Part shown: positions 1-64,000 of the stretch, in pieces
Layout of the letters: every line of letters begins with the position of its first letter
Position numbering within the stretch: the first letter of the stretch is position 1
DNA from: Prorocentrum cordatum
Taxonomy: Eukaryota
DNA: 64,000 bases
Direction: 5' to 3'
NCBI GenBank assembly: GCA_963575745.1
Contig: CAUYUJ010000003.1
Coordinates: forward strand, 868,001-932,000
Program-made: the position numbers and the translations under genes
Notes under the pieces: generated by a model
The model's input: the letters and a program-made list of their open reading frames with translations, nothing else
Databases searched by the model: none
Told to the model about the DNA's origin: nothing

Positions 1-123
1 GGCCGAAGTGGCCACCAGCATGGCAAGTGCCAAAACAGCCAGTCGCCGTATCTCCTTTAACAATGGCGAATGCGCAATGCGCTGTAATCTGCCGGGGGCT
101 GTATGAATCTTCTTCCGCTCGCG

Positions 124-1470
124 TTATGTGAAGTATTTCCTCTGCGTGCCGAAGTCGGCACCTAAGGCCTTCATGTGTTGTCGGCACCTAATGCCTTCAT
201 GTGCGTGTTGGCCAGGTCGTGATCGGTGGAATCTGGTCGCACGTGAAAGGACTGCGTCTTGGCAACATTGGTACGCGAGGCGGTCACTGTCTCCAGCGGC
301 GCACATTCAAGTTCCACTGCGGCCAAGTCTGCACGCGTCCTCGCCACAATGGCGCAGTCATCCGCATGTCGGGAGCGGCCAAGAGGGGGGTGTCCAGGAG
401 GGGGGGGTGCAAATCATGACTGGCGGCACGTGCGGGGCCCAGCGGGGAGGCCAGGGACGTAATGAAATAAGAAGAGGCGGCATGAGATCAGGGGAAATAT
501 CATGGCCCCCGCCATGATATCCACCCCCCCCTAGTCATCACCCCCCTCTTTTCCGTCCCCGAGCATGCGTGCAGAGGACCGTTCGCGGGCACCTGTCCCA
601 AATGCGCCTCAAAGCTGGCATGCGCGCCGCGGCCACTCCCAGCGCCGAGGCGGAGCCCCCCTGAGGGAGGGAGGGCCCCGCGGAGATCGGCCCCGGAGAT
701 ACGAAAGGACCATTTCCACCGAGCGGGTCTGGTGCTTCCACACATGCAGAATTCTGCTACTGACCGTAGCTGGGACACCCAACTCAGACCAAATCGCCGC
801 GACGAGGGCGGGATCCACCCGGTCAAAGGCGGAAGGGTAACCCCAGCTCTTGACGCACAGGTGGCTGGCGGCATCGTCGCACCACGCCTGCTCTGCGGCA
901 GCGTAACCAGAGCGCCGTTCAGGTGACAGGCGGTTGGCTGCCACAGTTTCCCCCGCTGCAGAAAGGATTGCTTTCGAGAGAGCCTTCAGACTGCGGCCCC
1001 TCATGCCACCCTTTTGGTTGGTTGTGTGGGGAATCTGGCAAGATATTATCCACCAACTGGCGAGTGCGATATCTGTGCCAAGCCCTGACCACGGCGCACG
1101 CCACAGCAATCGGACGCAAACGGTCGATCCGAGCCACGTCCGCGGCCTCGTCTTTGGCAAGATGTACCTGTCGCTGCTGCAGTAAGGCCGGGGGGCATTC
1201 CGATCGTTCGACACACGAATAGAGATTGATCAACTCGTCGAGTGTATAAACCGGCAACAAACATGGTTCGCATGGGGACCACTGGTCGGGGATAGGGAAC
1301 TCCCAACCATCGCCCGGACCATCCCTCGGAACTCGACCGTGCCCGGGGCCAGCGGATCGATCCAGGAACCCACTGTAGTAACCACATCCCGTCATAGATG
1401 GTCCTGTGAATCCTGCTGCGCCCGCGCGTCGCACTGGGCCTGTTCTATATAGTCCCCGTAGAACGCCCAA
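124..1470 (-). pseudogene. Degenerate non-LTR (LINE) reverse transcriptase fragment
   Basis: RT motifs in order across frameshifted minus ORFs: GPGDGW, RLRPIAVACAVVRAW, SAFDRVDP, SLPQGGSAS, VLCT-HADD-CAIV (split by a MITE), MKALGADFG. Confidence 0.8.
369..563. mobile_element. MITE-like insertion with about 50-bp imperfect terminal inverted repeats and CATG target duplication
   Basis: Left end tcgggagcggccaagaggggggtg...aaatcatg matches the reverse complement of the right end (ctcggggacggaaaagaggggggtg...atatcatg). CATG lies at 365-368 and 564-567. Removing the insert rejoins the RT reading frame. Confidence 0.8.
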
Positions 1471-2329
1471 TACCCATCTATGTCATTAACAATGCCCGTC
1501 GCCATACTGTTCCCGTACGTTGTCCACTGCGCCTTGGTCAAAAGATACAGTTTTATTAGTTCATACCGCTACATTGTTGTAGTACCCGACGCCGTCGCGG
1601 ACCCACGCAGCCATGCTCTTGCCCAAACAGTCCGCACCGACGCAATGCGCTCACAACGGCTCTTATCGATGGTCCTGCCCAAGGCAGTCTGCACGGCCAC
1701 TGCTGCACCACCACGGTCGCGAGGCAGCTCTCCGCCCATGACCCTCCATAGGCGTCGCAAATGTCGACTGTGCATGGCTACTGCTGTCGCAGACCCTCTC
1801 ACCCGGCGTGCCGGAGGCTGTCATAGCTGCTGTAAAGGTTGCCGTAATGTTTTTCGTGTTTGGTGTAGGAATCGTCGCCGGGTTCGGCGCACCTCCAAGC
1901 GGTCGAATTCATGTCAGCCCTCGGAGCGGGAGTACCCCTCACCACAAGATCTGGGCAAAATCTTAAGACATCTTCCGCACCAAGTGGGCTCTGTGGATCT
2001 TCATCGCATCCGCATCTTGAGGCATCTGCATCGGAAGAATTCGATGTTCTCTGCGCTGGCATGTCCCAATCATGTCTTCCCATGTTTCCGCGAACTGACT
2101 ATCCGCCGGCCCCCTTGTGGGGCCACCAGGCTGTAGGCCCAGGGTTTGCAGTTCCCTGAACCAGTTCCAATTTCCAGCTTCCACTGTTACAATTCTGTCA
2201 TGTGCTGTTTATTGTTCCTTGTTGATGGACCGCGCGAGGGGGGGGAGCAGAGAAGGAACCTTGCTACCACGCCCGAGTCGCGTGCTCTGAATTCCGGGGG
2301 GGGGGGCGTGGGACAGGTACAAATGTATG

Positions 2330-2820
2330 ACACTCGCGCCCCCGAAGCCATGAAACCCTCGCACATTACACAATACTCGCGTCCCCGAAGCCATCGACCC
2401 TCACGAATTACACCATATTCGCGCCCCCGAAGCCATACACCTTTCCAAAATACATCATTTTCGTGTCCGCGCCACAGAAACCATCAACCCTTGCAAATTA
2501 CGCGATCCTTGCGTCCCCGAGGCAACGAACGCTAGCAAATCATGCAAAATTCGCATCCCATACACCTACGTGAATTACTCAATATGCGCGTCTTCGAAAC
2601 CATAAACCTATATAAATTACGCAATATTTGCGACCCCGAAGCCAGAAACCTTCGCAAATTAAGCCGTAACGGCGTGTCCGAAGCCATAAAGCTGGGCAAA
2701 TTACACAACATTCGCGTCTCCGAAGCCATACACCTGCGTAAATTACGCTATATGTGCGAGCCCGAAGCCATACACCTGCGCAAATTATGCGCTATTCGCG
2801 TATCTGGAGCCAGAAACAAT
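2330..2820. repeat. Degenerate minisatellite, about 42-bp unit, roughly 11 copies
   Basis: Recurrent tcgcg(c/t)ccccgaagccata...aaattac at about 42-bp spacing. Confidence 0.85.
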
Positions 2821-4139
2821 CGAAATACAACACCGAATGCAATATGATCAGAATATCAATTTGTCTTGCCGGTTACGTATCGTCTTCGCGTGAAGTCCCG
2901 ACGCCGCTTCACGGCGGCGCCAATGCCTCATGATTTCGCTCTTGCATTGGCCATTATCCGAGAGAGGGGGCTGGCGGCAAGGGGCGAAGCTCTCACGGAT
3001 GTTAATGGTCCATGCCCGCACGGGCGTAGTCGAGGCCGAAACCTCCACCTTCCCAGGCCGAATCGGTGCCGAGGCCAACCCTTCACTTGCGTTTAGGCTT
3101 ACAGATCCGCTTGCTGATGAGGGTGGCCGGCGCTTGTTCCAGAAGATGTCGTTTCCGGATTTCCGGCGTATTAAGGACCACACCATTTTTTGGGAGCGCT
3201 GTCCGTCGCAATCCCCTGTACCGAATCGTCTTCGCAGGGGCCTCCGGGTGAGCAGTGTGGTGGTGCTCCATCTTGGCTGCGCATGCCTACGCGCACACGG
3301 TGGAAGATGCCTGGCGTATACAACATAGCGGGCATTCCCATGCAGCCTGCTCGGCGGGCAGCTCGCAGGATAGTGTTGGGGCCGGCGTGGATTGTCTGAG
3401 GCGGCCTGCCGCGCTCGTGTTCTCGCCAGCGTGGTTCTTCTTCAGGTGGGCATGAATTGGGGAGCTTGGTGTGACGTACCCCGTTTTTTTCTGAACTTCG
3501 TGGGTTTCCGAAACCAAATTTGTTTGATAGTACGTGTGCACACCGGAACCGTCACAACTTCCCTACACAGTCCGCACGTCCAGGATTGCGTCTCCGAGCC
3601 AGAACTCGATGGACTAGGGACCACTGGCACCGATTTTACCTTGGCCGCAGCTTTGGCCTTCGCCGTTGTGGTCCTCGATCTAGGGCTGGCGGCCGAGCGT
3701 CTGCGTGCAGTGCGCTACAGCGGGGCCAGCCAGGAGTCCACCGACGGCGCCACGGAGCTCTTCTTATTGTTGGGTGCGGGATGGCCTAAACCACCCAACC
3801 AGGAACCCACACTAGAGGCGCAGCTTCGCCCTCCCGTCTGGGACATCTTCTTAATCCTCTCGACGAGCTTGGGTTCAGTAGGTCTCTTGATAGCCTTTTT
3901 GAATTTGTCTATCCCTGGGGAACAAAATATAACAATAACCCTTGTAAAACAAATGTGCGATGCTGGGTTCAATAAAGCTGCTCCGGCCTCGTCTGCGCCA
4001 GTCGGCATCCAAGTAACACGGCCGATCCAGCTCAGGGCATTCGCGGAGTCACCAATGCCCCCCACCCGTGTGTATGTGTAGATGATGTAGATGTGCCTGT
4101 GAAGGCCAGAAGGCCAACCCCGTCGATCCACCGAGTCGA

Positions 4140-5318
4140 CCTCTTGCACGCCGTAAGGTAATCATCCCATGTATATCCCCTCCCTCTGTGGTAGTGTTCA
4201 GCATTTCTTCTGGTCGGCAGGACGATCGGCCTCGCAGGCTCCGTCCAGAGCGGTCTCGAACGCCACGCCCCTGCGCACGCCCACGGAGTCCAGGCAGACC
4301 TGTGCGAAGAGGTCCCTCCCATCAGCCCGCACTTCCCACCCTCTACCCCCGTCTTCCAGTCCAGGGTCTTCTTGCACCAGTCGCGGAAAGAGCGTGTCGG
4401 CGGCCGTCAGCGACATGATCTCCAGTCCAGGTTCCCGAACCAAACCCACTTCACGAGCTTGCAGTTCTCGAGGCAGATGCCAGGGACGCCGTGCAGAGGA
4501 TTGGGCACGCCCTGGGCGGCGAGGAAGGGCCTCAGGCGGCTGGGCAGGAACACTGCGCCGCAGTCCGCCTTCACGACGCAGTCGGCGCTCCTGTACTCTC
4601 CGGCTGCCAGTATCGCCTTCCAGACCTGGGTGTGCAAGCCTGTGTTGACCCAAGAGGCCGTCTCCTTGCGCTTCAGGATGTGGAAATCGCGGTCCACGTC
4701 GTCCACGGCCACGAAGGGAACGCAGGGCTTCAGGTCGTCACCCGCGTCGCTGAAGATGCCCCTTTTCCCACAATCGAAGATTACCATGCCCTTGTCGTAC
4801 GATGCCCTCAGCAAGCCCAGCTCTTCCGGGCGCGGGACGGTGCCATCGCTGCCAGTGTCCGACATTATCTTTACGAAAAAATAATACATCGCACTCCCAG
4901 TCGCCATGGCATCGTCCAGATACATGGGCTCGCGGGCCTTCGGCACTGGCACCGTGCACGCGTAGCCGTCGCTCTTGAAGCAATTCTTCAAGCACTTGGC
5001 CTTGCCAGGCGTATCCGTCACGAAGCAGGTGTAGCCGGCAACGTCGCAGCACGCGGCCTCAAAGCAGTCGTCGGTCGTCGCCGCGCAGTCCTCCCGCCGC
5101 GGCTTCGCCAGCACCTGCAGCAGACTGAGGTCGCGCTCCATCTCGGGCAGGGGGTCGTCGATGAGGCGCCGGGCCACAAAGCCGCCGCCAGCGCAGGCGA
5201 GGCAGGCCACGGCGGCGCCGCCCAGGGCCCGGCGGGTGCTCCACGTGGGCACCGCCTCGGGCAGCGCGTCGCTGCCGCTGCTGAGCTCGGCGTCCCGCGC
5301 GTCGGGGTGCGTTGCCAT
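4140..5318 (-). pseudogene. Intronless, frameshifted type II membrane glycosyltransferase-like gene (Fringe/GT31-like); probable retrocopy
   Basis: ATG at 5318; N-terminal hydrophobic segment (ALGGAAVACLACAGGGFVA); Cys-rich stem; motif ADCVVKADCGAVFLPSRLR (degenerate KxDxD); continues after a frameshift as GLEIMS...GRDLFAQVCLDSVGV...DGACEADRP. Confidence 0.6.
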
Positions 5319-6628
5319 GGCCGCCTGCTGGACTATATGGCTGCGAACGGTGTGGGCTAAAGAGAGGCCACATTTCCAGCTGGGCTTCCCTGGCTGCGCG
5401 ATAGATGGTAAGTATGAGCATGACATGTACACGTCCTGACAAGACAACGCGGTCCAGACAATCCCTCGGGTAGTACGCAGCACCCTGCACTTGCGGAAAA
5501 GAGTGAGGGTGCGCTCCGCCGTCCTCCAGCCGCCCCCATAAGTCGCGCCGAAACGTCTCCCCGAAACGTCGTCACCAGAGGCCGAGTTCCTATCCAGCCA
5601 CGCGCGCGCGGAGAAAATAAGATTGTTCGGGCCCCCTTTTTCTATCCCCCCCCCCCTCGTCCGACCCGATCATGTCCGGCTGACTGCCTCCCCTCGGCGC
5701 AAATACATCACGGCGGGTGGTGCTTGGCAGCCTGCAGCCTCCCGGACAGCCAACAAAAAGTTAGGGATGAAAACCCAGTCCCAGGGAAGAGGTCCAGACC
5801 TCCTGGGGCCCACGTTGCGAGGAAAGCACGACGTCAGAGTCCGTCGCGCGGCGCGCAGAGGGCGGTATGGTAGAGGGGGGAAGGCTTCTTAGAACGAGGC
5901 CTGCCTCTTAGCAGGCGCTGGCCCTGCATGTAAAGGCGAGGCCCTCGCCTTCTAAGAAGCACCCTCCTTCTAAGAAGCCTTCCCCCTTCCCCCTTCCCCC
6001 TGGGGGCACCTGGGTTGACCAGGGAACTACTGTCCCGGCATTCCTATAGTCCTACCACGAAATGCTCGTAGAACCCAGAAATGTTCGACCAACCAAAACA
6101 ATGTTCTTAGACCATTAACCCCATGTGAGAAAACAAGACAGACTCCGCCAGAAATGTTATGAGAACACTTGTTGGAAACCACAAGAGGTTCTTAGAACAG
6201 CGTTTGGTAGGACTACAGGCACGCCAGGACGCTTCGCCACTGCTTGACTGAGCGTCGCAGGGCTGCCTGGTGCAAGTGGGCGCGCGGTGCGCCGGCCAGG
6301 CCGCGGAGGGCACGGAACGACCCTCTGCGCGTGGCCGAGTTCTGGGACGGACCCCCTCGCCGAGCCTGACCTGGCCCATCCTGGGCCCAGGCTCGGTGCC
6401 CAGGCCGACGCGGCCTGGCCAGGGAGGCGGCAAGACCGATCCTGGGCCCAGGGCCCGCCCCGCAGAAATCGGCGAGGTGGTCGGCTGACATCCCCCGAGT
6501 TGAAGGAGGAGCAGCCACTCGGGCCCTCTGCACCCCCGCTCCTCCCGCTCGTCGTGCTCCTCCCGCCCCTCCCGCCCCTCCTGCCCCGCCTCCTTCTCTC
6601 GGGCCTGCCGCCCTCCTCCTGCGCGGGC

Positions 6629-6714
6629 CTGCCGGACCGCACTCCGATGCCGCGGGCCACCGCCGGCCCGAGTGCCAGGGCGGTGAGCACGGCGGCCGCC
6701 AGCCGCCGCAGCAT
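6629..6714 (-). CDS. Possible first exon encoding a signal peptide
   Basis: gccATG start, MLRRLAAAVLTALALGPAVARG is signal-peptide-like, and it ends at a CAG|GC donor. No downstream exons could be assigned. Confidence 0.3.
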
Positions 6715-7719
6715 GGCGACGGGAGCCGGCGGCGGCGGAGCCGCGTGAAGTAGCGTGAAGTGGCGGACCACCGCTGCACAGTCAAGGCCAGCTTGCGTGT
6801 CCCCAAGCAAAGCGGTGAGGGCATTGGATCAGAAACCATCGGATAAGGAAGCCAGGGTCCGGAAGCCCGTGGATCTCCAATCATGGGTGGGCCATGGACA
6901 TCACCGCGGGCAGCGTTTCGTGCCAAAGCGTGGTGGGCCAGAACAGGCGGAGCTACACCGCTACACATTCAAAGCCTAACCGATTTTGCCGATTCCAGAA
7001 ACTCTGAAACCAAAAACCTCGGCATCCCTTCGGAGGCCGACCTTTCCTTCCGTTGGCTTCAGCCGGCCTTCCGCCAGCGGAGCAACCCTTGTTACACTTC
7101 CGTCCGACGCCCTTCCGCCGAGAAAGATACGACAACTTCTTCGATGATCGACGGCCAAGCCCTTTTGGGAACCCGCGCTTCAGGGTTTTAAAGCGCGCCG
7201 AAGGAATTTGGAAGGGTCGGGCCAAGTTTCGCCACGTTGCCGCCCGTGGCCGCTTCGTGTGCTGGGCGGATCTGCGGGGTTTCGCCACGGGGTTTCGCCA
7301 CGTTGCCGCCCGTTGCCGCCTCTAGCTTGCACCACGTATGTTCTATTTTTTACAACGAAAAACAAACAAAAAACAAAAGATGATTCCCCCCCCCCGGGGT
7401 CATCAACTCGGCCTCGCGTGTTGCAGTTTACGTATGATGACGTTGCCTTGCTCATTTTCTCCGATGGGTTCATACCATCCCAGGCGAACCGGCATCCCCC
7501 CCTCATGCCTGTCGAATAACAGCATGCGGCGCACATGCGTTGATCTAAGATGAGCGTGTGGTGCGGATCCCGATCGAATAATATCATGCGGGCCACTTGC
7601 GCGCGTCCGCAGCGCGCGCCAAACGAAACCCTTGTTCAAAACTGTTGTTTTCGTAGCGGTTGCAACATAAAAACATTAGAAATCGAATGGGTTTTCCACA
7701 TGCAAGTTTTCAGAAGATG

Positions 7720-7925
7720 ATCCCGCGCGCTCCTGCGAAGTATTAATCTTAAGGGTACTAAAGGTTTTTCATTGCTCCATACAGTGCTACCGAAAAAAGG
7801 CTTCGCGCGCGCGCATGTCGAAATCGTTCGAACGCCCTTGCGCGCGCCCTGTCGCGAGAACCCTTTGCAACAAATGAAACGCACTGCGCGCGCGTCGCCG
7901 CGCGCATGCCGAAATCTGTCGAACA
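7720..7925 (+). repeat. Dispersed repeat, copy 1 (copy 2 at 55690-55885)
   Basis: Shared blocks ttcgcgcgcgcatgt..aaa.cgttcgaacgcc.ttgcgc, ctgtcgcgagaa.cctttgcaacaaa and gccgaaatctgtc. Confidence 0.75.
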
Positions 7926-10900
7926 ACATTTCGTAATCGAAACTATTTCACAACATACTGTCAAAACCATAAATACAACACACATGGTTTCGCAACATCA
8001 GTTTTCAAACAAAAAATGCGCTCGCGCCTGGCGAATCACTGAGGTACCCATCGTGTTGTTGTTTTTTTCCATACGCGCATGGCATTCTGCCAAGCGGGCC
8101 TCTCGCGCCGCATGCCGAAATCATTCGCACGCCCTTGCGCGCGTGCAGGGGGGGGGTACGATCAATGTAAAACAATACCTTGCGGGCCGCTCTCGTGCGT
8201 CGGCCGCGCGCGCATGCCGAATTCTTTCCAACACCTTTATCACCGACGCGAGGACGCCGTCATCGTCGTCGGCAGCATCGTCGCCATCACTGGCCGCGCC
8301 GTCGTCGTCAACGTTGTCACCAGCATCGCTACTATCATCATCGTGTCTGGCATTGTCGACGTTGCCATGATACCGCGCCCGCCCAAGTCACCGACTCGCA
8401 GTGAAGTTCCCGTTGGGATGTGCCCAGCGGTCAGCGCCACCGCGGCCGCGTCGGTGGCGCCAAGCTAACTGGCCGCTGCGCGCGCGTGCTTGGGTTGGCG
8501 CGGCCGCAAATATGCACCAGCCAACGCCAAGCACTCATCGCAATCGCCACCGCATGGGTTTTGCAAACCAAGTTGCGGGTGGGTGGGTGGGGGTGCTTGC
8601 AAGAGAATGGGATGTGTCAACTGGTTTCTAAAACAACAACTGCACCACATAACCTCACACCACACAGCTTGCACCACGTAGCTTCCACACCCACGCTGCA
8701 ATAACTTTGTGTTAGGGCCTGCACGCTGGCTAGCATGTTTGGATTGCTTCTTCTTAAATATGCCCAGGGAATTGTTTTGCCGCGTTTTGCTCGGAGCGTT
8801 GGGAACCATGTTTTGCTAGCGCGCTTAACACCGTGCCATGGTTTTGCGTTTGTAACTACGTTTCTGGAAGCGTTTTCAAATCAGTGGGCTGCACTGTTTA
8901 GCAGTGCCGTCTACGACGTCCTGAGTTTCTTCTCCTGGCGCGCAATCACCCTTTATACTTCCATTGTCATTATTATTGTTATTATTGCTCTTCTCTTCTC
9001 CTCGTGGCTGGCTGGTCGCGGAAATCCGCGCCCCCCTTTTGCTGCCAAAACCTTCCCTTCCCCTGGTCGCCGGACGCGCCCTCTGGCCCTCTCAGTCCGA
9101 CTGCTCGCCGTTCTCAGGGCCTCTTCTGGGGAGTCAGGCCTCTGGGCCCGATGGCCGGTTGCCCCTCCTGGAACCATCGGGCCTCTGGGCATGTTTCGGG
9201 CCAGTGTTAGACCTGTGTTAAAGCGTCTCTCTTTTCTTGTTTTGCGCTTTTGACTCTGAAAAAGAGAACGGCGGCAGAAACGAAAAAACGGGAACGAAGA
9301 CAGCAGGGAAGACAAGGAACAGCCCTCGACCAGAAAGTAATACATTATTTTCAAATCGTGATCAATAGCGATGGGCCTGTAAACGCTTAAAACATCTTAA
9401 AGCGCTAGCAAAGAAAAACGCCCAGGGCGCTTTTGAGCAGAATTAAGATGTTTGGTGGCGAAGCGAGCCTGCATACCCTGAGCGGGTCACCACAAAATCG
9501 TAACAGAGGGTGGCCTTGTTCCTGCTTTCCTTGACTTTACGGGCTCTGTGTTACCCTGGTCCTTGTCACTTGAAACCCAAATTCTGAGCGCGCAAGGGTG
9601 ACGATGGCGAGGCCGCCGTCGCGACGCCCGTGCGAGACCCGTGGAACTCCGGAGTTGACGGAGGACGGGCCAGCGATTCGAGGATGGCTTCGCGGGGTGT
9701 GCGTTCGGAGCGCTGAGAAGTATAGGCGTCGTGGATCCTACTGGCGGCCTCCTGGAGCCTCTTGGGAGCCCTGGGGCCTCTTGGGAGCGTCTGGGGGCCC
9801 TCGGAGCAGAAGGATGGGCCGTCGATTCGAGGATGCAAGGGTACCCTTGTCAAAGTACTGCAGGTCACCTAACTTCGTGCGCGGCGCCCCGCGATGCGCG
9901 GCCATCTTCGCGCCCTCGCGAGGCCAGCTCAGAAAGTGCAGCCCTCTGGCCCAGGCCGCCACGCGCGAAGCGGACTATCTTCGCGCCCTGGGGGGTGACC
10001 TGTGTACGACGGGTTCGTGTCGAGACAACCTGCTCGTTGGTTTGTGACTCCGCGTGGATTGTTCAACCTTGACCCATCGCGCAAGATCGTTCGATATCGG
10101 GCGATTCTGGGCCACTGGCGGTGGTCAAACTTGAACGTCCGCGCTGGGGTCGCCGCCGCGTCAGCGCGACACGAACGTGACGCTGCCGTAGAAGGGTGCG
10201 CCGAAGAGGGGCGCCAGGAAGAGCGGGGGCTACCACATCATGGCCAGAGGCACGTGCGCGGGCGAGGAATGGCCGGGGAGCGTTTTGAAAGAACCAGGAG
10301 GGTCCATGGCCCCAGGCGTGACGTCCACACACCCCTGGTCCTCACCCTCCTCTGCGACGCCTGGTGGCTTTCGGGTCAAACGTCGGGCCTCTTCGGGCAC
10401 CCCCCAGAAAGCTCTCGACAAGGCGCAGCTGCTGGAAAGCATCCCGAGGTGCAGAAACCTGCAAGAACCAACCAGAGCGTCCCGACGTCCGTGTAGTCGC
10501 CAGCACGACTGAATTGGAAACTTTGCTGGTCGATCATTTGGTGCCCTCTCTGTGTACGGCACTCAATATGCTCATTGCGGCGCTCTTCCCGCTCTTCCTG
10601 CTTCTTGCCCGACACGGTATGGTGTGCTTTCCTTTCTGGTGGGTCGCCAACGCGCCGACATATGACCGTTATTGCATAACGATGCGTTGCGAGTCGTCCT
10701 TTCACTTCAGCCTCACGCGCAAACAAGGCCCCTCTAAGCGCCAACTTAACACTATTGGGCGCCCCCGACGTGGCCGCCCTGACGCCATCTGCGGGCTTTG
10801 ACCGTGCGAGAGAGGGCGCGCAGCGGGCCGCGCGCTGCTCGCGTGGGCGCGTGAGCCGTAGAGGCCGCGCGCGCACCCGTCCGTCGCGAGGGAGGGCTCT

Positions 10901-11496
10901 GCGGGCAGGAGAGGCTTCTTCCCTCTTCTTGAGGAGGACGCGGAGGACGGGGGAGGAGGACCAGTATCGAGCATCGACCTATGCGACAAAGCCGTTGATG
11001 GAAGAATTGCTGCTCAGCCTTGCTGAGCTGCTTCGGCCACAGTCCAGATCCCAACCTGTTCAGATATTCTCGACGGGGTGGCTTCTCACACTTATCACAT
11101 GGAACTTACGAATTCCTGCGGTTCGCAGTTGCCGATCCCCGAAGGCCCCATATACGCAAAACCGAACTCGCAGGGACCGCTCCCGTATCATACTGTGCGT
11201 GCTGTGTACCGACCCCCCTCAGCGGTATGGGGCCGCCCCACAGAAGGAACACGGGCAAACTTACAATCGATGGCATGTGGGACAGCACACTGAGACTTCC
11301 ACCGGAAGTCGGGGGTGAAAAACATATCCGTATCCGCGGCGGCGCGGGCCGGGCCCATGACCGCGACCCCGCTGATACGGGGCCTATCTTCGCAGATTCC
11401 CCGCGCGGGACGTGTCCGTGCGACCGTGTATCCATGAGACCGCGCCCCAGAATCCAGATCGCGAGGGCGCGGATAAGGATATGTTCGCCGCGCGTG

Positions 11497-11571
11497 GGGA
11501 GGAGGAACAGGAGGAGGAGGAGGAGGACGAGGAGGAGGAGGAGGATGAGTCGAAGGAGGAGGAGGAGGAGG
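11497..11571. repeat. (GAG)n microsatellite, left part of the copia-1 target
   Basis: Visible trinucleotide tract. Confidence 0.95.
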
Positions 11572-11807
11572 TGTGGATTACAATGTTTTGCCGTTTTGCC
11601 TGATGCCTCATGCGTGCACGTGTGTATGCATATTGCCGCGTCGCCTTTCCGTGCTGGCTCAGACCAATCTTGTTGACTATCAGGAATCAGCGCGTAGGGG
11701 CACGCTCGTGAAAGGGGATAGCTGCGGGGATAGACAGGTCATCGAGTAGACGGGCAGCAGGGTGTGCCCGTGGCACCAGGATGTGCCACGAGAGTTTGGG
11801 ATTTGCA
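11572..11807 (+). repeat. 5' LTR of copia-1
   Basis: tgtgga...gggatttgca, collinear with 18377-18604; followed by tTGGT at the PBS position. Confidence 0.92.
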
Positions 11808-13499
11808 TTGGTCTTGAACCAGCGTCGAGTTCTCCAGCGAGGACATGGATGGCAGGAATGCTCAAGGTGGACAGGCTGGACAATGGAGGCGCCTCTCGGA
11901 CAAGGGGAATGATGCAGCGTCGGAGTACAGAAGATGGCAACGACGGATCAGGGCGAAGCCGGCCGTAGAGGTTCGACGTGGGCTTCCCCTGGAGGCGCTC
12001 GGCCTGATGGTGCTGACGCTTCTCGACGATGAGGCGGAGAGGGCCTGCGAACACCTGGAGCTGACCGATCTGGAGCAAGAGGGAGGTGCATAACGTATCT
12101 TCCAGGCTCTGGACGAGAGATTCCCAGATAAGGAGGCCAGCGACAGGATTGGCGACTCGCTGGAGAGTGTGTTCGGACTTGCCATCGAGCGTGGAGAGAC
12201 CTCTTCAGCGTACACTGGGCGAGCTCGCACGGTCTTTGCGAAGGCCCAGGAGGAAGGAGGGAAGCTCCCAACGGTGGCGCAAGGCCTTTGTATCCTGAGG
12301 GGAGCGCGACTTGGCGTGAGAGGCGAGCGGTCGTGTTGGCTGCGAGTCAACGACCATGGGGCTTCAACGAGATGTCGGCCGCAAGTCCGGACGGCATACC
12401 CGAAGCAGATGCCGACGCCACAAGTACATGAGGTCACCTCCTGTGATGCGAAGTCGACTGTGTCATCCTGGACACCAGCAGCAGAGGAAGAGCAATCCTT
12501 GGACCAGGGGCTTGAGGTTGAGATCAACGAGCTGCTGGAGGAGGACCCGATCGATGAGGAGGACGCGATCGACGTGTTGGCTACGTGGAAGGAGAAGAGG
12601 GATAACCAAAGAGACGGAGAGGCTTACCAAACAAGGACTCTGCGAACATCAGGCGGCGGAAGGACAAGGTGCGATGCTTCCTGTGCCGGGACGACATGGG
12701 CCACTTCAGCCGGGACTCCCCCAACCGCGGAAAGTCTGGGACCGCGAACCACCGAATGGCCTCAAGCAGCATAGCTCCATGAACCCTCCGTACCAGCAAG
12801 TCATTGCCCAGGTCCTGATGACCCAGAAGACGATGGAGAACGACGGCCCGTGGTCGGAGATGGATGTACTCCTGGCATCGTGGTCGAAAGACGGCAAGGC
12901 TAGTTTGATAGTGAAGTTGACCAACGAGGATAGGTTCCGACGTATGGCGAACTAGAGGCGCGAAGTGGAGCAGGGCGTCGACGCTGACGACATCGATGAG
13001 GCCGAGGGCGAGGATGGCATCATAGAGGCGGAGGCATGTGCGTGTCACGCCCCGGGATGTGGTGCTGTGGACTCGGGCTGTGGCTGGACCTCATAGAATC
13101 GAAGGCACTCCCGGCTTACGAGCAGGAGACCAGCCTCACACCCGAGTGGGAAGAGGACGTCCCAATCATCAGATTTAGCGCAGAAGGCGTGGTGGATCCA
13201 GTGGCTCATCCCGCGGTCAAAAAGCGAATGAAGATCCTGGTCTACGTGATCGAAGGCAGGGCGGGCCTGCTGATCAGCAAGCAGGTGATGAAGATGCTCC
13301 AGGCGAACCTGAACATGAGCGACAACCAGCTGTGGCTAGGACGGCTCAGAGTATCGATACCAGTTCGAGAAGCTGAGGGGAATGGTCAGAATGGCCACTA
13401 CGAGGTTGACCTGCTCTGGCACGAATTCGTGAAGAGTTCCGAGCCGGACACGACCGTGGACGACACGAGGCTGAGGATCGAGGACCTGGAGCCGACTAT

Positions 13500-14140
13500 T
13501 CAGTAGAGCCGGGTCGGCGCCCGGAGGTCAATGCAGATGTGCCAATACTCAGTGTGATGGATACGGTGCCAGGCGTGATGGAATCTTCTCGCCTCCCCGA
13601 GTATATCCCGTGGCAGTACAATATGGCATGCAACATGCCCGAGGACACGCAAAATCTCTGGGAACGGATCGGGAAATACGAACCGTTTTGTGTCACCATG
13701 TTTCCCCCGTGTGAGAAACTCACGGCTCTCCAAAACCACACCCCAGACAGGAAGTGAAAGGACCTGAAACGACATCTTCGGGAACTCCTGGAAGCAAAGC
13801 GATATGTTCTGGAATGCGTTCGGAAAGCTGGGTACCCGATGTCTCGGGACAGTGCATTTGTCTTCGAGGCCCTTCCGACTGAAGCAACCTACGGTTCACG
13901 TGCGATGAACGACTCCTGACAAATCCCAAGGTGAGCACGGGTGTGACGAGTGGATTCAGAGTGGGTCTCAAGCATCCTATTATTTCAGGGGTACTTCTGA
14001 GTAAGCGCTGGAAATTTTTGACATCGTCACTGGAGGTGGCGAGAGAGCTTTCACTGCCGTGTCAGGGCGGTCACGTCCACGTGCGGACAGAGGGCGGCAC
14101 TCCTCTGCCAGGCCTAGGTGCCTCTCTCCCTCGGTAGACT
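13500..14140 (+). pseudogene. Cytosine-5 DNA methyltransferase-like domain in copia-1 pol, between protease and integrase
   Basis: EPFCVTMFPPCEKLTALQN (motif IV PC), AFVFE (motif VI-like), VGLKHPIISGVLLSKRWKFLTS, CQGGHVH..EG. Confidence 0.7.
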
Positions 14141-17100
14141 CAGGTGCATCCGATCAAGCTTATCAGGACGATCCTCCAGGGACTGTCGAGAGCATGTGTG
14201 ATCCAGGACGGAGGAGAGGAGGTGGAAATACGTGCTGTTGACGACGACGAAGAATGAGGCGAGGAATGTCCCAGGCGTCCTCAGAGTTTGGGGGCAGCTC
14301 TCCAACGACGCCACTTTAATCTAGGTCATGCGACGGCAACGATGCTTCGACACCTCCGGCATGCGAACGCGAGTCCCGAGGCCATCGGTGTTGCAGCTTT
14401 TTTCCACTGCGACGAGTGTGAATCACGACGACACCAGTGATTGCGAGATATAGCTCACCCCCGACTCTTCAGCCTCTGAAGGCTATTGCTATGGATGTGA
14501 AGGGGTTCCCATACTGCTTGCCAGGGGAGCGGCGGAATTGTTTAAGTGAAGCTTCAACCCTGCACGTGATGGCACCACTTCGACTGGGAGAGACCGAATC
14601 CTCTCTCATCTTACTTCGCACGTATCAGGACAACTTGACCCGGCCGTACAGGAGGCCTGAGTGGTTGAAGGTAGACGCTGCGAGTGCGAATGTGTCGGTG
14701 GAAGTCCAGGATGCCATGGACAGGGATGGGATGATCATCATAGATACGGCAGGCATGGCGAAGGAGCAGAATGGGAAGGTGGAGGTACACGGGAGGTGGT
14801 TTGAGCATTGGTTCCAGGTAGTGAAGCTCGTCCACAAGATGAGAACGAGTGGCTAGAAAATGCAGCGCAACTCCAAAAGAAGCAAAGAACTCTATGCTGA
14901 ACGTCAATGGTATATCCCATGCCAAATGGTTGTTGGCAGGAACCCCAAAATTCCAGAGGATCTGATTTAGGAAAATCCGAACCTGGTTGCGATCAGCCGT
15001 GTGTTGCACGACTCGGTGGCGGCTCGTGCTGCCAACATCCGCGCGATGGCCCGTCGCGTGATTCTTGCCCATATCGAGATGTGTGGACTCTCGTCCGAGA
15101 TTGCATCGAGTGTTTCAGGCGAGAGATATGGTTGCAGTATGGCGCAAGATGAAGGGAGCCAACGCGGGAAACAGTCTTCCTACCGATGGCGTCAAGGTTT
15201 TTGCGTAGGACCTGTCCGAGAGTCCTACTGGGCGGCACTCCCCTGGAATCTGGTGAAAGCGTCCCTGGAACAGATGCGAGGCGAATCAGGAGGAACGGAC
15301 GGCATGGAAACTTTTGGAAGCGGAATTGCAGACGACAGCGGTAGATCTGGACAATCTTTCTGGGCGGTATTTTTAGGATATCACCAAGGGCCCTGGGCCT
15401 CGAGAAGGAACCCCACAGGAGGAGGAGGTGGTGGATGACAGAGCGTGGGCTGTTCCTTGACCAGTAAGAGGAAATCCGACACCAGCGACACCGACACCAC
15501 CGACCTCGCCAATCGGACCGACTCAGGAAACACCACTCAGCGAACCGAATCCGGTAGCAGCCTCGTCCAGGTTCCCGTTCCCGTACCCCTACCATGTTCC
15601 AGTTGGGGATCCAGCTCACCCGACGGGATCGCAACGGATGCCTTTTGGGTCGAAGAGGCCCGACCTGATTCGCTGTGCTGAGGATCAGTCGAGCTGCAGC
15701 CGTCCAAGCAGCCTCGTCTGGAGTCACCTCCAGGCCCCTCCGACTCCAGCTTGCGTCAAGCTCAACCCTCCGACTCCAGTCCTACGCCGCAGCTCGACTG
15801 TGGTGCGGTGACGTGCGAGGGAGCCGACGAGGCCCCGATGTTGGCAGTAACTGAAACCGAGGTCTCACTGGCCCGTGGGAGGAAGCAGGAGCGTGAGAAG
15901 GATCCAAGGTGGCAGGCAGAGGATGGAAGGCGACAGGTGCAGGAGGCGTTTCAGATGGAGCTTCGGAAACTTACCGTGGATCAGAAGGTCTGGAAAGCTC
16001 GCTCAATCGATGAATCGCGTCGACTTCGCCTGGAAATCCCGGATCCCATCCTACCGTCACGACCCGTGCTGACCCCGAAAGCCGATGAGGACGAACATAC
16101 AGAATTACGATGCCGTCTTGCAACGCAAGGTTTTAAGGATCCGGATGTGCTCGATATGATCAGGGCTGGGAATAATCAAAGTCCGACAGACACTCTCTGC
16201 GACTGGCAACGCAACTGTGTGTTGCAGCTGGTGGCCTCTGCTCACTTTCCGTTGATCTTGCGGGACATCCGTGGGGCATTCCTGGAAGCCGATCCTGAAG
16301 AACGACACAAGGGACCTGTGTTTTTAGTAGCTCCTAAGAATCACACTCCAAAAGGACACCATCCTGACCAACTGCATGACCTTGTGGACGGCTAGATTGG
16401 CTTTGTGGCCCATCCTCTTGATCCGTGTCTATTCATGATGCTCGAGCCTGTGCTTCCTGGACAGATGATGCCAACAAAACCAACAGACAGGTGTGTCGAT
16501 TGGGTCCTCTGGGGGACCACCGGAAGCACTATGTGGGCTGATGGATATACATGTGGACGATACGGTGGGAGGAGGATGAGACAGGTTGAAGACGGCGATT
16601 GGCAAACTGACACAACGGTTTTCCTGGGGAATTGGAGGCACGGTTCTGGGGAGTTCACAGGGTCCTGGTTACAATGAGATCCGGAAGGGACGATCACTCG
16701 GTTTCAGAAACAGATGCCGAGACCATGAAGCCAGTGAAATTCAGTCGGTGTGCTGTGAATGAGAGCAAAGCTCTACCGATGCAGGCGTCAGCACTGATCT
16801 CGATGAATCAGGCTGGCAATCTCGAGGCCGGACCTCTCGTGCCAGGTCAACAATAACCAACAATTACTACCGCATCCAAGTGTGAAGGAGACAAAACAAT
16901 GCGAACATGCTGGTGCGCCGAACTCGTCAACATAAAGATCATATTATTCGGTACTTTCCCATTTCATTCCGGGAGCTCCAGATGATGATTCACACTGACC
17001 TCGCCAAGGGAGAAAACGACGGTCTCAAGAAAACCCATGGCTGATATGTGAGAAGTGTGACGACATCGGGGATGCAACAGAGACAATTATCGCCATGTAA

Positions 17101-17250
17101 TCCTCTGATCTGGAGAAGTTACGGACTCAAACGGGCTATACGATCGTCTGTGGGTGCGGACGCCTCAGCATTGGCCGACGGTCTGGGAATGCTTCCACAA
17201 ATTACTCTAGAAAATCGGTACGAGTTTCTGAGGCGCTTTGAGGCCACCGC

Positions 17251-17296
<46 letters not shown>

Positions 17297-17840
17297 AAAA
17301 ACTGCGTACAATCACATTAACAAGATCGGATCCCCAGGCGCCCGTAAGGACAGGAGCTGCGCGATGGAACGTATGATTGCCCGACAGGCCCTTCAAAAGT
17401 TCGGTGGTTGCCTGATATTGGGTCCTACGTCGCTAATGCTGGCAGTTGCGCTGACCAAAGAGAAAGCAGATGCTCACGACTTACTTCGGGCATGCGTACG
17501 TTCAGGAGTGTACCAACTGGCCGATGGGTCGTCTACCTTGGAGGAAGCAGCTGCAGACAGAGAGCGCTGTCGAATCCATAGGGAAGTTTCTTCGAGCGAT
17601 GTCTCGGCCGCCAGGCCCATCCTGATACCTATCCTGCCGCCAGTGTTCAGAGCATCTAGATGGTTGGTTTCTAAACTGCGGGAGATCCCCGGACAGTGCG
17701 CAGCCTCATCCAGAGCCTGACGGATGCGGAGACAGGCTAGCCTGGCATGCTGAGCTGTGTGACTGCGTCGACGAGGATGGTGGTGAAGGTCCCAGCAGGA
17801 GTACTCGACAGCGATCTAAAACAGAACCCAGAATGTCAAA

Positions 17841-18290
17841 GTGACGCTGAGCTACCACAACAGTAGCAACTACATCCAGATGATGTGCCGGGCGGCTATC
17901 GAGGATGCTATCGTGAATCAGATCTCGGAGCTGAAGCAGGACTACGCCGAAAAGGTCCAGAAGAAATTGGCGTGCAAGATGGAGATGCCGAGTGGATGTG
18001 GGCACCTGGACAAGGTGATTAGGCTTCCTCCGAGGGAAGTCGAGGGGCAGGGCAGGATGCAGAGCAGTGTCGCGAAGCAAGAGGAGAAGGGCTTCGTGAC
18101 GATCGAGAGGCCAGATATCCCAGATCAGGACCCAACATATCAGGAGGCCATCGTTCTCACTGCAGTTTCCGTCACGCGCAACTTGCCGAACTATCCAGAC
18201 CAGCGGGACGCGCTGCTGAAGGTGATGAGTGAGTCCTTCGACCTGCAGGTGATGGCCATGCTGGCGGAGGCCCAGTGCTATGACATCTAG
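17841..18290 (+). CDS. Extra ORF of unknown function between RNase H and the 3' LTR of copia-1
   Basis: 149 open codons with normal helical-protein composition, inside the LTR boundaries. No recognised domain. Confidence 0.45.
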   Translation: MTLSYHNSSNYIQMMCRAAIEDAIVNQISELKQDYAEKVQKKLACKMEMPSGCGHLDKVIRLPPREVEGQGRMQSSVAKQEEKGFVTIERPDIPDQDPTYQEAIVLTAVSVTRNLPNYPDQRDALLKVMSESFDLQVMAMLAEAQCYDI

Positions 18291-18376
18291 GCTCCTAAAC
18301 GGGAGCAGGTGCCAGGAAACGAGGCTCGAGGACTAAGGCTGGCCCAGGACATCAGGCAACTAGAATTTTGAGTGCA

Positions 18377-18604
18377 TGTGGACTGCATTGTTTTGCCTGA
18401 TGTCTTATGCGCGCACGTGTGTATGCACATTGCCTCGTCGCCTCGCCGTTCCGGCTCAGACCAATCTCATTAACTATCAAGAGTCAGAGCGCAGGGGAAC
18501 GCTTGTTACAGGAGATAGCTGCGGGAATAGAAAAGTCATCGAGTAGACGTGCACCACGGCGTGCCTGTGGCACCAGGGCGTGCCTCGAGAGCTTGGGATT
18601 TGCA
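18377..18604 (+). repeat. 3' LTR of copia-1
   Basis: tgtggactgc...gggatttgca followed by the GGAGG TSD. Confidence 0.92.
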
Positions 18605-18890
18605 GGAGGAGAAGGATGATGATGATGATGATGAGGAGGAGGAGGAGGAGGAGGAGAAAGAGGAAGAGGAGGAGGTGGAGGAGGAATCCTACGGAAGGAG
18701 GGATAGGAGGAGAAGGTGGAAGAAGACGAGGAGGAGGAGGAGGAGGAGGAGGAGTCCTACGGGAAGACGGATAGGAGAAGGAGGAGGAGGCGGAGGAGGA
18801 GGAGGAAAAGGAGGAGTCGGAGGCGGAGGAGGAAGAAAACGAGGAGGGGCGAGGGGAAAACGCGGAAGGAGGACGAGGAGGAGGAGTGAG
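18605..18890. repeat. (GAG)n/(GAT)n purine-rich microsatellite, right part of the copia-1 target
   Basis: Visible tract. Confidence 0.95.
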
Positions 18891-21209
18891 GGATGCAGGC
18901 TGAAAGGAAGAGAGCCTCCCTTCCGCTCTGCCTGCATCGTTCGTGAGCCTCTCTTCCATCCCTCCCGTTCGTGGACGGATTGGTTCTGCCTCCTTACGAG
19001 ACGCAGAACAGGTCGTTCACGAACGTGCAGCGGTGCACACGAGCTTTCACAGATGTGGCAGTGCGTGGAAGGTGTGCGCAGTCGTACCTACAAGTTTGTT
19101 CCGCAGACGTCCCTCGGGTTTGGGATCAATGCGACCAGCAGCAGTCCATGGCCATGCAGGGATGGGTGCAATGCGAAGCTGCCCGCATGGGGCCAAAACG
19201 GATGGGGCAGGAGCAAATTGGGAGAAACAGACGGGAGAAGGAGGGTCGTCGAACGATCGGCGGCATGGATGATGCCAGCGCGCTCGGTGTAAACACGGCA
19301 AGCACGGAAACGATCGACGAAGGAGCGGGCGGCAAGCCTGCGCCTCGTTTTCGTTCAGCTAGCCGACCCTTTGACAACGAGGGCTGGTGGGAACAAACAA
19401 ACCAACAAGAGACATGGGAACGGCACGGGATGGAAAGAAGGAAGGAGGGAGAGAGGGAGGAGAGAAGGATAGTGGGCGGAGGGAGGGATAGATGGAAGTG
19501 TTTCTTTCGGATTGCGCCGCCAATGAAGCAAATTGTGGCGCGCAGCTAGCATATACAATTTGACGCAGTCAGCTGGCTGCGCTCAAACGTCGAGGAACGA
19601 ATGCTCTGCACGGGCACCTCAGGTCAGAGGACCCTTTCAGTGAACCAGTAAAACTTTCAACCATGGTCGAATCGGCGGCAGCGGCACAAGGTGCAGGGCG
19701 GTCCTGGACCGATGCTGGCGGCGCGACCCTGGCCGCCAGGTCGGGTCAGGCAGGGCCGCCAGATTGCGAGACTGCACGGCGAAATTCAAGGTGAGCACGA
19801 GACTGCGAGACTGCGAGGCTGCGTGCGTCATGCCAAAGTGGCATATTCTTCCTAACTGCGATCTTCCTCATCATCCACCCCATCCTCTCCCCCTCCCCCT
19901 CCTCCTGCCGGGCGGAAGAACGGGAGCCTGGCGCGCGGGGGGAGGGGAGTCGGAGCAAGACGCGTTCTGAGTTACACTGCGAAAATTGGCAACTTGAAGC
20001 GGTGGTTGGATGAGACTGAGAGGTGGCTAAGGCAGGCACGGCATATGCTGTCGAGGCACGATGCGCGGGGCGCGGGATGCGGAGGCGGGCCGCTGCTACA
20101 CTGCCTCGCGCTCTGCACTATGAGTCCCTGTCCCGATCCCCCCGCTCCTTGCTTGTCATCTCCGTCTGTAGGGTCGTCTGCAGGTACGTGGGCGACGTGA
20201 GCTGCTGGGCGTGCTGCGCCTGGCCGTGCTGCAACTTCGTGATGGCTGCGATGGGGGGCGACCGATCAGGCGGAGTTCCTGGTGTCGCTCCTGACGCTGG
20301 CAGCTGCTCGAGTAACGTCTTGGCCCGTCCTCAGGCTTGCTCACGCTACTGCACCTTGGTGTCAATTTCCTCTCCTGTCTTCTAAGCTTCGTCAACCGCC
20401 TCTCGTGCCTGTTCGAGCTCACCTTGTGATCAAAAGGAAAATGAACCCCGATGCCGATCGGCCCCGCGGGGCCCCAAACATTGGGCCAGGGGGGGTGGAG
20501 TTCAAACGGCCTCAGCCTGCCTGGGAAGCAAAGAGGGAACATGCTCGGAATGCGCCACGGCCGCTGCGCCGCTGCCTCAAGAACTCAAGGGCCTCCTTCT
20601 CGCTCATCCCCCCTCCTTGCCTCTCCACTCTTTGGCAGACATCTGGGATGGGGCGAGGGGGGGGGGGGGGGGGCCAGGCAGGAGTTCAGGAGGAGTTCGG
20701 CCCGACGGAGTTTGATGATGCAGATCGTTGCTAGCGTGGCCGTATTGTAAATACAGAGTATATGTGATGGTGATGTTGGCATCCACTGCGCTGGTAAACA
20801 TGGTTATGATGATGATGGGATGGCGATGTGTTACATTGACCCTTTTGTTTTATATGGGGGGAACAGCAGGAGTAGGAAGAGGGGCAAGGAGGGGGAGAAG
20901 GAGGAGCACCATGAAGATGGGACGCACGGGGGGCGGGAAGGGGGGAGTAAAAGCAGACAGGATGGGAGAGAGGGGCAGCGCGAGAGATCGCACCCTCTTT
21001 CGCACGCGATGGGCGGGCCCGCCACCGACGGGTCGCGTTTGCACGCGGCGCAAGCTGGTTTCAACGCCGACGCTCTTACGCGAGAAGGCGCGGCGGTCCG
21101 AGGCCGAAAGGCGCCGTGGGAGCGCAGTGCGCGGGCGCCGTGGGATCGCCAGCCCGCGGGGTGAGAAGGCCTCGGGGATCCATCTTCGCGCCCTCGGGCC
21201 GCCGCCCCG

Positions 21210-21309
21210 NNNNNNNNNNNNNNNNNNNNNNNNNNNNNNNNNNNNNNNNNNNNNNNNNNNNNNNNNNNNNNNNNNNNNNNNNNNNNNNNNNNNNNNNNNN
21301 NNNNNNNNN
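21210..21309. other. Assembly gap (100 N)
   Basis: Run of N. Confidence 1.
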
Positions 21310-21379
21310 CTGCCCCCAACCCCCGCCCAGGCTCCGACGCGGCGCGGAGGCTCGGCTTCAGGGAGCGCCTCGGGCCCGA

Positions 21380-21965
21380 GGCGGCGCCGCTGGCCTCCTG
21401 AACGGTCTCCGCGAACCGCCCGACCCCCGCCTTCAAGGCCTTCTCGCACCAGTCCTCGGCCATGCCCCGAAGCTGGTTGATGGCGAGCTCGTCTGGCCCA
21501 ACCCCACCCCCCACCGCCGAGAACGCGTCGCCCTTCCACGAGCGCGCCTCCCGCTGGATCCGCAGCATCTCGAACCTCACGCTGCAGATGTCGTGAAGCC
21601 GCTCCTGCGCCGTGTTGGTCGCCATTGCGCGGGGCCGCACCACGTCGCACTTCTCGAGACGGCCAGCCCGCGCGTGCATCGGCGTCTCACCGCGCGGGCC
21701 GTGCGGGAACGCCACGGTGATCGGGTCCGTGATGAAATCCCAGGGCACAGACCAACCATATCCTCCTGATCACCCGACGCGCCAATCAACTTGTCCTTCG
21801 CCCATTTCTCGAGGACCTCGGGGGTCGGAGGCACTGCGTATCCGACCGAGCCGGGCCCGCCATCACGTTCAAGGTAACTCCAGCTCGGGCCACGCAATAC
21901 GCACCGGCCGAAGTCCCAGGAGTTCGCCAGAGAGACCTTGCCCTCGCGCAGCTCCTCCCCCACGG
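21380..21965 (-). pseudogene. Host gene fragment with a MIB/HERC2-like domain, frameshifted near 21770
   Basis: GRCVLRGPSWSYLERDGGPGSVGY resembles GxRVVRGPDWxWxxQDGGxGxVG. The next frame gives ITVAFPHG...RAGRLEKCDV, resembling VxWxxG...YRxGxxGxYDL. Confidence 0.5.
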
Positions 21966-23499
21966 AGGCGCGACGACGCGCGACCCTTTCCCTCCCCCTT
22001 CCTCCATCCTCCACCCTCCACCCTCCACCTCCTCCATCCACCTCGAACCCACCTCCCCCATCCTCCACCCTCCATCCTCCGTGCTTCCACCTCTTCCATC
22101 CACCTCGTTGCCTCCGCCTCCGTGCAGCCACCTCCTGTCTCTGCCTCCACCTCCGTACCCTTGCTGACTGACATTCGGGTTGGAGCATGCAATTGGCCCC
22201 GCCCGATGGCCGCCCGAAGCGCTGACTGAAGGGGCGGGGGGGGGGCCAATGCGGAGCGCTGAAGGCGCCCGCCAGGCGAACGCGGCCTCAGTGCAACGGT
22301 GTGGGAGGCGCTGGCCAACTTTACACGCGTATCCTGATAGTCTGCGACTCGAAGAACCCCGCGAGGCGCGCCTGGCTCCTTGAACGAGCACCCCGACGGA
22401 TTCATCTGCTGGCCAGACCCAGCGGAGGCCCAGGAACGTCCAGGAGGGGAAGGGCTAGGAAACACAAGCCTTGGGCCGACTGCGCAGAATGCATCGTGCA
22501 CAAACAGATTGAAGATGCACCGCAACAACCCCCAGGAATGCATGCGAAACGGCGGCGCGCAAGGCCAGCCCGCCCCGGCTACGGCGACGCGACGCGGCCG
22601 CTCCTTCCCGCGAGGCATTTCCGAGCAGAGCAACCTCAAGAGCACGGGCGTCGACCTGCAAATCGGGCCAACTGTCCACATTATCTATAAAACCACGCAT
22701 GAGACGTGACAGTAAGTGTGATAACATGCTATAGGAACATGACGTGACTGACGACGCACGATCGGGACCCTTACCACATACGCTACCGAAGCGTAAACAC
22801 ACACTACATATGATCAGCCACGCGGCATGGCCAGTGCAAATAAATATTTTGAGTTGGTGCACAACTAAACATATGGTACCCTACCTCGGATATGCGTATT
22901 GCATGTTGCCGACGCGTGCGCTTGTTTATAATTGCATATGTCACGTAACATACTTATATACTTTCACCGCCGAAATTGATTGAGCCCTTTGCCTGTGACA
23001 GCGTGCGCATAGACGAAGCCACGTGCGCATGATTGTTCACGTGTCCCAAGCGCAACCATATGCATGCATGCGCGCACGGCAGAACAACGCGCGTGACCCG
23101 CACGTCCACACTTATTTGTGGGAAACACACGGAAACAACACCGTGAACAACATTGAGAATTGACGCGGCGGGCGACGATGGCAAACCAAATGTTGCAGGA
23201 TGCGCAGGGGGGGGGGGGGAGGCAGGGGGAAAACGCGACGTAGAGCCACGCGCGAGGATGCGCGGCAACGGGAACGCGCAACACACTTGCAAGTGAAAAA
23301 TGGAACGCGCGAACAGGCAAGCACCGACGCAAAAGCAAACCCACGCAATCAACATTAAACGCAGCGGTAACACAGCCCCGTGCAAGCACACACACGCGCA
23401 CAACTGACAAAAAAAACGTGGAAAGAAAAAGGGCTGATAGCTGCAACCACAACTGGAGACACAAGGGGAATAGGGTGGCAAGGAACACAACGAGCGATG

Positions 23500-26400
23500 T
23501 CATATAACGGGTAACGTGGGCAACGGCAACACAGCCAGCCTTGCGCGAGGTGCGTGTTGTGCGCGTCGTGGACCACCAGGGCGCCAGTCATGACCGCCTT
23601 GAAGTCGAGCCGCTGGTTGCCGTGGAAATCCAGGTGGCAGCGATCGATCTCTCCCTTGGCACGTTCCGTTCTCTGCTAGCCATGCTCGTGCACTCTGCCC
23701 CTTGTCTGGCCCGCTGCGGCAAGAGACGCGCCGCCAGCGCGGGTGGAGCTTCCGCAGATCGTGTCCAAGCTGGGCTGCTTTCTCCTGGGCTGTCGGCGGC
23801 TTCCTCCTCTTCGCTCTCCCCTGCTGGTGGACCATGTTGGGGTCCTCAGACGTGACCGCCATGTTGATCCCGAGCAGTCCGTTGTGGACGGCCGCCGTGA
23901 TCTGGTTGCGGATCTGCTGCTTGGCGATGGTTGCTGGGTCGAGCGCTCCATGTTCTGCGCCCCAGCCTGCATATTTGTCGGCCATCTCGTTGCCGATCGC
24001 CCGCCAGGTCGGCCCTCCAACCTTTCCAGCTCGGCGGGGTGCTCGATCATGTGGCTGGGGATGTGGTGGCCCATGGTGGCGTCCGTGCTGCGCTGCAACT
24101 GCTGCTTCGTCATGAGCCAGAGGTGGTAGTCCACACTTCTGTAGCCGAGGTCCTCGGGGTCTTGGATCTGCTTCAGCGCGTCGAGGGCATACTTGCAGTC
24201 GCTGACAATGTTGATGCCCTGGGCTGTGGCCGCCGTGGTGTACCCGATGGCCTTGCTCACAGCTGTGAGCTCTGCCCTGGGCACCGTGCGCGGCGCCCTG
24301 ATAGTCCCGCGCCGGGCTGCCACCTCCTGCGGTAGACCCCCCTCGCCGAGGTCGAAAGCCGCGACTGCCCAGCCGCGCCTCGGGGAGCCCGGGGCCCTCG
24401 GCCGTGGCGCCTGCACCTCCCGAGCCGTCCGTGAAGACGTGAAGACGCAGTTGGCTCTGACCTTGTGCCCCATCTGGACTGCCGCTTGTGCCTCCGCGCT
24501 GGTGCAGAACATCTGCGCTGCCTTGGCGACGCCCTCATCTGGGTCGACCTTTGTGGACAATGCCATCAGCGGGATGCCTCGGAGCCAGAAGTGCACGTCC
24601 TGCTGCTGGTTGAGCGCCTCCTTGTCTTTCTTGGCCAGGTCGGCGTTGTTGCTGTGGCCGATCTCGTCATGTGCAGGGCAGTCGTAGTAACGGTGCTCTT
24701 CTGTTCCCACCGATTCTCCGCATCTCGCGCAGACCTCTTCTCCTGCCTGGCTGAGGTTGGCAGCCCTGCGGCTCTCCCTCGCCCAGATACCCGCCACTAT
24801 TATCGTTTCCAGCATCGCCGCCTCGGCGTGCTGCCCTTTGCGCCGTCGCCTGCGCAGGTGGCGCTGCAGCTGGCAGAGGTCCGCTCCTTCACGCAGGCCT
24901 TCACCATGTCTGTGTGATGCGGCCTGTTGCTATAGCTGGTCCTGCGCGCTAGTCTGGACCTCCTGCAGCAGCGCGCCGAAGTGGGGGATGTCTTGTGGCT
25001 TGTAGGCCCAATCATCTCCTGCCGGGCAGATCCAGCTGCCCAGCCGATGCGGCGTCCAGCGCAGGCCCATCAGCTGCACGATGACGCCTGCCATCGGGCC
25101 CTTGACATGGCACCACCTCCTGTTTGGTTCCAGCTCCTGGAGCTTCGCAATGGGCATGTGCCGCGCCGTGGGGTGGTCCACTATCGTGAGCCAGAACTGC
25201 TCGACATGGTCCACGATGGCTCGGGTGACTGCTGCCTGCGCGCCTCGCTGGATCAGAAGAATAGTTGACGTGCAGCGCCCTGCTTTGTGCCCTCCCGTGA
25301 GGAGCGCCGCCTCCGCGGCCCTGACCTCGGTCGCCTCGGTTGGCGCGATGCCGCGCGCGGGTAGGTCCCGCGCCTGGTGGCCGTAGGCGCCTGCCGCGTA
25401 CACCTTCGCCGCGCCCTTGGCGTCCGTCTTGGCCAGGTCCTTGAACTTGCCAATGCGCTGTTTGGCCTTCGCCTGCCCGTCGATCCGCGCGCGCCGGGCG
25501 TCTGAGCTGCTTGCCGAGCCCTGCGCCCGCACCAAGGTCGCGGACCACGCCTGGCCGCTTGTTCGGGGTGCCCAGGCTGTCAAGCACGCTGGTGATCTTT
25601 GTCTGGAGGTCCTGGTCCGAGGCCACTACCGCCGTCTCGTTGGAGATCGAGATGGTGGCCCTCGCGAAGCCCTGATGTACCAAGCCTGTAACGTTCTTGA
25701 CCTGGGCCTGCACCTGCTTCCTGGCGCCCGCTATCTGCAAGGCTAGGTCGTCCAGGTACTGCTGGGTGGCCACGAACATGTAGTGCTTGCGCGCTGCGTT
25801 CAAGATGCCATAGAGGAGCGGCCGCGCGAGGTCCACTGCTTGCCAGCAGCCAGCGACCATGCTGTTGGCTGGCTCGAAGGCGTCGGAGAAGAGGCTGCGC
25901 GCCACGACCGCTCTCGGGGCGAGGTACATCTGGATGGCCATGGCAAGCGGCAGCAGGGGGTAGTGCAGGTCGCTGCCCTTTTCAATCAGCTGGTCGAGGC
26001 CTATGCTATCGTAGGAGTTGGCTGCGTCGTAGAAGATCCCTGCCGCGTGGAAGCCCATCTGCACTGCCGCCTCTGCTCTCATGAGCCAGTGCATCGCCGC
26101 GCGGAGGGCTGATGATCCTGCCGCCGCCGTGTCCCAGAAGCCTGATGCCGCTTTGCTCCAGGTCGCGATGATGGGCCTCCTGGCCGCGCTCCAGATGCGG
26201 TAGGGCATGTGCATGAGGCCTATCGGGCGCTCGCCTCCGATTCATGCCTTCTTTCCCAGCAGGAGCTCCAGGACCAGGTAGAACTGCCAAGGCCAAGCTG
26301 CTCGAGCCACGCAATTCAGCAGGCACTGCGCGAACTCCGTGAGCTCCTGCTCCCCCATGACCCTCAGCTCTGGCGCCCGCCACCAGTCTGCCCCCTGTCC

Positions 26401-29400
26401 TGCATTACGCTCTAGGTGCTGGATGATGGATCCGATGATGTGCTGGTCGAGCGGCTCCAGGTTGTTATCCTGTGCCCTGGCTGCCGTTCGGAGCTTCTGC
26501 GGCGCCGCCTGGATCTGCTCGGCCTGCGGGGCGTCTCCCGTCCACTTGCGCTGCCGGGCTTCCTTGCGCAGGTCCACCAGCTGCCGCGGGCGCGTGACCA
26601 CCTGGACCTCGCGCTCCAGGATGTCCTCCAAGTGGCTGCGCTCGGCCGCCTTGGTGTAAGCATAGGCCGTCTTCGCGCTGCCTGCCGTCGCGTCGTGCAC
26701 CCGGTGGACGTGCACCTTCTTCGCTGCTTTGGTGAGCAGCTTGGCGGCGCTCTTGACCTCCTCGGCAACCTTGATACAAGTGCCTGGGTCTGCTAGGGCC
26801 CCACCCGCTATGGGGCCGAGCATTGCCAGTAGCTGCTCCTGCTGCTCCTTGGCCGCGCCGTCTTCTTTGGTACTGCCGTAGTCTGGGCAATGGAGTTGGA
26901 GTGCGATCTGTCGCCTCGTTCGTGCCTGCTGTAGCGTCTGGTTGCCTCGCTTGATGCTGGCCTCCTGCTTTCTTCGACTACTCGGGCCACTCCTCGCTCC
27001 TGGGCCGTTTGCGTGCTCAGCTGCTGTTGCATCCTGTGGCTCTTTTGGCCCTTGCTCTTGCTCAGGTTGCTCTTCGGGATCGCGCGGCTGGCCTGCTGCG
27101 CCGCCTGCCGTTGCCTCTGGCGGCCGGGGTTCTGGCCTGCGCCCTGGCGCTCTATCCCCGAGCGCGCGACGCAGCAAGCCTCGCGGTGCTGCCAGTTCCC
27201 TCCAGCGCTGCATCTCCAAGTCGCAGCGCCCCGCGGGGGGCCACGCCTGCCGACCTCCTCAAGAAGCCTTGGCGGCGAGGAGCTGCTTGCCGCCATGCGC
27301 TCTCGCACTGGTTCCAGAGAATGTCCCTGAGGCTGGCGCGCGGGCGCCATCCTCTGATCAGCTGCAGCAGTCTACCGCCCCCGCCGTTGCCGATCATTTC
27401 TTCGAGGGGGGGGGCAGGCGCCATGTCAGCCGCTGCTCGCTGGAGTTCGGGCCGCACACAAGGTCGCCCATCCGCGTGGCTCCTCATCTCTGGAGGTCGA
27501 GGCGCGTCGCCGCGTAGTCGTCGACATCGCGACCCCTTCTGCGCTGGATCTCCTCCGAGAGCCAGGGCGAGGGCAGGCGCATGTCTTGCGGCGGCTCTGC
27601 TGGCGCGCCCTTCACCGGTGCAAGGTCACCGCTGCGGCTCCCGCTGCAGCCTAACCCCTCGCCGCGGCCTATGCCCTCGCCGCGCTGGGGCTGGCTGTGG
27701 CCTTGCCCCTCGCCGCGCCGGGGCCGGCAGCGGCCTGGCCCCTCGCCGAGCTGGGGCCCTGCTGCCCCTGCTCGCCCCGCTGCCGGCGCCCGGCTTTTAC
27801 CGCCGGCTTCCTGGTGGATGTCCCACTGCCAGTGGTACCCGACGCAATCCTCCTCATCTTCGAAGGGGTCGTGATCTTCGATGCCCACGGTGCTGCGTCC
27901 TGCTGCCGGGGGAAAGGCACCCCTCTGAATCCCCTCTGCGCCACCTCCCGGGCAGCTGCGGGGCTGGCCCACGTCGCGGTCTGGGGCGCGCCCCGCAGCG
28001 GCGCGCTTGGGTGGCGGGGGGCCCTGCCCCATCTCAGAACTGCAGGAGGCGGCGCCCCCCCCATGGACTGCCGCGCGCCCTGGGCGGCGCGCCGGCATCT
28101 TTTTTGGACAAGCGCCCCCGCCCCAGAGGTCCAGGGCGCGTCCTTTGGCGGCGGTGCTGGGCAAAGGCAGCGGCGCCCGTCGCAGCCTCTCTCCGGCCTG
28201 CTCGCGAGCTCCTGGGCCTCGGCCTGGGGCGGGGGAACCTCCTCCAGTGCTGCCTGGTTCATGCCAATGTGCACAGTGGGCCGCTGCCGTCGCCTCCCCC
28301 GCTGTCTGCTTGCCCCTGCTGCTGGGGCGGTGCGGGGGGGCCCTGGCCCCGCTCGGTGGGGGCGCGATCCGCCGAGCGTTCTCCCGCGCCCTTCGACGGG
28401 CTCACGGCTGGCGAGGGGGCCCCGGCATCGCTGGCTGCCTGGCCCGATGACGCGGCGGCGCTGGGCTCGGGCGCCGACGGGCCCAATCCACCATCTGAGC
28501 CTTCGTCGGTTTGGGCCTGCGGCTTGAGGGTTTGGCGCGCCGCCTCTTCCTCCTCCCAAGCCCGCGCGTCGCGATGCGAGAGCTGGCTCACTAGCGAGGC
28601 GATCTCTGCCCACCGCGCGCGCGCGCCTTCCACTCGGCGCCTGCCCACGCGAGGGCAGGGGCCGCGTCCTGGATGCTGATGCTCTTGTAATCCGGCGGCC
28701 TGCCCTGCCCAAGGTGCTTGCCGCGCTCGTCGGCGGGGGGGCCCGCGCTCTCGCGCAGGCTGAGCTCGAGCGCGTCCGCGAACTGCCCACGCCGCCGACC
28801 TAGTTGCAGCATGTCGTCTCCGATCAGCGCGCCCACGACCGTGCCCTGCAAGTGCGCGGCGAGCTCGCCCAAGGCCCGCGCTCGAACTTCGGCGGCCGTG
28901 GCCAGCCAGAGCTCATCGTGGACGACGTGCTGCACCTCCTTGTCGCAGTGCAGCTGCGACACTGGCTCCGCGCCATTCTCGTCGCCCTCGCAGCCTGATT
29001 CAGCAAGCGATTGCTGTCGCCTTCACATTGCTTCTTGCCCTCCACGGGCGGCCCCGCGGCAGGCTGCGCGCGACTTGGGCATCTTCTCGATGGTGACTGG
29101 CGGTTCGATGGCCGCTGGTCTTCGTGGGCCCCCCCCCTCTGAGCTGTCGGGGTCTGCCGTTCAGCTTGGGCCTGACTCCGCTGCGCGGCTTCCACGGCGC
29201 TGTCCTGATCAGCTCCTGCTCGCCAAAGTGCGGCGCGAGGCCTGTCGAGATGAACGCGTAGTCTAGGCAGCGCGCTGCGCCCGCAGCTGGAAAGCACGTC
29301 GGGGCCTCGTTCTCTGCTGCAACCACCTGCGCATGTAGCGCCCCGGGCCAGAAGCTGTCGTTGAACCCCGACGGCGCGATGTTGAAGTCGCCCGCGGCAG

Positions 29401-31313
29401 CCCAGGCCCCCCCCCCCCCCTGGGCTGCCATCTTCTCGCGCAGGTCGCAGTGCAAGTCAATGTTCCTGTCCGCCGGGCCCGTGCCGCACTCCAGGTAGAT
29501 GAAGGCTACAACGGAGCGCACCTTGTGGAGGTTGGTGATCACTACCGTGATGTCGCTGCCCTCCCCCCTCTGGTCGCGCTCGTCGTAGCCCGCAATCCTG
29601 TCCTGGATGTCCAGCGTGCTGCGCGCGAGGGCACGGGTGCCCTCTCTGGTGCCTTCTCCTTCTCCTGGGCGTGCTCTGGTCCAGTGGCTGCGAAGCCCGC
29701 TCTTCCGCAGGGCCGCTCTTGCCTTGCTGACGCGCGCTGTCTGGCGCAGGCGGTGCTCCGCCATGCCGATGATGTCTCTGTCCTCCGCAATGTTGATCTC
29801 CCCGAGGTAGCCTTGCGCCTGGTGCCCCCCGGTGGTGATGTTGAAGAAATCGACGTGGAATTGGCGGCGAGCCCTCTTCTTTCTCGCCTCCTTGCGACTA
29901 CCCTGGGGACTCATCGCTTTGCACCTCTGCGACGGAGACCTCAGCTCGCCGGGCCCGGGCGACCATGCCCCTTGCCTGCTGGGCGTGAGCATCCACTCGG
30001 GCTCGGCGTTCTTCGTCTCTGCTGCCTGCTCCTGCGTCTGGTTCGGCAGTTTCGCCTGGAGCATCTGACTCAGCGGCGCCGGTGGGCTTGGCCGCTGCTG
30101 CTGCTCCAGAGCCTGCTGACTCTCTTGCTGGCTCGCGCTGTGGCGCTGGGCTCGGGCAGAGCTTCTTGCCTGACGGGCCCTGCGAGCGATCTGCCTGCTC
30201 TGCTGCTGCATCTGGTTGGCGTTCGAGGCGGCCCTGTTCGATCTGCCGCAGCTGCTCCTGGTACTTGGCCGTCTCTTCCGCCAGGTACTGCAGGTGCTTT
30301 GCCGTCTCCGCCTCGTGTTCATTGACTTTGTTGGCCATGGCCTCGCTCTTCGCCTTCGCCGCGCGCCAGACTTCTTTCTCTGGCTCTGCCCACCTGTGGA
30401 AGTCGTCGGGCTCCTTCTCGAACTGTTCCAGGAGGGCGGCCAGGTCGGGCTTGTCGGCTGGTGCTGCTGCGCCTGCTGGAGCTGGTTCAGGCTTGCCGAC
30501 TGGGCCTTGAGCGTGTCGAATTCCTCCTCTGCTGCGGTGGCCGACTCCATTGCCTCATGCAGCTTGCGTTCACTATCTGCCAGATGCTGCTTGGCGCTCT
30601 CGACCGCTTCTCCTGCTGCTCGCGCCCGCTTCTGGATATTGTCCAATCGTCTGGCTGCTGCTTCCACTGCTTTGGGTCCAACTGATGGTGCAGCTGCTGG
30701 TTGCTGAGATGCCACCAGTCCTGGCCAGAGCGCCTCATAGTGGGTGCGGACGGGATCGTCCTTGGAGAGCTTGTCGTACGCTGTGGCTGCAGCTGTGTGC
30801 TGCTGTTGGTCTCCACGCCCCTTGCCTCCTGCACCTCCTTGATGCCATCCATCCGCCCGCATGACTCTCGGCGAACCATTTACTCCTGCTCCTCCCCATG
30901 GGAGGTTGGGCCTGCTGCGGCCGTCGTCGTCGTTGAAGATGTGGCCTTCTGACACGAAGTGGGCGAGGCTGGCGCCACATATGCGGGCATCGTTTCTGCT
31001 GGTGATGTTCGTGCAGTAGCGCCACCTGCTGCACTCATCGCACACCACATAGCTGCTGCGTGGAGGACGGCTGCCGCTGCCGCTCCTCCACGGAGCCCTC
31101 TGGCCATGCGGAGCCCCCGTCCAGGCGCTGCCCGCCCCGCGTCCGCCGCCGCCATGCCCCATGGCTGCTGCGGTGCCGCCCGCGCGCGCCCGACGCCCGT
31201 CAGAAGACTGTCCTCGGTCCAGAGGTCTCCCTGCGGCCTGGAGGTTGGACAGCCCCCCAGGTTGGAGGCTGGACAGCCCCCCAGGTCATCATCTTGAGCG
31301 AAAACGGTGACGG
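23500..31313 (-). mobile_element. Near full-length degenerate LINE: ORF1, APE endonuclease, RT, Zn finger, RNase H
   Basis: ORF1 from 31162 (CDEC Zn motif, coiled coil); APE motifs FFNIT, MAEH, AGDFN, PTC, LDY; RT motifs RPIGLMHMPYRIWS, YDAANSYDSI, MVAGC, QYLDD, VRDLG; CARC...HRYYDC; RNase H motifs TVPRAEL, SDCKY, NEMADKYA. Confidence 0.92.
31293..31313 (-). other. Relict dinoflagellate spliced leader at the LINE 5' end
   Basis: Minus strand CCGTCACCGTTTTCGCTCAAG versus CCGTAGCCATTTTGGCTCAAG: 17/21 ungapped, in sense orientation, 130 nt upstream of the ORF1 ATG. Confidence 0.75.
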
Positions 31314-31413
31314 GGAGGTACGGAGGGAGGAGGAGGAGAAGGGAGGAGACGTTGGTGATGGTGGGCACCGATTGCGGGCAGCGTCCGAGTGGCTGGGAAT
31401 AAGCAGCCTGAGG

Positions 31414-31445
<32 letters not shown>

Positions 31446-32924
31446 TAAAGATATAGAAAGAGCAAAGGCGGAGAGGGGAGGAGGGAGGAAGAAAAAGGGA
31501 GAAGGAAGAAGAAAGAGGAGGAGAGTGCCGATTCACCTGGGAACCCGTGTAGGATGCGAAAGTGAGCGATTCCATACTTCGAAGTCGTGTGAGGGGTTCG
31601 CCCCAAGTCCCCGTAAGGAATACACATGTGGATGACCTTCGTATCTTCGGACTCGTCGGAATGAAGGCTTAAGCAATCAAGGCTCGTTCTTTCCCGATTG
31701 CTTTGACGTGTAACGGGCATGCTGCAGCGCAGAATGGCTCGATCCCAAGCCTTTCGTGCGTAAAGCCTGCCAAACTTTAGGTCAACGCTCAAGTGTTTTG
31801 CCTCCAGAAGCGCACACTGCACTGGGGTGCAGCATATGTTGAACAACACGAACCAGCGTTCCCGTGCAAGCACTGGTGAGGTGTAGTTACAGGGAGTTGC
31901 AGTTGCAGTGATCAGTGCAGAAGTCCAGTCAAGGAAAGGAGGGGAGGAGGAGGAGGGAAGAGGGAGGAGGGATAAGGACGGAGGAAAGGGGAGCGAGGAG
32001 GGAGCGGCGGCAGCAGCAGCAGGAGGGAGGAGGGAGGAACTGCCAGGGACTACACCCCGCTCCGAATCATACCTCCCCCTTCCCCACCCCCAACCCCCCG
32101 GACCGTCACCCATCCTCATTCCTGCTCGACCCCCCTCCTCTTCAATCTCCTCGTGCGCAGCATCAATCATTTTCATCCTCACCACGAGAAATCACCGACT
32201 ATCGTCTACGACTATCACCCACCATCTACAACCCATAAACTACCATCCATCATCGCCACCATCACCACCATTATCATCACGCCATCATCATTCATGCTCA
32301 TCCCCATCAACATCATCACCACCAGAAGCAGCAGCAGACCTCCCGCGAATCCTGGCCCCTGCGATCCTGCGAGGCGGGGATTTGTCCAGATCCACCGCCT
32401 AGGGAAACGAAGCCCTGAGCCCCCAGCGGTCGGTGAGGGTGGCCAGAGTATGTCCATGTCCACTGCCCGCCGAAGTCTCCGAAGATCGATCCCCAAGGCG
32501 GCGGGCACGTACACACTTAAGACGAAGCCAGGACGAGGATAATTTCGGGTAAACATAAATCGAGAATATCTGAGATCCCGCGGATCTGGAGAATGTCTCT
32601 GGCGCCGCGGCCTTCTCTGAGCGTTCCAGGACGCGAGAGCGTTCCGGAACGTTCTGGAACGGATCTATCTTCGTCCTAGACCCGCCCGAACATTCCCGCC
32701 TCGGACTGCGATCCCTCCCCCACGCTGCTGCCGCGACAATCCGCGGGGCCCTCTGAAAGCCTCCGCCCCGTGGCCGCAGGGCCCGGAAGGGGGCCGCGCA
32801 CCGACCCCGCCCTGGGCGGCGCGGGGGCTGGTCAGCCGAGCATCTTGGCGAACAGCGCCTTCTCCTGCTGCTTCGCTCTCCTCGGCGGGGAAGGGGGGAG
32901 GGGGGAGCATGAGGGCGAATAGGA

Positions 32925-33112
32925 TGCAAAACAATGACAGCATACATGTTTTTTCTGTGTAAAGGGTCAGGGTGTGCAAGATACATTGTATAACGATGTA
33001 GAGCGGGCGCGGAGCCTGGCCAGGCTTGAGCCTAACGCCCATGGCCCAACACTGCCCCCCACTATGCTACAAGCATGCAGACTGCCCGGCTGCCTAGCAA
33101 CCTACCGTTTGA
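32925..33112 (-). repeat. 3' LTR of copia-2
   Basis: Collinear with 53702-53869, with an identical core gagcgggcgcggagcctggccaggcttgagcc and an insertion of about 20 nt. The inner end is degraded. Confidence 0.75.
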
Positions 33113-36100
33113 ATCTGGTGCTTAAACGAATCCGTTGTGCCTCGCTGGTGGCCAAGACGCAAGCCGTCCAGACCACCAACAAGACACGACGAACGGACTA
33201 AACAGTTCCAGTGTCAGGAAACCTTTTTATACTAACCATGTTCATGATAAAATATGCTGTGCCTGACAAGGTAGATTAACCGGTTTGGGTAGATCCCGTA
33301 GTTGGCGGTCTTCACTCCGCCCCAAGGCACATCGGCCCCCACGGTACCAGCCGCCATAAACTTGTTTCACGTCGCCCGTGGCAGGGGTGGAATTACCCCC
33401 GAAGTCGGCCCGCCAACCCCTCCAACAACAGCAGCAGAAGACTGACAGTGCAAGCGGCCCCTCAACTCACCCGCTGTTTCTCGAACGCAGTTCGAGAGAG
33501 CAGTTTCCCATCAATGTGGCTCACAATGCCGCATTTTGCAGACACTGTTCGCCTGCGCCCGAAATCTGGTCACCCATCGTCCTTATCGTTGGCGGTTTCG
33601 CTGTAGCTGGATCTTGGTACGGCCCTCGTCTTGCACTGTTCGCTTAGCGTCACTGTGGGGAGGACGTAGACGAGCTAGCCCTCCATGGCGTCGAGGATAA
33701 GATCTCTGCCGATGGTCCCTTTTGTCATGGACTGCGCTCGCATGTCGCGGGCGTCGCGCCGCAGCATGACGGGTAGCTGTTTGGCGCGGCGCTGGTCCGC
33801 TAGCCGCCGCCGGTGGCCTGCCATGCTGTTCTCTGATGGCGGGCGCCAGACGGACATGCCGTCTGCGACCAGGTCGGCCTGCACGGTGGACCCCCCCCTC
33901 CTCCCTCAGCCTCCTGATCTCGCCTGCTGAGGCGGGTCCTCGCGGCGTCTCGCGGAGCGCGAGGAGGCGCGCCAGTGGTCAGTCTGCTGCTCCACGTGCC
34001 GCGAACAGATCGGAGCCGAATGATAATCTACACGGCGATCGACTCACAGCGTCCAGCTAGTGGCAGGTCTGTTTACCAATACTGCGACATTTGCCCAGAC
34101 GCATGTATACTGCGCCTCTCATGCCGCGCCCTGTCTCCTCCTCGCCCTTGAAGGAGCCGTCGCTGTGCGCGCCCAGCTGGGACGCGCACTCCATCGCCGG
34201 GTAGACGATGCGCGCATTGACCTTCCGCGGGGCCAGATCGACGGCGTTGACCTGCATGATCGACGGCGTCGACCTGCATGATGGCCCTGTTTTCGGCCCG
34301 CTGCAACGCGACGATGTATGCGGCAACGTGGCAATGCGCGGAAATCAAATTCGGCGGCTGCTCCGAAGAGGCAGACAAGGTGGTCCGGGAGTGGGCCCTC
34401 AGCTGGCTCGTCGGCCTTCGATTTGACCAGGTCGACGCGCCCGATCGGGATCAGCTCGTCGATGCACTCGCCCCGGTTGAGCATCGCGCCGCCGTCGGCG
34501 CTGTGGTGCTGGTGGGCACCGCGCTTGGTGAAGTCGTCGTAATCCCGTTTTATTTTCCCGAAAACGCTCTCGATGTGGCCGATGAGGCGGTTGACGTGCT
34601 CCTTGCGTCCAGCCGTCTGGATATCGTCAACGCGCTTGGACAGCATGCGTGCTACCTCTGGGGCGCCGGCGCCGCGGGCGCAGGACGCCTCGTGCATGAC
34701 CTCGAACTCTGGGCCGCGCCGCCTCGGCTCTCCTCTGAGCGCGCGACCGAGGCGCGCCCCCGCAGCCCGTGCCCGGCTTGATGCAACCCAGGCACTCGGT
34801 CCGCTCGTCGAAGGACTCGCAGCCCGGGACCTGCCCGAGGACGGCCGCGCTGCTGGGCGGCAGGGTGAAATCTACCCCCCTCGGCGCTTCGCCCTGCTCC
34901 TGCATCTCGGCAAAGCGGCAAAGGCCATGCCCCACAGGAGCGCCTTCTGGGCGTCCACGGCGACGCGCGCCCTGTCTTGGCGACGGGCTGCCTCCGGAGA
35001 CAGAATGCTTTGAGACACCGCTTTCGCCGCCCTGGCAAACGTCTCCAGGGCCCCGGCGCCCATGTCGCGGAAGACCCCAGCGCCGCGCGGCAACGGGTGA
35101 CCCCGTCAGATTTCTCGCCCGACCATTCCAGTGCTTCCATTTGAACGCGCCTGAAGCCCATGGCGTTTCGAGCGCCTTTAAGAGGGCGGCTCTCGAAACA
35201 CTTGTGCTTGACCCAGGTGGTGAGTTCCTCGAGGATGGCAGCGGCCACCTCCTTGGTCAGCCTCGACACCTCCTCTTTGGTTAGGAGACTGGCGTCGCGC
35301 TTCGTTGCCGCGGCCTCGACGGCGGCGAAGACCCCAAGCGCGGCTGTGGCGCGCCCGCCGGCGCCATAATTGCGCTCGTGGCAGCTCAGAAATGCTTCGC
35401 GCGCACTTGGGTCCAAATATAACTCCACGCGCTGTCCCCCTCATCCCCCGCCCCAAGATTGGCGTGGACGTCTGGGGTTGCGCCGCGCAGGCAGTGGTGA
35501 TGCCGCTCGTGGATCTGTCGACGATGGTGCTGCGTCTCCAGGCGCCGGGGCCGCTCGCGTCGTCTGCGGCCCATGCTGGCGGCCGGGTGCTCGACGGCCG
35601 CGCGGGCCATCTGCTGGCTGTCGGGGCACTCCAGCTCCTGCGGCTCCTGAGCCAGATCCTCGGCGCCCTCGACCTCCTTCCAAGCTGCCAACATCGCCTC
35701 TTGTACGCGGCAAGAGAAGTCACGGTCGGCCTCTTAGGGCATTACCGACAGGGCTGATGGTGAACCACCCTCGAAGACGCTGGCGGCGCCCCCAAGGGCG
35801 CACAGACAGTCATGGAACGTCGCCCCGCCTTGATCCCGCCCGGCGTCGGACGCCAGCAGCTGTCCGCCACCCAGGACAAAATGGCCGATGCGAGCGTTCT
35901 TCAAGCTGAAGGCTGCGGGCCTCGAACTCGACGCCGCCCAAGCACAATTGGCGGGCGTCGCTCGGGCCCCGAGGCGACCGCCAGATGACTGGGCTGCGGC
36001 TGCAGCTCGGCCAGTTGCCTACAAATTTCGGACCTCGCACGAGACGCGCGGCACAAGCGTCTGGTAGTTAGAAACATCTGCGGGGAAAGTGGCGCCGAGC

Positions 36101-37929
36101 ATCGAGGACATCAAGGCGCTGCCGAGCCTGCTCGGCCAGTTGCTTGCCCTGCCCCTGAGCTCCTGAGCCTGGCGCCATGTGCTCGAGGGAATCGCCCATG
36201 CGATCCCAGGCCCAGCCTGCTCTTGCCATGCCGGCGCTCATGACGTCGACGACGGCGCCGCAGGTCCGCGCGAGTAGCCCGCAGACCACCCCGGCGCTGC
36301 GGTGCGCGACCGCGGCCTTGCTTCTGGCCAGGTCCACAATGACAAGATCTGCCCAGCCGACGCGTCTTTCGTGCTAGGAGGCCGCTGGGTCTCCACCTGG
36401 TCACTCACGTTGACGCGTCCCTTCTCGGTCTCGGTAGCACGTGTCGGAGGCGCGATTGAAGCGAGCAGTCGAAGTCGCCTCAATCATGCGCTGCAAGGCG
36501 ACATCGCGGATGCACCACTGCAGTCGGTTGGGTTGCACCTCGCCAGCGGCAGCGGGCCCGGCTCCGGCGACGCATTCGCCCTCGCCGTCCTCGACTGCGC
36601 CGAGCGGTGACAGCATGCTGGGCCGCCGGCCGAAAACGACGTTACACGGCGTAACGCCGCCCACGTGGGCGAGGCTGCTGCCCGCGAAAATGGCGCGGGC
36701 CAGCACGGGGTCGAAATTGGCAATGGTGCCTTCGCGCCCCAACTTGCCAGCGCGCGTCGTAACATTGCGCCGCATCGCTCCATGAAACGAGCGTGCTGGC
36801 ACTGGGGCTTATATCCTCCTCATCTCCTCTACGAACTACTTGGAGGTCATCCCGCCCTCACCGCCCGCGATGAAAGTCCCCCTTGATCCGACTAGCTGGA
36901 TCCATGACCTGCCCACTGCTGCCAGCAACGCGAGTCGCATCTGCACTCGATCTACTGGCCGTTGCGCCACCTCGAGGAGCAGCAGATCAAACGCAGTAGC
37001 ATGCGGATGTCACAATTAACGTGCTGGATGGAATTGCGTCGGAAAGCGCAGCGCGGCAACGGTCTGGCGCGCTGGCGGGGGCCCCCCTTGCGGCATTCCC
37101 GGCAGTGGATAACCGCAGTGGGGATGATGTCTCAACTACCTGTGACATGTTGGCTGCGCGCAGTGCTCGCGTCATCTCCTCCTTGGTGGCGTGCCACCAC
37201 TGGAGATGTAGCCTGCGCGGCTCTCGCATTCGTGTTCGTGCGAGTCGCGACGTATACCAAATCGAGCCCAGTCTGCAGGTGCTGAATTGCCTACAGCGGC
37301 GTCGGTAGCTCGAGTTGCTCTCCGTCTCGGTGTTGTGCTGGCTGCTGGACTGGCTCGCAGTTGCGGATTGGCAACGCGGCTGCCCTCTCCACTACCCCGA
37401 GCCCCAGCGCTGGAGGATGAGCTGGCACCGAGTGAGCTGGCCGGTGCCCATGGTAGTGCGGCGTCGTCTGCTGCTCCGAGGTCTGCTCCTCCAGGCAGCT
37501 GAGCCCGTTGCTCGCTGGTTGGGCGTGGTCCTCCAGGTTGTGCTTGCGCCCGTGAGTGTTGACCCGTAAGTGGGCGACGCAGTGCACGAGGATCCGCGAG
37601 CCTACACTTGCTGAGCTCGTGAGCGCGCGTTGGATGGTCGCGTTCCTTCTCCTCGCGGCAGGCGGAGCATTCCACATGGATTCGGGCACTGTGAGGGTGC
37701 TGGCAGGTGGCCTGGCCTCGGGCGGGCACGGGCAAATCCAGTCGCACGTTGCGAAGCACGCCTTGCGCGCGTAGCGCGCGCGCTCAGCGGCCATGGGGCT
37801 CCTGATCTCACTCGTTCTGCGGCCCCTTGAGACCGCCGCTAGGAAGGCTGCCGCGTCGAAGTCGCAGTCGCGAACATAGTTCGCCTCATGCGGTCGTCGC
37901 ATGCGCTGGCGTAAATTCACGATGCCCTG

Positions 37930-38540
37930 GACAAGCCGTCTGGCCATATTTCATGGCAAGACCTGGGCGTCGGTGCTGTCGTGGCCCTCGACGTGCACGC
38001 GCGGGTGCTCGTTGGTGCACCTGAGGTTCACGAACTGATCGAAGATCCCCAGGGCATGGAAGACGAGGCTGGTTGTCTTCCTCCAAATGCCCCCGCGGCG
38101 ATCTCGAAGTCCCTGGTGACACTTGTCGAAGGTGACCTCTGGCATCGATGGCACCTCTGGCCAGAGCGGCTCGTCAACAGCCATGCTGGGCCAGGCGGCT
38201 CGTTGACGAAGTAGTTGCCCAGCTGCAACTGCAGCCGTGCAAACTAGCCGCAAAATCTGCCATGAAGCGCCACGTCCTCGCAGGGCCAAAGCCGAGCGCG
38301 GTCGTTGCAAGTGCAATTCAAAATCGCCCAGCGACCGAAAGGCCGGGGGCCGGCAGGCGGGAGACATGACGGCCACTAGGGGCCCGTGTTGTTGGAGGTA
38401 CTGCTCCACGGCTCACTGCTGGCTCTCATCGTTGAGGTCGCAGCCCGTGGCCATGTCGAAGATGGCGCTCGCCTTCAGGCGGCAGCGTGCTGGCCCGCGC
38501 CTCCCCACCGAATATCACCACGATGTCAGCGCCGCGGTCG
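37930..38540 (-). pseudogene. Cytosine-5 DNA methyltransferase-like domain in copia-2
   Basis: DIVVIFGGEA (motif I-like), FDMATGCDLND, PLVAVMSPACRP (motif IV-like), YFVNEPP (VI), DKCHQGL...RKTT, RCTNEHPRVHVEG. Confidence 0.75.
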
Positions 38541-38901
38541 ATGCAGATGAGGTGGGTGAGGAGGTGGCGTGCGTCGCCGAACTCGGTGGACTGCGACGAT
38601 CGAGCACTCGCCAGGCGGCGATCCGATGCCAGGGCCGACGAACCCTGGAAACCCCACGTGGGCAGGCCTGAGGCAAGGCAGCCGCGAAGGTCGTCGTCGT
38701 CGTCGCACGCGTCGGCTTCGCCCACGTAGCCACTGGCTGGGAAACCCAGAAGACGCAGGGCAAAACCCGTGAGGTCGGTGCCGCAGTCGTCGCGGTGGTC
38801 ATCCACGACCAGCTCCCGTGCCTTTGGCACATCTCCCCGCCCATCTTTCGCTTTCTGGCGCGCGCGCTCTGCCGCGGGGTAGGCGCCAGCAACGCAGTTG
38901 C

Positions 38902-39662
38902 CAGACGACCGTCGTTCAGCGGCAATTCCCCAATCAACGCTTGCACTGAAGGGGTTCTCGCGGATGTTGCTAGAATTGACAAGTGCCTCGCCGATTTTGG
39001 CGGCGCGCTGGGTTCCCAGGTTCCCGGTTCCGGGACCCCGGGTTTCTGGTCACTGGTTCCGGGCCGAAGGTTCACTGCCGATCTCACTGTCGAATTCGTT
39101 GCGGATCTCATTGGTTCCCGGGTTCCCGGTTCCGGATTCTCGGGTTCCTGATCATTGGTTCCGGCCGGGCCGATGATTAACTATCGATCTCACCACCGAT
39201 CTCACTGTCGACTTCATTGCGGATCTTATTCAATTTCCCAATCGTGATTGCATTGAAGGGGCCCTCGCGGATGTTGAAAGATTTGTCGAAAGTGCCCCGC
39301 CGATTTTGGTCGCGCGCTGGGTTCCCGGGTTCCCAGGTTCCCGGTTCCGGGTTTCCGGGTTCCCGGTTCCGGGTTCCGGGCCGATTTCAAGGGCGGCGAG
39401 GATCCCGGTTTCCCAGGTTCCTGGTCGATCTTCTTATCGATCGGTCTCACCATACCGACTTCTCGACCGATCTTACCATCGATCTCACAATCGATACTCA
39501 CTATCACTATCACAAGCGATCTCATAAGAGATCGCATGAGCGATCTCGCAATCGCCCTCACCTTCGATTCCACGGTCGATCTCATTATGGATCTCACAGC
39601 CGATAACAGTATCCATCGTACCAATTTTCCAAATCACCCACTGTTATTTTCAAATGTAACAT
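38902..39662. mobile_element. Non-coding, internally repetitive insertion (about 760 bp) with a 12-bp target duplication
   Basis: Flanked by caacgcagttgc (38890-38901) and caacatagttgc (39663-39674). Contains an internal duplication of about 308 bp, plus ggttccc and cgatctca subrepeats. Confidence 0.7.
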
Positions 39663-40699
39663 CAACATAGTTGCTCGATGCCTCCCTGGCTTGTTCGTCC
39701 TCATCGCCTGCTCTGCGAGATGATCGCAATCTATGGTATCGAAAGTGGTGCTTGGTGTTGAGGCGCCAGGCGTGCTGCTTGATGTCGCGGCCCTTGGCGC
39801 GCTGCTCGGCGCCGTGGCCCTCAGCGCGCTGCTCGGTGTCGCTGCGGCGCTTAACCGTAGGACTGGAAGAGGCGTTCGAGCCTGGCGCCCGGACTGCCGT
39901 CGCGCCTCGATGAGCGCGCGCTCTCCTCGTCGCATCAGCGCTGGTCGCAGCGCAGCTGCAGCGCGGCGACTGGCGCGAGACTTCGCGGTGCATCGCGCCG
40001 CGTGCGCCCGCGGATTGACGACCGCCCAGTCGCCCTCGCGATCCTTGAGCTCGACGTTGCACCTGCGCAGCTGGTCGAGGATGGGCGCTCGAGCAAGCGC
40101 CGTGCAAACCGCGTTGCTGTGCCCGGCCTCTGGGGCCAACGGCTCGCGGCATGCTCTGTGCTGAGTCAAATGGAGCACCTGCGCGTCGGACATCTGTCGC
40201 ATTGGTGGCCGTCTTTTCTGTTCGCCGTGGCGGCCGTAGAACACAATTCTGGCGCCAGAGTCTTGGGCTCGTGGGCGCCAGTCGGAAAACAAACCTCGCC
40301 ACTGCCCGCGTCGCATGATCCACGCCAGGTTGCAGGTGGAGCTAGAACAAGCCGGGCCGGCTAGCCTCAAGGAGGCGCCCTCGTAGCTGCCGGGTGCGAA
40401 CGACGTCGAAGCCGTGCTCTTGTCGTGAAAGCGAAACGCCCCGTCCTCACTCCTGAACCCAAGCGGGACGCCCCGGTCCTGCTGCCCGCTGATGCCTGGG
40501 AAAGTCGGCCGAGCCAGCCACGCGGGCTGGCCTCTCCTCCTCCTAGCGCAGGGGCTGCGCGACCTCGGTGACATACTTGCCCGCAGGCCCCGCTGGCGCC
40601 GTGGCGCCCGCATCCTGCTGGATCGGGCCGTTGCCGAGGTGCGTCGCGCCAGCGTGACCGAAGCCCCCGGAGCCGCCAGAAGATGGAGAAGGACAGCTA

Positions 40700-41060
40700 A
40701 CGACCAGCTATGTCGGTATTCGTGATGATGCGCTCTGGGACGAGTTGGGCGATCCTCTGGCCCTGCTCGACCGCGAACATCCGCGTGCTGGTGTTGTGCA
40801 TGATCAGATCCAGCTCGCCGCGGTAATCGGGGCCCATCACTCCGCCCGCGACGTCGACGCCCACGAGGGCAAATCCCGAGCGTGGGGCGATCCGTGGGTG
40901 GGCGCCAGGCGGCGCGAGAGCGGCCACGCCTGCGGTCGCCAGTTCGCGACCACAAGTAGCGAGACTGACGTCCGCGCGCGCGAATTGGGTCGTAGCCTGT
41001 TTCGCGAGGTGCGCCCCGCACTGGTGCTCGTGCGTCGGGGTCGAGAAGCTGCATCTTGAG
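40700..41060 (-). pseudogene. dut: dUTPase domain in copia-2 pol
   Basis: IAPRSGFA (motif II), VAGGVMGPDYRGEL (III) and VEQGQRIAQLV (IV) of trimeric dUTPases. Confidence 0.92.
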
Positions 41061-44000
41061 CTGGCAAAACTCTCGACTGGCGCTGGAAACACGGCCCCGG
41101 CTGTCGCTGCTCACTGCTGGTAGCGAGCTGCTTAGGTGGAGGCTCCCCGGTCGGTGGCTTGAGCTGGTCACAATTGGATTTGGCATGCATAAATTGCCAC
41201 TTGCAGCCCGCCCCAAGTCGAACTGCAGCACGCCTGGGCCAGGTGCCACATAGCCTCAAGAATTGGGGACTGCGAGGCGCTCATTGGCTACGCTTGTCTC
41301 CGAAATCCCGTTCTTGGACTGCGTGGATTACGTAGGGCAGGGAGGTCGAAGCCTTCGCCCTCCACGGCAGGAACGCGCACGTTGCGTTGGGCGGCCGCGC
41401 CGTCGCGGGCGACAACCGCGATTGGGCAGTGCACCTCCCAATTGGCAGCCTGTGAGCCGTTGCCCAATCCTTCCACGTAGAGTGGAGACGTCAGCCTCTC
41501 ATCTGCGGGTTGGAGCCTGGCCTTCGGAGCCTCGTCGGCCAGGTTCGCGGCGAAACGCTGCCCCCAGAAATTGGGCCAGGCGCCGGCATCTACATAGGCA
41601 TAATCCGGCCGCCGGGGAGGTCGGTGCTCGCCAAGTAATATGGTGAGTCGGTTGGTGTACTCCGGCACGTGCCGGTCGGCCGCCGCGAAAACGTTGGTCG
41701 ATGCGGCAGCGCGCAAGTCCCTCCAGGCGTCGCGCGGCGCTGCCACGTCGGTAGCGGACATGAAACTGGAAGCGCTGGCAAGCTTGCGTGCGACCCTGCC
41801 GCGATGTCCCGGGTGTCGGCGCGGGCACAGGAGTTTGCGCGGCGTCCTGTTGCGGTGGCGTCTCCTCTGGCGCGCTGTCTGGCATCGGCTGGGCCAGCGC
41901 CGCAGGTGCTGGAACTGGAGAGCCCGGGTCTACCGCGCGGGCCGGCAATGCAATTGCTGGGCCCGCTGCGGCGCGATCTGCTCCGATGGACCGGGAATCG
42001 GCGACGACGCCAGCCGGGCTGCAGCGGCGCGCCGGGCAGCCCCTCAATGGGGGGGGGCGGTTTTCTGCACGGGCTGAAGGCGGCACGTCCAGCGCAGGAC
42101 GCGGGAAGCCTCGACGGAAATCGGGCACTCCCGATCGTCGCCGTTGAAGACCGCGACGAGGGGTGCAGCTGGTGCGGCAGCCGGCACAGGAGGTACATGT
42201 GTACGGGGTTCGGTCCACGTCTGCGCGGCTCGTCGTCGCTGCTCGCCCTCCTGGCCTAAGAGCTCGAGTGCAAGCCAGGCGCCGTGGAGCTCGTCGAATT
42301 GTCGTCGCTGCGCGCGTTCGAGCACGATGCCCACTCCGCGTTCAGATCGCGCGCCGCTGGACATCCAAGTGTCGCGGCCGGCGAACCGCGCGGCCAATTC
42401 CCCGGGTTGTTGGCTCGCATCTACGGGGGCGCGCTGATGGGATATAAAGCCAGCGTGTTAGAAGACTCCTGCACTGTTGGTGGCGCGGCTACCGGCGCCG
42501 ACTGCGGCGGCCTCACGGAGCTCGTTCCGCATGGCCCGAGCACTGAGATTGATGGCGCAGCTCGGCAAGTGCACATCATCGGCAGGTGGGGTAGCTGGCA
42601 CCGCGGCTCGGGCATCGATGCCGCTTGCCCAGCTGCGCCCGGGCTGCGGCCCCAGCGGGAAAGCGCCAGCCGCTCCGGCCCGGCGCTGTGGCGTCGGAGA
42701 TGGTGGCGCTGCTGATGCTGCTGGAGCCGCGGTTGCCTGCGGCTGCTGCGGCTGCTGCGCCCCTCACTTCTGCCGCTCGGACTGGCAACGCAGTGACATA
42801 GTTGCCCCATCCGTCGGTTGAGCAGAGTCCAGTCGCACGCGGCCAACGAGGTCCATCTCCTTGCGCAGTCGCGGAAGTTCAGTTTCATGGGGGTTGGGCG
42901 ATGCCGATGAAGACAAGAGTACGCGCTCCACTTGACCGATGGCCCTGTCCAACTGCCTGCCAGGATCCGCCAGGCGAAGCACTGGGAGCTGATGCCGCTG
43001 CTGGCGCTGACCGCGCCAGTCGCCGAAGCCGGAATTGGCTGGCCGGCGTTCCCGGGGCCGTTCCGGGGGCCGGCGCGCTGCGCGGGGTCGCCGCTGCGGC
43101 GCTTGAGACGCGCGCCCCGCCTGGACCTGGTAGGTTGCCTTGTCGGCCGACTCCCAATCTACTGGTCCGGAAGTTTGCCCTTCCCCTGCAGCCGGCGAAA
43201 ATTGCGCGGGGGTCAGCGTTGACCAGATCTGCCGGGAAGGCGCGGCAACCTCTCCGCGGCCTCTGCCCCCGCGTTCGATGGCCCCCCGCGCGCGGCGCGT
43301 GGGCGCATTGTTGTTCGAGCGCCGCCGTCGAGACTCCGCGCGCTCTCGGGCCCCCAAGGAAGGCGCGCTGCGCTGCCCCGCAGGAGCGCCGCGCAATTCG
43401 GGGGCGAATGCGCAGCCGAGGCGAGATCGCCCGGCGCGCCTTCGATCGCATGGCCAAATCGGCGTAGCAGGCCCATCACGTGGGCCAGTTGTGGCGCGTC
43501 CGTCGGGCAGGCCACGCGGCGGCGCCGCGGGGCCATAGCGCGCTGGATGTTCGACGCGCTCGCCGCGCGCAGTAAGAAGCATATCCCGCCCGCGTAGCCG
43601 ATCATGAGTTGGCTGGCCCGCTGCGCCCCACTGCAGCGGACGCCCAACCTGGCGTGGAAGTTGCCGGCGCGCCCCCGAGGCAATCGGTTAACATTTAGCA
43701 GGGCAAATGCGGCCTGCGCGCGCTCCTCCTTTCCCAGCTGGCCCCGCGGATCGGCCGGCCTGCGCGCGAGGTCGGTCATGGGCGGCGCATGGCCGCCGTC
43801 GACGCGGCCGCCGTGGGCGAGGACCGACGGCGGACACTCGCCCGCGCACTCGCGAGCCATGCCGGTCAAGCGAGACGAAACGTGGGCCGCCTAGCGGAAC
43901 TCGTCGGGGCCGGAGATCGCCACTGAGCAAACCATTTTCTCCTGCGCCCAGCGTTGGAAGGGCGCGCGAGTTTGCTGCTCGGGCCCCCAGGTGCGGAGGC

Positions 44001-45019
44001 ATCGCGCGTTGTTGCGGTGCCGACGCCGCTCGCGCGCATGCAAGCGACGCAGCTGACGGCGGCGATCCGATGGCCTTCCATACGGAGTGGAGCCCCTCCA
44101 GATGTTGAGGAGGCGCGGCAGCCCTTGCACCCGCCAGCGGCAATGTTCTGGCAGCGATACTCGAAGCCGTCGTAGGCGTCAGTCTCTGGCACGCTCGTCC
44201 TCATCAGCGCATTGGGCCTCTCTTCTGTCGGGCGTTTGGCGCGCAGGCCGCATTCGGAGGCACCCCGCCACGTGGTGGCGAGAGAACTCGAAGTGCGTGG
44301 CATGATAATCAAGAGGAGTACGCATCGGGACTCATGCCTGTCCGGAGGCAGGGAGCGCGCGGGAAAGTTCGAGAATCATGCCCGTGAAAACCGACAGCGG
44401 GTTGTCCCAAACTCGCGTGACAGTCCCCCAGAAGTTTGGCAACACAATTGCCCGGCCCTCTTTCGTATTTCTGATATTTCCTGCACGCACTTCCCCCGGC
44501 TCTCGCAACGTAGCTGCGCTTGGCTCGGGACGCTCCGCCACCGCCAACGGTGAACGGCGTGGGCGTCGGATCGAACGCTTGCTTGACATAGCCGGCTGCG
44601 CCCACATGCGACTGAAATGGGGTCGACAGGTCTGGTCCTTGTCTCCCTCTGGCTGTCGCAGCACAGTTACTCTTAGGTCGCAGCCCTGCATCGGCGCCGC
44701 GGATGTGGAAGCCGGGTCGTTCGACGTTGTGACATCAGGGGCCACGCTCACTCGCGAATGCTGTGGCGACATGGAGCCCCCGAGCCTATCGAACATACTT
44801 CGAACAGTCCCGGGAAAGAAGGGGCGGGGGGCGCCGCCCATGTAAATCTCTTAATCGTGGTTGTAAGTGTGCTGCGGATCCTGCGCCGGGAGTGGCGGCT
44901 GGGCCTGGCCGTTCCCGCCAGACCCCCTGGAGGCGCGACGCCTGTTTGGGAAGAGGGAAACGATCAGCCCACCTGTAGAGCGGCATGTCGAGCGGGAGGT
45001 CGTCGGAGACGACATAGAA

Positions 45020-45244
45020 ATAATCTACGCGCCCACCTTAGCTACTAGACTGGGTCCGAGGGACCAAAAGCATTGTTTTTTTTGCTGGTTGGAGTGAACG
45101 TAAGGTTTAAGGTGAGAGAGAGCGGGTTTCCATAGGGAACAACATTGGGGCGGCTGGAGCCGCTCTCCCCCCAAGGAGGGATGCATCCCCTTGACGGGAG
45201 GCCGACCGACCGAGGGGCGATGCATCCCTCTGGCCGATCCCCCC
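45020..45244 (-). repeat. Split direct repeat B2 (3' terminus)
   Basis: Same as 45616-45840 apart from homopolymer lengths. Confidence 0.95.
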
Positions 45245-45403
45245 CCTTGTAACAGAGGGGAAATGCCTCCCTCATGCGCGACCAACCACGGAGGGGAGAT
45301 GCATCCCTCATGCGCGAAGTGTCGCGCTCGAGGCTTCGTCGCTTCGCTTACCCTCTTGGCCCCCCCCCAGCTTGCTGAATGCAAACCCAGGGCGGGAGGG
45401 TGG

Positions 45404-45615
45404 GAAAAATCAAATCGCAAGGTGAGCGCGGCCACCGCGGCCCGTCGCCCCCCCTTCCTCGCAGCCCCTCGGCGCGGGCAGCGAAGGGGGGGGGCGCCCC
45501 CCCCCTCTCTTCGCCCCTGCGCCCCGAGCTGCATGCGCGGGCGACGTTTCCAAGGTGTCCGCGCGCGTACATTATGAAGCACTCACCCATGCCTGCCCGG
45601 GCCTAAAGTGCACCC
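45404..45615 (-). repeat. Split direct repeat A2
   Basis: Same as 53402-53620 apart from a 6-nt indel, homopolymer length and one edge substitution. Confidence 0.95.
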
Positions 45616-45840
45616 ATAATCTACGCGCCCACCTTAGCTACTAGACTGGGTCCGAGGGACCAAAAGCATTGTTTTTTTTTGCTGGTTGGAGTGAACGTAA
45701 GGTTTAAGGTGAGAGAGAGCGGGTTTCCATAGGGAACAACATTGGGGCGGCTGGAGCCGCTCTCCCCCAAGGAGGGATGCATCCCCTTGACGGGAGGCCG
45801 ACCGACCGAGGGGCGATGCATCCCTCTGGCCGATCCCCCC
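45616..45840 (-). repeat. Split direct repeat B1
   Basis: Abuts A2 directly (gtgcaccc|ataatc on the plus strand). Confidence 0.95.
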
Positions 45841-45936
45841 AACGCTGCTCACCCCCACGCCCCGCTCGCTCACCCAACGCTGTTCACTTACCGAGCAACA
45901 CAATGTATAACGGCGCGTCGCAGCCACACGTGGGGG

Positions 45937-48333
45937 CTACCCGCGGGCGAAGCGCCATGCGCTCTCCAAGCTGCCCGTCCAAATACGACTGTCCACGCCG
46001 ATTCGCTTTGCTGGAAATCGATGTCGCCTCACAAACGCGTCACTTCCTAGCTGCCTCGAAATCCCGTCCGACCAATTGGTCCCCGAAGGCGTGAATTCCC
46101 ACCACGTGGTGATCGAACGGCGGCTCGCCAAGAAATTAGTGAAAGCAATCGACCGATCCAGCGCGGCCGGCACCGCGCAGCCCTTGACGTACGAATGCAG
46201 AGAGCTGGTATTGTCTATGAAATACAGCACGCGGCGGTTTGCCAGCCGCTTAGCGTGGCGCTGGTAGATGATGGGCGGCATCGCGCCCTCACACAGCGCG
46301 ATGGGCTGGCCGCCCTGCCTCAAGCGCTCCTCACAGTAGCCCCACATGCCCAGCAGAGCCCCGTCAAAAACGCAGAAGCCAGCTTGCCGATAGCCGTCGG
46401 CGCAATCTAACAACACGTACCCCCCTGTCGGCCACGCGTCATTGTCAGCGCGCGCGTCAGAAGCAATGAGAATCAAAGGCTCGCTTCTCGGCGCGATCTC
46501 GGCCACGCGGCTCGGCATGTCTTGCAGAATTATATAAAAGAAATCGAGGGCGCGCACCAGGCAGTTGCTCAGGGTCCAAGGCGGCTGATCTGTGTACTGC
46601 CGTTGCCTCAGAGCCCCCATGCCTGCTTTGCCCACGCCGTGCCACGCCGCTCTGGCGATGAAGTTGAGGAGGCCTCTCAACTTGCTGGCGTCTCTGGGCG
46701 TGAGCCTGCCCTCGCTGCGCCTCGCCGCAATGAACGTCTTCGCCTTTTCGACGAGAGTGTCGCGCGCCCTGAAAGATATGACATTCGAGTCCAGCGAAGG
46801 GCCGAAGGTGTGCACGACGCCCAGAAAATCGCCGGACGGGCTCATCCTCCTCGTCTTCGAGGGAGCCACAGGCGTGCCCAACTCCGCGCAAAGGCACTGT
46901 GCGGCCTCCTGACCAGCGCCCCCAGCTGATTCAAAATCAGTAATATTCGCGTCGTCCACATACATGGCAAGCAAAAGCGACAACACGCGGCGCTGCACTG
47001 CCTGCAGGAATCCTCCCCATCGCGCGAACTGCATGACTGACGCGGAGAAACCGAAAAGCAACGCCCACGCCACCTGGAACCTCCATTCTCCCGTGACAGG
47101 ATCGCGGACCGCCACGACGTTCAAGCGCAAGTGATCTGGGTGCACTGGGACTGAGCGATAGGCCGACGGCAAATCTTCGCCCCCCGACACGAGCCTCTCG
47201 CGGGCCACGTCGGCACCAGCGTCCGCACACGCTTGCCGGACCACCCTCGCATCGATGACAGGCTGGAATGGCGTACACATTCTTTGCCGCTCACAAAATG
47301 CCGTCGCTTCGTTCTGCCTACCCCGACGCCCGTCGTCGATTCTCCTCCTTTTTCCAGAAGGCTGAATATGGCAAAACGCAGGAATCGGCGCCCACTGCCC
47401 CGCGCCGAACTCCGCATCAATGTCCGACTTGCTTCGCAGCGGTGCCGCCCAGCCTTTCTTGCACTCTTCCTCGCAGCTATCCCAGAGAAATTGGCCCTCC
47501 TCACTCGCGCGCTGGCGATCCAGTTCCGCCAGCAAGACTTTGGACTCTCCAAGCAGCGAGTGCACGGGCATGGGAGCTTCATACTCGGATGGTTCAAAAG
47601 CACCCGTATTCTCCATTACGCCAGTGATGCCAAAGCCGGTGACAAAGCGCAACGCCAGCTTTTGGTCTGGCCACCGCGCGAGCACCACCAGCACGGCAAT
47701 GAGTCCGGCGTGAATATGCCCCGCCACGGCGCGCACAGTCGGACTCTGCCACTTCAAGAGCTCCGCCGTGAGGGGCTTGCACCGGCGACTAAGCTCTTGC
47801 AGCGCGTGCATGCTGCGCAACCGAAACTCCCTCAAGTCGCGCAGCTCTGCGGCGGTGGACTCCGCCGCAAATTTCAAGTCATGCGGAGCAGCAACGTCCT
47901 CATCGAACGGTAACTTCCCCCGCTTCGCGAAATCAACCGCGGCGCGGAAATGCTCTTCCTCATCCCGGCTGTGGCCCAGGAGAGGCGGCAACGCGTGCTT
48001 GGCCGAGAGCGCCCCGGCCTGTCGCCCCGCCGCGGCTTCCAGCATGGCAGACGTGCCCTGGCCTGCCGTGCTGCCAACTGGTCCAGCGATGCTGCGCTCG
48101 TCTAGCCACTTTGCGAAATCCACGAACGGCGACTGATTGACTAGATCTTCCAATGACGGAAAAACAAAACTGCTCAGCCATTCCCTGGGGAACATGCTGA
48201 CGACGCACTGCCGCAATTGGCGCTGCGACCACATCACGGGGAAGTGCCTCGATACCCGCGGCGCCTGCGCAAACGAAGACGCGCCGTCGCTCGGCGCCCC
48301 GCGCTGATGCGCTCGCGCCTGCGGTGCCGACAC
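45937..48333 (-). CDS. Reverse transcriptase-RNase H of the YR element (true start uncertain; frame is open back to the gag stop)
   Basis: 798-aa open ORF: RRIDD, DLPSAYRSVPV, LLFG, MYVDD, FLGV; RNase H ASDA, IALCE, FIDN, NWSDGISR. Confidence 0.95.
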   Translation of the reverse strand: MSAPQARAHQRGAPSDGASSFAQAPRVSRHFPVMWSQRQLRQCVVSMFPREWLSSFVFPSLEDLVNQSPFVDFAKWLDERSIAGPVGSTAGQGTSAMLEAAAGRQAGALSAKHALPPLLGHSRDEEEHFRAAVDFAKRGKLPFDEDVAAPHDLKFAAESTAAELRDLREFRLRSMHALQELSRRCKPLTAELLKWQSPTVRAVAGHIHAGLIAVLVVLARWPDQKLALRFVTGFGITGVMENTGAFEPSEYEAPMPVHSLLGESKVLLAELDRQRASEEGQFLWDSCEEECKKGWAAPLRSKSDIDAEFGAGQWAPIPAFCHIQPSGKRRRIDDGRRGRQNEATAFCERQRMCTPFQPVIDARVVRQACADAGADVARERLVSGGEDLPSAYRSVPVHPDHLRLNVVAVRDPVTGEWRFQVAWALLFGFSASVMQFARWGGFLQAVQRRVLSLLLAMYVDDANITDFESAGGAGQEAAQCLCAELGTPVAPSKTRRMSPSGDFLGVVHTFGPSLDSNVISFRARDTLVEKAKTFIAARRSEGRLTPRDASKLRGLLNFIARAAWHGVGKAGMGALRQRQYTDQPPWTLSNCLVRALDFFYIILQDMPSRVAEIAPRSEPLILIASDARADNDAWPTGGYVLLDCADGYRQAGFCVFDGALLGMWGYCEERLRQGGQPIALCEGAMPPIIYQRHAKRLANRRVLYFIDNTSSLHSYVKGCAVPAALDRSIAFTNFLASRRSITTWWEFTPSGTNWSDGISRQLGSDAFVRRHRFPAKRIGVDSRIWTGSLESAWRFARG

Positions 48334-48432
48334 ATCGGACTCCTGCTCGCCCGATGACTGCGCTGATTGCGCCTGGCCGAGAACGCGCGCTTGCTGCGCG
48401 CGGAAACCTGGCTGGGCGCTGGGTGCGCCCGC
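48265..48432 (-). other. Two candidate GC-AG introns in the gag-pol linker: 48265-48318 (54 nt) and 48373-48432 (60 nt)
   Basis: CAG|GC...CAG|G boundaries, with the same size and 5' sequence as the other introns. Both are frame-neutral, so less certain. Confidence 0.55.
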
Positions 48433-48519
48433 CTGCGCTGGCGCAAAGAAGCCGTGCTCCGCTGGACAGGCAACGTGCCCCCCTGCCTCGGCGCTGTCCT
48501 CCGCCCTGGCGGGGCCCCT

Positions 48520-50070
48520 TCAATACTGCGACAACGCGCCCTGCTCCGGGATCGGCGCCTTGCGGCACACGGCGGCGCAGTGATTCCTCATGCCGCAGAC
48601 GCGGCCGCTCTTGCTCACGATCATGGAGCATGCGTGCTCCAGATTCTTCGGGCAGGGCTCCGGGCACGACCCCCGATTGAAATTCTTGCACAGCTCCTTT
48701 CCGTTCTTGAGGTGGGTCGCCAAACCGGTGCTCGATCCCTTCTGCGCGCCCTTGGGGTTGCGCTGCCCGCGCCCTGCACCCGCGCCTCCCTGCTGCGCCG
48801 CAGGTGGCGGCGGGGCGCCCCGCGGGGCTCCGCGCGCGAAGTCCGCGGCAGGCCGCGCGTCGGGGGCTGGTGCGAAGCCGCGTGCGGGGATCTCCCACAT
48901 GTGCTCCCTCCTTTCGAAGACATCCTTGATGATCTTTCCCAGCGACATGGACGTGCGGCGATGCCTGCACGCCGGTGGAACGTTCGCGACACTAGCCCCT
49001 CGCAGCTCGCGGATCGCGGCGCGCCTGTCAACCCACTGCTGTCGCTCCTCCTCATCCCGCTGTTGCAGCCACTGGAGGGCCTGACTCGGGGGAAGGATGG
49101 TGGCACACTGTGCGAGCCTCCTGTGGTAGGCGAGCACGACATCCAGCGGCACCTGACGCGCGACGGACCGCCGGTTGCCGCGCGCGATGCACCGCGTTCG
49201 CGCCTCGACGTAATCCGTGCTGTCGCGATCCATTGCCTCTGGTTCCGCTGGCTGCGGATCCAACTGGACGACGCCTGCACGCGCCGCGCGCGCTGGAAAC
49301 GCCAGCGTCGCGATGCACAGCGCGCTGTTGCGCCTGCACGCGCGTGCGCCAGCATCAGTGTGTGATGCAAATTGACATACGTTGCCACGTCTCTGCGCGG
49401 TTCCGTGTCGAATTCGTTCGCTTGCTCCCCTGTGACGAGGACTAGCCCCTCCGCAATGCGCTGCCGCTTCCTCGTCATGGTCAGCTGATGCGTCAACGTC
49501 TTCACGCGGAAAACCGAATGCACCTGCGGACGCGCGCGCGAACGACCGCGCGGAGACGCGCGCAGCGCGCACAACGCCAACGCGTGCCTGCAGCAAACGC
49601 CGCGACAGCTCCTTTGAGATTCTGCTCACCAAGTGATCGCACGGCTCAGTCTTGACCCCGAACCCCAGGCGATACCTCGCGTAAAACTTGGCGCGGATGT
49701 CTTTCAGGTCACTGTTGGGCAGGAGCGCATCGAGGTCATCATCCTCGACGCCACGCTTCTTCCGCGTGTCGGAGATCGTTTCGGCCTGCCTCGCCGCGGT
49801 CCAGGCCTGGCGCAGCCGCGACGCTTGAATCCCTGGGAAAGAAAGGCCCTCGATCTTTTCGATTACCTTGGTTTCGACTTCCTGCTCCGACGTGAAGAAG
49901 TGTGTGAAATCAGCCATGCTCTCGAGGCCCGCGACTGACACCAAGTGGGTGGCCACCTTGGGGTCCAACCGGAACGCGTTGCACAAAAGCGTAAACAGCT
50001 GTTCCGCGGCCTCGCGGCCTCCCGACACAGACGGCAGCTGCAACGCCTGCCCGCCGATCGAAAGCGCCAT
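48520..50070 (-). CDS. Gag-like protein, 5 exons, 438 aa after splicing
   Basis: Exons 50070-49588, 49523-49334, 49274-49204, 49152-49025 and 48964-48520. Joins read RRLLQ|VHSVFRVK, LAHARAG|VVQLDP, TDYVE|VPLDV and WVDR|HRRTS. C-terminal Cys/His cluster CKNFNRGSC..C...HAC. Confidence 0.85.
   Translation of the reverse strand: MALSIGGQALQLPSVSGGREAAEQLFTLLCNAFRLDPKVATHLVSVAGLESMADFTHFFTSEQEVETKVIEKIEGLSFPGIQASRLRQAWTAARQAETISDTRKKRGVEDDDLDALLPNSDLKDIRAKFYARYRLGFGVKTEPCDHLVSRISKELSRRLLQARVGVVRAARVSARSFARASAGAFGFPREDVDASADHDEEAAAHCGGASPRHRGASERIRHGTAQRRGNVCQFASHTDAGARACRRNSALCIATLAFPARAARAGVVQLDPQPAEPEAMDRDSTDYVEARTRCIARGNRRSVARQVPLDVVLAYHRRLAQCATILPPSQALQWLQQRDEEERQQWVDRRAAIRELRGASVANVPPACRHRRTSMSLGKIIKDVFERREHMWEIPARGFAPAPDARPAADFARGAPRGAPPPPAAQQGGAGAGRGQRNPKGAQKGSSTGLATHLKNGKELCKNFNRGSCPEPCPKNLEHACSMIVSKSGRVCGMRNHCAAVCRKAPIPEQGALSQY
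48965..49587 (-). other. Four GC-AG introns in gag: 49524-49587 (64 nt), 49275-49333 (59), 49153-49203 (51), 48965-49024 (60)
   Basis: All have AG|GC...CAG|G boundaries; the first two switch the frame into and out of exon 2. Confidence 0.85.
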
Positions 50071-50399
50071 CGCGCACGTGAGGACAAGTCGCAACGCCTC
50101 GCGCCCTCAAGATCGCTGGCACGTCTGCTCGCGCGCTGAAAGCAACGGCTTGCGCATGGCGTGCGCTGGCGTTATTGCGCGCTGCAACATGCGCTCACAA
50201 ACTGCTGATGCAGCAAAATGCGCGGACATGGCCACGCCGCACCGCTTGTGCGCTCATACTGCGCTTGCGCGGCCCCAGCGCAGGCTGCTGATGCAGCACC
50301 CGCGCACGCACGACAACTCTACGATTTCCGCTCGCGTGGGTCGCGCTGGTGCAATATACGCGCGAAAAGCGACCGCGCGGACATGGCCGCGCTGCAATG

Positions 50400-53348
50400 C
50401 TAGTGCGTACGGCCCTGCGCCCGCGCGGCTATCGCAAGCACGGCATCCCGGGCCGCCAGTACCGACGGCTGGCACGCCGCATGTTCCAGCTCATGGGCTG
50501 CTCGGGCCAGGAACGCCGCGCGATTCTGGCACCTGCGGCATACCAGATCACCGTCGGTCAATCTTCCGACCCACGTGGGGGAAGCCAACGTGACGTCGCA
50601 CGCGTTCGTCAGCTGCTTCCTGTTGACTAAGACAGAAGTCTTCTCCGCCTTTCGTCGCTTGCGTGATCTGATACGCGGAGAGCCGCTGACTTCAATGGCG
50701 ACGTGATGACGCTCATTCGTGACAATCCAGCCTAGCTCGGCGGGAATGCCGATCGTTGCCCCGTCGCAAACCTTGGGCAAAGCGCACAAGCGACGCGCGC
50801 GCTCGCCATGCAACGGCGCTGGCGAGAAGACCGCTGCTGATGCGGGGTTCAGTCTGGCTGGCTGCGACGGTGGCGCTGGGTGCGCCTGCACAGCGACCGA
50901 ACGCTTTGCTCGCATGACGCGGCTTCGGGCGCTATTTGCGCCGGCCTGCGGGGCGCCCGCTACCGTGTCTCCCACGGCCGATGATGGCGCGGAGTGCGCC
51001 TGAACGAAACGGCGGCGCTGCACATGCGCACATTACGCTCCCCCCCGGCGCTGCGTGCGCCTGCACCGCTGTTGTTGCTGCAGCGGGCTGCACATACGCC
51101 CGCGACGGTGACGCTGCCTGCGCCTGCGCGGTAAAGAAGCGCTCCGCGCACGACGACCCCTGGCGCTGCGTGCGCCCGCCTGCGCTGATGCTGCTGCAAC
51201 AACGTCGCCCCCAAGGGCTGACGTTGGCGCTGCATGCGCTCGCGCTGCTGCTGCAGCTGCCTGCACATACGCCCGCGACGGTGACGCTGCCTGCGCCTGC
51301 GCGGCAAAGAAACGCTCCGCGCGAATTACAAAGCCCCTGGCGCCGCATGCGCCCGCCTGCGCTGCTGCTGCAACAACATCGCCCCCAAGGGGTGACGTTG
51401 GCGCTGCCTGCGCCTGCGCTGCTGCTGCCGCAGGGGCAGCTCCAACCGCTGGCGCCGCTGCTCCCGCAAGCTCCCCGGCACTCGGCTGTGCTGCCGGCTT
51501 TGCCCGCTCGACGGGCAACGCTGCGGATGACTGGCTGTCTCTTTCCTCATCGCTGCCGATCTCGCCTTCCTCTAGCGCGCGTTTACCAGCGATCCCGCGC
51601 AGGCGCTGCGCCCGCCGCGGCCGCTGCGGCGGCTGGGCAGCGCGGCGGCCCCGGCTGCGGAACTGTCGCCTCAGCGCTGCGCTCTGCTCCCCGTAATTGG
51701 ACGCGGTGAACGCGCCAAACCGCCGGCGCGCCAGCTCTTTCTTTACCGCCGGCGGCAGAAACTTCGCGGGCTCGGGCGCGCCCTGTGCCGCCAGCAGCTG
51801 CATCGCGCGGCGCCGCGCGCCCGCTGCGACCTCCTGCGCGGCTGGCGTATCCCACCAAGCTTTGACCCCTTCGAATCGCAGGGGGGCTGGCAAGCTGGCC
51901 ACGGCCTCGTGAAACACTTCGTGCATGTACAGACGGACGAAACCCTGCTGCTCACGTCTGGTTCCAGCGTATCGCAACGGCATCATGTTCGGGGCGCCGG
52001 TGCTTCCGCCACCATCGCGGGGCGTCCAGCCCCCGCCAACAACGCGCTCTGTCCACGGAAGCTGCACGCTTTCCGCCAACGTCGGCATGAAACGCCTCAG
52101 GCTGTACGACGTGATCAGTTTCCTCTCGAGCGGTGAATTCAGACAAAGGCCGATCTCAGACTGCAGAAACTTTGAGAAGTGCGCGAGACGCCAGAGCTGC
52201 CCCGTATCCTCGTGCGCCGCGAGGCCCCTTGGCAGGGGGGCGCCTTCGCCGGCAGCCCCTGCGCGCTTATGCCACGCGTCCCAGAGCACATCCGCTGCGC
52301 AACGCGGCTCCGCGGTCCGCACCAGGCACCAATCGAAACATCCGCCGCGCTTTCCGCGGTAACATCTGAACCAGGCCAGCGCTCTCGTCCTTTCAATCGG
52401 GTACGACCGTGACAAATGCTGGAATCTCAGCCACCCGTGGCACAGCGCGATCGCTGCAGCGGCGGGAACCTCGAGCCAACCGCGCTGCGCTGCCTGTGCG
52501 GCAAGTATCTGATGCAGGAACGATACCATGCACGGCTCGAGCACGGTCGCTTGCCGCAACTCTCCCCCCGCTTTGCTCGCGGGCCGCGCGTCTGGCTTCA
52601 TCGCGTCTTCGAGCGCGAACGGCGCACCGAGATACTTCTGCAGCCACTTCAACCGATTCCACACGCGCACCCCGGAGGCTTGTTCACCGCACATATGACA
52701 TATGAACTCGTCCACCATCAGTGTGCTGCCAGCAGCCTCCGCGGAGAGGGGCTCGAGCTGCCGTGCTCGGGCCCACGCCTCCCATCTCGCCCAGACGCGC
52801 AGCGCGTCCCGGACCCCCGCGCTCGCGAAGCGCGCCAGCCTCTTCGCCGCCGCGGACCCGGGTCCGCACAAGCGCTGCGCCTGGCCCTCGGGGAGCCCCC
52901 GCGCCAAGCCGTGCGCTGGGCCCCAGGACGCGGACAGCTGCACCGCTGCCCCGGCCGCGCTGGCGCGCTGCGCGGCGTCCGCCTCCTCTGTGCCGGAGGC
53001 GCTCGCCGCCGCGCGCTGCACGCCGCGCCCCCCTCTTGGCGGGCGCAAGCCAGGGAGGACCATCGCCAGCGCGCGTGGCGGAGCGTCCGCCTTGCGCGCG
53101 GGCGGCGCTGACTGCGCCTCGCGGGCCACCCTGTGCCACGCTGCCACTCGCGGATGCCCCGCGAGCTGCCGAGCTCGCCGCCACGCCTCCTCCTGTCCCG
53201 AGGCCGCGGCTGCCTCCACCGTGGTAAAGAAAAATGCCAGGTCGTCGACGTCCTCGATGCCTACCTCCCTGACGAAACACCAGAAGCGAGCGCGCGCGTC
53301 GACCGGCAACGTACTCCCTATGGCGGCCAATCCACATTCGCCTGCCAT
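50400..53348 (-). CDS. Tyrosine recombinase with a long Ala-rich tail and C-terminal His/Cys cluster, 903 aa after splicing
   Basis: LRFQH (R), RGK (K), YSLRR (HxxR box with H>Y), GGW and MPLRY (catalytic Y). Three minus ORFs are joined by splicing; the tail has RHH...C...CRRC. Confidence 0.88.
50886..51356 (-). other. Four GC-AG introns in the YR tail: 51297-51356 (60 nt), 51124-51179 (56), 51000-51060 (61), 50886-50945 (60)
   Basis: All have CAG|GC...CAG|GC boundaries; the 56- and 61-nt introns coincide with the two apparent frameshifts. Confidence 0.82.
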
Positions 53349-53401
53349 CGCCACCGCCAAGCAAATGGATGCGAAGCGCAAAAGACAGCAGAGAAACCCG
53401 A

Positions 53402-53620
53402 GAAAAAACAAATCGCAAGGTGAGCGCGGCCACCGCGGCCCGTCGCCCCCCCTTCCTCGCAGCCCCTCGGCGCGGGCAGCGAAGGGGGGGGGCGCCCCCC
53501 CCCCTCTCTTCGCCCCTGCGCCCCGAGCTTGAGCTGCATGCGCGGGCGACGTTTCCAAGGTGTCCGCGCGCGTACATTATGAAGCACTCACCCATGCCTG
53601 CCCGGGCCTAAAGTGCACCC
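53402..53620 (-). repeat. Split direct repeat A1 (5' terminus)
   Basis: Matches 45404-45615. Confidence 0.95.
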
Positions 53621-53682
53621 AAGACCGCCAAGGGCACGGGGCGAAGTCACGCGGGCCATGGCGGCAGTTGGTAGAGCGACGC

Positions 53683-53694
53683 GCTCCGCTACCA
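53683..53694 (-). promoter_or_regulatory. Primer-binding site of copia-2 (initiator tRNA-Met-like)
   Basis: Minus strand TGGTAGCGGAGC, 7 nt after the LTR; 10/12 match to the TGGTAGCAGAGG iMet complement. Confidence 0.65.
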
Positions 53695-53701
53695 ACTAGA
53701 G

Positions 53702-53869
53702 TGTAAAGCGATGGCACAAGATCTGTTTTTGCGTGTCAAGCTGAAGGGTATGTGGAGCGGGCGCGGAGCCTGGCCAGGCTTGAGCCACACGCCCATGGCC
53801 CAACCCTGGTCCCTGCTATGCTTCAAGCGTGCAGACTGCCATGATACCGTGTAGCCTAACGTTTGTGCA
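53702..53869 (-). repeat. 5' LTR of copia-2
   Basis: TG...CA ends, homologous to 32925-33112, adjacent to the PBS. Confidence 0.8.
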
Positions 53870-53914
53870 AGAAGAAGTCGGAGGACGGGGAAGGGGAGGA
53901 AAAGGAGGAGGACT

Positions 53915-54810
53915 AAATGGAGGACCGGCGTAATACCAACACGCATCAACGGTGATGCAATAAACCGCACCCCTTGTATGAATTATGGCCATTGCGGTAA
54001 GCGCCCACCTAGAAGACAACCGTTTGAGAATCATCAATCGTGCCAAAACACCATTCCTTCGACTTCAGCACCGCGAATCAAAGTGACTGTTGCGCCCTGA
54101 CAGCCCTAAATCGTGCCAGTGTACCATTCCAGGGTCTTGTACCACACGAACCTTTAAATTGTTGTAAACAAAACTCATGTGCGCGGTGTTAATGCGAACG
54201 CCACATGTTGAAAACAGCACGACCTCCACCCTTGAAACATTTATATATGTTAACAAACGATTGTGCGCGGCGCTCAAGCGATGACCACATGCTGACAACG
54301 AACCACCCTGTATCCAGGAAGTGGCTACAAATGTTGAAGACGAATGTGCGCAGTGCTTCGGCCATAACCACAGCTTGACAACCACCCGCCCTCCATCCGC
54401 GAAGCTGCTGCGAGTTCCAAGCTTCATGATCAAAAATTGAAGGGACATTTCACGCGAAACGCCCAACCCGCCCTACTAACACGTTTGGGGCTGCGACAGC
54501 GAAGAATTATTTATAAGGATAATGGGATGAGTAAGAAGAGGGCCACTACCGTAAACCCAAAACGCATCAATGATGTTGTGAAGAACCGTCCCTCCAAAGT
54601 CGCCCCTGACGCATACCCCAAATAATGTTGTCTCTTTGCGGTTAATTTTCAATTTTAACACAACCGTTTGGGAATCTGGAACTGCGCCGAAACACCATTC
54701 CTGGGGCTTCAGCGCTGCGACTTAACCTGACAGCCGCGTCCTGGCAATCCTACGTCTTGCCAGAATACCATCTTTGAGACTCCTTCGACACCACGAAGCA
54801 ACGTTAATGT
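53915..54810. repeat. Diverged tandem duplication with a period of about 620-645 bp
   Basis: acgcatcaa at about 53941 and 54562; caaccgtttg.gaatc...aaacaccattcct...cttcagc at about 54018 and 54662. Confidence 0.7.
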
Positions 54811-54952
54811 TACGTCGTGAGGATATTGTCAAACATACGGACCCCTGAACCTACTGCATGGATGGTGAGGAGGTTTCCGGCGAAACACCGGCCCGCCCTG
54901 CCGACAAATCTGGGGGTGCGACAGGAGGAACTTATTAATTCCCTCTGTCAGT

Positions 54953-55165
54953 CTGTCGGTCTGGCGGCTTTGTTGCCGCCGTCGCCGCCCCGTCGCCGAC
55001 CCGACGCCGCCCGTAATTGGGCCTGTCGGTCCGGCAGCTATGTTGCCGCTGTCGTCGCCACGTCGCCGCCTCGCCGCCACCCGTATCTGGGCCATTCTGT
55101 CGGTCTGGGAAATATATTGTCGCCGTCACCGCCCTGTTATCGCCGTCGCCGCTCGCTGCCGCCGC
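54953..55165. repeat. Tandem repeat of about 70-74 bp, 3 copies
   Basis: ctgtcggtc(t/c)gg...ttg(c/t)cgc.gtc at 54953, 55023 and 55097. Confidence 0.75.
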
Positions 55166-55689
55166 GATATGGCACAACATAGGTTGAACAACATATATAG
55201 CACAGAATAGGTTGCAACACACATATTGCATCAAGTTTATTGTTTCACGTAGACTGCACAGCGTGGTGCACCATATGGGTTGCACTACATGGATTGCACC
55301 ACATCGGTTTCACAACAGAGAGAACACACCATAGACTGCGCACAACATGTTGCACAACACAAGTTCTCCGTTCTTTAAAAAGAATAGATTCTACCCCCCC
55401 CCCCAGGATTATCCCTCCTTTTCGCATTGCAATTTACATATGGGTCTGTCCATCGCCCATCGCATATATGAACTCAGACCATCCCAGGGAAACCAGTATC
55501 GACCCCCCCCCCGTTCTCCTCTGGAGACAACTATGCGCGCGCACTCATCTATCACAACTAATACGTTGTTCCATACACCCTTACAACACATGGGACGAAG
55601 TGCGCGCGTCGTCGAGCGCGCATGCCGACGTGACCAGCAATAATATAAAACACACATGGTGTCGCAACACGGATGTTCAAACACAACTT

Positions 55690-55885
55690 GAGCGCGCGCT
55701 CTGGAGAATTATTTTGAAAATCCTAGGTCTTTCAACGGTTCATAAAATGCCAATGCTATCAAACGGGATTCGCGCGCGCATGTTAAAAACCGTTCGAACG
55801 CCATTGCGCTCGTGCTGTCGCGAGAATCCTTTGCAACAAACGGGACGAAGTGCACGCGCGCGTTGTCGCGCCGAAATCTGTCAAA
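55690..55885 (+). repeat. Dispersed repeat, copy 2 (copy 1 at 7720-7925)
   Basis: Same shared blocks as copy 1. Confidence 0.75.
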
Positions 55886-56127
55886 AGCCTTTTAGGTTTC
55901 GCAGGGCCTCCTCCTCCTCCTCCTCGCACCTCCCTCCTCCCTCCTCTCTCCTATCTCATCATCCCCCCGCTTCCACGATGCCCCGAGCTCCTCTCGCCCG
56001 CCTCCGCCGCGCGGGCGAGCTGCAGCGCCTCCACGCTACCGGGCGCGGCCTTCAGCAACGCCTGGGCAGCCTCGGAGGCGCGGTCGTACTCTCCGAGCGC
56101 CAGGCAGACCTTTGGGCGCGCTCCAAG

Positions 56128-56512
56128 AGGAGGAGGGGGAGAAGAAGGATGGGGGGAGGAGAAGGAGAAGGGGGGGAGAAAGAAGAAGGACGGGAGCAGG
56201 GAGGAGGGGGAGGAGGAGGAGGAGGACGAGGAGGAGGAGGAGGACGAGGAGGAGGAGAAGGAAGAGGAGGAGGGGGAGGAGGAGGACGAGGAGGAGGAGG
56301 ACGAGGAGGAGGAGGACGAGGAGGAGGAGGAGGAGGAAGGGAGGAGAACGGCAGTGGGGAGAGAAGGGAGAGGAGCAGGAGGAGGAGGAAGAGGAGGAGG
56401 AGGCACTTATGGGTTACGACTATTCGAGGAAGAGGGGGAAGGAACAGGAGGAGGAGGAGGAGAAGGAGGAGGATAAGGAGTACGAGGAGGAGAAAGGAGG
56501 TGCAAGGAGGAA
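56128..56512. repeat. (GAG)n purine-rich low-complexity tract
   Basis: Visible tract. Confidence 0.95.
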
Positions 56513-56724
56513 AAGTCCTCCTCCCGCCTCCTTCTCCTCTTCCTGCCCCCGCCAGCATATCTCATCGGATGGGCGTTCCCGCACACCGATATCACTCATC
56601 CCCCTCTCTTCTCTTCCTGGGCATCTCTCCCCCGTTCCTCTGCATGGGCAGAGAGCCCTCCTGTGGTCCCTCTTGTGCTCCTATCCTCCTTCCTCCCCAC
56701 TTCCTCCCCCTCCCCCCTCCTCAC

Positions 56725-59560
56725 CGCATCATCGGGCTCCTACCTGAGGTGGCTCGGCTGTGGTCCACGTTCTGCGAGGATGCAGCTAAGGAGAATAATC
56801 AAGCATGTGTTGATCACTTCGGAAGTGCAACCAAGAGCGACTCAGCTCTGCGCAAGGCTTACGACCGAGCCTTACGTGAAGAGCTGGCTGTCCATGTTCA
56901 GACCAAACAGGGTCACGGGCTGCTGGACATTTTACAAGTGTACAGCTCGATCGCGTGGGACACGTTGGGAAAGCAGGCTCTCGACCTGGACGTCCCCGCG
57001 GAGGTGTTAGGCCTCGAGATCCTCCGATGAAGGCCCCGAGGTCCTTGACCCAGAGCGGGGTCTACGCAGAGGTCATATTCCCTACGAGGTCAGTGGTCCA
57101 AGGATTGCGATCAGGAACACGTTTCACCAAAGTCGTAATTTTCAAGGCCCTCCAGCGGGCCAATGACATCCATACCAATCTTTCTCTCAGAATTTCGGTC
57201 GACGACTTATCTCAACGGATGCAGGGAGCACATCGAGCGACCAGTAAGCACATGTATCGGAGTCTCACCGACACCTACACCCAGTTGCAGCAGCAAGGCC
57301 TCTCCATAGCCCAGACGGGCACCATCTTATGACCCAGCAAGGACAACGCCAGGCGAGGATTCCCCATCCAGGCGAAATCCCAAGCCAGCTACCTGGGCAA
57401 CGACCTGGGCGCTGGAATTCGACACGCGCGTGGCAATCGTACGCAGAGGCGGAAGCAACAGAAGATCGTTCGCCTGGCCACGGCTACCCATCGGTACCGA
57501 GTGACTGAGGGGCTCGCCCACCAGGGCGGGCAGGCTGCAGGGACCCACGGGCATCAGCTCCACTAGGTGGCCGCAGTTGAACCCTACCCCCACCCCCCAC
57601 GATTTCTAAGAGGGGGTGGGGGTTGGGTTCACCTGTGGCCACCGATACGCGGCGTCTGCGGCACCCAGCTTACCATCTTCCGACGACGCCTGGGCGATGC
57701 GGTCGGTCTCCGATTTCCAGGAAGGCACTCGACAACCCTCCTGGACCTGAAACCAGCTGGGCGAGACCGAACACGACGCTTCCCACGGGAGGCTATCCAC
57801 GCGTGGCTCAGCCAGTGGATCCAGGTTGGCCCTTTACAGAAGGCTATTCAGTTCACGTGGCGAAGGGTCGTCGAGCACTTTCGAGAGCTCCACCCTCAAG
57901 CATCGAGTCCACCATGTTCGCGGGCCCCAGTCCGCCATCATCCTATACCTTCTCGAGCAGGACTGGGACCCAGTCCAGCCCAAAGAATGGCGGTTCCCAC
58001 CAACGTTGACAACAGCATCGATACACTCGAATTTCGACATGAGCAGCGACTTCGACGTCAGCATCCAGAACGAGCGCTAGGAACAGCCCAGCAAGCACTA
58101 CGGCGGAGGTGGCATGGAGAGCGGCATCAACAATCATTCGTGTCGGCGGCTGCTGCGGTACATAGAGACCACGGCCAACGGTGTTCGATTGGCGGCACTC
58201 ATGCTGACCGTCGCAGTTGGGGCCATGTGGTCAAAGGCTCGGGTCAAGAACCAAGTCAAGATGGCTGACACAAAAGGCATCAGCGAGAGGTGCGGGGAGT
58301 CGGAGGAGACCTGCTTTCACCACACCTGGACGTGCAGATGCCAAATGGAGAACATCATCGACGAGGCCCCAACCCACCTCATCCCCGAGGCCACCGCACA
58401 ACTGCACATGTAAGTAATGTTTCTGGAATCGAGGGTTTCTCCCTCGTCAGTGGACTGCCCTACCGCCACCTGTCAGGCAGGAAGAGCGGTTCACCTACGG
58501 CACGGACACATCTCATGCGGGATTCTTCGGGGGTGGGCAGGGCGAGCCTCTCGATGCGTTCGGTAACGCCAGCGGTGGACCTGACAGAACCATCAGTCCC
58601 CTACGGCGTGTCGGGGTCGGGCTTGGCGTGCTCACCGATATCAACAAGAACGGCATGGCCCCCGACGGTGCTGCGCGGGGAGCCCTGCCAGGAGTGAGGC
58701 AGACCGTCATACGTGGGGAGCTCATGGCTTTTGCGATGACACAGGAGAGAACAGTGGGAGACGTCGTTTTTTCACCGACAGTGAAGGAATCTAACTCATG
58801 GTTTACAATGGGCACGTTGACACGCCCGAGGGAGCAGATGCAGATGTGTGGATCCGTGCGCAAGTGGCCGTGCGAGCACCGCGATGCGACGTTATGCTCA
58901 CCTGCATTCGAGCACTTCAGACTCTGCAAGACATCGCTGACGGACAAGCTGCCAGTTCTCCTGAGCATGACCATGTAGTCGCTGATGACCTTGCGGGAGG
59001 ATCAGCGTTAGAAGCTCGCGTCCCCACTGCTCCTAGGCAGCAGTGTGCATTAACCGAGCACGAAGTTCGTTCAATTGGAATGCGACTCCTTCCGGCGGCT
59101 ACTGAAAGTCTACAGGCCGAACGTTTAGCACACCCTGAACGCCCCAGGGCTCGGAAGCAGAAGCATGAGGCTCCTGCCTAACCGCTCGCCCCCGCACAGC
59201 GTGCCTTCTTTTCCTCCAGACACGTGATAGATAGTCGGGGACTAAATGCAGTAGGTGTTTCAACTCGGACGCAAATGGCCTGCTGCGCGCCCAGTAGCTT
59301 AATAGTGCGTTTTATGACGTGGTGCATGTCGATGGCACTAATATGAACCCCCTCGGGAAGCAAGTACATGTAGCAATGGCATTCGCTCATGTAGCCCGTC
59401 GTGTGAGGGTCCACGCTGGACTTAAGATCTGATTATGTTCGTTGTCACTGTGGGGGCTACAACAACACGGTTGCTGGGCAAACTCGGTGACACGTGTTCT
59501 GACCCCACCCCCGCTGGAAGAGAGGATCTAAGGCGAACTCACGCAGGGCGTTGGCCCAAA
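56725..59560 (+). mobile_element. 5'-truncated degenerate LINE (RT, Zn finger, RNase H)
   Basis: RIIGLLPEVARLWS, LLDILQVYSSI, SVVQGLRSG, ISVDDLSQ; ERCGESEETCFHHTWTC; RNase H ALPGVRQTVIRGEL. Same architecture as the 23.5-31.3 kb LINE. Confidence 0.88.
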
Positions 59561-60581
59561 GTTCTCAGTTGAGTTGAGCGTGAGGAAGAAGCGGGGCAAC
59601 CCTCAGCAACCCTTGTGGGGACAAGCCCCTGGCGGACCTACTCCTACCCCAGGTAGGCCTGCGGCGCCCCAGTGCCATCTCCACCAGCGTCCCCTGGCAC
59701 CGCATCGACGAAGAAGGGTTCGGCAACCAGGCCGGGCAGAAGGGGTAAGCGGCCAAGTGGGACGGCTGTCCCCTGGCAGCACTGGCCTTGGTCTGGGAGG
59801 CAGGGCAGACCCCACCTGGGATGTTCGCCTTCCAGCCCGACACGCCTCGGCACAGCACCCACGCTTGCGCTGGCGACCTGGTATGTGGCCTCCCGTGTTT
59901 TGCCGATGGGGGGAATGCACTCCGTGCCAGGGCATGGGATGCCCGGTGGTACTGTTCCGGGTGTCTGGTCGACAGCTAGGACGCGCGACCATCTGACGTG
60001 CAGACCATCCTGGCGAAGGAGGGGAGGCGCGTCTACCCGGCCAACCCTACTGCTCGCCCAAAGGTCGGTCCTGCGGCCAGCCTGGATGTGAACCCGCCAG
60101 TCGCCGCCTCCGCACCTGCTACCAGCAGCAACCACGACCTGGGCACAGGCTAGGAGCTCCAGAGGGCGCAGCGCGCCGTTTCCTGGCCGAGATCAACCAG
60201 CCAGGATCCGCTACGGATCTGGGAACCCCCAAAGGAGCACCTGGACACCGCCAACCTCCTGGACACCTCTGCCAAGAAGGAGAGGCCAGCCGCCCAGAAG
60301 GACCGCTGGACGAAGGCTCAAACCGCACTGGACGTGGCATGGCGCGACCGCCATCGGGCAGCACCTGACGCGGCCGCCGGAAGCTGGGACGACAGAAGGC
60401 AGTCGCCGCAGCGCAGGCGCAGGCAGGCGTCACCCCCCTGGTCGCCGCCGAGGGCGCAACCAGCAAGCCCCCTCCCCCCCCACACACACACATCGAGGGC
60501 GGTCTGAAGAGCTCGAGAGAAAGATTACCCCAGTGCGACCCTACCTAGAAGTTGGAGCCCCTAGGAAAGCAGCATTAGTTG

Positions 60582-60970
60582 CCATGCTATGCTATGCTAT
60601 GTTATGCCATGCTATGATGCGCTATGTTATGCTATGCTATGCTATGCTGCGCTATGCTATGATATGCTATGCTATGCTATGCTGTGCTGTGCTGTGCTGT
60701 GCTGTGCTGTGCTGCGCTGCGCTGCGCTGCGCTGCGCCATGTTATGCTATGATGCGCTATGCTATGCTATGCTGGGCTATGCTATGATATGAGGTGCTGC
60801 GCTATGCTGTGCTACGCTATGCTATGTTATGCTGTGCTCTGCGATGCTAAAGCTCAGCGAAGCTAAGATGATGGTAAGCTAAGCTAAGATAATCCTGAGC
60901 TAAGATGAAGCTAAGCTAAGTTAAGATGAAATAAGCTAAGCTAAGATGAGATAAGCAACGCTAAGCTAAG
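60582..60970. repeat. Compound pentanucleotide satellite: (ATGCT)n, (GTGCT)n, (GCGCT)n, then (GCTAA)n/(GATGA)n
   Basis: Directly visible 5-bp periodicity. Confidence 0.97.
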
Positions 60971-61399
60971 GGGACGTAACTGGGGGAACCGCGGGGCGGA
61001 TCCTGGGGGGAACCGCCCGGGGCGAAGCCCACTGCCCGGCCCCTTTAAGATAGAGAGTAAGAACCCTTCTAGGCAGAGCCTAGGTAGGGAAAAATTGGGC
61101 AATGCCTCCAGGACGAGAACTGGCACAGGCTCCAGCCGGAGGCGCCCGCACAGCTCCCCACCGAGGAGGAGGAGGAGGAGGAGGAGGAGGAGGAGGAGGA
61201 GGCACAGCGGCAGCTGTAGCCCCACCCAGCTGCCCACAGGAGGCGCTCTCCCGCACCTGGGGCCAGCAGGCAGGCGCGCGCAGACTCCCGCGCCAGCCGG
61301 GCGGACGTAGACCGCAGCGCGGACCCGAGAATGCCTGGGGGGTCCCGGGCTCCTAGACACCGGGCTGCCCAACTTACCCGGCTACTGCGCCCCTCCACT

Positions 61400-63750
61400 G
61401 GGTCGAAGCGCTGGATCGACAAGTTGACAGCGGGCGAGATGGTCAGGCTAGTCGGCTACGTCAGGTGCAACTATGGCCCCGACATGAACCTGCATCGGAT
61501 CGCCTTCTCCTCCAGATACCTACCCAGGAACGCAGACAACGCCGCACCCGCCACTTCCTACAAACCCTGCGGGAGAATGGGCGCGCCCGCTCGGCCGGGA
61601 CCGTAGACTGCGACTCGTGGACATGAGAAGAGACGCGCCTGCAGTTCCGGTACGCGCACTTGGTGGAGTGGGCCACCAGCCAGGGCGAGAGGATCCAAAC
61701 CAGTTGGGAGAACTTCAGCCCGGTCCTTCCCAGTGGGTTCTCCAAGGTGCCCTCCCGGATGGACGAGGACATATTGTCAACCTTCCCGGTGACCCTAGGG
61801 CCAGGAGCGCTGCAAGGCCGGCGCACAGGCCGCCGGACATCCAGCACGAGGCACGCGCCCCGCCGCCGGTGGTGCCCGACGACCCCGCAGCAGCGCTGGT
61901 TGCCCTGGACCCACTGCCGCCCCTGGCCTGCCCCAGCCTGGCACGCCGGAAAGTGCATGCCAGGCCTCGGCGCGTCGAGGCAGGCTCGACCAAGCTCTCG
62001 CACACGTCATGGTCGACCACGCCCGCAAGCTGCGCTACAGCATCGACGGAGCATGGCGCGAGTTCGTGGAAGGGGAATGTGCCAAGGAGCACAGGAGGTA
62101 TGGAGAACGGACAGAGGACGCCAGGTGCTGGGCGCATGAAGAATGCCTGGCTTTCCTGACCGTTGTCTACAATGATGACATACCGCCAAGCGGGGTGCCA
62201 GATAATTGCCCCTGGGACGACGGGGGGCGCGCTGCCCTGGCAGACATCGTCGCCTGGGGGGTAGCAGGCAAAGGGAAGACAAAGGGAGCCGATAACCACT
62301 TCAAGCAGGTCTGGCGGAGCTTCCTAGGGACCAGAACCACGAAGAGGGGGTGCCGACCCCCTCCGCCATGACGCCAACACACGGGCAGCCTTACTGGACG
62401 GCGAAGGCATAAAGCGGATAGATGCAGCTCAGCTTGACGGCTATCTCAGTCCCGCCAAACCTGGATCCGGGATGCGCCGCCCAGCTTCGCCAGGGCGCGC
62501 GGAGAGCGTGGAGCGCGGGAAGCCGACCCGCGCACCGACCCGGAACCTGGCAGGCACGCAGCCGAGGGCTCTCCTCGCTCGGGCCACCACGAGGCGCCGC
62601 GCACCGCAGCACCGAGCGAGCCGCACGATGTTCTGGCCGGGGACGCCGTGGGCCAAGCCCCCGCGCCTAGCATCCGCGAGGTGCAGCTGGCCGGTTCCAA
62701 CCCCGACGTGGACGACGGCAAGACCAAAGATGCCAGCCCCAACGGGAGCCTTCCCCCGGACTGGGGCCCTAGCCCCAGCGGGTGCCACAGCGTCAGTGTC
62801 CCACCCGCCTCGCTGGGGGCGAGCGCGGGGGCTGCGTTAGGAGAAGGGTTCTGCCCCACGGTCAGACCCGTATTCTTTGGAATGCACAATGGACCCGCAC
62901 GTTTCGCCAGCGTCGGAGACTACATGTACACCAGGGACGATGCAGGTGAATACAGAGCGGCCTGCTGGTCCGCGCTACCCGACGAGCCCGGGGAACACCT
63001 CCTCTCGGACGCCTCCCGAGCAAGGATCCTAGAGCTGGTTGAAGAAATCAGACCGGGGCGACATCTGTGCGTTCGCATAGGCGAGTGCTGGCTCACGGTA
63101 TGGGATGGGCCCAGCCGGACACACCTGGCCTGGAAATCCCAACAGAGCAAGCCCTACAGGAACACCCGAAGAGCGTGGCGGGGGAAACCCAGACGCCTCG
63201 GGGGCCGCCTCCAGCATGGCCCAGGCCCCAGTCACGGACGCGCCCTACGAAGCCCGGGAGACCTGGAGACCCACCCATGGAAATCGGGACGAGACGGGGT
63301 GGACAAGAAATTGGTCTCACTGGAACCGGGACCGTGACAGGCAGCGGGACCGCGCTACCTGGGACGATAGAGCCTGCAGGTAAAAGTACCTCCGGCTGGA
63401 GGGACTGGGGGGAGCGACGGGGCCGGCTGTGCCGAACCCCCAGGTCTGGCATCCAGTGGTCACCGCAGTGGTCTCGGACAGAGAACAGGACTGAGACCTG
63501 GGCCGAGGTGCTCAATCACCTTAAAGGGGTGCGCGGCGCACTCTTCGTGGAATGATGGATGGAACAAGGCCTGCGACAAGCGGGGCAACAAGGGCCATGG
63601 CAAAGGCACCCACAATCCCAGAGGCCACGAGGAGTTCTGCCAGGCCTTCGTAGCGGAGTTGGCCACCGTCAACTACGACAGACGCCGCCTCTGCAACAAC
63701 AGGCGGCTGGACGTTGACTGAAACACGGCCTGGCGGCAGCAGCAAAGCCG
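61400..63750 (+). pseudogene. Fragmented coding-like region of unknown identity, possibly the 5' part of another retroelement
   Basis: Several protein-like plus-strand segments (62009-62371, 62840-63130, about 63490-63680) broken by frameshifts. No motif recognised. Confidence 0.3.
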
Positions 63751-64000
63751 CCAGGGGCAAACTGCCGGAAAAGGCGGGGAGGCAAGCGGCACAGCGGGGC
63801 CATCTGGCCTGCCCGCCTGCGAGGGCTCTGAGGTGCATGAAGCATTGTGGTCACCGGGGCGGCCCTGACAGCACTGCTGGCTCCCCGGCCTCACATTAGC
63901 GGGCGGGCGCCCAACCCAGGCGACCCACGCGCGTGTTCCACCAATCCGCGCACTAGTTAGGTGCAACCGTGTACCTGGCTGATATGACGACTGCGGTAGG

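Follow-up and report, generated by a model that had tools for sequence, protein, structure and literature searches.

A recombinase-first tyrosine-recombinase retrotransposon in a dinoflagellate genome, with gag-like and pol genes divided by a conserved in-frame UGA

Retrotransposons that carry a tyrosine recombinase (YR) are the least understood order of retroelements, and they are classified largely by gene order and by the plan of their repeats; Ngaro elements, for example, run gag, reverse transcriptase (RT)/RNase H and, last, the recombinase. In retroelements of the gammaretrovirus type, gag and pol occupy one frame and are divided by a single stop codon that is read through. The recombinase follows RT/RNase H in DIRS1 and PAT elements, and DIRS1 of Dictyostelium, which has a recombinase, an RT/RNase H and a gag-like ORF, inserts without target duplication (PMC3266345). 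Split direct repeats of the form A1 ... B1-A2-B2 are found in Ngaro and PAT-like elements, and the VIPER/TATE elements of kinetoplastids have three ORFs, split direct repeats and a recombinase upstream of RT/RNase H (PMC6681497). According to de Mendoza et al. (2018), DIRS-like elements of Symbiodinium have A-coding-B-A-B repeats, an RT that is invisible to Pfam and "shuffled" integrase and Pol ORFs; the recombinase of these SymbioDIRS elements is named from the Pfam Phage_integrase family, and DIRS copies without a DNMT are also mentioned there (PMC5890265).

The element described here, a YR retrotransposon of 8.6 kb, lies on the minus strand of the window (the whole stretch of DNA that was analysed, 64 kb) and runs from 53621 to 45020 in the order A1, YR, gag-like, RT/RNase H, B1-A2, 159-nt spacer and B2; all features below are on that strand. 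The 5' terminal repeat A1 (53402..53621, defined by its match to A2) has the 5' end of the element, 53621, as its outer edge; B1 (45616..45840, matched to B2), the internal copy of the 3' repeat, adjoins A2 (45404..45616, matched to A1), the internal copy of the 5' repeat, and a spacer of 159 nt, unique on reading the sequence (45245..45403), separates A2 from the 3' terminal repeat B2 (45020..45244, matched to B1), whose outer edge, 45020, is the 3' end of the element. A1 and A2 are 96.4% identical over 220 columns, differing by one 6-nt and one 1-nt indel with substitutions absent except at the inner end, and B1 and B2 are 99.1% identical over 226 columns, with two 1-nt homopolymer indels as their differences. 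The joint between B1 and A2 (..gtagattat|gggtgcac..) is the joint that both element ends would form in a circle. Three stop-to-stop ORFs lie in the interior, at 53576-51033 (847 aa), 50106-48520 (528 aa) and 48519-45937 (860 aa). The parts, their order on one strand and the near-identical split repeats that a first, sequence-only reading, silent on the 159-nt spacer, had claimed are thus borne out, as is the absence of a methyltransferase domain, for which no ORF of the element has a Pfam match. The repeat search of 43000-56000 returned 0 pairs of inverted repeats, the 64-kb window holds no tRNA or Rfam family, and a search with 15 nt of the dinoflagellate spliced leader gave one match with 2 mismatches, equalled in 11 of 100 shuffles and so not above chance. 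With repeats that differ only by indels and a family present in other sequencing runs as multiple copies of at least 99.9% identity, the copy is young; of its earlier description as recent and possibly active, the first half stands, and the open ORFs cited for it are literally open, but the homology of gag requires that four segments be removed.

Among the described systems, SymbioDIRS (PMC5890265) shares with the element A-coding-B-A-B repeats, separate recombinase and Pol ORFs and a Pfam-invisible RT. The published description distinguishes two SymbioDIRS architectures that differ in the order of integrase and Pol ORFs, and the claim that a recombinase in first position matches no known layout does not hold up, being hinted at in the 2018 paper (PMC5890265). 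Our literature search for an earlier description of the layout returned only that paper and a 2026 preprint citing it; the word gag occurs 0 times in its main text, and in its accessible parts we found neither a gag-like ORF nor introns mentioned, nor a stop codon that divides gag from pol. Unlike SymbioDIRS-Dnmt3, the element has no Dnmt3-type C5 methylase in its Pol, DNMT-less DIRS being reported in the same text (PMC5890265), and, unlike the SymbioDIRS recombinase as characterised there, its recombinase family misses Phage_integrase, to which 0 of 55 relatives have a Pfam match. In P0015, a relative of ORF3 (E 2e-35), the RT is preceded by a fused C5 methylase (PF00145, E 2e-11), and this fusion ties the element to the SymbioDIRS group. 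We read the element as a YR retrotransposon of the DIRS order, belonging to a divergent marine lineage of dinoflagellate type and related to SymbioDIRS without the methyltransferase, a reading to which we assign a probability of roughly 0.8.

The element resembles Ngaro and PAT-like elements in its split direct repeats and in combining a recombinase with RT/RNase H, and Ngaro also in having no methyltransferase, but it differs from them in that the recombinase comes first and that a 159-nt spacer parts A2 from B2. With VIPER/TATE it has in common three ORFs, split direct repeats and a recombinase ahead of RT/RNase H; however, those elements are ordered gag-like, recombinase, RT/RNase H, whereas here the recombinase precedes the gag-like ORF and a candidate gag-pol read-through unit. 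A recombinase, an RT/RNase H and a gag-like ORF are likewise those of DIRS1, whose inverted terminal repeats, internal complementary region and methyltransferase domain are all absent from the element, its pol lacking the methyltransferase domain of DIRS1-like and PAT-like elements alike. In contrast to Crypton DNA transposons, which consist of a recombinase only, it holds RT/RNase H inside the same repeat-bounded unit.

ORF1 (51033..53348; ATG at 53348, TAA stop at 51035-51033), identified by profile search, alignment and model, contains a Cre-like two-domain core at approximately 52946-51819 (alignment and model) and a catalytic Tyr codon predicted from the alignment at 51971-51969. It has 204 relatives at E<=1e-3, and in a 55-sequence alignment R308, K333 and R418 are present in 55/55, W441 and Y460 in 54/55 and Y415 in 51/55. 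The family profile matches Cre at E 1e-3 to 2e-2, Cre making up 16 of the 18 matches listed, and the predicted structure reaches a pLDDT of 86.5 and a pTM of 0.75. A Foldseek search with this model had a best E of 1.9e-3, none reaching 1e-3; ORF1 matches no Pfam model, phmmer against the PDB returned nothing meaningful, and an N-terminal domain common to recombinase and gag is a weak lead (hhalign probability 12%). Conserved residues, profile matches to Cre and the structure model together uphold the YR label, and in the element a tyrosine recombinase takes the place of a DDE integrase.

ORF3 (45937..48519; first ATG 48234, TAG stop 45939-45937), assigned to pol by its conserved motifs, carries RT motifs at approximately 47364-46810 and the D-E-D-D of RNase H at approximately 46467-46054, both located by alignment. 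RT motifs 1-2 and A-E and the RNase H D-E-D-D are conserved across its relatives; in 13 of 13 pol sequences K295, R297, I299, D354, F394-G395, Y425, D427-D428, K460, F470-L471-G472 and the RNase H residue D593 are invariant, and E649 is kept in 12 of the 13. Among the nearest named Atlas clusters to the RT, 16 of the 30 matches listed are RVT_1. No Pfam model matches ORF3. In the PDB, phmmer with ORF3 turned up no meaningful match and the RT profiles no significant one, their best RT-like entry being 8r0s at E 1.5, and the N-terminal extension of the pol of one relative (L003) has no PDB match. Judged from its motifs and from the Atlas lead to RVT_1, ORF3 encodes RT and RNase H, as the RT/RNase H label given to it had stated. 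With neither RT nor recombinase matched by Pfam, this lineage may well escape annotation that is built on Pfam domains.

ORF3 is in the frame of ORF2 and starts directly past the ORF2 TGA, and the conserved in-frame TGA that divides gag from pol is new here. In 9 of 11 same-frame cases a single stop stands between the two genes; it is TGA every time, in most cases with A as the next base. The arrangement reaches relatives with approximately 35% RT identity, and the stretch from the TGA to the first Met is open in all of these cases. The element thereby resembles gammaretroviruses, with gag and pol in one frame and one stop codon between, but differs from them in that the stop is UGA and that a pseudoknot or stem is unsupported. 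Alternatively, the TGA would not be read through, either because pol starts from its own ATG (48234) or because the TGA-bearing copies are all defective: the first Met of ORF3 comes 95 codons in and is where predicted proteins, P0004 among them, begin, gag and pol are out of frame in three relatives (L014, L015 and L018), and no RNA structure 3' of the TGA was supported (consensus energy -1.3 kcal/mol, z-score -0.14). Against the constancy of a single TGA at such divergence and the open stretch behind it, we regard this account as unlikely.

The order found at this locus recurs elsewhere. All seven metagenome loci with enough upstream sequence (L008, L013, L014, L015, L018, L023 and L029; 33-36% RT identity) carry a YR ORF on the same strand and upstream of pol, their order being YR, gag-like, pol, and in no related locus does the YR lie downstream of pol. 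In 14 of 38 loci pol has a gag-like homologue immediately upstream, and B1/B2-type repeats follow directly 3' of pol in L018 and L008. The same order is seen in contigs from four runs, each of a different study; those of 5307 nt (X1, X3) and 2680 nt (X2) cover pol, gag, the spacer and the recombinase's 3' end with 3-5 differences, word depth in X2 being approximately 90-175 within the element vs 0-0.8 in the flanks, and the four runs hardly cover the flanks (44500-45020 and 53622-53808) at all. The same order in other copies, proposed as a check on the sequence-only reading, was thus confirmed; its inference of a distinct lineage stands in that YR-first order is a property of the lineage, but not in that the layout would be without precedent (PMC5890265).

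A chimera or misassembly, whereby a Crypton-like recombinase element came to lie beside or inside an unrelated gag-pol retroelement, might be suspected from the unusual spacer between ORF1 and ORF2 (50071..51032; approximately 960 nt), in which tblastx and Pfam reveal no recognisable coding content: it has no homologues beyond short low-complexity tblastx matches, a 210-aa ORF within it has no Pfam match, and the corresponding spacer of relatives is much shorter (approximately 30-370 nt). This explanation is contradicted by three lines of evidence: the three ORF families keep order and strand in the seven divergent loci; the junctions are spanned by contigs from the four studies, whose reproduction of the order itself argues against a chimera; and the repeats bind the whole unit together, A1 being placed upstream of the recombinase and A2 behind pol. 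We reject it as highly improbable.

ORF2 (48520..50070; ATG at 50070, TGA at 48522-48520) was assigned from Pfam, position and zinc knuckles. Its N-terminal SAM-like/Luciferase_N domain (approximately 50007-49792; Pfam PF05295 and the fold of a relative) gives the sole Pfam match among the three ORFs (E 1.1e-8), and conserved C/H columns define a Cys/His zinc-knuckle region (approximately 48690-48565), the motif C-x7-C-x3-C-x5-H-x-C-x9/10-C-x4-H-x4-C being conserved in the gag-like family and its profile matching CCCH fingers weakly (E 0.035-0.4). An Atlas search with ORF2 returned unnamed clusters only, one with Luciferase_N and one with zf-CCCH, and no capsid (CA) fold was found, Foldseek on the gag-like model having a best E of 0.67. 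The gag label is thus supported by position and zinc knuckles, and we count nothing else in its favour.

Within gag, four AG|GC...CAG|G segments of 51-64 nt, all placed by comparison with relatives, interrupt the homology: segment 1 (49524..49587, 64 nt, cag|GC...GCAG|g), segment 2 (49275..49333, 59 nt, cag|GC...GCAG|g, with an 11-nt flanking direct repeat), segment 3 (49153..49203, 51 nt, gag|GC...TCAG|g) and segment 4 (48965..49024, 60 nt, cag|GC...GCAG|g). These intron-like segments are new here. Their removal leaves a stop-free ORF of 450 aa that is exactly colinear with relatives; a profile from which the window sequence was left out scores it at 353 bits as a single piece, against 226 bits spread over four pieces before, and its identity to the L003 gag goes from 31% to 41%. 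Unless two of the segments are taken out approximately 63 codons of ORF2 lie outside the ancestral frame. In three dinoflagellate genomes, 25-74% of the introns are of the GC/GA-AG type (PMC7789003), and GC/GA-AG have been termed "canonical" dinoflagellate splice sites (PMC12584245). Comparative sequence evidence of this kind suggests that the four segments are most simply short spliceosomal GC-AG introns of dinoflagellate type. They lack a hairpin signal (z -0.84 to +0.98) and do not resemble one another, and an introner family is accordingly ruled out as their identity. The gag frameshift of one relative (L006) is a plain shift and not an intron. Dinoflagellate median intron lengths are given as 208-501 nt (PMC7789003) and 439 nt (PMC12584245), and the gag segments are far shorter.

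The contending explanation is that gag is broken, the segments being slippage or duplication insertions and ORF2 being open only through its high G+C, in which case the family would be copied with the proteins of other elements or would have multiplied at the DNA level. Each segment has a flanking direct repeat of 3-11 nt, as slippage or duplication leaves; at approximately 75% G+C, a composition to which ORF2 partly owes its openness, the chance of an open frame over approximately 140 extra or shifted codons may be estimated at approximately 0.14; all DNA contigs of the four runs keep the segments, no copy without them having been seen; their length is atypical for introns, as noted; and the protein search gave no near-identical spliced protein. 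Set against these points are the boundaries, whose joint fit in all four segments has a chance of approximately 1e-4 for GC..AG and 1e-10 for the full motif, with 11 placements allowed for each, and the exact colinearity and open frame that removal restores. P0179, a protein of 86% identity, continues through each of the three segments in its range, and against it segments 1-3 retain 65-74% identity whereas exons 1 and 3 retain 94-96%, but exon 4, where P0179 covers it, likewise stands at only 65%. That all DNA copies keep the segments and that P0179 reads through them indicates that they have survived many rounds of copying. We consider a broken gag possible, if somewhat doubtful.

Under the preferred reading, a full-length RNA would extend from A1 through B2 and the recombinase would be translated off the 5' ORF, the gag-like protein might multimerise via its SAM-like domain and bind nucleic acid via its CCCH/CCHC knuckles, and pol would be made as a gag-pol fusion through occasional read-through at the conserved in-frame UGA. 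The RNA would be copied into cDNA, the internal B1-A2 joint allowing the ends to be rebuilt into a circle, which the recombinase would insert by site-specific recombination without target duplication. The four gag segments would be spliced out of the messenger and retained in the RNA used as the copying template. A more ambitious proposal, that a separate dinoflagellate-centred superfamily (recombinase, gag-UGA-pol), inherited GC-AG introns in gag and common ancestry of the SAM-like domain with the N-terminal domain of dinoflagellate luciferase and luciferin-binding protein (LBP) all hold jointly, is offered tentatively, as rather less likely than not.

A conserved recombinase-first plan with gag-UGA-pol would join the layouts of DIRS1/PAT, Ngaro and VIPER/TATE as a fourth, and would fill out the anatomy of the 2018 Symbiodinium elements. 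Splicing of the gag segments, if it occurs, would make the element a retrotransposon whose introns persist through the RNA stage, which would bear on intron gain and maintenance in dinoflagellates; genuine introns would also demand that spliced messenger and unspliced template RNA be balanced, as in retroviruses. The match of the first gag domain to the luciferase/LBP N-terminal family, a domain for which we know of no role, links a mobile-element protein to known dinoflagellate proteins.

Several minor features complete the description. Upstream of the RT of two distant loci, L033 (3.4 kb) and L036 (1.7 kb), there was no recombinase or gag match; in L034 and L036 a DUF4326 domain separates RT from RNase H, no recombinase having been found there, and the ORFs downstream in L034 are unrelated genes. 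The C-terminal tail of ORF1 is of low complexity and includes a 174-nt tandem duplication at 51073-51428, and the spacer between A2 and B2 holds extra copies of a GGGATGCATC-like motif that is found in B too.

The retrotransposon occupies positions 53621-45020 on the minus strand (8602 nt, 65.6% G+C) and opens with the direct repeat A1 (53621-53402), followed by ORF1, the recombinase gene (53576-51033 from stop to stop; first ATG 53348, ending in TAA), a spacer of about 960 nt, ORF2 (50106-48520, ATG at 50070, TGA stop) and ORF3 (48519-45937, TAG stop), the last of which starts right after the TGA of ORF2 and shares its frame. The 3' end consists of B1 (45840-45616), the abutting A2 (45616-45404), a unique spacer of 159 nt and B2 (45244-45020); a 6-nt and a 1-nt indel separate A1 from A2, two single-base homopolymer indels separate B1 from B2, and our repeat search of the element region reported no inverted repeats. 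These coordinates show that the sequence-only reading had described correctly both the split repeats and the three open frames on one strand. Closed into a circle, the element would have exactly the B1|A2 joint where its ends meet, and the flanks (..ggcggtctt | element | ttctatg..) display no duplication beyond a possible T or TT. Near-palindromic GGGATGCATCCC-like motifs, which may be candidate recombinase binding sites, recur in B1, in B2 and in the spacer between A2 and B2 (45020-45403 and 45616-45840, minus strand).

Parts of the element occur in 20 sequencing runs from 16 studies, and seven of these runs hold at least half of its sampled words. Contigs from four runs of four studies were aligned to the window, at most three of them independent since one run may be the window's own source: a contig of run X2 covers 48438-51117 (2680 nt), one of run X1 covers 51275-53431 (2157 nt), and two further contigs show 4 and 5 differences from the window, the breaks between contigs falling at a tandem duplication and at the repeats. 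These contigs rule out a misassembly, and the element is multicopy; word depth in X2, about 90-175 within the element and 0-0.8 in its flanks, fits many near-identical copies at other sites. Four bases, at 46695, 49346, 50621 and 50674, differ from all four runs and are private changes of the window copy.

The order recombinase, gag, pol is not a peculiarity of this copy. Metagenome contigs scanned with an RT alignment of nine sequences yielded 38 loci with 22-51% RT identity (the short locus L030 has one segment at 81%), and script-built profiles located an ORF1-family recombinase in seven of them (L008, L013, L014, L015, L018, L023 and L029), always upstream of pol and on the same strand, and none of the 38 carries it downstream or on the opposite strand; the order that the sequence-only reading had described recurs in related loci. 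An ORF2 homologue, present in 14 loci, invariably lies immediately upstream of pol, and between the recombinase and pol where both genes are found. In these seven loci, and in no others, the contig continues past the gag-like ORF for over about 1.2 kb in the upstream direction; L023 and L029 are partly near-identical and so not fully independent. In two distant loci, neither a recombinase nor a gag-like gene shows up in the upstream sequence, which amounts to 3.4 kb in L033 (27% identity) and 1.7 kb in L036. In an RT tree (FastTree, 29 sequences, 318 profile columns, rows with under 200 residues in these columns dropped, root placed arbitrarily on L034) the window copy groups with the protein relatives P0004, P0005 and P0007-P0010 and with L001. 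Those recombinase-first loci that the tree includes, L008 and L013-L015, belong to another subclade, so the order is older than the divergence of these subclades. Direct repeat pairs of 99% identity right after pol in L018 (245 nt) and L008 (190 nt), where both contigs end at the second copy, mirror B1/B2. In L013 (1-266) and L014 (1-950), the sequence upstream of the recombinase ORF contains tandem arrays whose period is 111 nt.

As set out in the available text of the sources, DIRS1 and PAT place gag first, then RT/RH(/MT), with the catalytic part of the recombinase last (PMC3266345), whereas here the recombinase comes first; VIPER and TATE have a gag-like gene, recombinase and RT/RH in that order, and share A1...B1-A2-B2 repeats with Ngaro and PAT (PMC6681497). 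A-coding-B-A-B repeats, and DIRS copies devoid of DNMT, are likewise described in portions of the account of Symbiodinium DIRS-like elements by de Mendoza et al. 2018 (PMC5890265). Among the ORF3 relatives, P0015 bears an N-terminal C5 DNA methylase, the Pol of P0006, P0013, P0014, L003 and L005 is extended at the N-terminus by about 500 aa that include DUF4326, and in L034 and L036 DUF4326 separates RT from RNase H. By eye, roughly the first 250 aa of the forms with DUF4326 resemble a degenerate methylase. Because these accessory domains mirror the domain shuffling reported in that paper for the Symbiodinium elements, the window element is best filed as a DNMT-less relative within that dinoflagellate group. 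The claim of a novel recombinase-first order in a distinct lineage holds insofar as the order is real and lineage-wide (seven loci), but the lineage had in part been described already. Our literature search found no description of the group besides PMC5890265, whose main text lacks the word 'gag' and whose available portions contain neither a stop-codon link nor an intron; as far as can be told, both the explicit plan recombinase, gag-UGA-pol and the intron-like segments are unpublished. The worth of the element lies in the conserved UGA link, these segments and the SAM-like / Luciferase_N domain.

ORF1 encodes a tyrosine recombinase, an identity that sequence searches by themselves did not reveal: it has no match in Pfam, nor in the PDB by phmmer. 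HMMER retrieved 204 relatives at E<=1e-3 (88 at <=1e-10, 18 at <=1e-30) from 1.84 billion representatives. The classic signature of the family is conserved across an alignment of the 55 relatives that cover most of the query: with residues numbered from ATG 53348, R308, K333 and R418 are kept in all 55, W441 and Y460 each in 54, and Y415, in the place of the first His, in 51. Pfam Phage_integrase matches none of these 55; a PDB search with the family profile finds Cre, aligned over its N-terminal domain with E-values of 1e-3 to 2e-2, and 16 of the 18 PDB matches listed are Cre. An AlphaFold model built with the same alignment (mean pLDDT 86.5, pTM 0.75) has no Foldseek match at E 1e-3, the best standing at 1.9e-3, and its top rows are all Cre/Tre, followed by other tyrosine recombinases. 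From its N-terminus, the protein consists of a helical domain some 80 residues long, a disordered linker, the Cre-like part and a low-complexity tail that contains a 174-nt tandem duplication.

ORF3 appears to encode RT and RNase H, on evidence weaker than that for ORF1 but consistent. Twelve relatives were found at E<=1e-3, with 97% to 27% identity, and the resulting 13-sequence alignment is invariant at RT motifs 1-2 (K295, R297, I299), A (D354), B' (F394-G395), C (Y425, D427, D428; Y-V-D-D in the window copy), D (K460) and E (F470-L471-G472), as well as at D593, the first Asp of RNase H; E649 is retained in 12 of 13, D674 in 10 of 13 and D723 in all nine sequences long enough. ORF3 itself matches nothing in Pfam and the RT profiles nothing significant in the PDB; RVT_1 reaches E 0.12 in one relative only, and a hepadnaviral RNase H model E 1e-3 and 8e-3 in two distant loci, under the model cut-off. 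An Atlas search with the RT part led to neighbouring clusters that carry RVT_1 (16 of 30 matches) and RT_RNaseH, which may serve as a lead only.

We call ORF2 gag-like, a label short of proven Gag, for a protein encoded directly upstream of pol and in a common frame with it. Its C-terminus has conserved Cys and His residues (C-x7-C-x3-C-x5-H-x-C-x9/10-C-x4-H-x4-C) with weak profile matches to CCCH fingers (E 0.035-0.4), and its N-terminal domain matches Pfam Luciferase_N (residues 34-105, 50007-49792 minus; E 1.1e-8, 35 bits where the cut-off is 25), as do 3 of 12 relatives. In dinoflagellates, Luciferase_N forms the N-terminus of luciferase and of luciferin-binding protein; in one relative this first domain of ORF2 folds like a SAM oligomerisation domain, which suggests that the domain of those two proteins shares ancestry with a mobile-element protein.

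Gag and pol share a frame interrupted by one stop in the window copy and in L013, L023, L029, L012, L003, L007, L006 and L001, and all nine have TGA as that stop; the next base is A in eight of them and C in one, with G+C-rich sequence further 3'. Given that the TGA recurs down to about 35% RT identity, pol is probably made as a gag-pol fusion by UGA read-through. An RNA structure near the TGA was not supported (consensus -1.3 kcal/mol; window z-score -0.14). Elsewhere L009 has TGG in place of TGA and a TAG seven codons on, L008 has several in-frame stops, and L014, L015 and L018 have gag and pol in different frames.

The gag profile also matches a second minus-strand frame within ORF2 (ORF 49625-48624, residues 34-102, E 4e-11), and relative to its homologues the window ORF2 contains four extra segments, at 49587-49524 (64 nt), 49333-49275 (59 nt), 49203-49153 (51 nt) and 49024-48965 (60 nt) on the minus strand, between the first two of which the ancestral reading lies in another frame. 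All four have boundaries AG|GC ... CAG|G, and their removal in silico leaves a stop-free frame of 450 codons. A profile made without the window then scores this frame at 353 bits in a single piece, up from 226 bits in four, and the alignment with the L003 gag improves from 31% identity and 114 gap positions to 41% and 34. Start/length pairs in the element show GC..AG in 1.0% and the full motif in 0.03%, so that with 11 placements per segment the chance of a four-of-four fit is about 1e-4 and 1e-10, respectively; ORF1 and ORF3 contain no window-specific insertions of this kind. Introns that pair GC or GA donors with AG acceptors typify dinoflagellates: they account for 25-74% of introns in three genomes (PMC7789003) and are a known pattern there (PMC12584245). 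Other observations speak against introns: the segments are far below the quoted median intron lengths, have no special folding or mutual similarity, and are flanked by 3-11-nt direct repeats of a sort that slippage could also make; moreover, DNA contigs without them were absent from the four runs, and P0179, an 86%-identical protein, reads through the three within its reach. The comparison with P0179 is equivocal as to splicing: identity is 65-74% in segments 1-3 and 94-96% in exons 1 and 3, yet exon 4, as far as P0179 covers it, also reaches only 65%. We put the probability that the four segments are truly spliced introns at slightly below one half; the alternative is a gag broken in this subfamily.

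A LINE-like retroelement lies at 23500-32200 (minus), with Exo_endo_phos (29003-31285, E 1.5e-5), RVT_1 (25015-26241, E 5e-4) and RNase_H (23679-24929, E 5e-5) on the same strand; as these domains occupy separate stop-to-stop ORFs, this copy probably contains frameshifts. A 91-nt stretch, 89% identical between 53750-53840 and 32996-33086, sits immediately 5' of both retroelements, and word depth at 53809-54100 is very high in runs X2 and X6, and therefore another repeat family adjoins the element. The window also contains an assembly gap of 100 N at 21210-21309.

What the first reader, a model, noticed from the sequence alone, without database searches (positions are those of the whole stretch)
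48265..51356. A retrotransposon carrying 8-10 tiny spliceosomal-type GC-AG introns
Seen: eight 51-64 nt segments bounded by AG|GC...CAG|G in gag (4) and the YR tail (4), plus two candidates in the gag-pol linker. Four have lengths that are not multiples of 3 (64, 59, 56, 61) and lie exactly at the frame switches. Removing all eight gives continuous 438-aa gag and 903-aa YR proteins, while the RT/RH and YR catalytic cores appear intron-free. Known: GC donors with AG|G context are common in dinoflagellates, and retroelements normally lose introns, with rare exceptions such as Penelope-like and some fungal YR elements. Inference: the element copies an unspliced genomic RNA but translates spliced mRNAs, so splicing would sort template from message.
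Basis: partly seen in the sequence, partly recalled or inferred. Interest (0 to 1): 0.95.

Follow-up and report, generated by a model that had tools for sequence, protein, structure and literature searches.

The report
Retrotransposon with tiny GC-AG introns
A jumping gene that copies itself through RNA carries at least four very short introns inside its capsid-like gene, which is odd because such elements normally lose introns each time they copy themselves.

Summary
On the minus strand, 53621->45020, lies an 8.6-kb tyrosine-recombinase-type retrotransposon with split direct repeats (A1-coding-B1-A2-B2) and gene order YR - gag - RT/RH.

Four segments in gag (64, 59, 51 and 60 nt) are bounded by AG|GC...CAG|G. 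All four are exactly absent from an independent homologue (P0003) and from the gag ORFs of 8 related metagenome loci. Removing them gives a 438-aa gag that aligns without gaps at the four junctions.

These segments lack codon periodicity. They differ about three times more often than exons from a diverged copy that still keeps introns 1-3 at the same lengths.

The four "YR-tail" and the linker candidates are weaker. They are units of a degenerate ~58-nt tandem array in low-complexity sequence. Composition, a CGTT motif, missing periodicity and a frame/stop argument (56 + 61 nt) favour introns. No homologue tests them, and other splice patterns also keep the frame open.

No RNA run was available, so splicing itself, and the use of an unspliced RNA as template, are inferred and not shown. 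DNA contigs from four runs all carry the segments, and no intron-less copy was seen.

Verdict: real and unusual, a new variant of known spliced retroelements.

The parts
45020..53621 (-). whole retrotransposon, A1 - YR - gag - pol - B1 - A2 - spacer - B2
   Evidence: repeat structure; ORFs
53402..53621 (-). split direct repeat A1 (5' end of the element)
   Evidence: 96.4% identical over 220 nt to 45404-45616
45616..45840 (-). split direct repeat B1
   Evidence: 99.1% identical over 226 nt to 45020-45244
45404..45616 (-). split direct repeat A2
45020..45244 (-). split direct repeat B2 (3' end), separated from A2 by 159 nt
51033..53348 (-). YR-like ORF from its ATG to the in-frame TAA (771 aa unspliced); core about aa 87-621 of P0001
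50400..51032 (-). same frame reopening after the TAA; holds a conserved Cys-containing C-terminal domain (about 50403-50768)
51076..51428 (-). 173-nt tandem duplication (2 copies, 88% matches) inside the ~58-nt unit array 51419-50831
51297..51356 (-). tail candidate intron A1 (60 nt, 3n, no stop)
   Evidence: not testable by homologues
51124..51179 (-). tail candidate intron A2 (56 nt); its removal restores the reading seen in the first repeat copy
51000..51060 (-). tail candidate intron A3 (61 nt); contains the in-frame TAA; a diverged copy (P0019) differs by a frame-shifting indel here
50886..50945 (-). tail candidate intron A4 (60 nt, 3n, no stop; holds an ATG that could also start a separate small ORF)
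48520..50070 (-). gag gene including its TGA stop; N-terminal Luciferase/LBP-N-like domain and a C-terminal Cys/His knuckle
49524..49587 (-). gag intron 1 (64 nt, shifts frame)
   Evidence: absent from P0003 and 8 loci; exon 2 periodicity
49275..49333 (-). gag intron 2 (59 nt, shifts the frame back; 10-nt direct repeat at both borders)
49153..49203 (-). gag intron 3 (51 nt, in phase)
48965..49024 (-). gag intron 4 (60 nt, in phase)
48520..48522 (-). gag TGA stop with pol in the same frame behind it (candidate read-through site)
48433..48486 (-). linker candidate K0 (54 nt)
48373..48432 (-). linker candidate K1 (60 nt), similar to tail unit A2
   Evidence: (family D8)
48265..48318 (-). linker candidate K3 (54 nt)
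45937..48519 (-). pol ORF (860 aa); part conserved with homologues starts near 48231; YVDD motif; RT fold

Best explanation
This is a recently inserted member of a multi-copy family of tyrosine-recombinase retrotransposons. It has Ngaro/PAT-like split direct repeats and the gene order YR - gag - RT/RH. Its gag gene is interrupted by four 51-64-nt spliceosomal-type GC-AG introns, two of which shift the reading frame. Up to seven further units of the same kind probably lie in the low-complexity YR tail and in the gag-pol linker. A functional gag, and probably a full-length YR with its C-terminal domain, can only be made from spliced mRNA. The genomic copies keep the introns, so the RNA that is reverse-transcribed must be one that escaped splicing, with the proteins acting in trans.

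Shown: the position, borders and lengths of the segments; their absence from homologues' coding sequence; the lack of coding signal in them; and their retention in a diverged copy and in DNA contigs of four runs.

Inferred: that the spliceosome removes them, that unspliced RNA is the template, and that the introns were gained in this lineage.
For: (1) Architecture. Repeat A occurs at 53402-53621 and 45404-45616, and repeat B at 45616-45840 and 45020-45244.

(2) Pol is an RT. The AlphaFold model has pLDDT 76.6. All 50 best PDB matches are reverse transcriptases, the best being MMLV RT at E 7.7e-11.

(3) YR. R, K, YSxRR, GGW and Y columns are invariant in 6 of 6 sequences. In the ESM Atlas, 20 of 30 hits are clusters carrying PF00589, at score 0.95.

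(4) Gag. With the four segments removed, the 438-aa product aligns to P0003 at 44% identity and 333 bits, with no gap at any junction. The unspliced product gives 35% and 253 bits with 100 gap columns.

(5) Nine of 28 related metagenome loci hold gag. Eight cover all four sites and one covers two. None has an insertion at a site.

(6) Exon 2 shows codon-position composition only in the spliced frame (log-likelihood margin 16.8). The four introns show none (margins 0.2-1.1).

(7) Against the diverged copy P0002, codons differ in 17 of 57 intron positions and in 20 of 208 exon positions (Fisher p 3.4e-4). There is no indel in introns 1-3.

(8) DNA contigs of 4 of 4 runs cross the segments unspliced. 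Examples are X2 at 48438-51117 with 3 differences and X3 at 45811-51117 with 5. No joint lies at any candidate.

(9) Tail and linker units resemble the gag introns. A content is 13.1% in the candidates and 9.8% in the gag introns, against 17.6% in coding sequence. CGTT lies 11-18 nt before the 3' end in 5 of 7 candidates and 18-27 nt before it in 3 of 4 gag introns, but occurs once in 345 nt of the units between them. Six of the 7 candidates (A1-A4, K0, K1) show no periodicity (margins 0.2-0.7); K3 is intermediate at 1.9.

(10) Removing the 56-nt and 61-nt units deletes the only in-frame stop and keeps the frame.

(11) DIRS-1 proteins can act in trans (PMC7192593, passages read).
Against: No RNA data: no listed run holding the element is on record as RNA, so splicing has not been observed.

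The unspliced gag frame stays open for 528 codons, so an unspliced product is not excluded.

The AG|GC...CAG|G pattern is frequent by chance in this GC-rich DNA (41 in 7.9 kb).

The host's own splice signals could not be examined. Only 1 of 142 other ORFs in the window matched Pfam above its cut-off, and that gene (a dUTPase) is broken by frameshifts, not introns.

The tail and linker candidates are units of a tandem array, and five of the seven (A1, A4, K0, K1, K3) are multiples of three without stops, so they could simply be coding repeats.

The CGTT motif and the composition contrast were found after looking.

P0019 versus the window shows no faster change in unit A4 (3 of 20) than in its neighbours (2 of 18 and 8 of 46; read).

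The C-terminal domain is found elsewhere only as short separate ORFs in 7 of 8 hits. It has no detectable homology to the C-termini of the distant relatives' YR proteins.

I cannot tell whether the related metagenome contigs are DNA or RNA, so the direction of change (gain or loss) is uncertain.
Confidence: 0.7

Rival explanations
1. Dead or non-autonomous copies. The four gag segments are insertions (small mobile or duplicated DNA) that broke gag and are never spliced. The family persists by DNA-level duplication or by using proteins from intron-free relatives.
For: No RNA evidence. Direct repeats of 5-10 nt flank the segments, as after an insertion. The relatives' gag ORFs have none of them. 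[quoted passage not shown]
Against: Four independent insertions would each need to carry exact GC...CAG ends at AG|G sites and excise to a frame-perfect, homologue-collinear ORF. The two frame-shifting ones sum to 123 nt. All ORFs are otherwise intact (438, 860 and 771 or more codons). Terminal repeats are 96-99% identical. Intron lengths are conserved in a copy whose exon codons differ in about 10% of positions, while exons stay constrained.
Confidence: 0.15
2. Only gag has introns. The YR-tail and linker units are ordinary coding or spacer minisatellite repeats, the TAA at 51035-51033 is the true YR stop, and the conserved downstream domain is a separate small ORF.
For: There are ten units of ~58 nt sharing one motif, in both putative introns and putative exons, and a recent 173-nt duplication. 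Five of the 7 candidates are 3n and stop-free. Relatives of the domain are short stand-alone ORFs in 7 of 8 hits. An ATG lies in unit A4. hhalign gives no link to the distant relatives' YR C-termini. Several other removal patterns are also open.
Against: The frame after the TAA is the YR frame and stays open for 130 codons before the domain. The second repeat copy reads like the first only if the 56-nt unit is removed. The candidates match the validated introns in composition, the CGTT motif and, except for K3, lack of periodicity, while the units between them look coding. The distant relatives' YR ORFs run uninterrupted to just before gag.
Confidence: 0.35
3. Assembly or sequencing artefact: the segments are not in the real DNA.
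For: None found.
Against: Contigs from 4 of 4 independent runs carry them with 0-5 differences per contig. Database proteins from other assemblies (P0002, P0004, P0019) read through the same segments.
Confidence: 0.01

Closest known systems
Ngaro / PAT-like and dinoflagellate 'SymbioDIRS' tyrosine-recombinase retrotransposons
   Same: Split direct repeats in the order A - coding - B - A - B, with RT/RH plus a YR ORF and no DDE integrase or protease found. Variable order of the YR and pol ORFs is reported for Symbiodinium DIRS elements (PMC5890265, passages read; SDR definition in PMC13465315, passages read).
   Different: The published dinoflagellate elements were annotated as intron-less genes (PMC5890265). 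Here gag carries four introns. The YR and RT are too diverged for Pfam. There is a 159-nt spacer between A2 and B2. No methyltransferase domain was found.
Penelope-like elements
   Same: These retroelements are known to keep introns through retrotransposition (PMC8557442, passages read).
   Different: They have a different RT clade and use a GIY-YIG endonuclease, not a YR. They usually hold a single intron, often in the 5' UTR. Here there are four or more tiny introns inside coding sequence, two of them frame-shifting.
Spliced LTR retrotransposons (BARE1, copia, Ogre, CRR) and retroviruses
   Same: Splicing divides the transcripts into RNA that is translated and RNA that is copied. Ogre splices between ORFs (PMC3735527, passages read).
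   Different: In those elements the unspliced RNA still encodes gag, or gag-pol, and one intron is used facultatively. Here the unspliced RNA cannot encode a homologue-like gag, so splicing would be obligatory for the structural protein.
Introner elements of dinoflagellates and other protists
   Same: They are short sequences that create introns at AG|G-type sites, with direct repeats at the borders. Dinoflagellates use GC and GA donors widely (PMC11453091, passages read; PMC12130899, abstract only).
   Different: No dispersed copies were found. A profile of the 11 units found nothing outside the element in the window or in the 28 related loci at E below 0.8. The units are 51-64 nt and show only weak mutual similarity outside the tail.

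Membership tests
Tyrosine-recombinase (DIRS-order) retrotransposon, Ngaro/PAT-like | Reverse transcriptase | tested here: met
   A model of pol aa 330-860 (pLDDT 76.6) matches RTs in all 50 listed PDB hits, the best at E 7.7e-11. The YVDD and D..A(Y/F)R columns are invariant. Pfam RVT_1 matched only 1 of 10 relatives, at E 0.0075. The palm region of the model has low confidence.
Tyrosine-recombinase (DIRS-order) retrotransposon, Ngaro/PAT-like | Tyrosine recombinase with the R-K-HxxR-H/W-Y residues | tested here: inconclusive
   Invariant R384, K409, Y491-S-x-R494-R, G-G-W517 and Y536 in 6 of 6 sequences, at spacings like those I recall for Cre and lambda Int. In the ESM Atlas, 20 of 30 hits are PF00589 clusters. 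However, there was no Pfam hit and no PDB profile hit, and the model was poor at pLDDT 47.
Tyrosine-recombinase (DIRS-order) retrotransposon, Ngaro/PAT-like | Split direct repeats A1 ... B1 A2 B2 | tested here: met
   There is a 159-nt spacer between A2 and B2.
Tyrosine-recombinase (DIRS-order) retrotransposon, Ngaro/PAT-like | RNase H after RT; no methyltransferase (Ngaro versus DIRS) | tested here: inconclusive
   The confident C-terminal alpha/beta domain of the model and the matches to RT-RNase H chains fit RNase H, but it was not tested on its own. No Pfam domain of any kind was found in pol.
Spliceosomal GC-AG introns | GC...AG borders in an exonic AG|...|G context | tested here: met
   4 of 4 gag segments and 7 of 7 tail and linker candidates.
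Spliceosomal GC-AG introns | Absent from the coding sequence of homologues, with removal restoring a collinear ORF | tested here: met
   Met for the four gag segments. For the tail, only the frame/stop argument applies. For the linker it is not testable, because homologues' pol calls start after it.
Spliceosomal GC-AG introns | No coding signal; faster change than exons | tested here: met
   for the gag introns. One search also covers six of the seven candidates (margins 0.2-0.7); K3 is intermediate (1.9). For tail unit A4, comparison with P0019 shows no excess change.
Spliceosomal GC-AG introns | Removed from RNA | not testable with these tools
   No RNA run holds the element. Only DNA-type contigs could be laid.
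Introner elements | Many dispersed similar copies in unrelated genes | tested here: not met
   nhmmer with a profile of the 11 units found nothing outside the element in the 64-kb window or in the 28 related loci. The whole genome is not held, so this is a narrow test.
Penelope-like elements | PLE-type RT with GIY-YIG endonuclease | tested here: not met
   No such domain was found. The element has a YR-like ORF and split direct repeats instead.

The most novel reading that the evidence does not exclude
The element is an obligately spliced retrotransposon. Eleven mini-introns of 51-64 nt, all with GC donors, make translation depend on splicing, while replication depends on escaping it. This would be a built-in switch between message and template that has not been described for YR elements. 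In the YR tail, introns and mini-exons are homologous units of one ~58-nt tandem array. That would be a visible case of intron birth by duplication or 'intronization' of AG|GC-bounded repeat units, carried around the genome by a mobile element.
Probability: 0.3. Interest if true: 0.85.

Novelty: new variant of a known kind. Interest (0 to 1): 0.68.

Why it matters
Retroelements are expected to shed introns, because a spliced RNA that is copied back gives an intron-less copy. The known exceptions hold one or two introns, mostly outside or between ORFs. An element whose structural gene needs four splices, and whose copies still keep the introns after clear sequence divergence, says two things. 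First, template RNA and messenger RNA are separate pools. Second, the element's proteins work in trans. It also offers a compact system (four to eleven introns of 51-64 nt with GC donors) for studying how short GC-AG introns are recognised in dinoflagellate-like genomes, and how new introns arise. Practically, intron-less gene models will mis-annotate such elements, as the database proteins P0002, P0004 and P0019 show: all three are read straight through the segments.

Tried and rejected
- No whole genome is held for the window, so copy number and a genome-wide intron or introner census could not be done.
- No RNA holder was listed among 24 runs. The lay of 4 runs gave only DNA-type contigs.
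- The search for related loci with the gag alignment in metagenome contigs found none of 282 stretches confirmed.
- The search for related loci with gag exon 1 found nothing in genome contigs or viral contigs. The pol alignment found nothing in genome contigs.
- Pfam and PDB sequence searches for YR and pol gave nothing useful.
- The AlphaFold model of the YR core was too poor to search with (pLDDT 47).
- The spliced-leader relic search had 0 matches, and Rfam had 0 matches in the window.
- The neighbouring LINE (23.5-31.4 kb) was scanned for the same kind of segments. It gave 133 chance-level candidates and no homologue to test them, so this was dropped.
- Tandem duplication of adjacent exon sequence as the origin of the gag introns is not supported, except for the 10-nt border repeat of intron 2.
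- The 53-nt candidate that would remove the gag stop (48558-48506) was rejected as the route to pol. Gag-TGA-pol in one frame is shared with two relatives.
- Searches for published introns in Ngaro or DIRS elements gave no paper that says so. Muszewska 2013 (PMC3783388) has no occurrence of 'intron'. The Poulter and Butler review is not held, so my memory that some fungal YR elements carry introns is unverified.
Full report
WHAT IS THERE. The finding lies on the minus strand. Stop-to-stop ORFs and translations show three genes, read from 53.6 kb down to 45.9 kb.
- An 847-codon ORF (53576-51033, protein P0001). After a single TAA its frame reopens and runs to 50400.
- A gag-like ORF (50070-48520).
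- An 860-codon pol ORF (48519-45937), in the same frame as gag behind one TGA.

Repeat analysis gives direct repeat A at 53402-53621 and 45404-45616 (96.4% over 220 nt). Repeat B lies at 45616-45840 and 45020-45244 (99.1% over 226 nt). In element orientation this is A1 - coding - B1 - A2 - 159 nt - B2. That is the split-direct-repeat layout described for Ngaro-like elements (PMC13465315, passages read) and for Symbiodinium DIRS elements (PMC5890265, passages read).

IDENTITY OF THE GENES.
- Pfam sees nothing in pol or the first ORF. In gag it sees only a Luciferase/LBP N-terminal domain (PF05295, E 1.1e-08, above its cut-off).
- Pol has 13 database relatives, with invariant YVDD and other RT-like columns. 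An AlphaFold model of its RT/RH part has pLDDT 76.6, although the palm region is weak. All 50 best PDB matches are reverse transcriptases, the best being MMLV RT at E 7.7e-11.
- The first ORF has 2 relatives and further ones in metagenome loci. Six of six sequences keep R, K, a YSxRR box, GGW and Y in the order of the tyrosine-recombinase catalytic residues.
- The ESM Atlas places the YR core next to clusters carrying PF00589 in 20 of 30 hits, at score 0.95.
- Profile searches of Pfam and PDB found nothing and the structure model was poor (pLDDT 47). I therefore call the recombinase assignment likely, not proven.

THE FOUR GAG SEGMENTS. One search lists 41 AG|GC...CAG|G segments of 40-90 nt on this strand in 7.9 kb, so the pattern by itself is cheap. 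A neighbouring LINE gives 133 when GT and GA donors are allowed. The test is comparative.
- The gag search returned two proteins. P0002 (86% identical) is a straight read-through of a diverged copy. P0003 (35%, 410 aa) is an independent homologue.
- Joining the gag exons in a script gives a stop-free product of 438 aa from the ATG. It aligns to P0003 at 44% identity and 333 bits, with no gap at any of the four junctions. The unspliced product gives 35%, 253 bits and 100 gap columns.
- A pol-based scan of metagenome contigs returned 28 loci. Nine hold gag. Eight cover all four sites and one covers two. None has an insertion at a site.
- I estimate that four random insertions carrying these exact borders would have a probability of about 1e-14. 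This is my own estimate from base frequencies, not a tool result.

INTERNAL EVIDENCE THAT THE GAG SEGMENTS ARE NON-CODING.
- The 190-nt piece between segments 1 and 2 shows the element's codon-position composition only in the spliced frame (GC by position 0.64/0.40/0.73; log-likelihood margin 16.8). The four segments show no preferred frame (margins 0.2-1.1).
- Against P0002, codons differ at 17 of 57 intron positions and at 20 of 208 exon positions (p 3.4e-4). The alignment has no indel through introns 1-3. So a copy with about 10% exon-codon divergence keeps the introns at the same lengths.
- A second diverged copy appears as contigs in runs X3 and X2. It spans intron 1 without gaps, with 39 differences in 332 nt.

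THE TAIL AND LINKER CANDIDATES. They are, however, units of a degenerate tandem array.
- The motif GGCGCAnnnAGCGCC occurs ten times at 52-64-nt spacing between 51414 and 50872. It starts both the putative introns and the pieces between them. The array also contains a 173-nt duplication.

Points in favour of introns:
- The only in-frame stop lies in the 61-nt unit.
- The second repeat copy reads like the first only if the 56-nt unit is removed, and 56 + 61 nt together keep the frame.
- The diverged copy P0019 differs from the window by a frame-shifting indel inside the 61-nt unit.
- The candidates are A-poor, like the gag introns (13.1% and 9.8%, against 17.6% in coding sequence). Five of 7 carry CGTT 11-18 nt before their 3' end, and 3 of 4 gag introns carry it 18-27 nt before theirs. 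It occurs once in 345 nt of the intervening units.
- Six of the 7 candidates lack periodicity (margins 0.2-0.7), while three intervening units (K2x, C2x, Dx) and the downstream exon prefer the expected frame. K3 is intermediate (margin 1.9), and two Ala-rich intervening units (B1x, C1B2x) prefer another frame.

Points against introns:
- Five of the seven are multiples of three without stops.
- Other removal patterns are also open, giving 943, 923, 922 or 825 aa.
- Unit A4 changes no faster than its neighbours.
- The motif and composition contrasts were found after looking.
- The conserved C-terminal domain is found elsewhere only as short ORFs in 7 of 8 hits, or just upstream of gag in L003.
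- hhalign sees no link to the C-termini of the distant relatives' uninterrupted YR ORFs (probability 0.09) or to P0005 (0.10).

I put the tail introns at roughly 60% and the linker ones at about 50%.

ROUTE FROM GAG TO POL. The gag stop is TGA, with pol in the same frame, in the window and in the two closest loci that hold both genes (L003, L001). The window and L003 share the bases directly after the stop. Read-through therefore fits better than splicing of the 53-nt candidate at 48558-48506.

RETENTION AND COPY NUMBER.
- No run on record as RNA holds the element.
- Contigs of four runs cover it unspliced. Run X6 lays 729 contigs, of which 510 are 99% or more alike, 187 are 95-99% alike and 132 fit two places. 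This is what a polymorphic multi-copy family gives.
- The only joints are a 157-nt repeat-length variant at 50217/50375 and one A2-to-interior joint. None lies at a candidate intron.
- No intron-less copy was seen, but contigs drop rare variants.

ORIGIN.
- A profile of the 11 units finds nothing outside the element in the window or in the related loci. There is thus no sign of a dispersed introner family within the little sequence available.
- The gag introns are not copies of their flanks, apart from a 10-nt border repeat at intron 2.
- Tail and linker units are related to each other (A2 against K1, K3 and A3 scores 31-33).
- All relatives lack the gag segments, so gain in this lineage is the simpler reading. 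I cannot tell whether those contigs are DNA or RNA.

COMPARISON WITH WHAT IS KNOWN.
- Penelope-like elements keep introns (PMC8557442, passages read).
- BARE1, copia, Ogre and CRR splice their transcripts, and BARE uses separate RNA pools for translation and replication (PMC3735527, passages read).
- DIRS-1 cDNA can derive from spliced and unspliced RNA, and its proteins act in trans (PMC7192593, passages read).
- Dinoflagellates use GC and GA donors in 25-74% of Symbiodiniaceae introns and have introner-driven intron gain (PMC11453091, passages read).
- What is new here is the combination: a YR element, four to eleven mini-introns all with GC donors, two or more of them frame-shifting inside coding sequence, so that the structural protein depends on splicing.
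- My searches found no paper describing this. Subscription reviews of YR elements could not be read.

VERDICT. The gag introns are well supported by comparison, the tail and linker introns are plausible, and the splicing-sorts-template-from-message mechanism is inferred. It is a new variant of a known kind and of clear interest to transposon and intron biologists. RNA data would settle it.

Noticed in passing
window 48520-48522 (minus); L003 1927-1929; L001 826-828: The gag gene ends in TGA with pol in the same frame directly behind it in all three elements. The window and L003 share the ten bases from the stop onward. This looks like programmed UGA read-through for gag-pol.
   Followed up: partly
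window 49760-49970 (minus), gag residues 34-105: The N-terminal domain of this retrotransposon's gag matches Pfam Luciferase/LBP N-terminal domain (PF05295, E 1.1e-08). By eye, a similar stretch opens the YR ORF. The N-terminal domain of dinoflagellate luciferase may therefore share ancestry with a transposon domain.
   Followed up: no
window 23500-31400 (minus): A LINE-like element with endonuclease (PF03372), RVT_1 and RNase H hits, split over at least five ORFs in different frames. Whether the breaks are decay or short introns was not resolved.
   Followed up: partly
window 40650-41060 (minus): A dUTPase (PF00692, E 2.6e-16) whose conserved motifs lie in three different frames within about 400 nt. 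It looks like frameshifts, meaning a pseudogene or a decayed element, not GC-AG introns.
   Followed up: partly
window 50217-50407: A ~155-nt tandem duplication lies between the YR stop and the gag start (family D14). A contig in run X2 lacks one copy (joint 50217/50375, depth 3.7 against ~110).
   Followed up: no
window 53336 joined to 45404 (run X2, depth 2.6): One contig joins repeat A2 to the interior just below A1, with 34 other letters between. It could be a tandem or circle-type junction, or a variant 5' region.
   Followed up: no
window 48520-50106 (minus): The unspliced gag frame stays open for 528 codons although two introns shift the frame (64 + 59 = 123 nt). By my rough estimate, about 8% of such GC-rich stretches would be open by chance. 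An unspliced protein isoform is not excluded.
   Followed up: no
L004, L007, L008, L010, L011, L012 between gag and the pol match: The more distant relatives have about 1.5 kb of extra sequence between gag and the part of pol that matches the window's. The close relatives (L001, L003) and the window do not. Two database relatives carry PF14216.
   Followed up: no
window 55900-56520 (plus): A long purine-rich GAG/GGA microsatellite-like tract (about 92 copies of a 3-nt unit) lies inside a 609-codon ORF.
   Followed up: no

Follow-up and report, generated by a model that had tools for sequence, protein, structure and literature searches.

Similar candidate introns in a DIRS-order retrotransposon of Prorocentrum cordatum: probable amplification of exon-intron cassettes by duplication

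Retroelements replicate via RNA and should lose their introns in doing so, yet a retrotransposon of the dinoflagellate Prorocentrum cordatum keeps ten candidate introns, several of which resemble each other. The element lies in a stretch of 64,000 nucleotides (NCBI GenBank assembly GCA_963575745.1, contig CAUYUJ010000003.1, positions 868,001 to 932,000 of the forward strand), which is referred to as the window and to which all positions below refer. A preliminary description of this DNA considered the ten introns to be mutually related and introner-like. It would be important to clarify whether such likeness reflects a mobile intron family or some other process. Based on the analyses below, we consider it probable that cassettes of exon plus intron were amplified by tandem and segmental duplication in a dinoflagellate-type DIRS-order retrotransposon.

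The layout of the element is as follows:

45020..53621, minus strand: whole element, ~8.6 kb, defined by split direct repeats, ORFs, the Cre-like fold of ORF1 and RT/RNase H homologues
53402..53621, minus strand: terminal repeat A1, 5' end, 99-100% identical to 45404-45616
45616..45840, minus strand: terminal repeat B1, 100% identical to 45020-45244
45404..45616, minus strand: terminal repeat A2, direct-repeat partner of 53402-53621 (99-100%)
45020..45244, minus strand: terminal repeat B2, 3' end, direct-repeat partner of 45616-45840 (100%)
51357..53348, minus strand: first exon of ORF1, with ATG at 53348, tyrosine recombinase core and start of the linker
50826..51416, minus strand: region A, the ORF1 linker, in which mini-exons (E units) alternate with candidate introns A1-A4 (I units)
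50403..50885, minus strand: last exon of ORF1, linker end and C-terminal Cys motif domain (C...CxxC)
48523..50070, minus strand: ORF2, gag-like, carrying Pfam Luciferase_N at its N-terminus and Cys-rich at its C-terminus, split by candidate introns C1-C4
48520..48522, minus strand: in-frame TGA separating ORF2 from the RT ORF, both of which use one frame
48205..48519, minus strand: region B, the TGA-to-RT linker, containing B1, a single E-type mini-exon at 48372-48319, and B2, collinear with region A
45937..48264, minus strand: RT/RNase H ORF, aligned with 10 homologues, YVDD motif

The termini are arranged as A1-[ORFs]-B1-A2-B2, that is, as the split direct repeats of the DIRS order, and the element (53621 to 45020) is a DIRS-order tyrosine-recombinase retrotransposon with Ngaro/PAT-like termini. 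Since its A-A and B-B repeats are 99-100% identical, the insertion looks young. Among the repeat families, the A copies correspond to D9 and D11 and the B copies to D10, D12 and D14. Between the termini are a Cre-like recombinase, a gag-like ORF, a divergent RT/RNase H and the ten candidate introns. Similar elements have been described as Symbiodinium DIRS (PMC5890265) and as Ngaro/PAT-like elements (PMC8547959, PMC6681497), which share the A-[ORFs]-B-A-B repeats and a recombinase in its own ORF. The RT of the Symbiodinium elements, like that found here, is too divergent for Pfam, with which it aligns poorly, and a recombinase located before pol is one of the two arrangements reported for them (PMC5890265). 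In contrast with these dinoflagellate DIRS-like and Ngaro/PAT-like elements, a DNMT domain is absent here and ten candidate spliceosomal introns are present, and the cited passages describe no introns for such elements.

The recombinase core of ORF1 had 224 homologues, whose alignment contained invariant R, K, Y-x-x-R and Y (R159, K184, Y266, R269 and Y311) and a near-invariant W. An AF2 model was obtained at pLDDT 90, and all 15 PDB matches to it at E ≤0.001 were to Cre or to Tre, an engineered form of Cre (E ~3e-4, TM 0.44-0.62). Judged from this model, ORF1 is a tyrosine recombinase with a Cre-like fold; no Pfam integrase match was observed in any of 35 members. Similarly, the RT/RNase H ORF had no Pfam match at E 0.01; its YVDD motif, and D/E/D motifs resembling those of RNase H, were recognised in the translated sequence. 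Look-alike clusters of this RT in the ESM Atlas, including Cnidaria-labelled ones, carried RVT_1 on 32-52% of their members, and no relatives were found in viral_contigs and genome_contigs. The conserved part of the ORF begins directly after B2. Two related loci, L001 and L002, have the same gag-TGA-RT arrangement. Elsewhere in the window, Pfam analysis of 71 other ORFs of at least 200 aa yielded only LINE domains (Exo_endo_phos, together with weak matches to RVT_1 and RNase_H) and one weak match to BUD22, and no host gene able to supply background introns was detected among these ORFs. No Rfam match at the gathering threshold, no tRNA and no copy of the dinoflagellate spliced-leader motif (allowing up to 3 mismatches) could be identified.

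The ten candidate introns are located as follows:

51297..51356, minus strand: A1, I-type, 60 nt, from boundaries and pairwise alignment
51124..51179, minus strand: A2, I-type, 56 nt, from boundaries, frame and pairwise alignment
51000..51060, minus strand: A3, weak I-type member, 61 nt, containing the in-frame stop of unspliced ORF1
50886..50945, minus strand: A4, I-type, 60 nt, similar to A1 (z 6.0)
49524..49587, minus strand: C1, 64 nt, missing at the same place in L002, with a frame shift across it
49275..49333, minus strand: C2, 59 nt, 13-nt junction repeat, missing in L002; an insert of 60 nt occurs in L001 at the identical position and in the same phase
49153..49203, minus strand: C3, 51 nt, missing in L002, L003 and L004; the corresponding position of L001 carries an insert of 53 nt that shifts the frame
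48965..49024, minus strand: C4, 60 nt, missing in L001, L002, L003, L004, P0166 and P0167
48373..48432, minus strand: B1, I-type, 60 nt, from boundaries and pairwise alignment
48265..48318, minus strand: B2, weak I-type member, 54 nt, from boundaries and pairwise alignment

The six 5' ends that had been proposed for the I units, at 51356, 51179, 51060, 50945, 48432 and 48318 on the minus strand, were verified, each directly following CAG. All ten candidates (51-64 nt) have a GC donor, a CAG acceptor and G as the next base. Dinoflagellate introns have been reported to possess a G(T/C/A) donor, an AG acceptor followed by G and an identical repeat across the junctions (PMC4083563, PMC5032977), direct repeats at both junctions being regarded as a general trait (PMC5032977), and GC donors predominate in a GC-rich haptophyte (PMC4028052). 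At the level of sequence, the boundaries of the ten candidates are of the dinoflagellate kind, and this style, the Luciferase_N match, the DIRS layout and the Cnidaria-labelled look-alike clusters all point to a dinoflagellate host. Their junction repeats were 3-13 nt long (mean 7.4), a mean that was reached in 2011 of 20000 sets of a strict control. Taken with the boundaries, reading frames and an intron-free relative suggest that the candidates are spliced.

With regard to the gag-like ORF, L002 carries without interruption the coding sequence that C1-C4 split; this also holds for C3 and C4 against L003 and L004, and for C4 against P0166 and P0167. All four are missing from L002 exactly at the CAG/G...CAG/G limits, and removal of C1 and C2 regains the conserved gag frame. 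Both inserts in L001 have the same boundary type as the introns of the window (GC donor, CAG acceptor, G). In the RT tree, the intron-free L002 adjoins the window element (support 82/89), and because of this pairing the history of the gag introns needs a loss besides a gain.

With regard to ORF1, the unspliced frame ends at codon 772, with the stop inside A3. Taking out A2 and A3 (56+61=117 nt), both of which have to be removed jointly, extends ORF1 to codon 904-944 and joins it to the Cys-motif tail. This tail belongs to the recombinase protein in relatives, CxxC being present in 24 of 27 recombinase-relative tails of at least 80 aa. A profile of the 27 homologue tails had the last ORF1 exon as its best match among 979 ORFs of the window (E 0.009), and this exon also matched L002 197-511 by tblastn (E 2e-8). 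BLASTP comparisons of this tail with three homologues gave no significant match.

It may be supposed that the I units are not introns. Regions A and B would then be a degenerate minisatellite, coding or non-coding, that undergoes read-through, and the interruptions of the frame at A2 and A3 would reflect decay in this family of elements. Indeed, A1, A4, B1 and B2, four of the I family's six units, have lengths that are multiples of 3, contain no stops and could be translated instead of spliced. E units, like I units, start with GC and finish with CAG. The T content before the acceptor was only marginally raised (4.3 vs 3.2 T per 20 nt, with 1028 of 20000 random sets reaching 4.3), and B1 (z -2.8) and B2 (z -2.7) were the only two of the ten introns that folded better than shuffles. 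However, excision of the 117 nt of A2 and A3 leads into the tail found on the same protein in relatives, and in a young duplication of 173 bp the indel within the intron measures 4 nt and those within the exons 3 and 9 nt. Moreover, the introns differ from exons in composition (GC 74% vs 65%; CpG 20.7 vs 12.0 per 100 nt), and the six in-frame introns display no GC dip at the second codon position, GC in the I units being flat over codon positions. The gag introns, whose limits are of the same type, are absent from L002, and the terminal repeats are nearly identical in an apparently young insertion; both points also speak against this view. Thus, we regard the minisatellite as unlikely and treat the ten as candidate introns in what follows.

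Assembled contigs from four runs were also inspected; the only two joints listed for them do not coincide with introns, and such contigs cannot show intron absence. They bridge intron-containing C1-C4, A3, A4, B1 and B2 (5307 nt, X3), and A2 and A1 (X3, X2).

Comparison of the introns with each other revealed that only part of the proposed relatedness held: A1-A4, B1 and B2 form one family, and C1-C4 are unrelated to these six (I against C, z 0.5). Within the I family (54-61 nt), whole-length likeness was clear for A1, A2, A4 and B1 and weak for A3 and B2. In global alignment against shuffles, z was 9.2 for the A1-A2 duplicate, 6.0 for A1-A4, 4.4 for A2-A4, 4.3 for A2-B1, 4.0 for A4-B1 and 3.8 for both A2-A3 and A2-B2. 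Global +1/-1 scoring was used, as stringent local alignment (+2/-3) missed the likeness of A1-A4. Once the common motif and the CAG at the 3' end had been trimmed away, 14 pairs still summed to z 3.8 (0 of 300 shuffles), so that for six of the ten introns the likeness does exceed an extended donor consensus, as had been suggested; whole I units against exon segments matched for GC and length gave z 4.6 (0 of 500). Mutual likeness of C1-C4 was borderline (trimmed, z 3.0, reached by 1 of 300 shuffles and 7 of 500 matched exon sets; whole sequences, z 1.5) and may be due to their (CG)n-rich composition.

The E units, mini-exons of 54-63 nt rich in Ala, Pro, Ser and Gln, alternate with the I units and are a repeat family themselves (19 pairs, z 6.6, 0 of 300 shuffles). 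Every I unit adjoins an E unit. Descent of the I units from E units was considered and not supported, the likeness between the two apart from the shared start being below shuffles (z -2.3).

The shared start deserves separate consideration. In the window, 11 copies of GCGCA-N3-AGCGC were counted where 0.82 would be expected. None of 100 dinucleotide shuffles reached this count, and 10 of the 11 copies lie on the minus strand, which is the element sense, between 48372 and 53117. The palindrome GGCGC-N5-GCGCC also occurs 11 times (0.91 expected), nine of them inside the element. Such a start could be a functional signal under selection rather than a trace of descent, either an extended donor context or a hairpin or binding site formed by GGCGC-N5-GCGCC. 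It is true that the palindrome arms are kept and the five middle bases vary, that the palindrome is part of the minimum-free-energy folds of A1, A2 and B1, and that A4 has kept it although its motif-trimmed rest is among the more diverged members. On the other hand, the register of the motif to the donor varies (+1, +5 or +7 in I units), and the motif is missing from C1, C3, C4 and both L001 introns. It also begins the post-acceptor exon pieces at 51413, 51239, 50885 and 48372, a further copy lies in ORF1 proper (53117), and the motif is therefore not intron-specific; in E units the start GCGCA-N3-AGCGC(C) is explained by the encoded peptide, Ala-(Gln/His)-x-Ala-Pro. Considering also that the I-unit likeness goes beyond the motif, selection on a signal is a most improbable account of the family.

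How the I units were multiplied is best examined at their flanks. The first two introns (51356 and 51179) had been assigned to a 173-bp tandem duplication of exon and intron, which Tandem Repeats Finder confirmed:

51076..51428, minus strand: tandem duplication of exon+intron+exon, period 173, 2.0 copies, 88% matches

The copy at 48432 had been described as lying 2.7 kb away in a different context. Although the neighbouring genes are indeed different, the exon sequences directly adjoining this copy are homologous to those of the main array. In one alignment of regions A and B, an exon end, A2 and the next exon correspond to an exon end, the whole of B1 and ~25 nt of exon (z 6.2, 0 of 300); in another, the 3' part of A3, an exon and the start of A4 correspond to the 3' part of B1, an exon and the start of B2 (z 4.7, 0 of 300). 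The likeness thus crosses exon-intron-exon and does not end at the intron limits, where that of an introner would.

These results bear directly on the possibility that the I units are a genome-wide mobile intron family, or introner-like element, that also landed in this retrotransposon. Whole-length likeness of the I units, short direct repeats across the junctions and the many introner families held by dinoflagellates, as the cited parts of two reports describe (10.1101/2020.10.14.339549; PMC7789003), would all agree with it. But the likeness reaches both exon flanks, each I unit stands next to an E unit, and the exon pieces are a repeat family of their own. The cited sources define the terminal inverted repeats of introners by a length of 8-20 nt and a position no more than 30 nt from the ends (PMC7789003, 10.1101/2022.07.25.501386). 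In nine of the ten introns the longest exact inverted repeat was 5-6 nt, no better than shuffles, and the 8 nt of C2 were reached by 41 of 300 shuffles. In addition, apart from their own members, no further I or E copy at E <0.5 was present in 136,679 nt, comprising the window and 15 related loci, nor in the sense strand of these loci; the I-unit profile re-found B2 at E 0.62 only. With the gag introns also unrelated, the introner-like label in the sense of mobility is not upheld, and a mobile family seems very doubtful to us. The suggestion that the introns spread within the element survives as duplication of exon+intron cassettes, and not in any other sense.

Cassette duplication, which we consider the probable explanation, would have proceeded as follows. 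One short GC-AG intron family (I) and one mini-exon family (E) in the two linker regions would have been multiplied jointly, as cassettes of ~115-120 bp, via local duplication of DNA (or cDNA). The ORF1 linker may have undergone several old tandem steps and then the recent 173-bp step as the latest, and a copy of one cassette may have reached the second linker, 2.7 kb downstream, which separates the stop codon of gag from the RT. The host spliceosome would presumably remove the introns, giving a full recombinase (core, linker and Cys-motif tail) and the gag-like protein, while unspliced RNA would serve as the template for retrotransposition, hence the inheritance of the introns. C1-C4 would be separate, older introns; two of them are common by position to a relative whose RT is 50% identical. 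A more far-reaching idea is that spliceosomal introns are both created and multiplied by this element lineage itself. In that case the I units would have arisen from duplicated coding repeats that share the start CAG/GCGCA..AGCGCC, and a donor-side GGCGC-N5-GCGCC hairpin would restrain splicing so that unspliced template RNA is left. We find this quite improbable; if true, introns would be seen here in the course of being born, and their retention would be regulated, within a retroelement.

Amplification of exon-intron cassettes is known from genes for repetitive proteins, and introns may be gained by tandem duplication of exon+intron segments. The tandem duplication seen here, with its young 173-bp example, resembles such genes. 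The differences are that it took place inside a retrotransposon, where RNA copying should strip introns, and that one copy lies 2.7 kb off in the other linker. The element also resembles the introners of Micromonas, Aureococcus and the dinoflagellates Polarella, Symbiodinium and Amoebophrya in having mutually similar introns, short direct repeats at the junctions and a lineage known for introners. In contrast with introners, its copies are confined to one element, the flanking exons are included in the likeness, terminal inverted repeats are lacking, the units are much shorter than in most described families, and no insertion into unrelated genes was found within 136,679 nt. Penelope-like elements and Ogre are described as likewise keeping spliceosomal introns through the replication cycle of a retroelement; compared with what is described for them, the element here belongs to another retroelement order and has many more introns, some of which form a duplicated family.

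Cassette duplication would be a route by which intron number rises without any transposon. As a practical warning, likeness between introns is insufficient for calling introners, and the exon flanks need to be checked. Finally, the database proteins of this element family are unspliced ORF calls, that is, read-throughs, and ORF callers yield wrong proteins for such elements.

The candidate introns lie within a DIRS-order tyrosine-recombinase retrotransposon on the minus strand (53621 to 45020), whose first two reading frames are as follows.

53348 (ATG), minus strand: ORF1, recombinase, on the basis of homologues and an AlphaFold model
50070-48523, minus strand: ORF2, gag-like, with a Pfam Luciferase_N match (E 1e-8) and a Cys-rich end

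ORF1 had no Pfam match; a full HMMER search revealed 224 homologues, in whose alignment R, K, Y-x-x-R and Y were invariant and W was near-invariant. These residues follow the order of the tyrosine-recombinase catalytic set. The top structural match of the AlphaFold model (pLDDT 90) was Cre recombinase, and every one of its 15 matches at E <=0.001 was Cre or the engineered variant Tre (probability 1.00). The RT/RNase H ORF, which follows an in-frame TGA, contained YVDD and had 13 homologues at 28-97% identity; it had no Pfam match, and a like difficulty is reported for dinoflagellate DIRS RTs (PMC5890265). Direct repeats of 99-100% identity (53402-53621 = 45404-45616; 45616-45840 = 45020-45244) gave the layout A-[ORFs]-B-A-B on the minus strand. 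This split-direct-repeat layout is the one described for Ngaro/PAT-like tyrosine-recombinase retrotransposons (PMC8547959, PMC6681497) and for Symbiodinium DIRS elements (PMC5890265).

A single TGA separates the same-frame gag-like and RT ORFs in the window (48520-48522, minus strand) and in the related loci L002 (1927-1929) and L001 (826-828), and the context TGA-AGGGGCC is common to the window element and L002. This TGA is a candidate site of programmed stop-codon read-through. The Luciferase_N match (PF05295, over the curated cut-off) covers 49756-49971 on the minus strand, residues 34-105 of ORF 48520-50106; in dinoflagellates, luciferase and luciferin-binding protein have this domain at their N-terminus. 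It is also the precomputed domain of P0165, an 86% identical copy.

Ten segments of 51-64 nt, each GC...CAG and followed by G, could be defined in the element: A1-A4 in an array within the ORF1 linker (array at 50826-51416), C1-C4 in ORF2, and B1 and B2 in the linker between the gag stop and RT (48205-48519). The frame of ORF2 shifts across C1 (64 nt) and returns across C2 (59 nt). L002, whose RT is ~45% identical, has a continuous gag frame except for one frame change near 990, and is without C1, C2, C3 and C4 exactly at the CAG/G limits. C3 and C4 are likewise missing from two further loci (L003 and L004) and two database proteins of the family (P0166 and P0167). In L001 (RT ~50% identical), the C2 place holds an insert of 60 nt and the C3 place one of 53 nt, both with GC...CAG/G limits, and nothing is inserted at the C4 place; P0165 has retained C1-C3. 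An RT tree of six sequences grouped L003 with L004 (100/100) and the window element with L002 (82/89), with L001 outside the latter pair. If this moderately supported tree holds, C2 and C3 would predate the split of the window element, L002 and L001, and the line of L002 (a partial locus) would have lost all gag introns, which is the expected effect of reverse transcribing spliced RNA. C2 (49333-49275) also has the longest exact repeat across both junctions among the ten (13 nt; 10 upstream and 3 downstream).

In ORF1, the unspliced frame meets a stop at codon 772, within A3. If A2 and A3 (together 117 nt) are taken out, the frame stays open as far as codon 904-944 and is joined to a tail with a C...CxxC motif; such a tail and the recombinase core form one polypeptide in relatives, and CxxC was found in 24 of the 27 homologue tails of at least 80 aa. 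When a profile of homologue tails was used, the tail ORF was the best match of 979 window ORFs (E 0.009), and the ORF1 tail matched L002 at E 2e-8 (tblastn). Candidate introns had higher GC and CpG than exons, no GC drop at the second codon position and a marginal pyrimidine tract. In descriptions of dinoflagellate introns (PMC4083563, PMC5032977, 10.1101/2020.10.14.339549), GC donors are frequent, the acceptor AG is followed by G, and the same 2-11 nt recur across both junctions. The boundaries of the ten candidates, with junction repeats of 3-13 nt, fit this description; a dinoflagellate host is probable. Four candidates (A1, A4, B1, B2) keep the reading frame and contain no stop, and none of them is missing from any comparator; they could therefore be translated. 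It should be noted that P0014 (NCBI), P0169 and P0174 are unspliced ORF calls running through candidate introns; in the linker regions, the sequences deposited in public protein databases for elements of this kind are thus probably incorrect.

The six intron 5' ends quoted in the preliminary description matched the minus strand exactly, with CAG immediately before each, and the first two (51356 and 51179) indeed lie inside a tandem repeat (51076-51428; period 173, 2.0 copies, 88% matches). GCGCA-N3-AGCGC occurred 11 times in the 64-kb window (0.82 expected; 0/100 shuffles reached 11), 10 of these on the minus strand at 48372-53117, and the palindrome GGCGC-N5-GCGCC also occurred 11 times (0.91 expected), with nine occurrences within the element. 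The shared motif at the intron starts is real and beyond chance. Its offset from the donor varies (+1 in A3; +5 in A1, A2, A4 and B1; +7 in B2), with no single register. The mini-exons that alternate with these introns (E units) also start with it, so that 5/10 sense-strand matches are exonic.

Pairwise global alignment against dinucleotide shuffles revealed that A1, A2, A4 and B1 were clearly alike over their full length (z 9.2 for A1-A2, 6.0 for A1-A4, 4.4 for A2-A4, 4.3 for A2-B1 and 4.0 for A4-B1), A3 and B2 being weaker members (A2-A3 and A2-B2, z 3.8 each; remaining pairs, 0.4-2.5). Once the common start and the terminal CAG had been trimmed, 14 pairs of these six introns (I units) still summed to z 3.8 (0/300 shuffles reached it), and to z 2.6 against GC- and length-matched exon segments (13/500); therefore, the likeness exceeds a donor consensus. 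The claim that the introns are mutually related holds for the A and B introns but does not extend to C1-C4, which are separate from the I units (z 0.5 for I x C) and show only a borderline likeness signal among themselves.

The same description had considered the family introner-like, with introns that either spread within the element or come from a genome-wide mobile intron family. However, the E units form a repeat family too (19 pairs, z 6.6, 0/300), encoding variants of A-(Q/H)-x-A-(P/S)-(T/P/S)-S, and the main array aligns best with the copy 2.7 kb away over segments that span exon-intron-exon (z 6.2 and 4.7, 0/300 each). Terminal inverted repeats of 5-6 nt in 9/10 introns were not above shuffles, and the 8 nt of C2 were equalled by 41/300. 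Profiles of I and E units found no extra copy at E <0.5 in 136,679 nt of the window and related loci, and GCGCA-N3-AGCGC was absent from the sense strand of all 15 related loci. The mobile-intron interpretation is not supported; the simplest and best explanation is that exon+intron cassettes were duplicated, the 173-bp repeat being the most recent such event. Indels between the copies of this young duplication measure 3 and 9 nt in exon parts and 4 nt in the intron part. Past the shared start, likeness between I and E units was below shuffles (z -2.3), and thus an origin of the introns from exon copies cannot be shown.

We propose that an unspliced whole-element transcript would serve as the retrotransposition template, preserving introns in new copies (as in P0165 and P0014, 86-99% identical). 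Translation of the spliced form would yield the gag-like protein and the complete recombinase, and ribosomes reading through the in-frame TGA would produce RT. In the literature surveyed, which included passages of PMC5890265, PMC8547959 and PMC6681497, no description of introns in DIRS-order elements was found; intron-bearing retroelements are reported from other orders (Penelope-like elements, Ogre). Within its known retrotransposon order, the element is an atypical variant, rich in candidate introns.

Several other features were observed. In one low-depth contig (run X2), 53336 and 45404 were connected through 34 unrelated letters. The simplest interpretation is an element copy whose sequence between repeat A and the start of ORF1 differs, and whose A repeat was placed on the other A; a circle or tandem junction need not be invoked. 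The window has an assembly gap (100 N at 21210-21309) and a LINE-like element at 23500-31300 on the minus strand (Exo_endo_phos, E 1.5e-5; RVT_1 and RNase_H weak). Finally, a 116-nt repeat (84% identity) is present at 32996-33111 and 53750-53865, the latter copy just beyond the 5' end of the element, and may be a piece of another repeat that received the element insertion.
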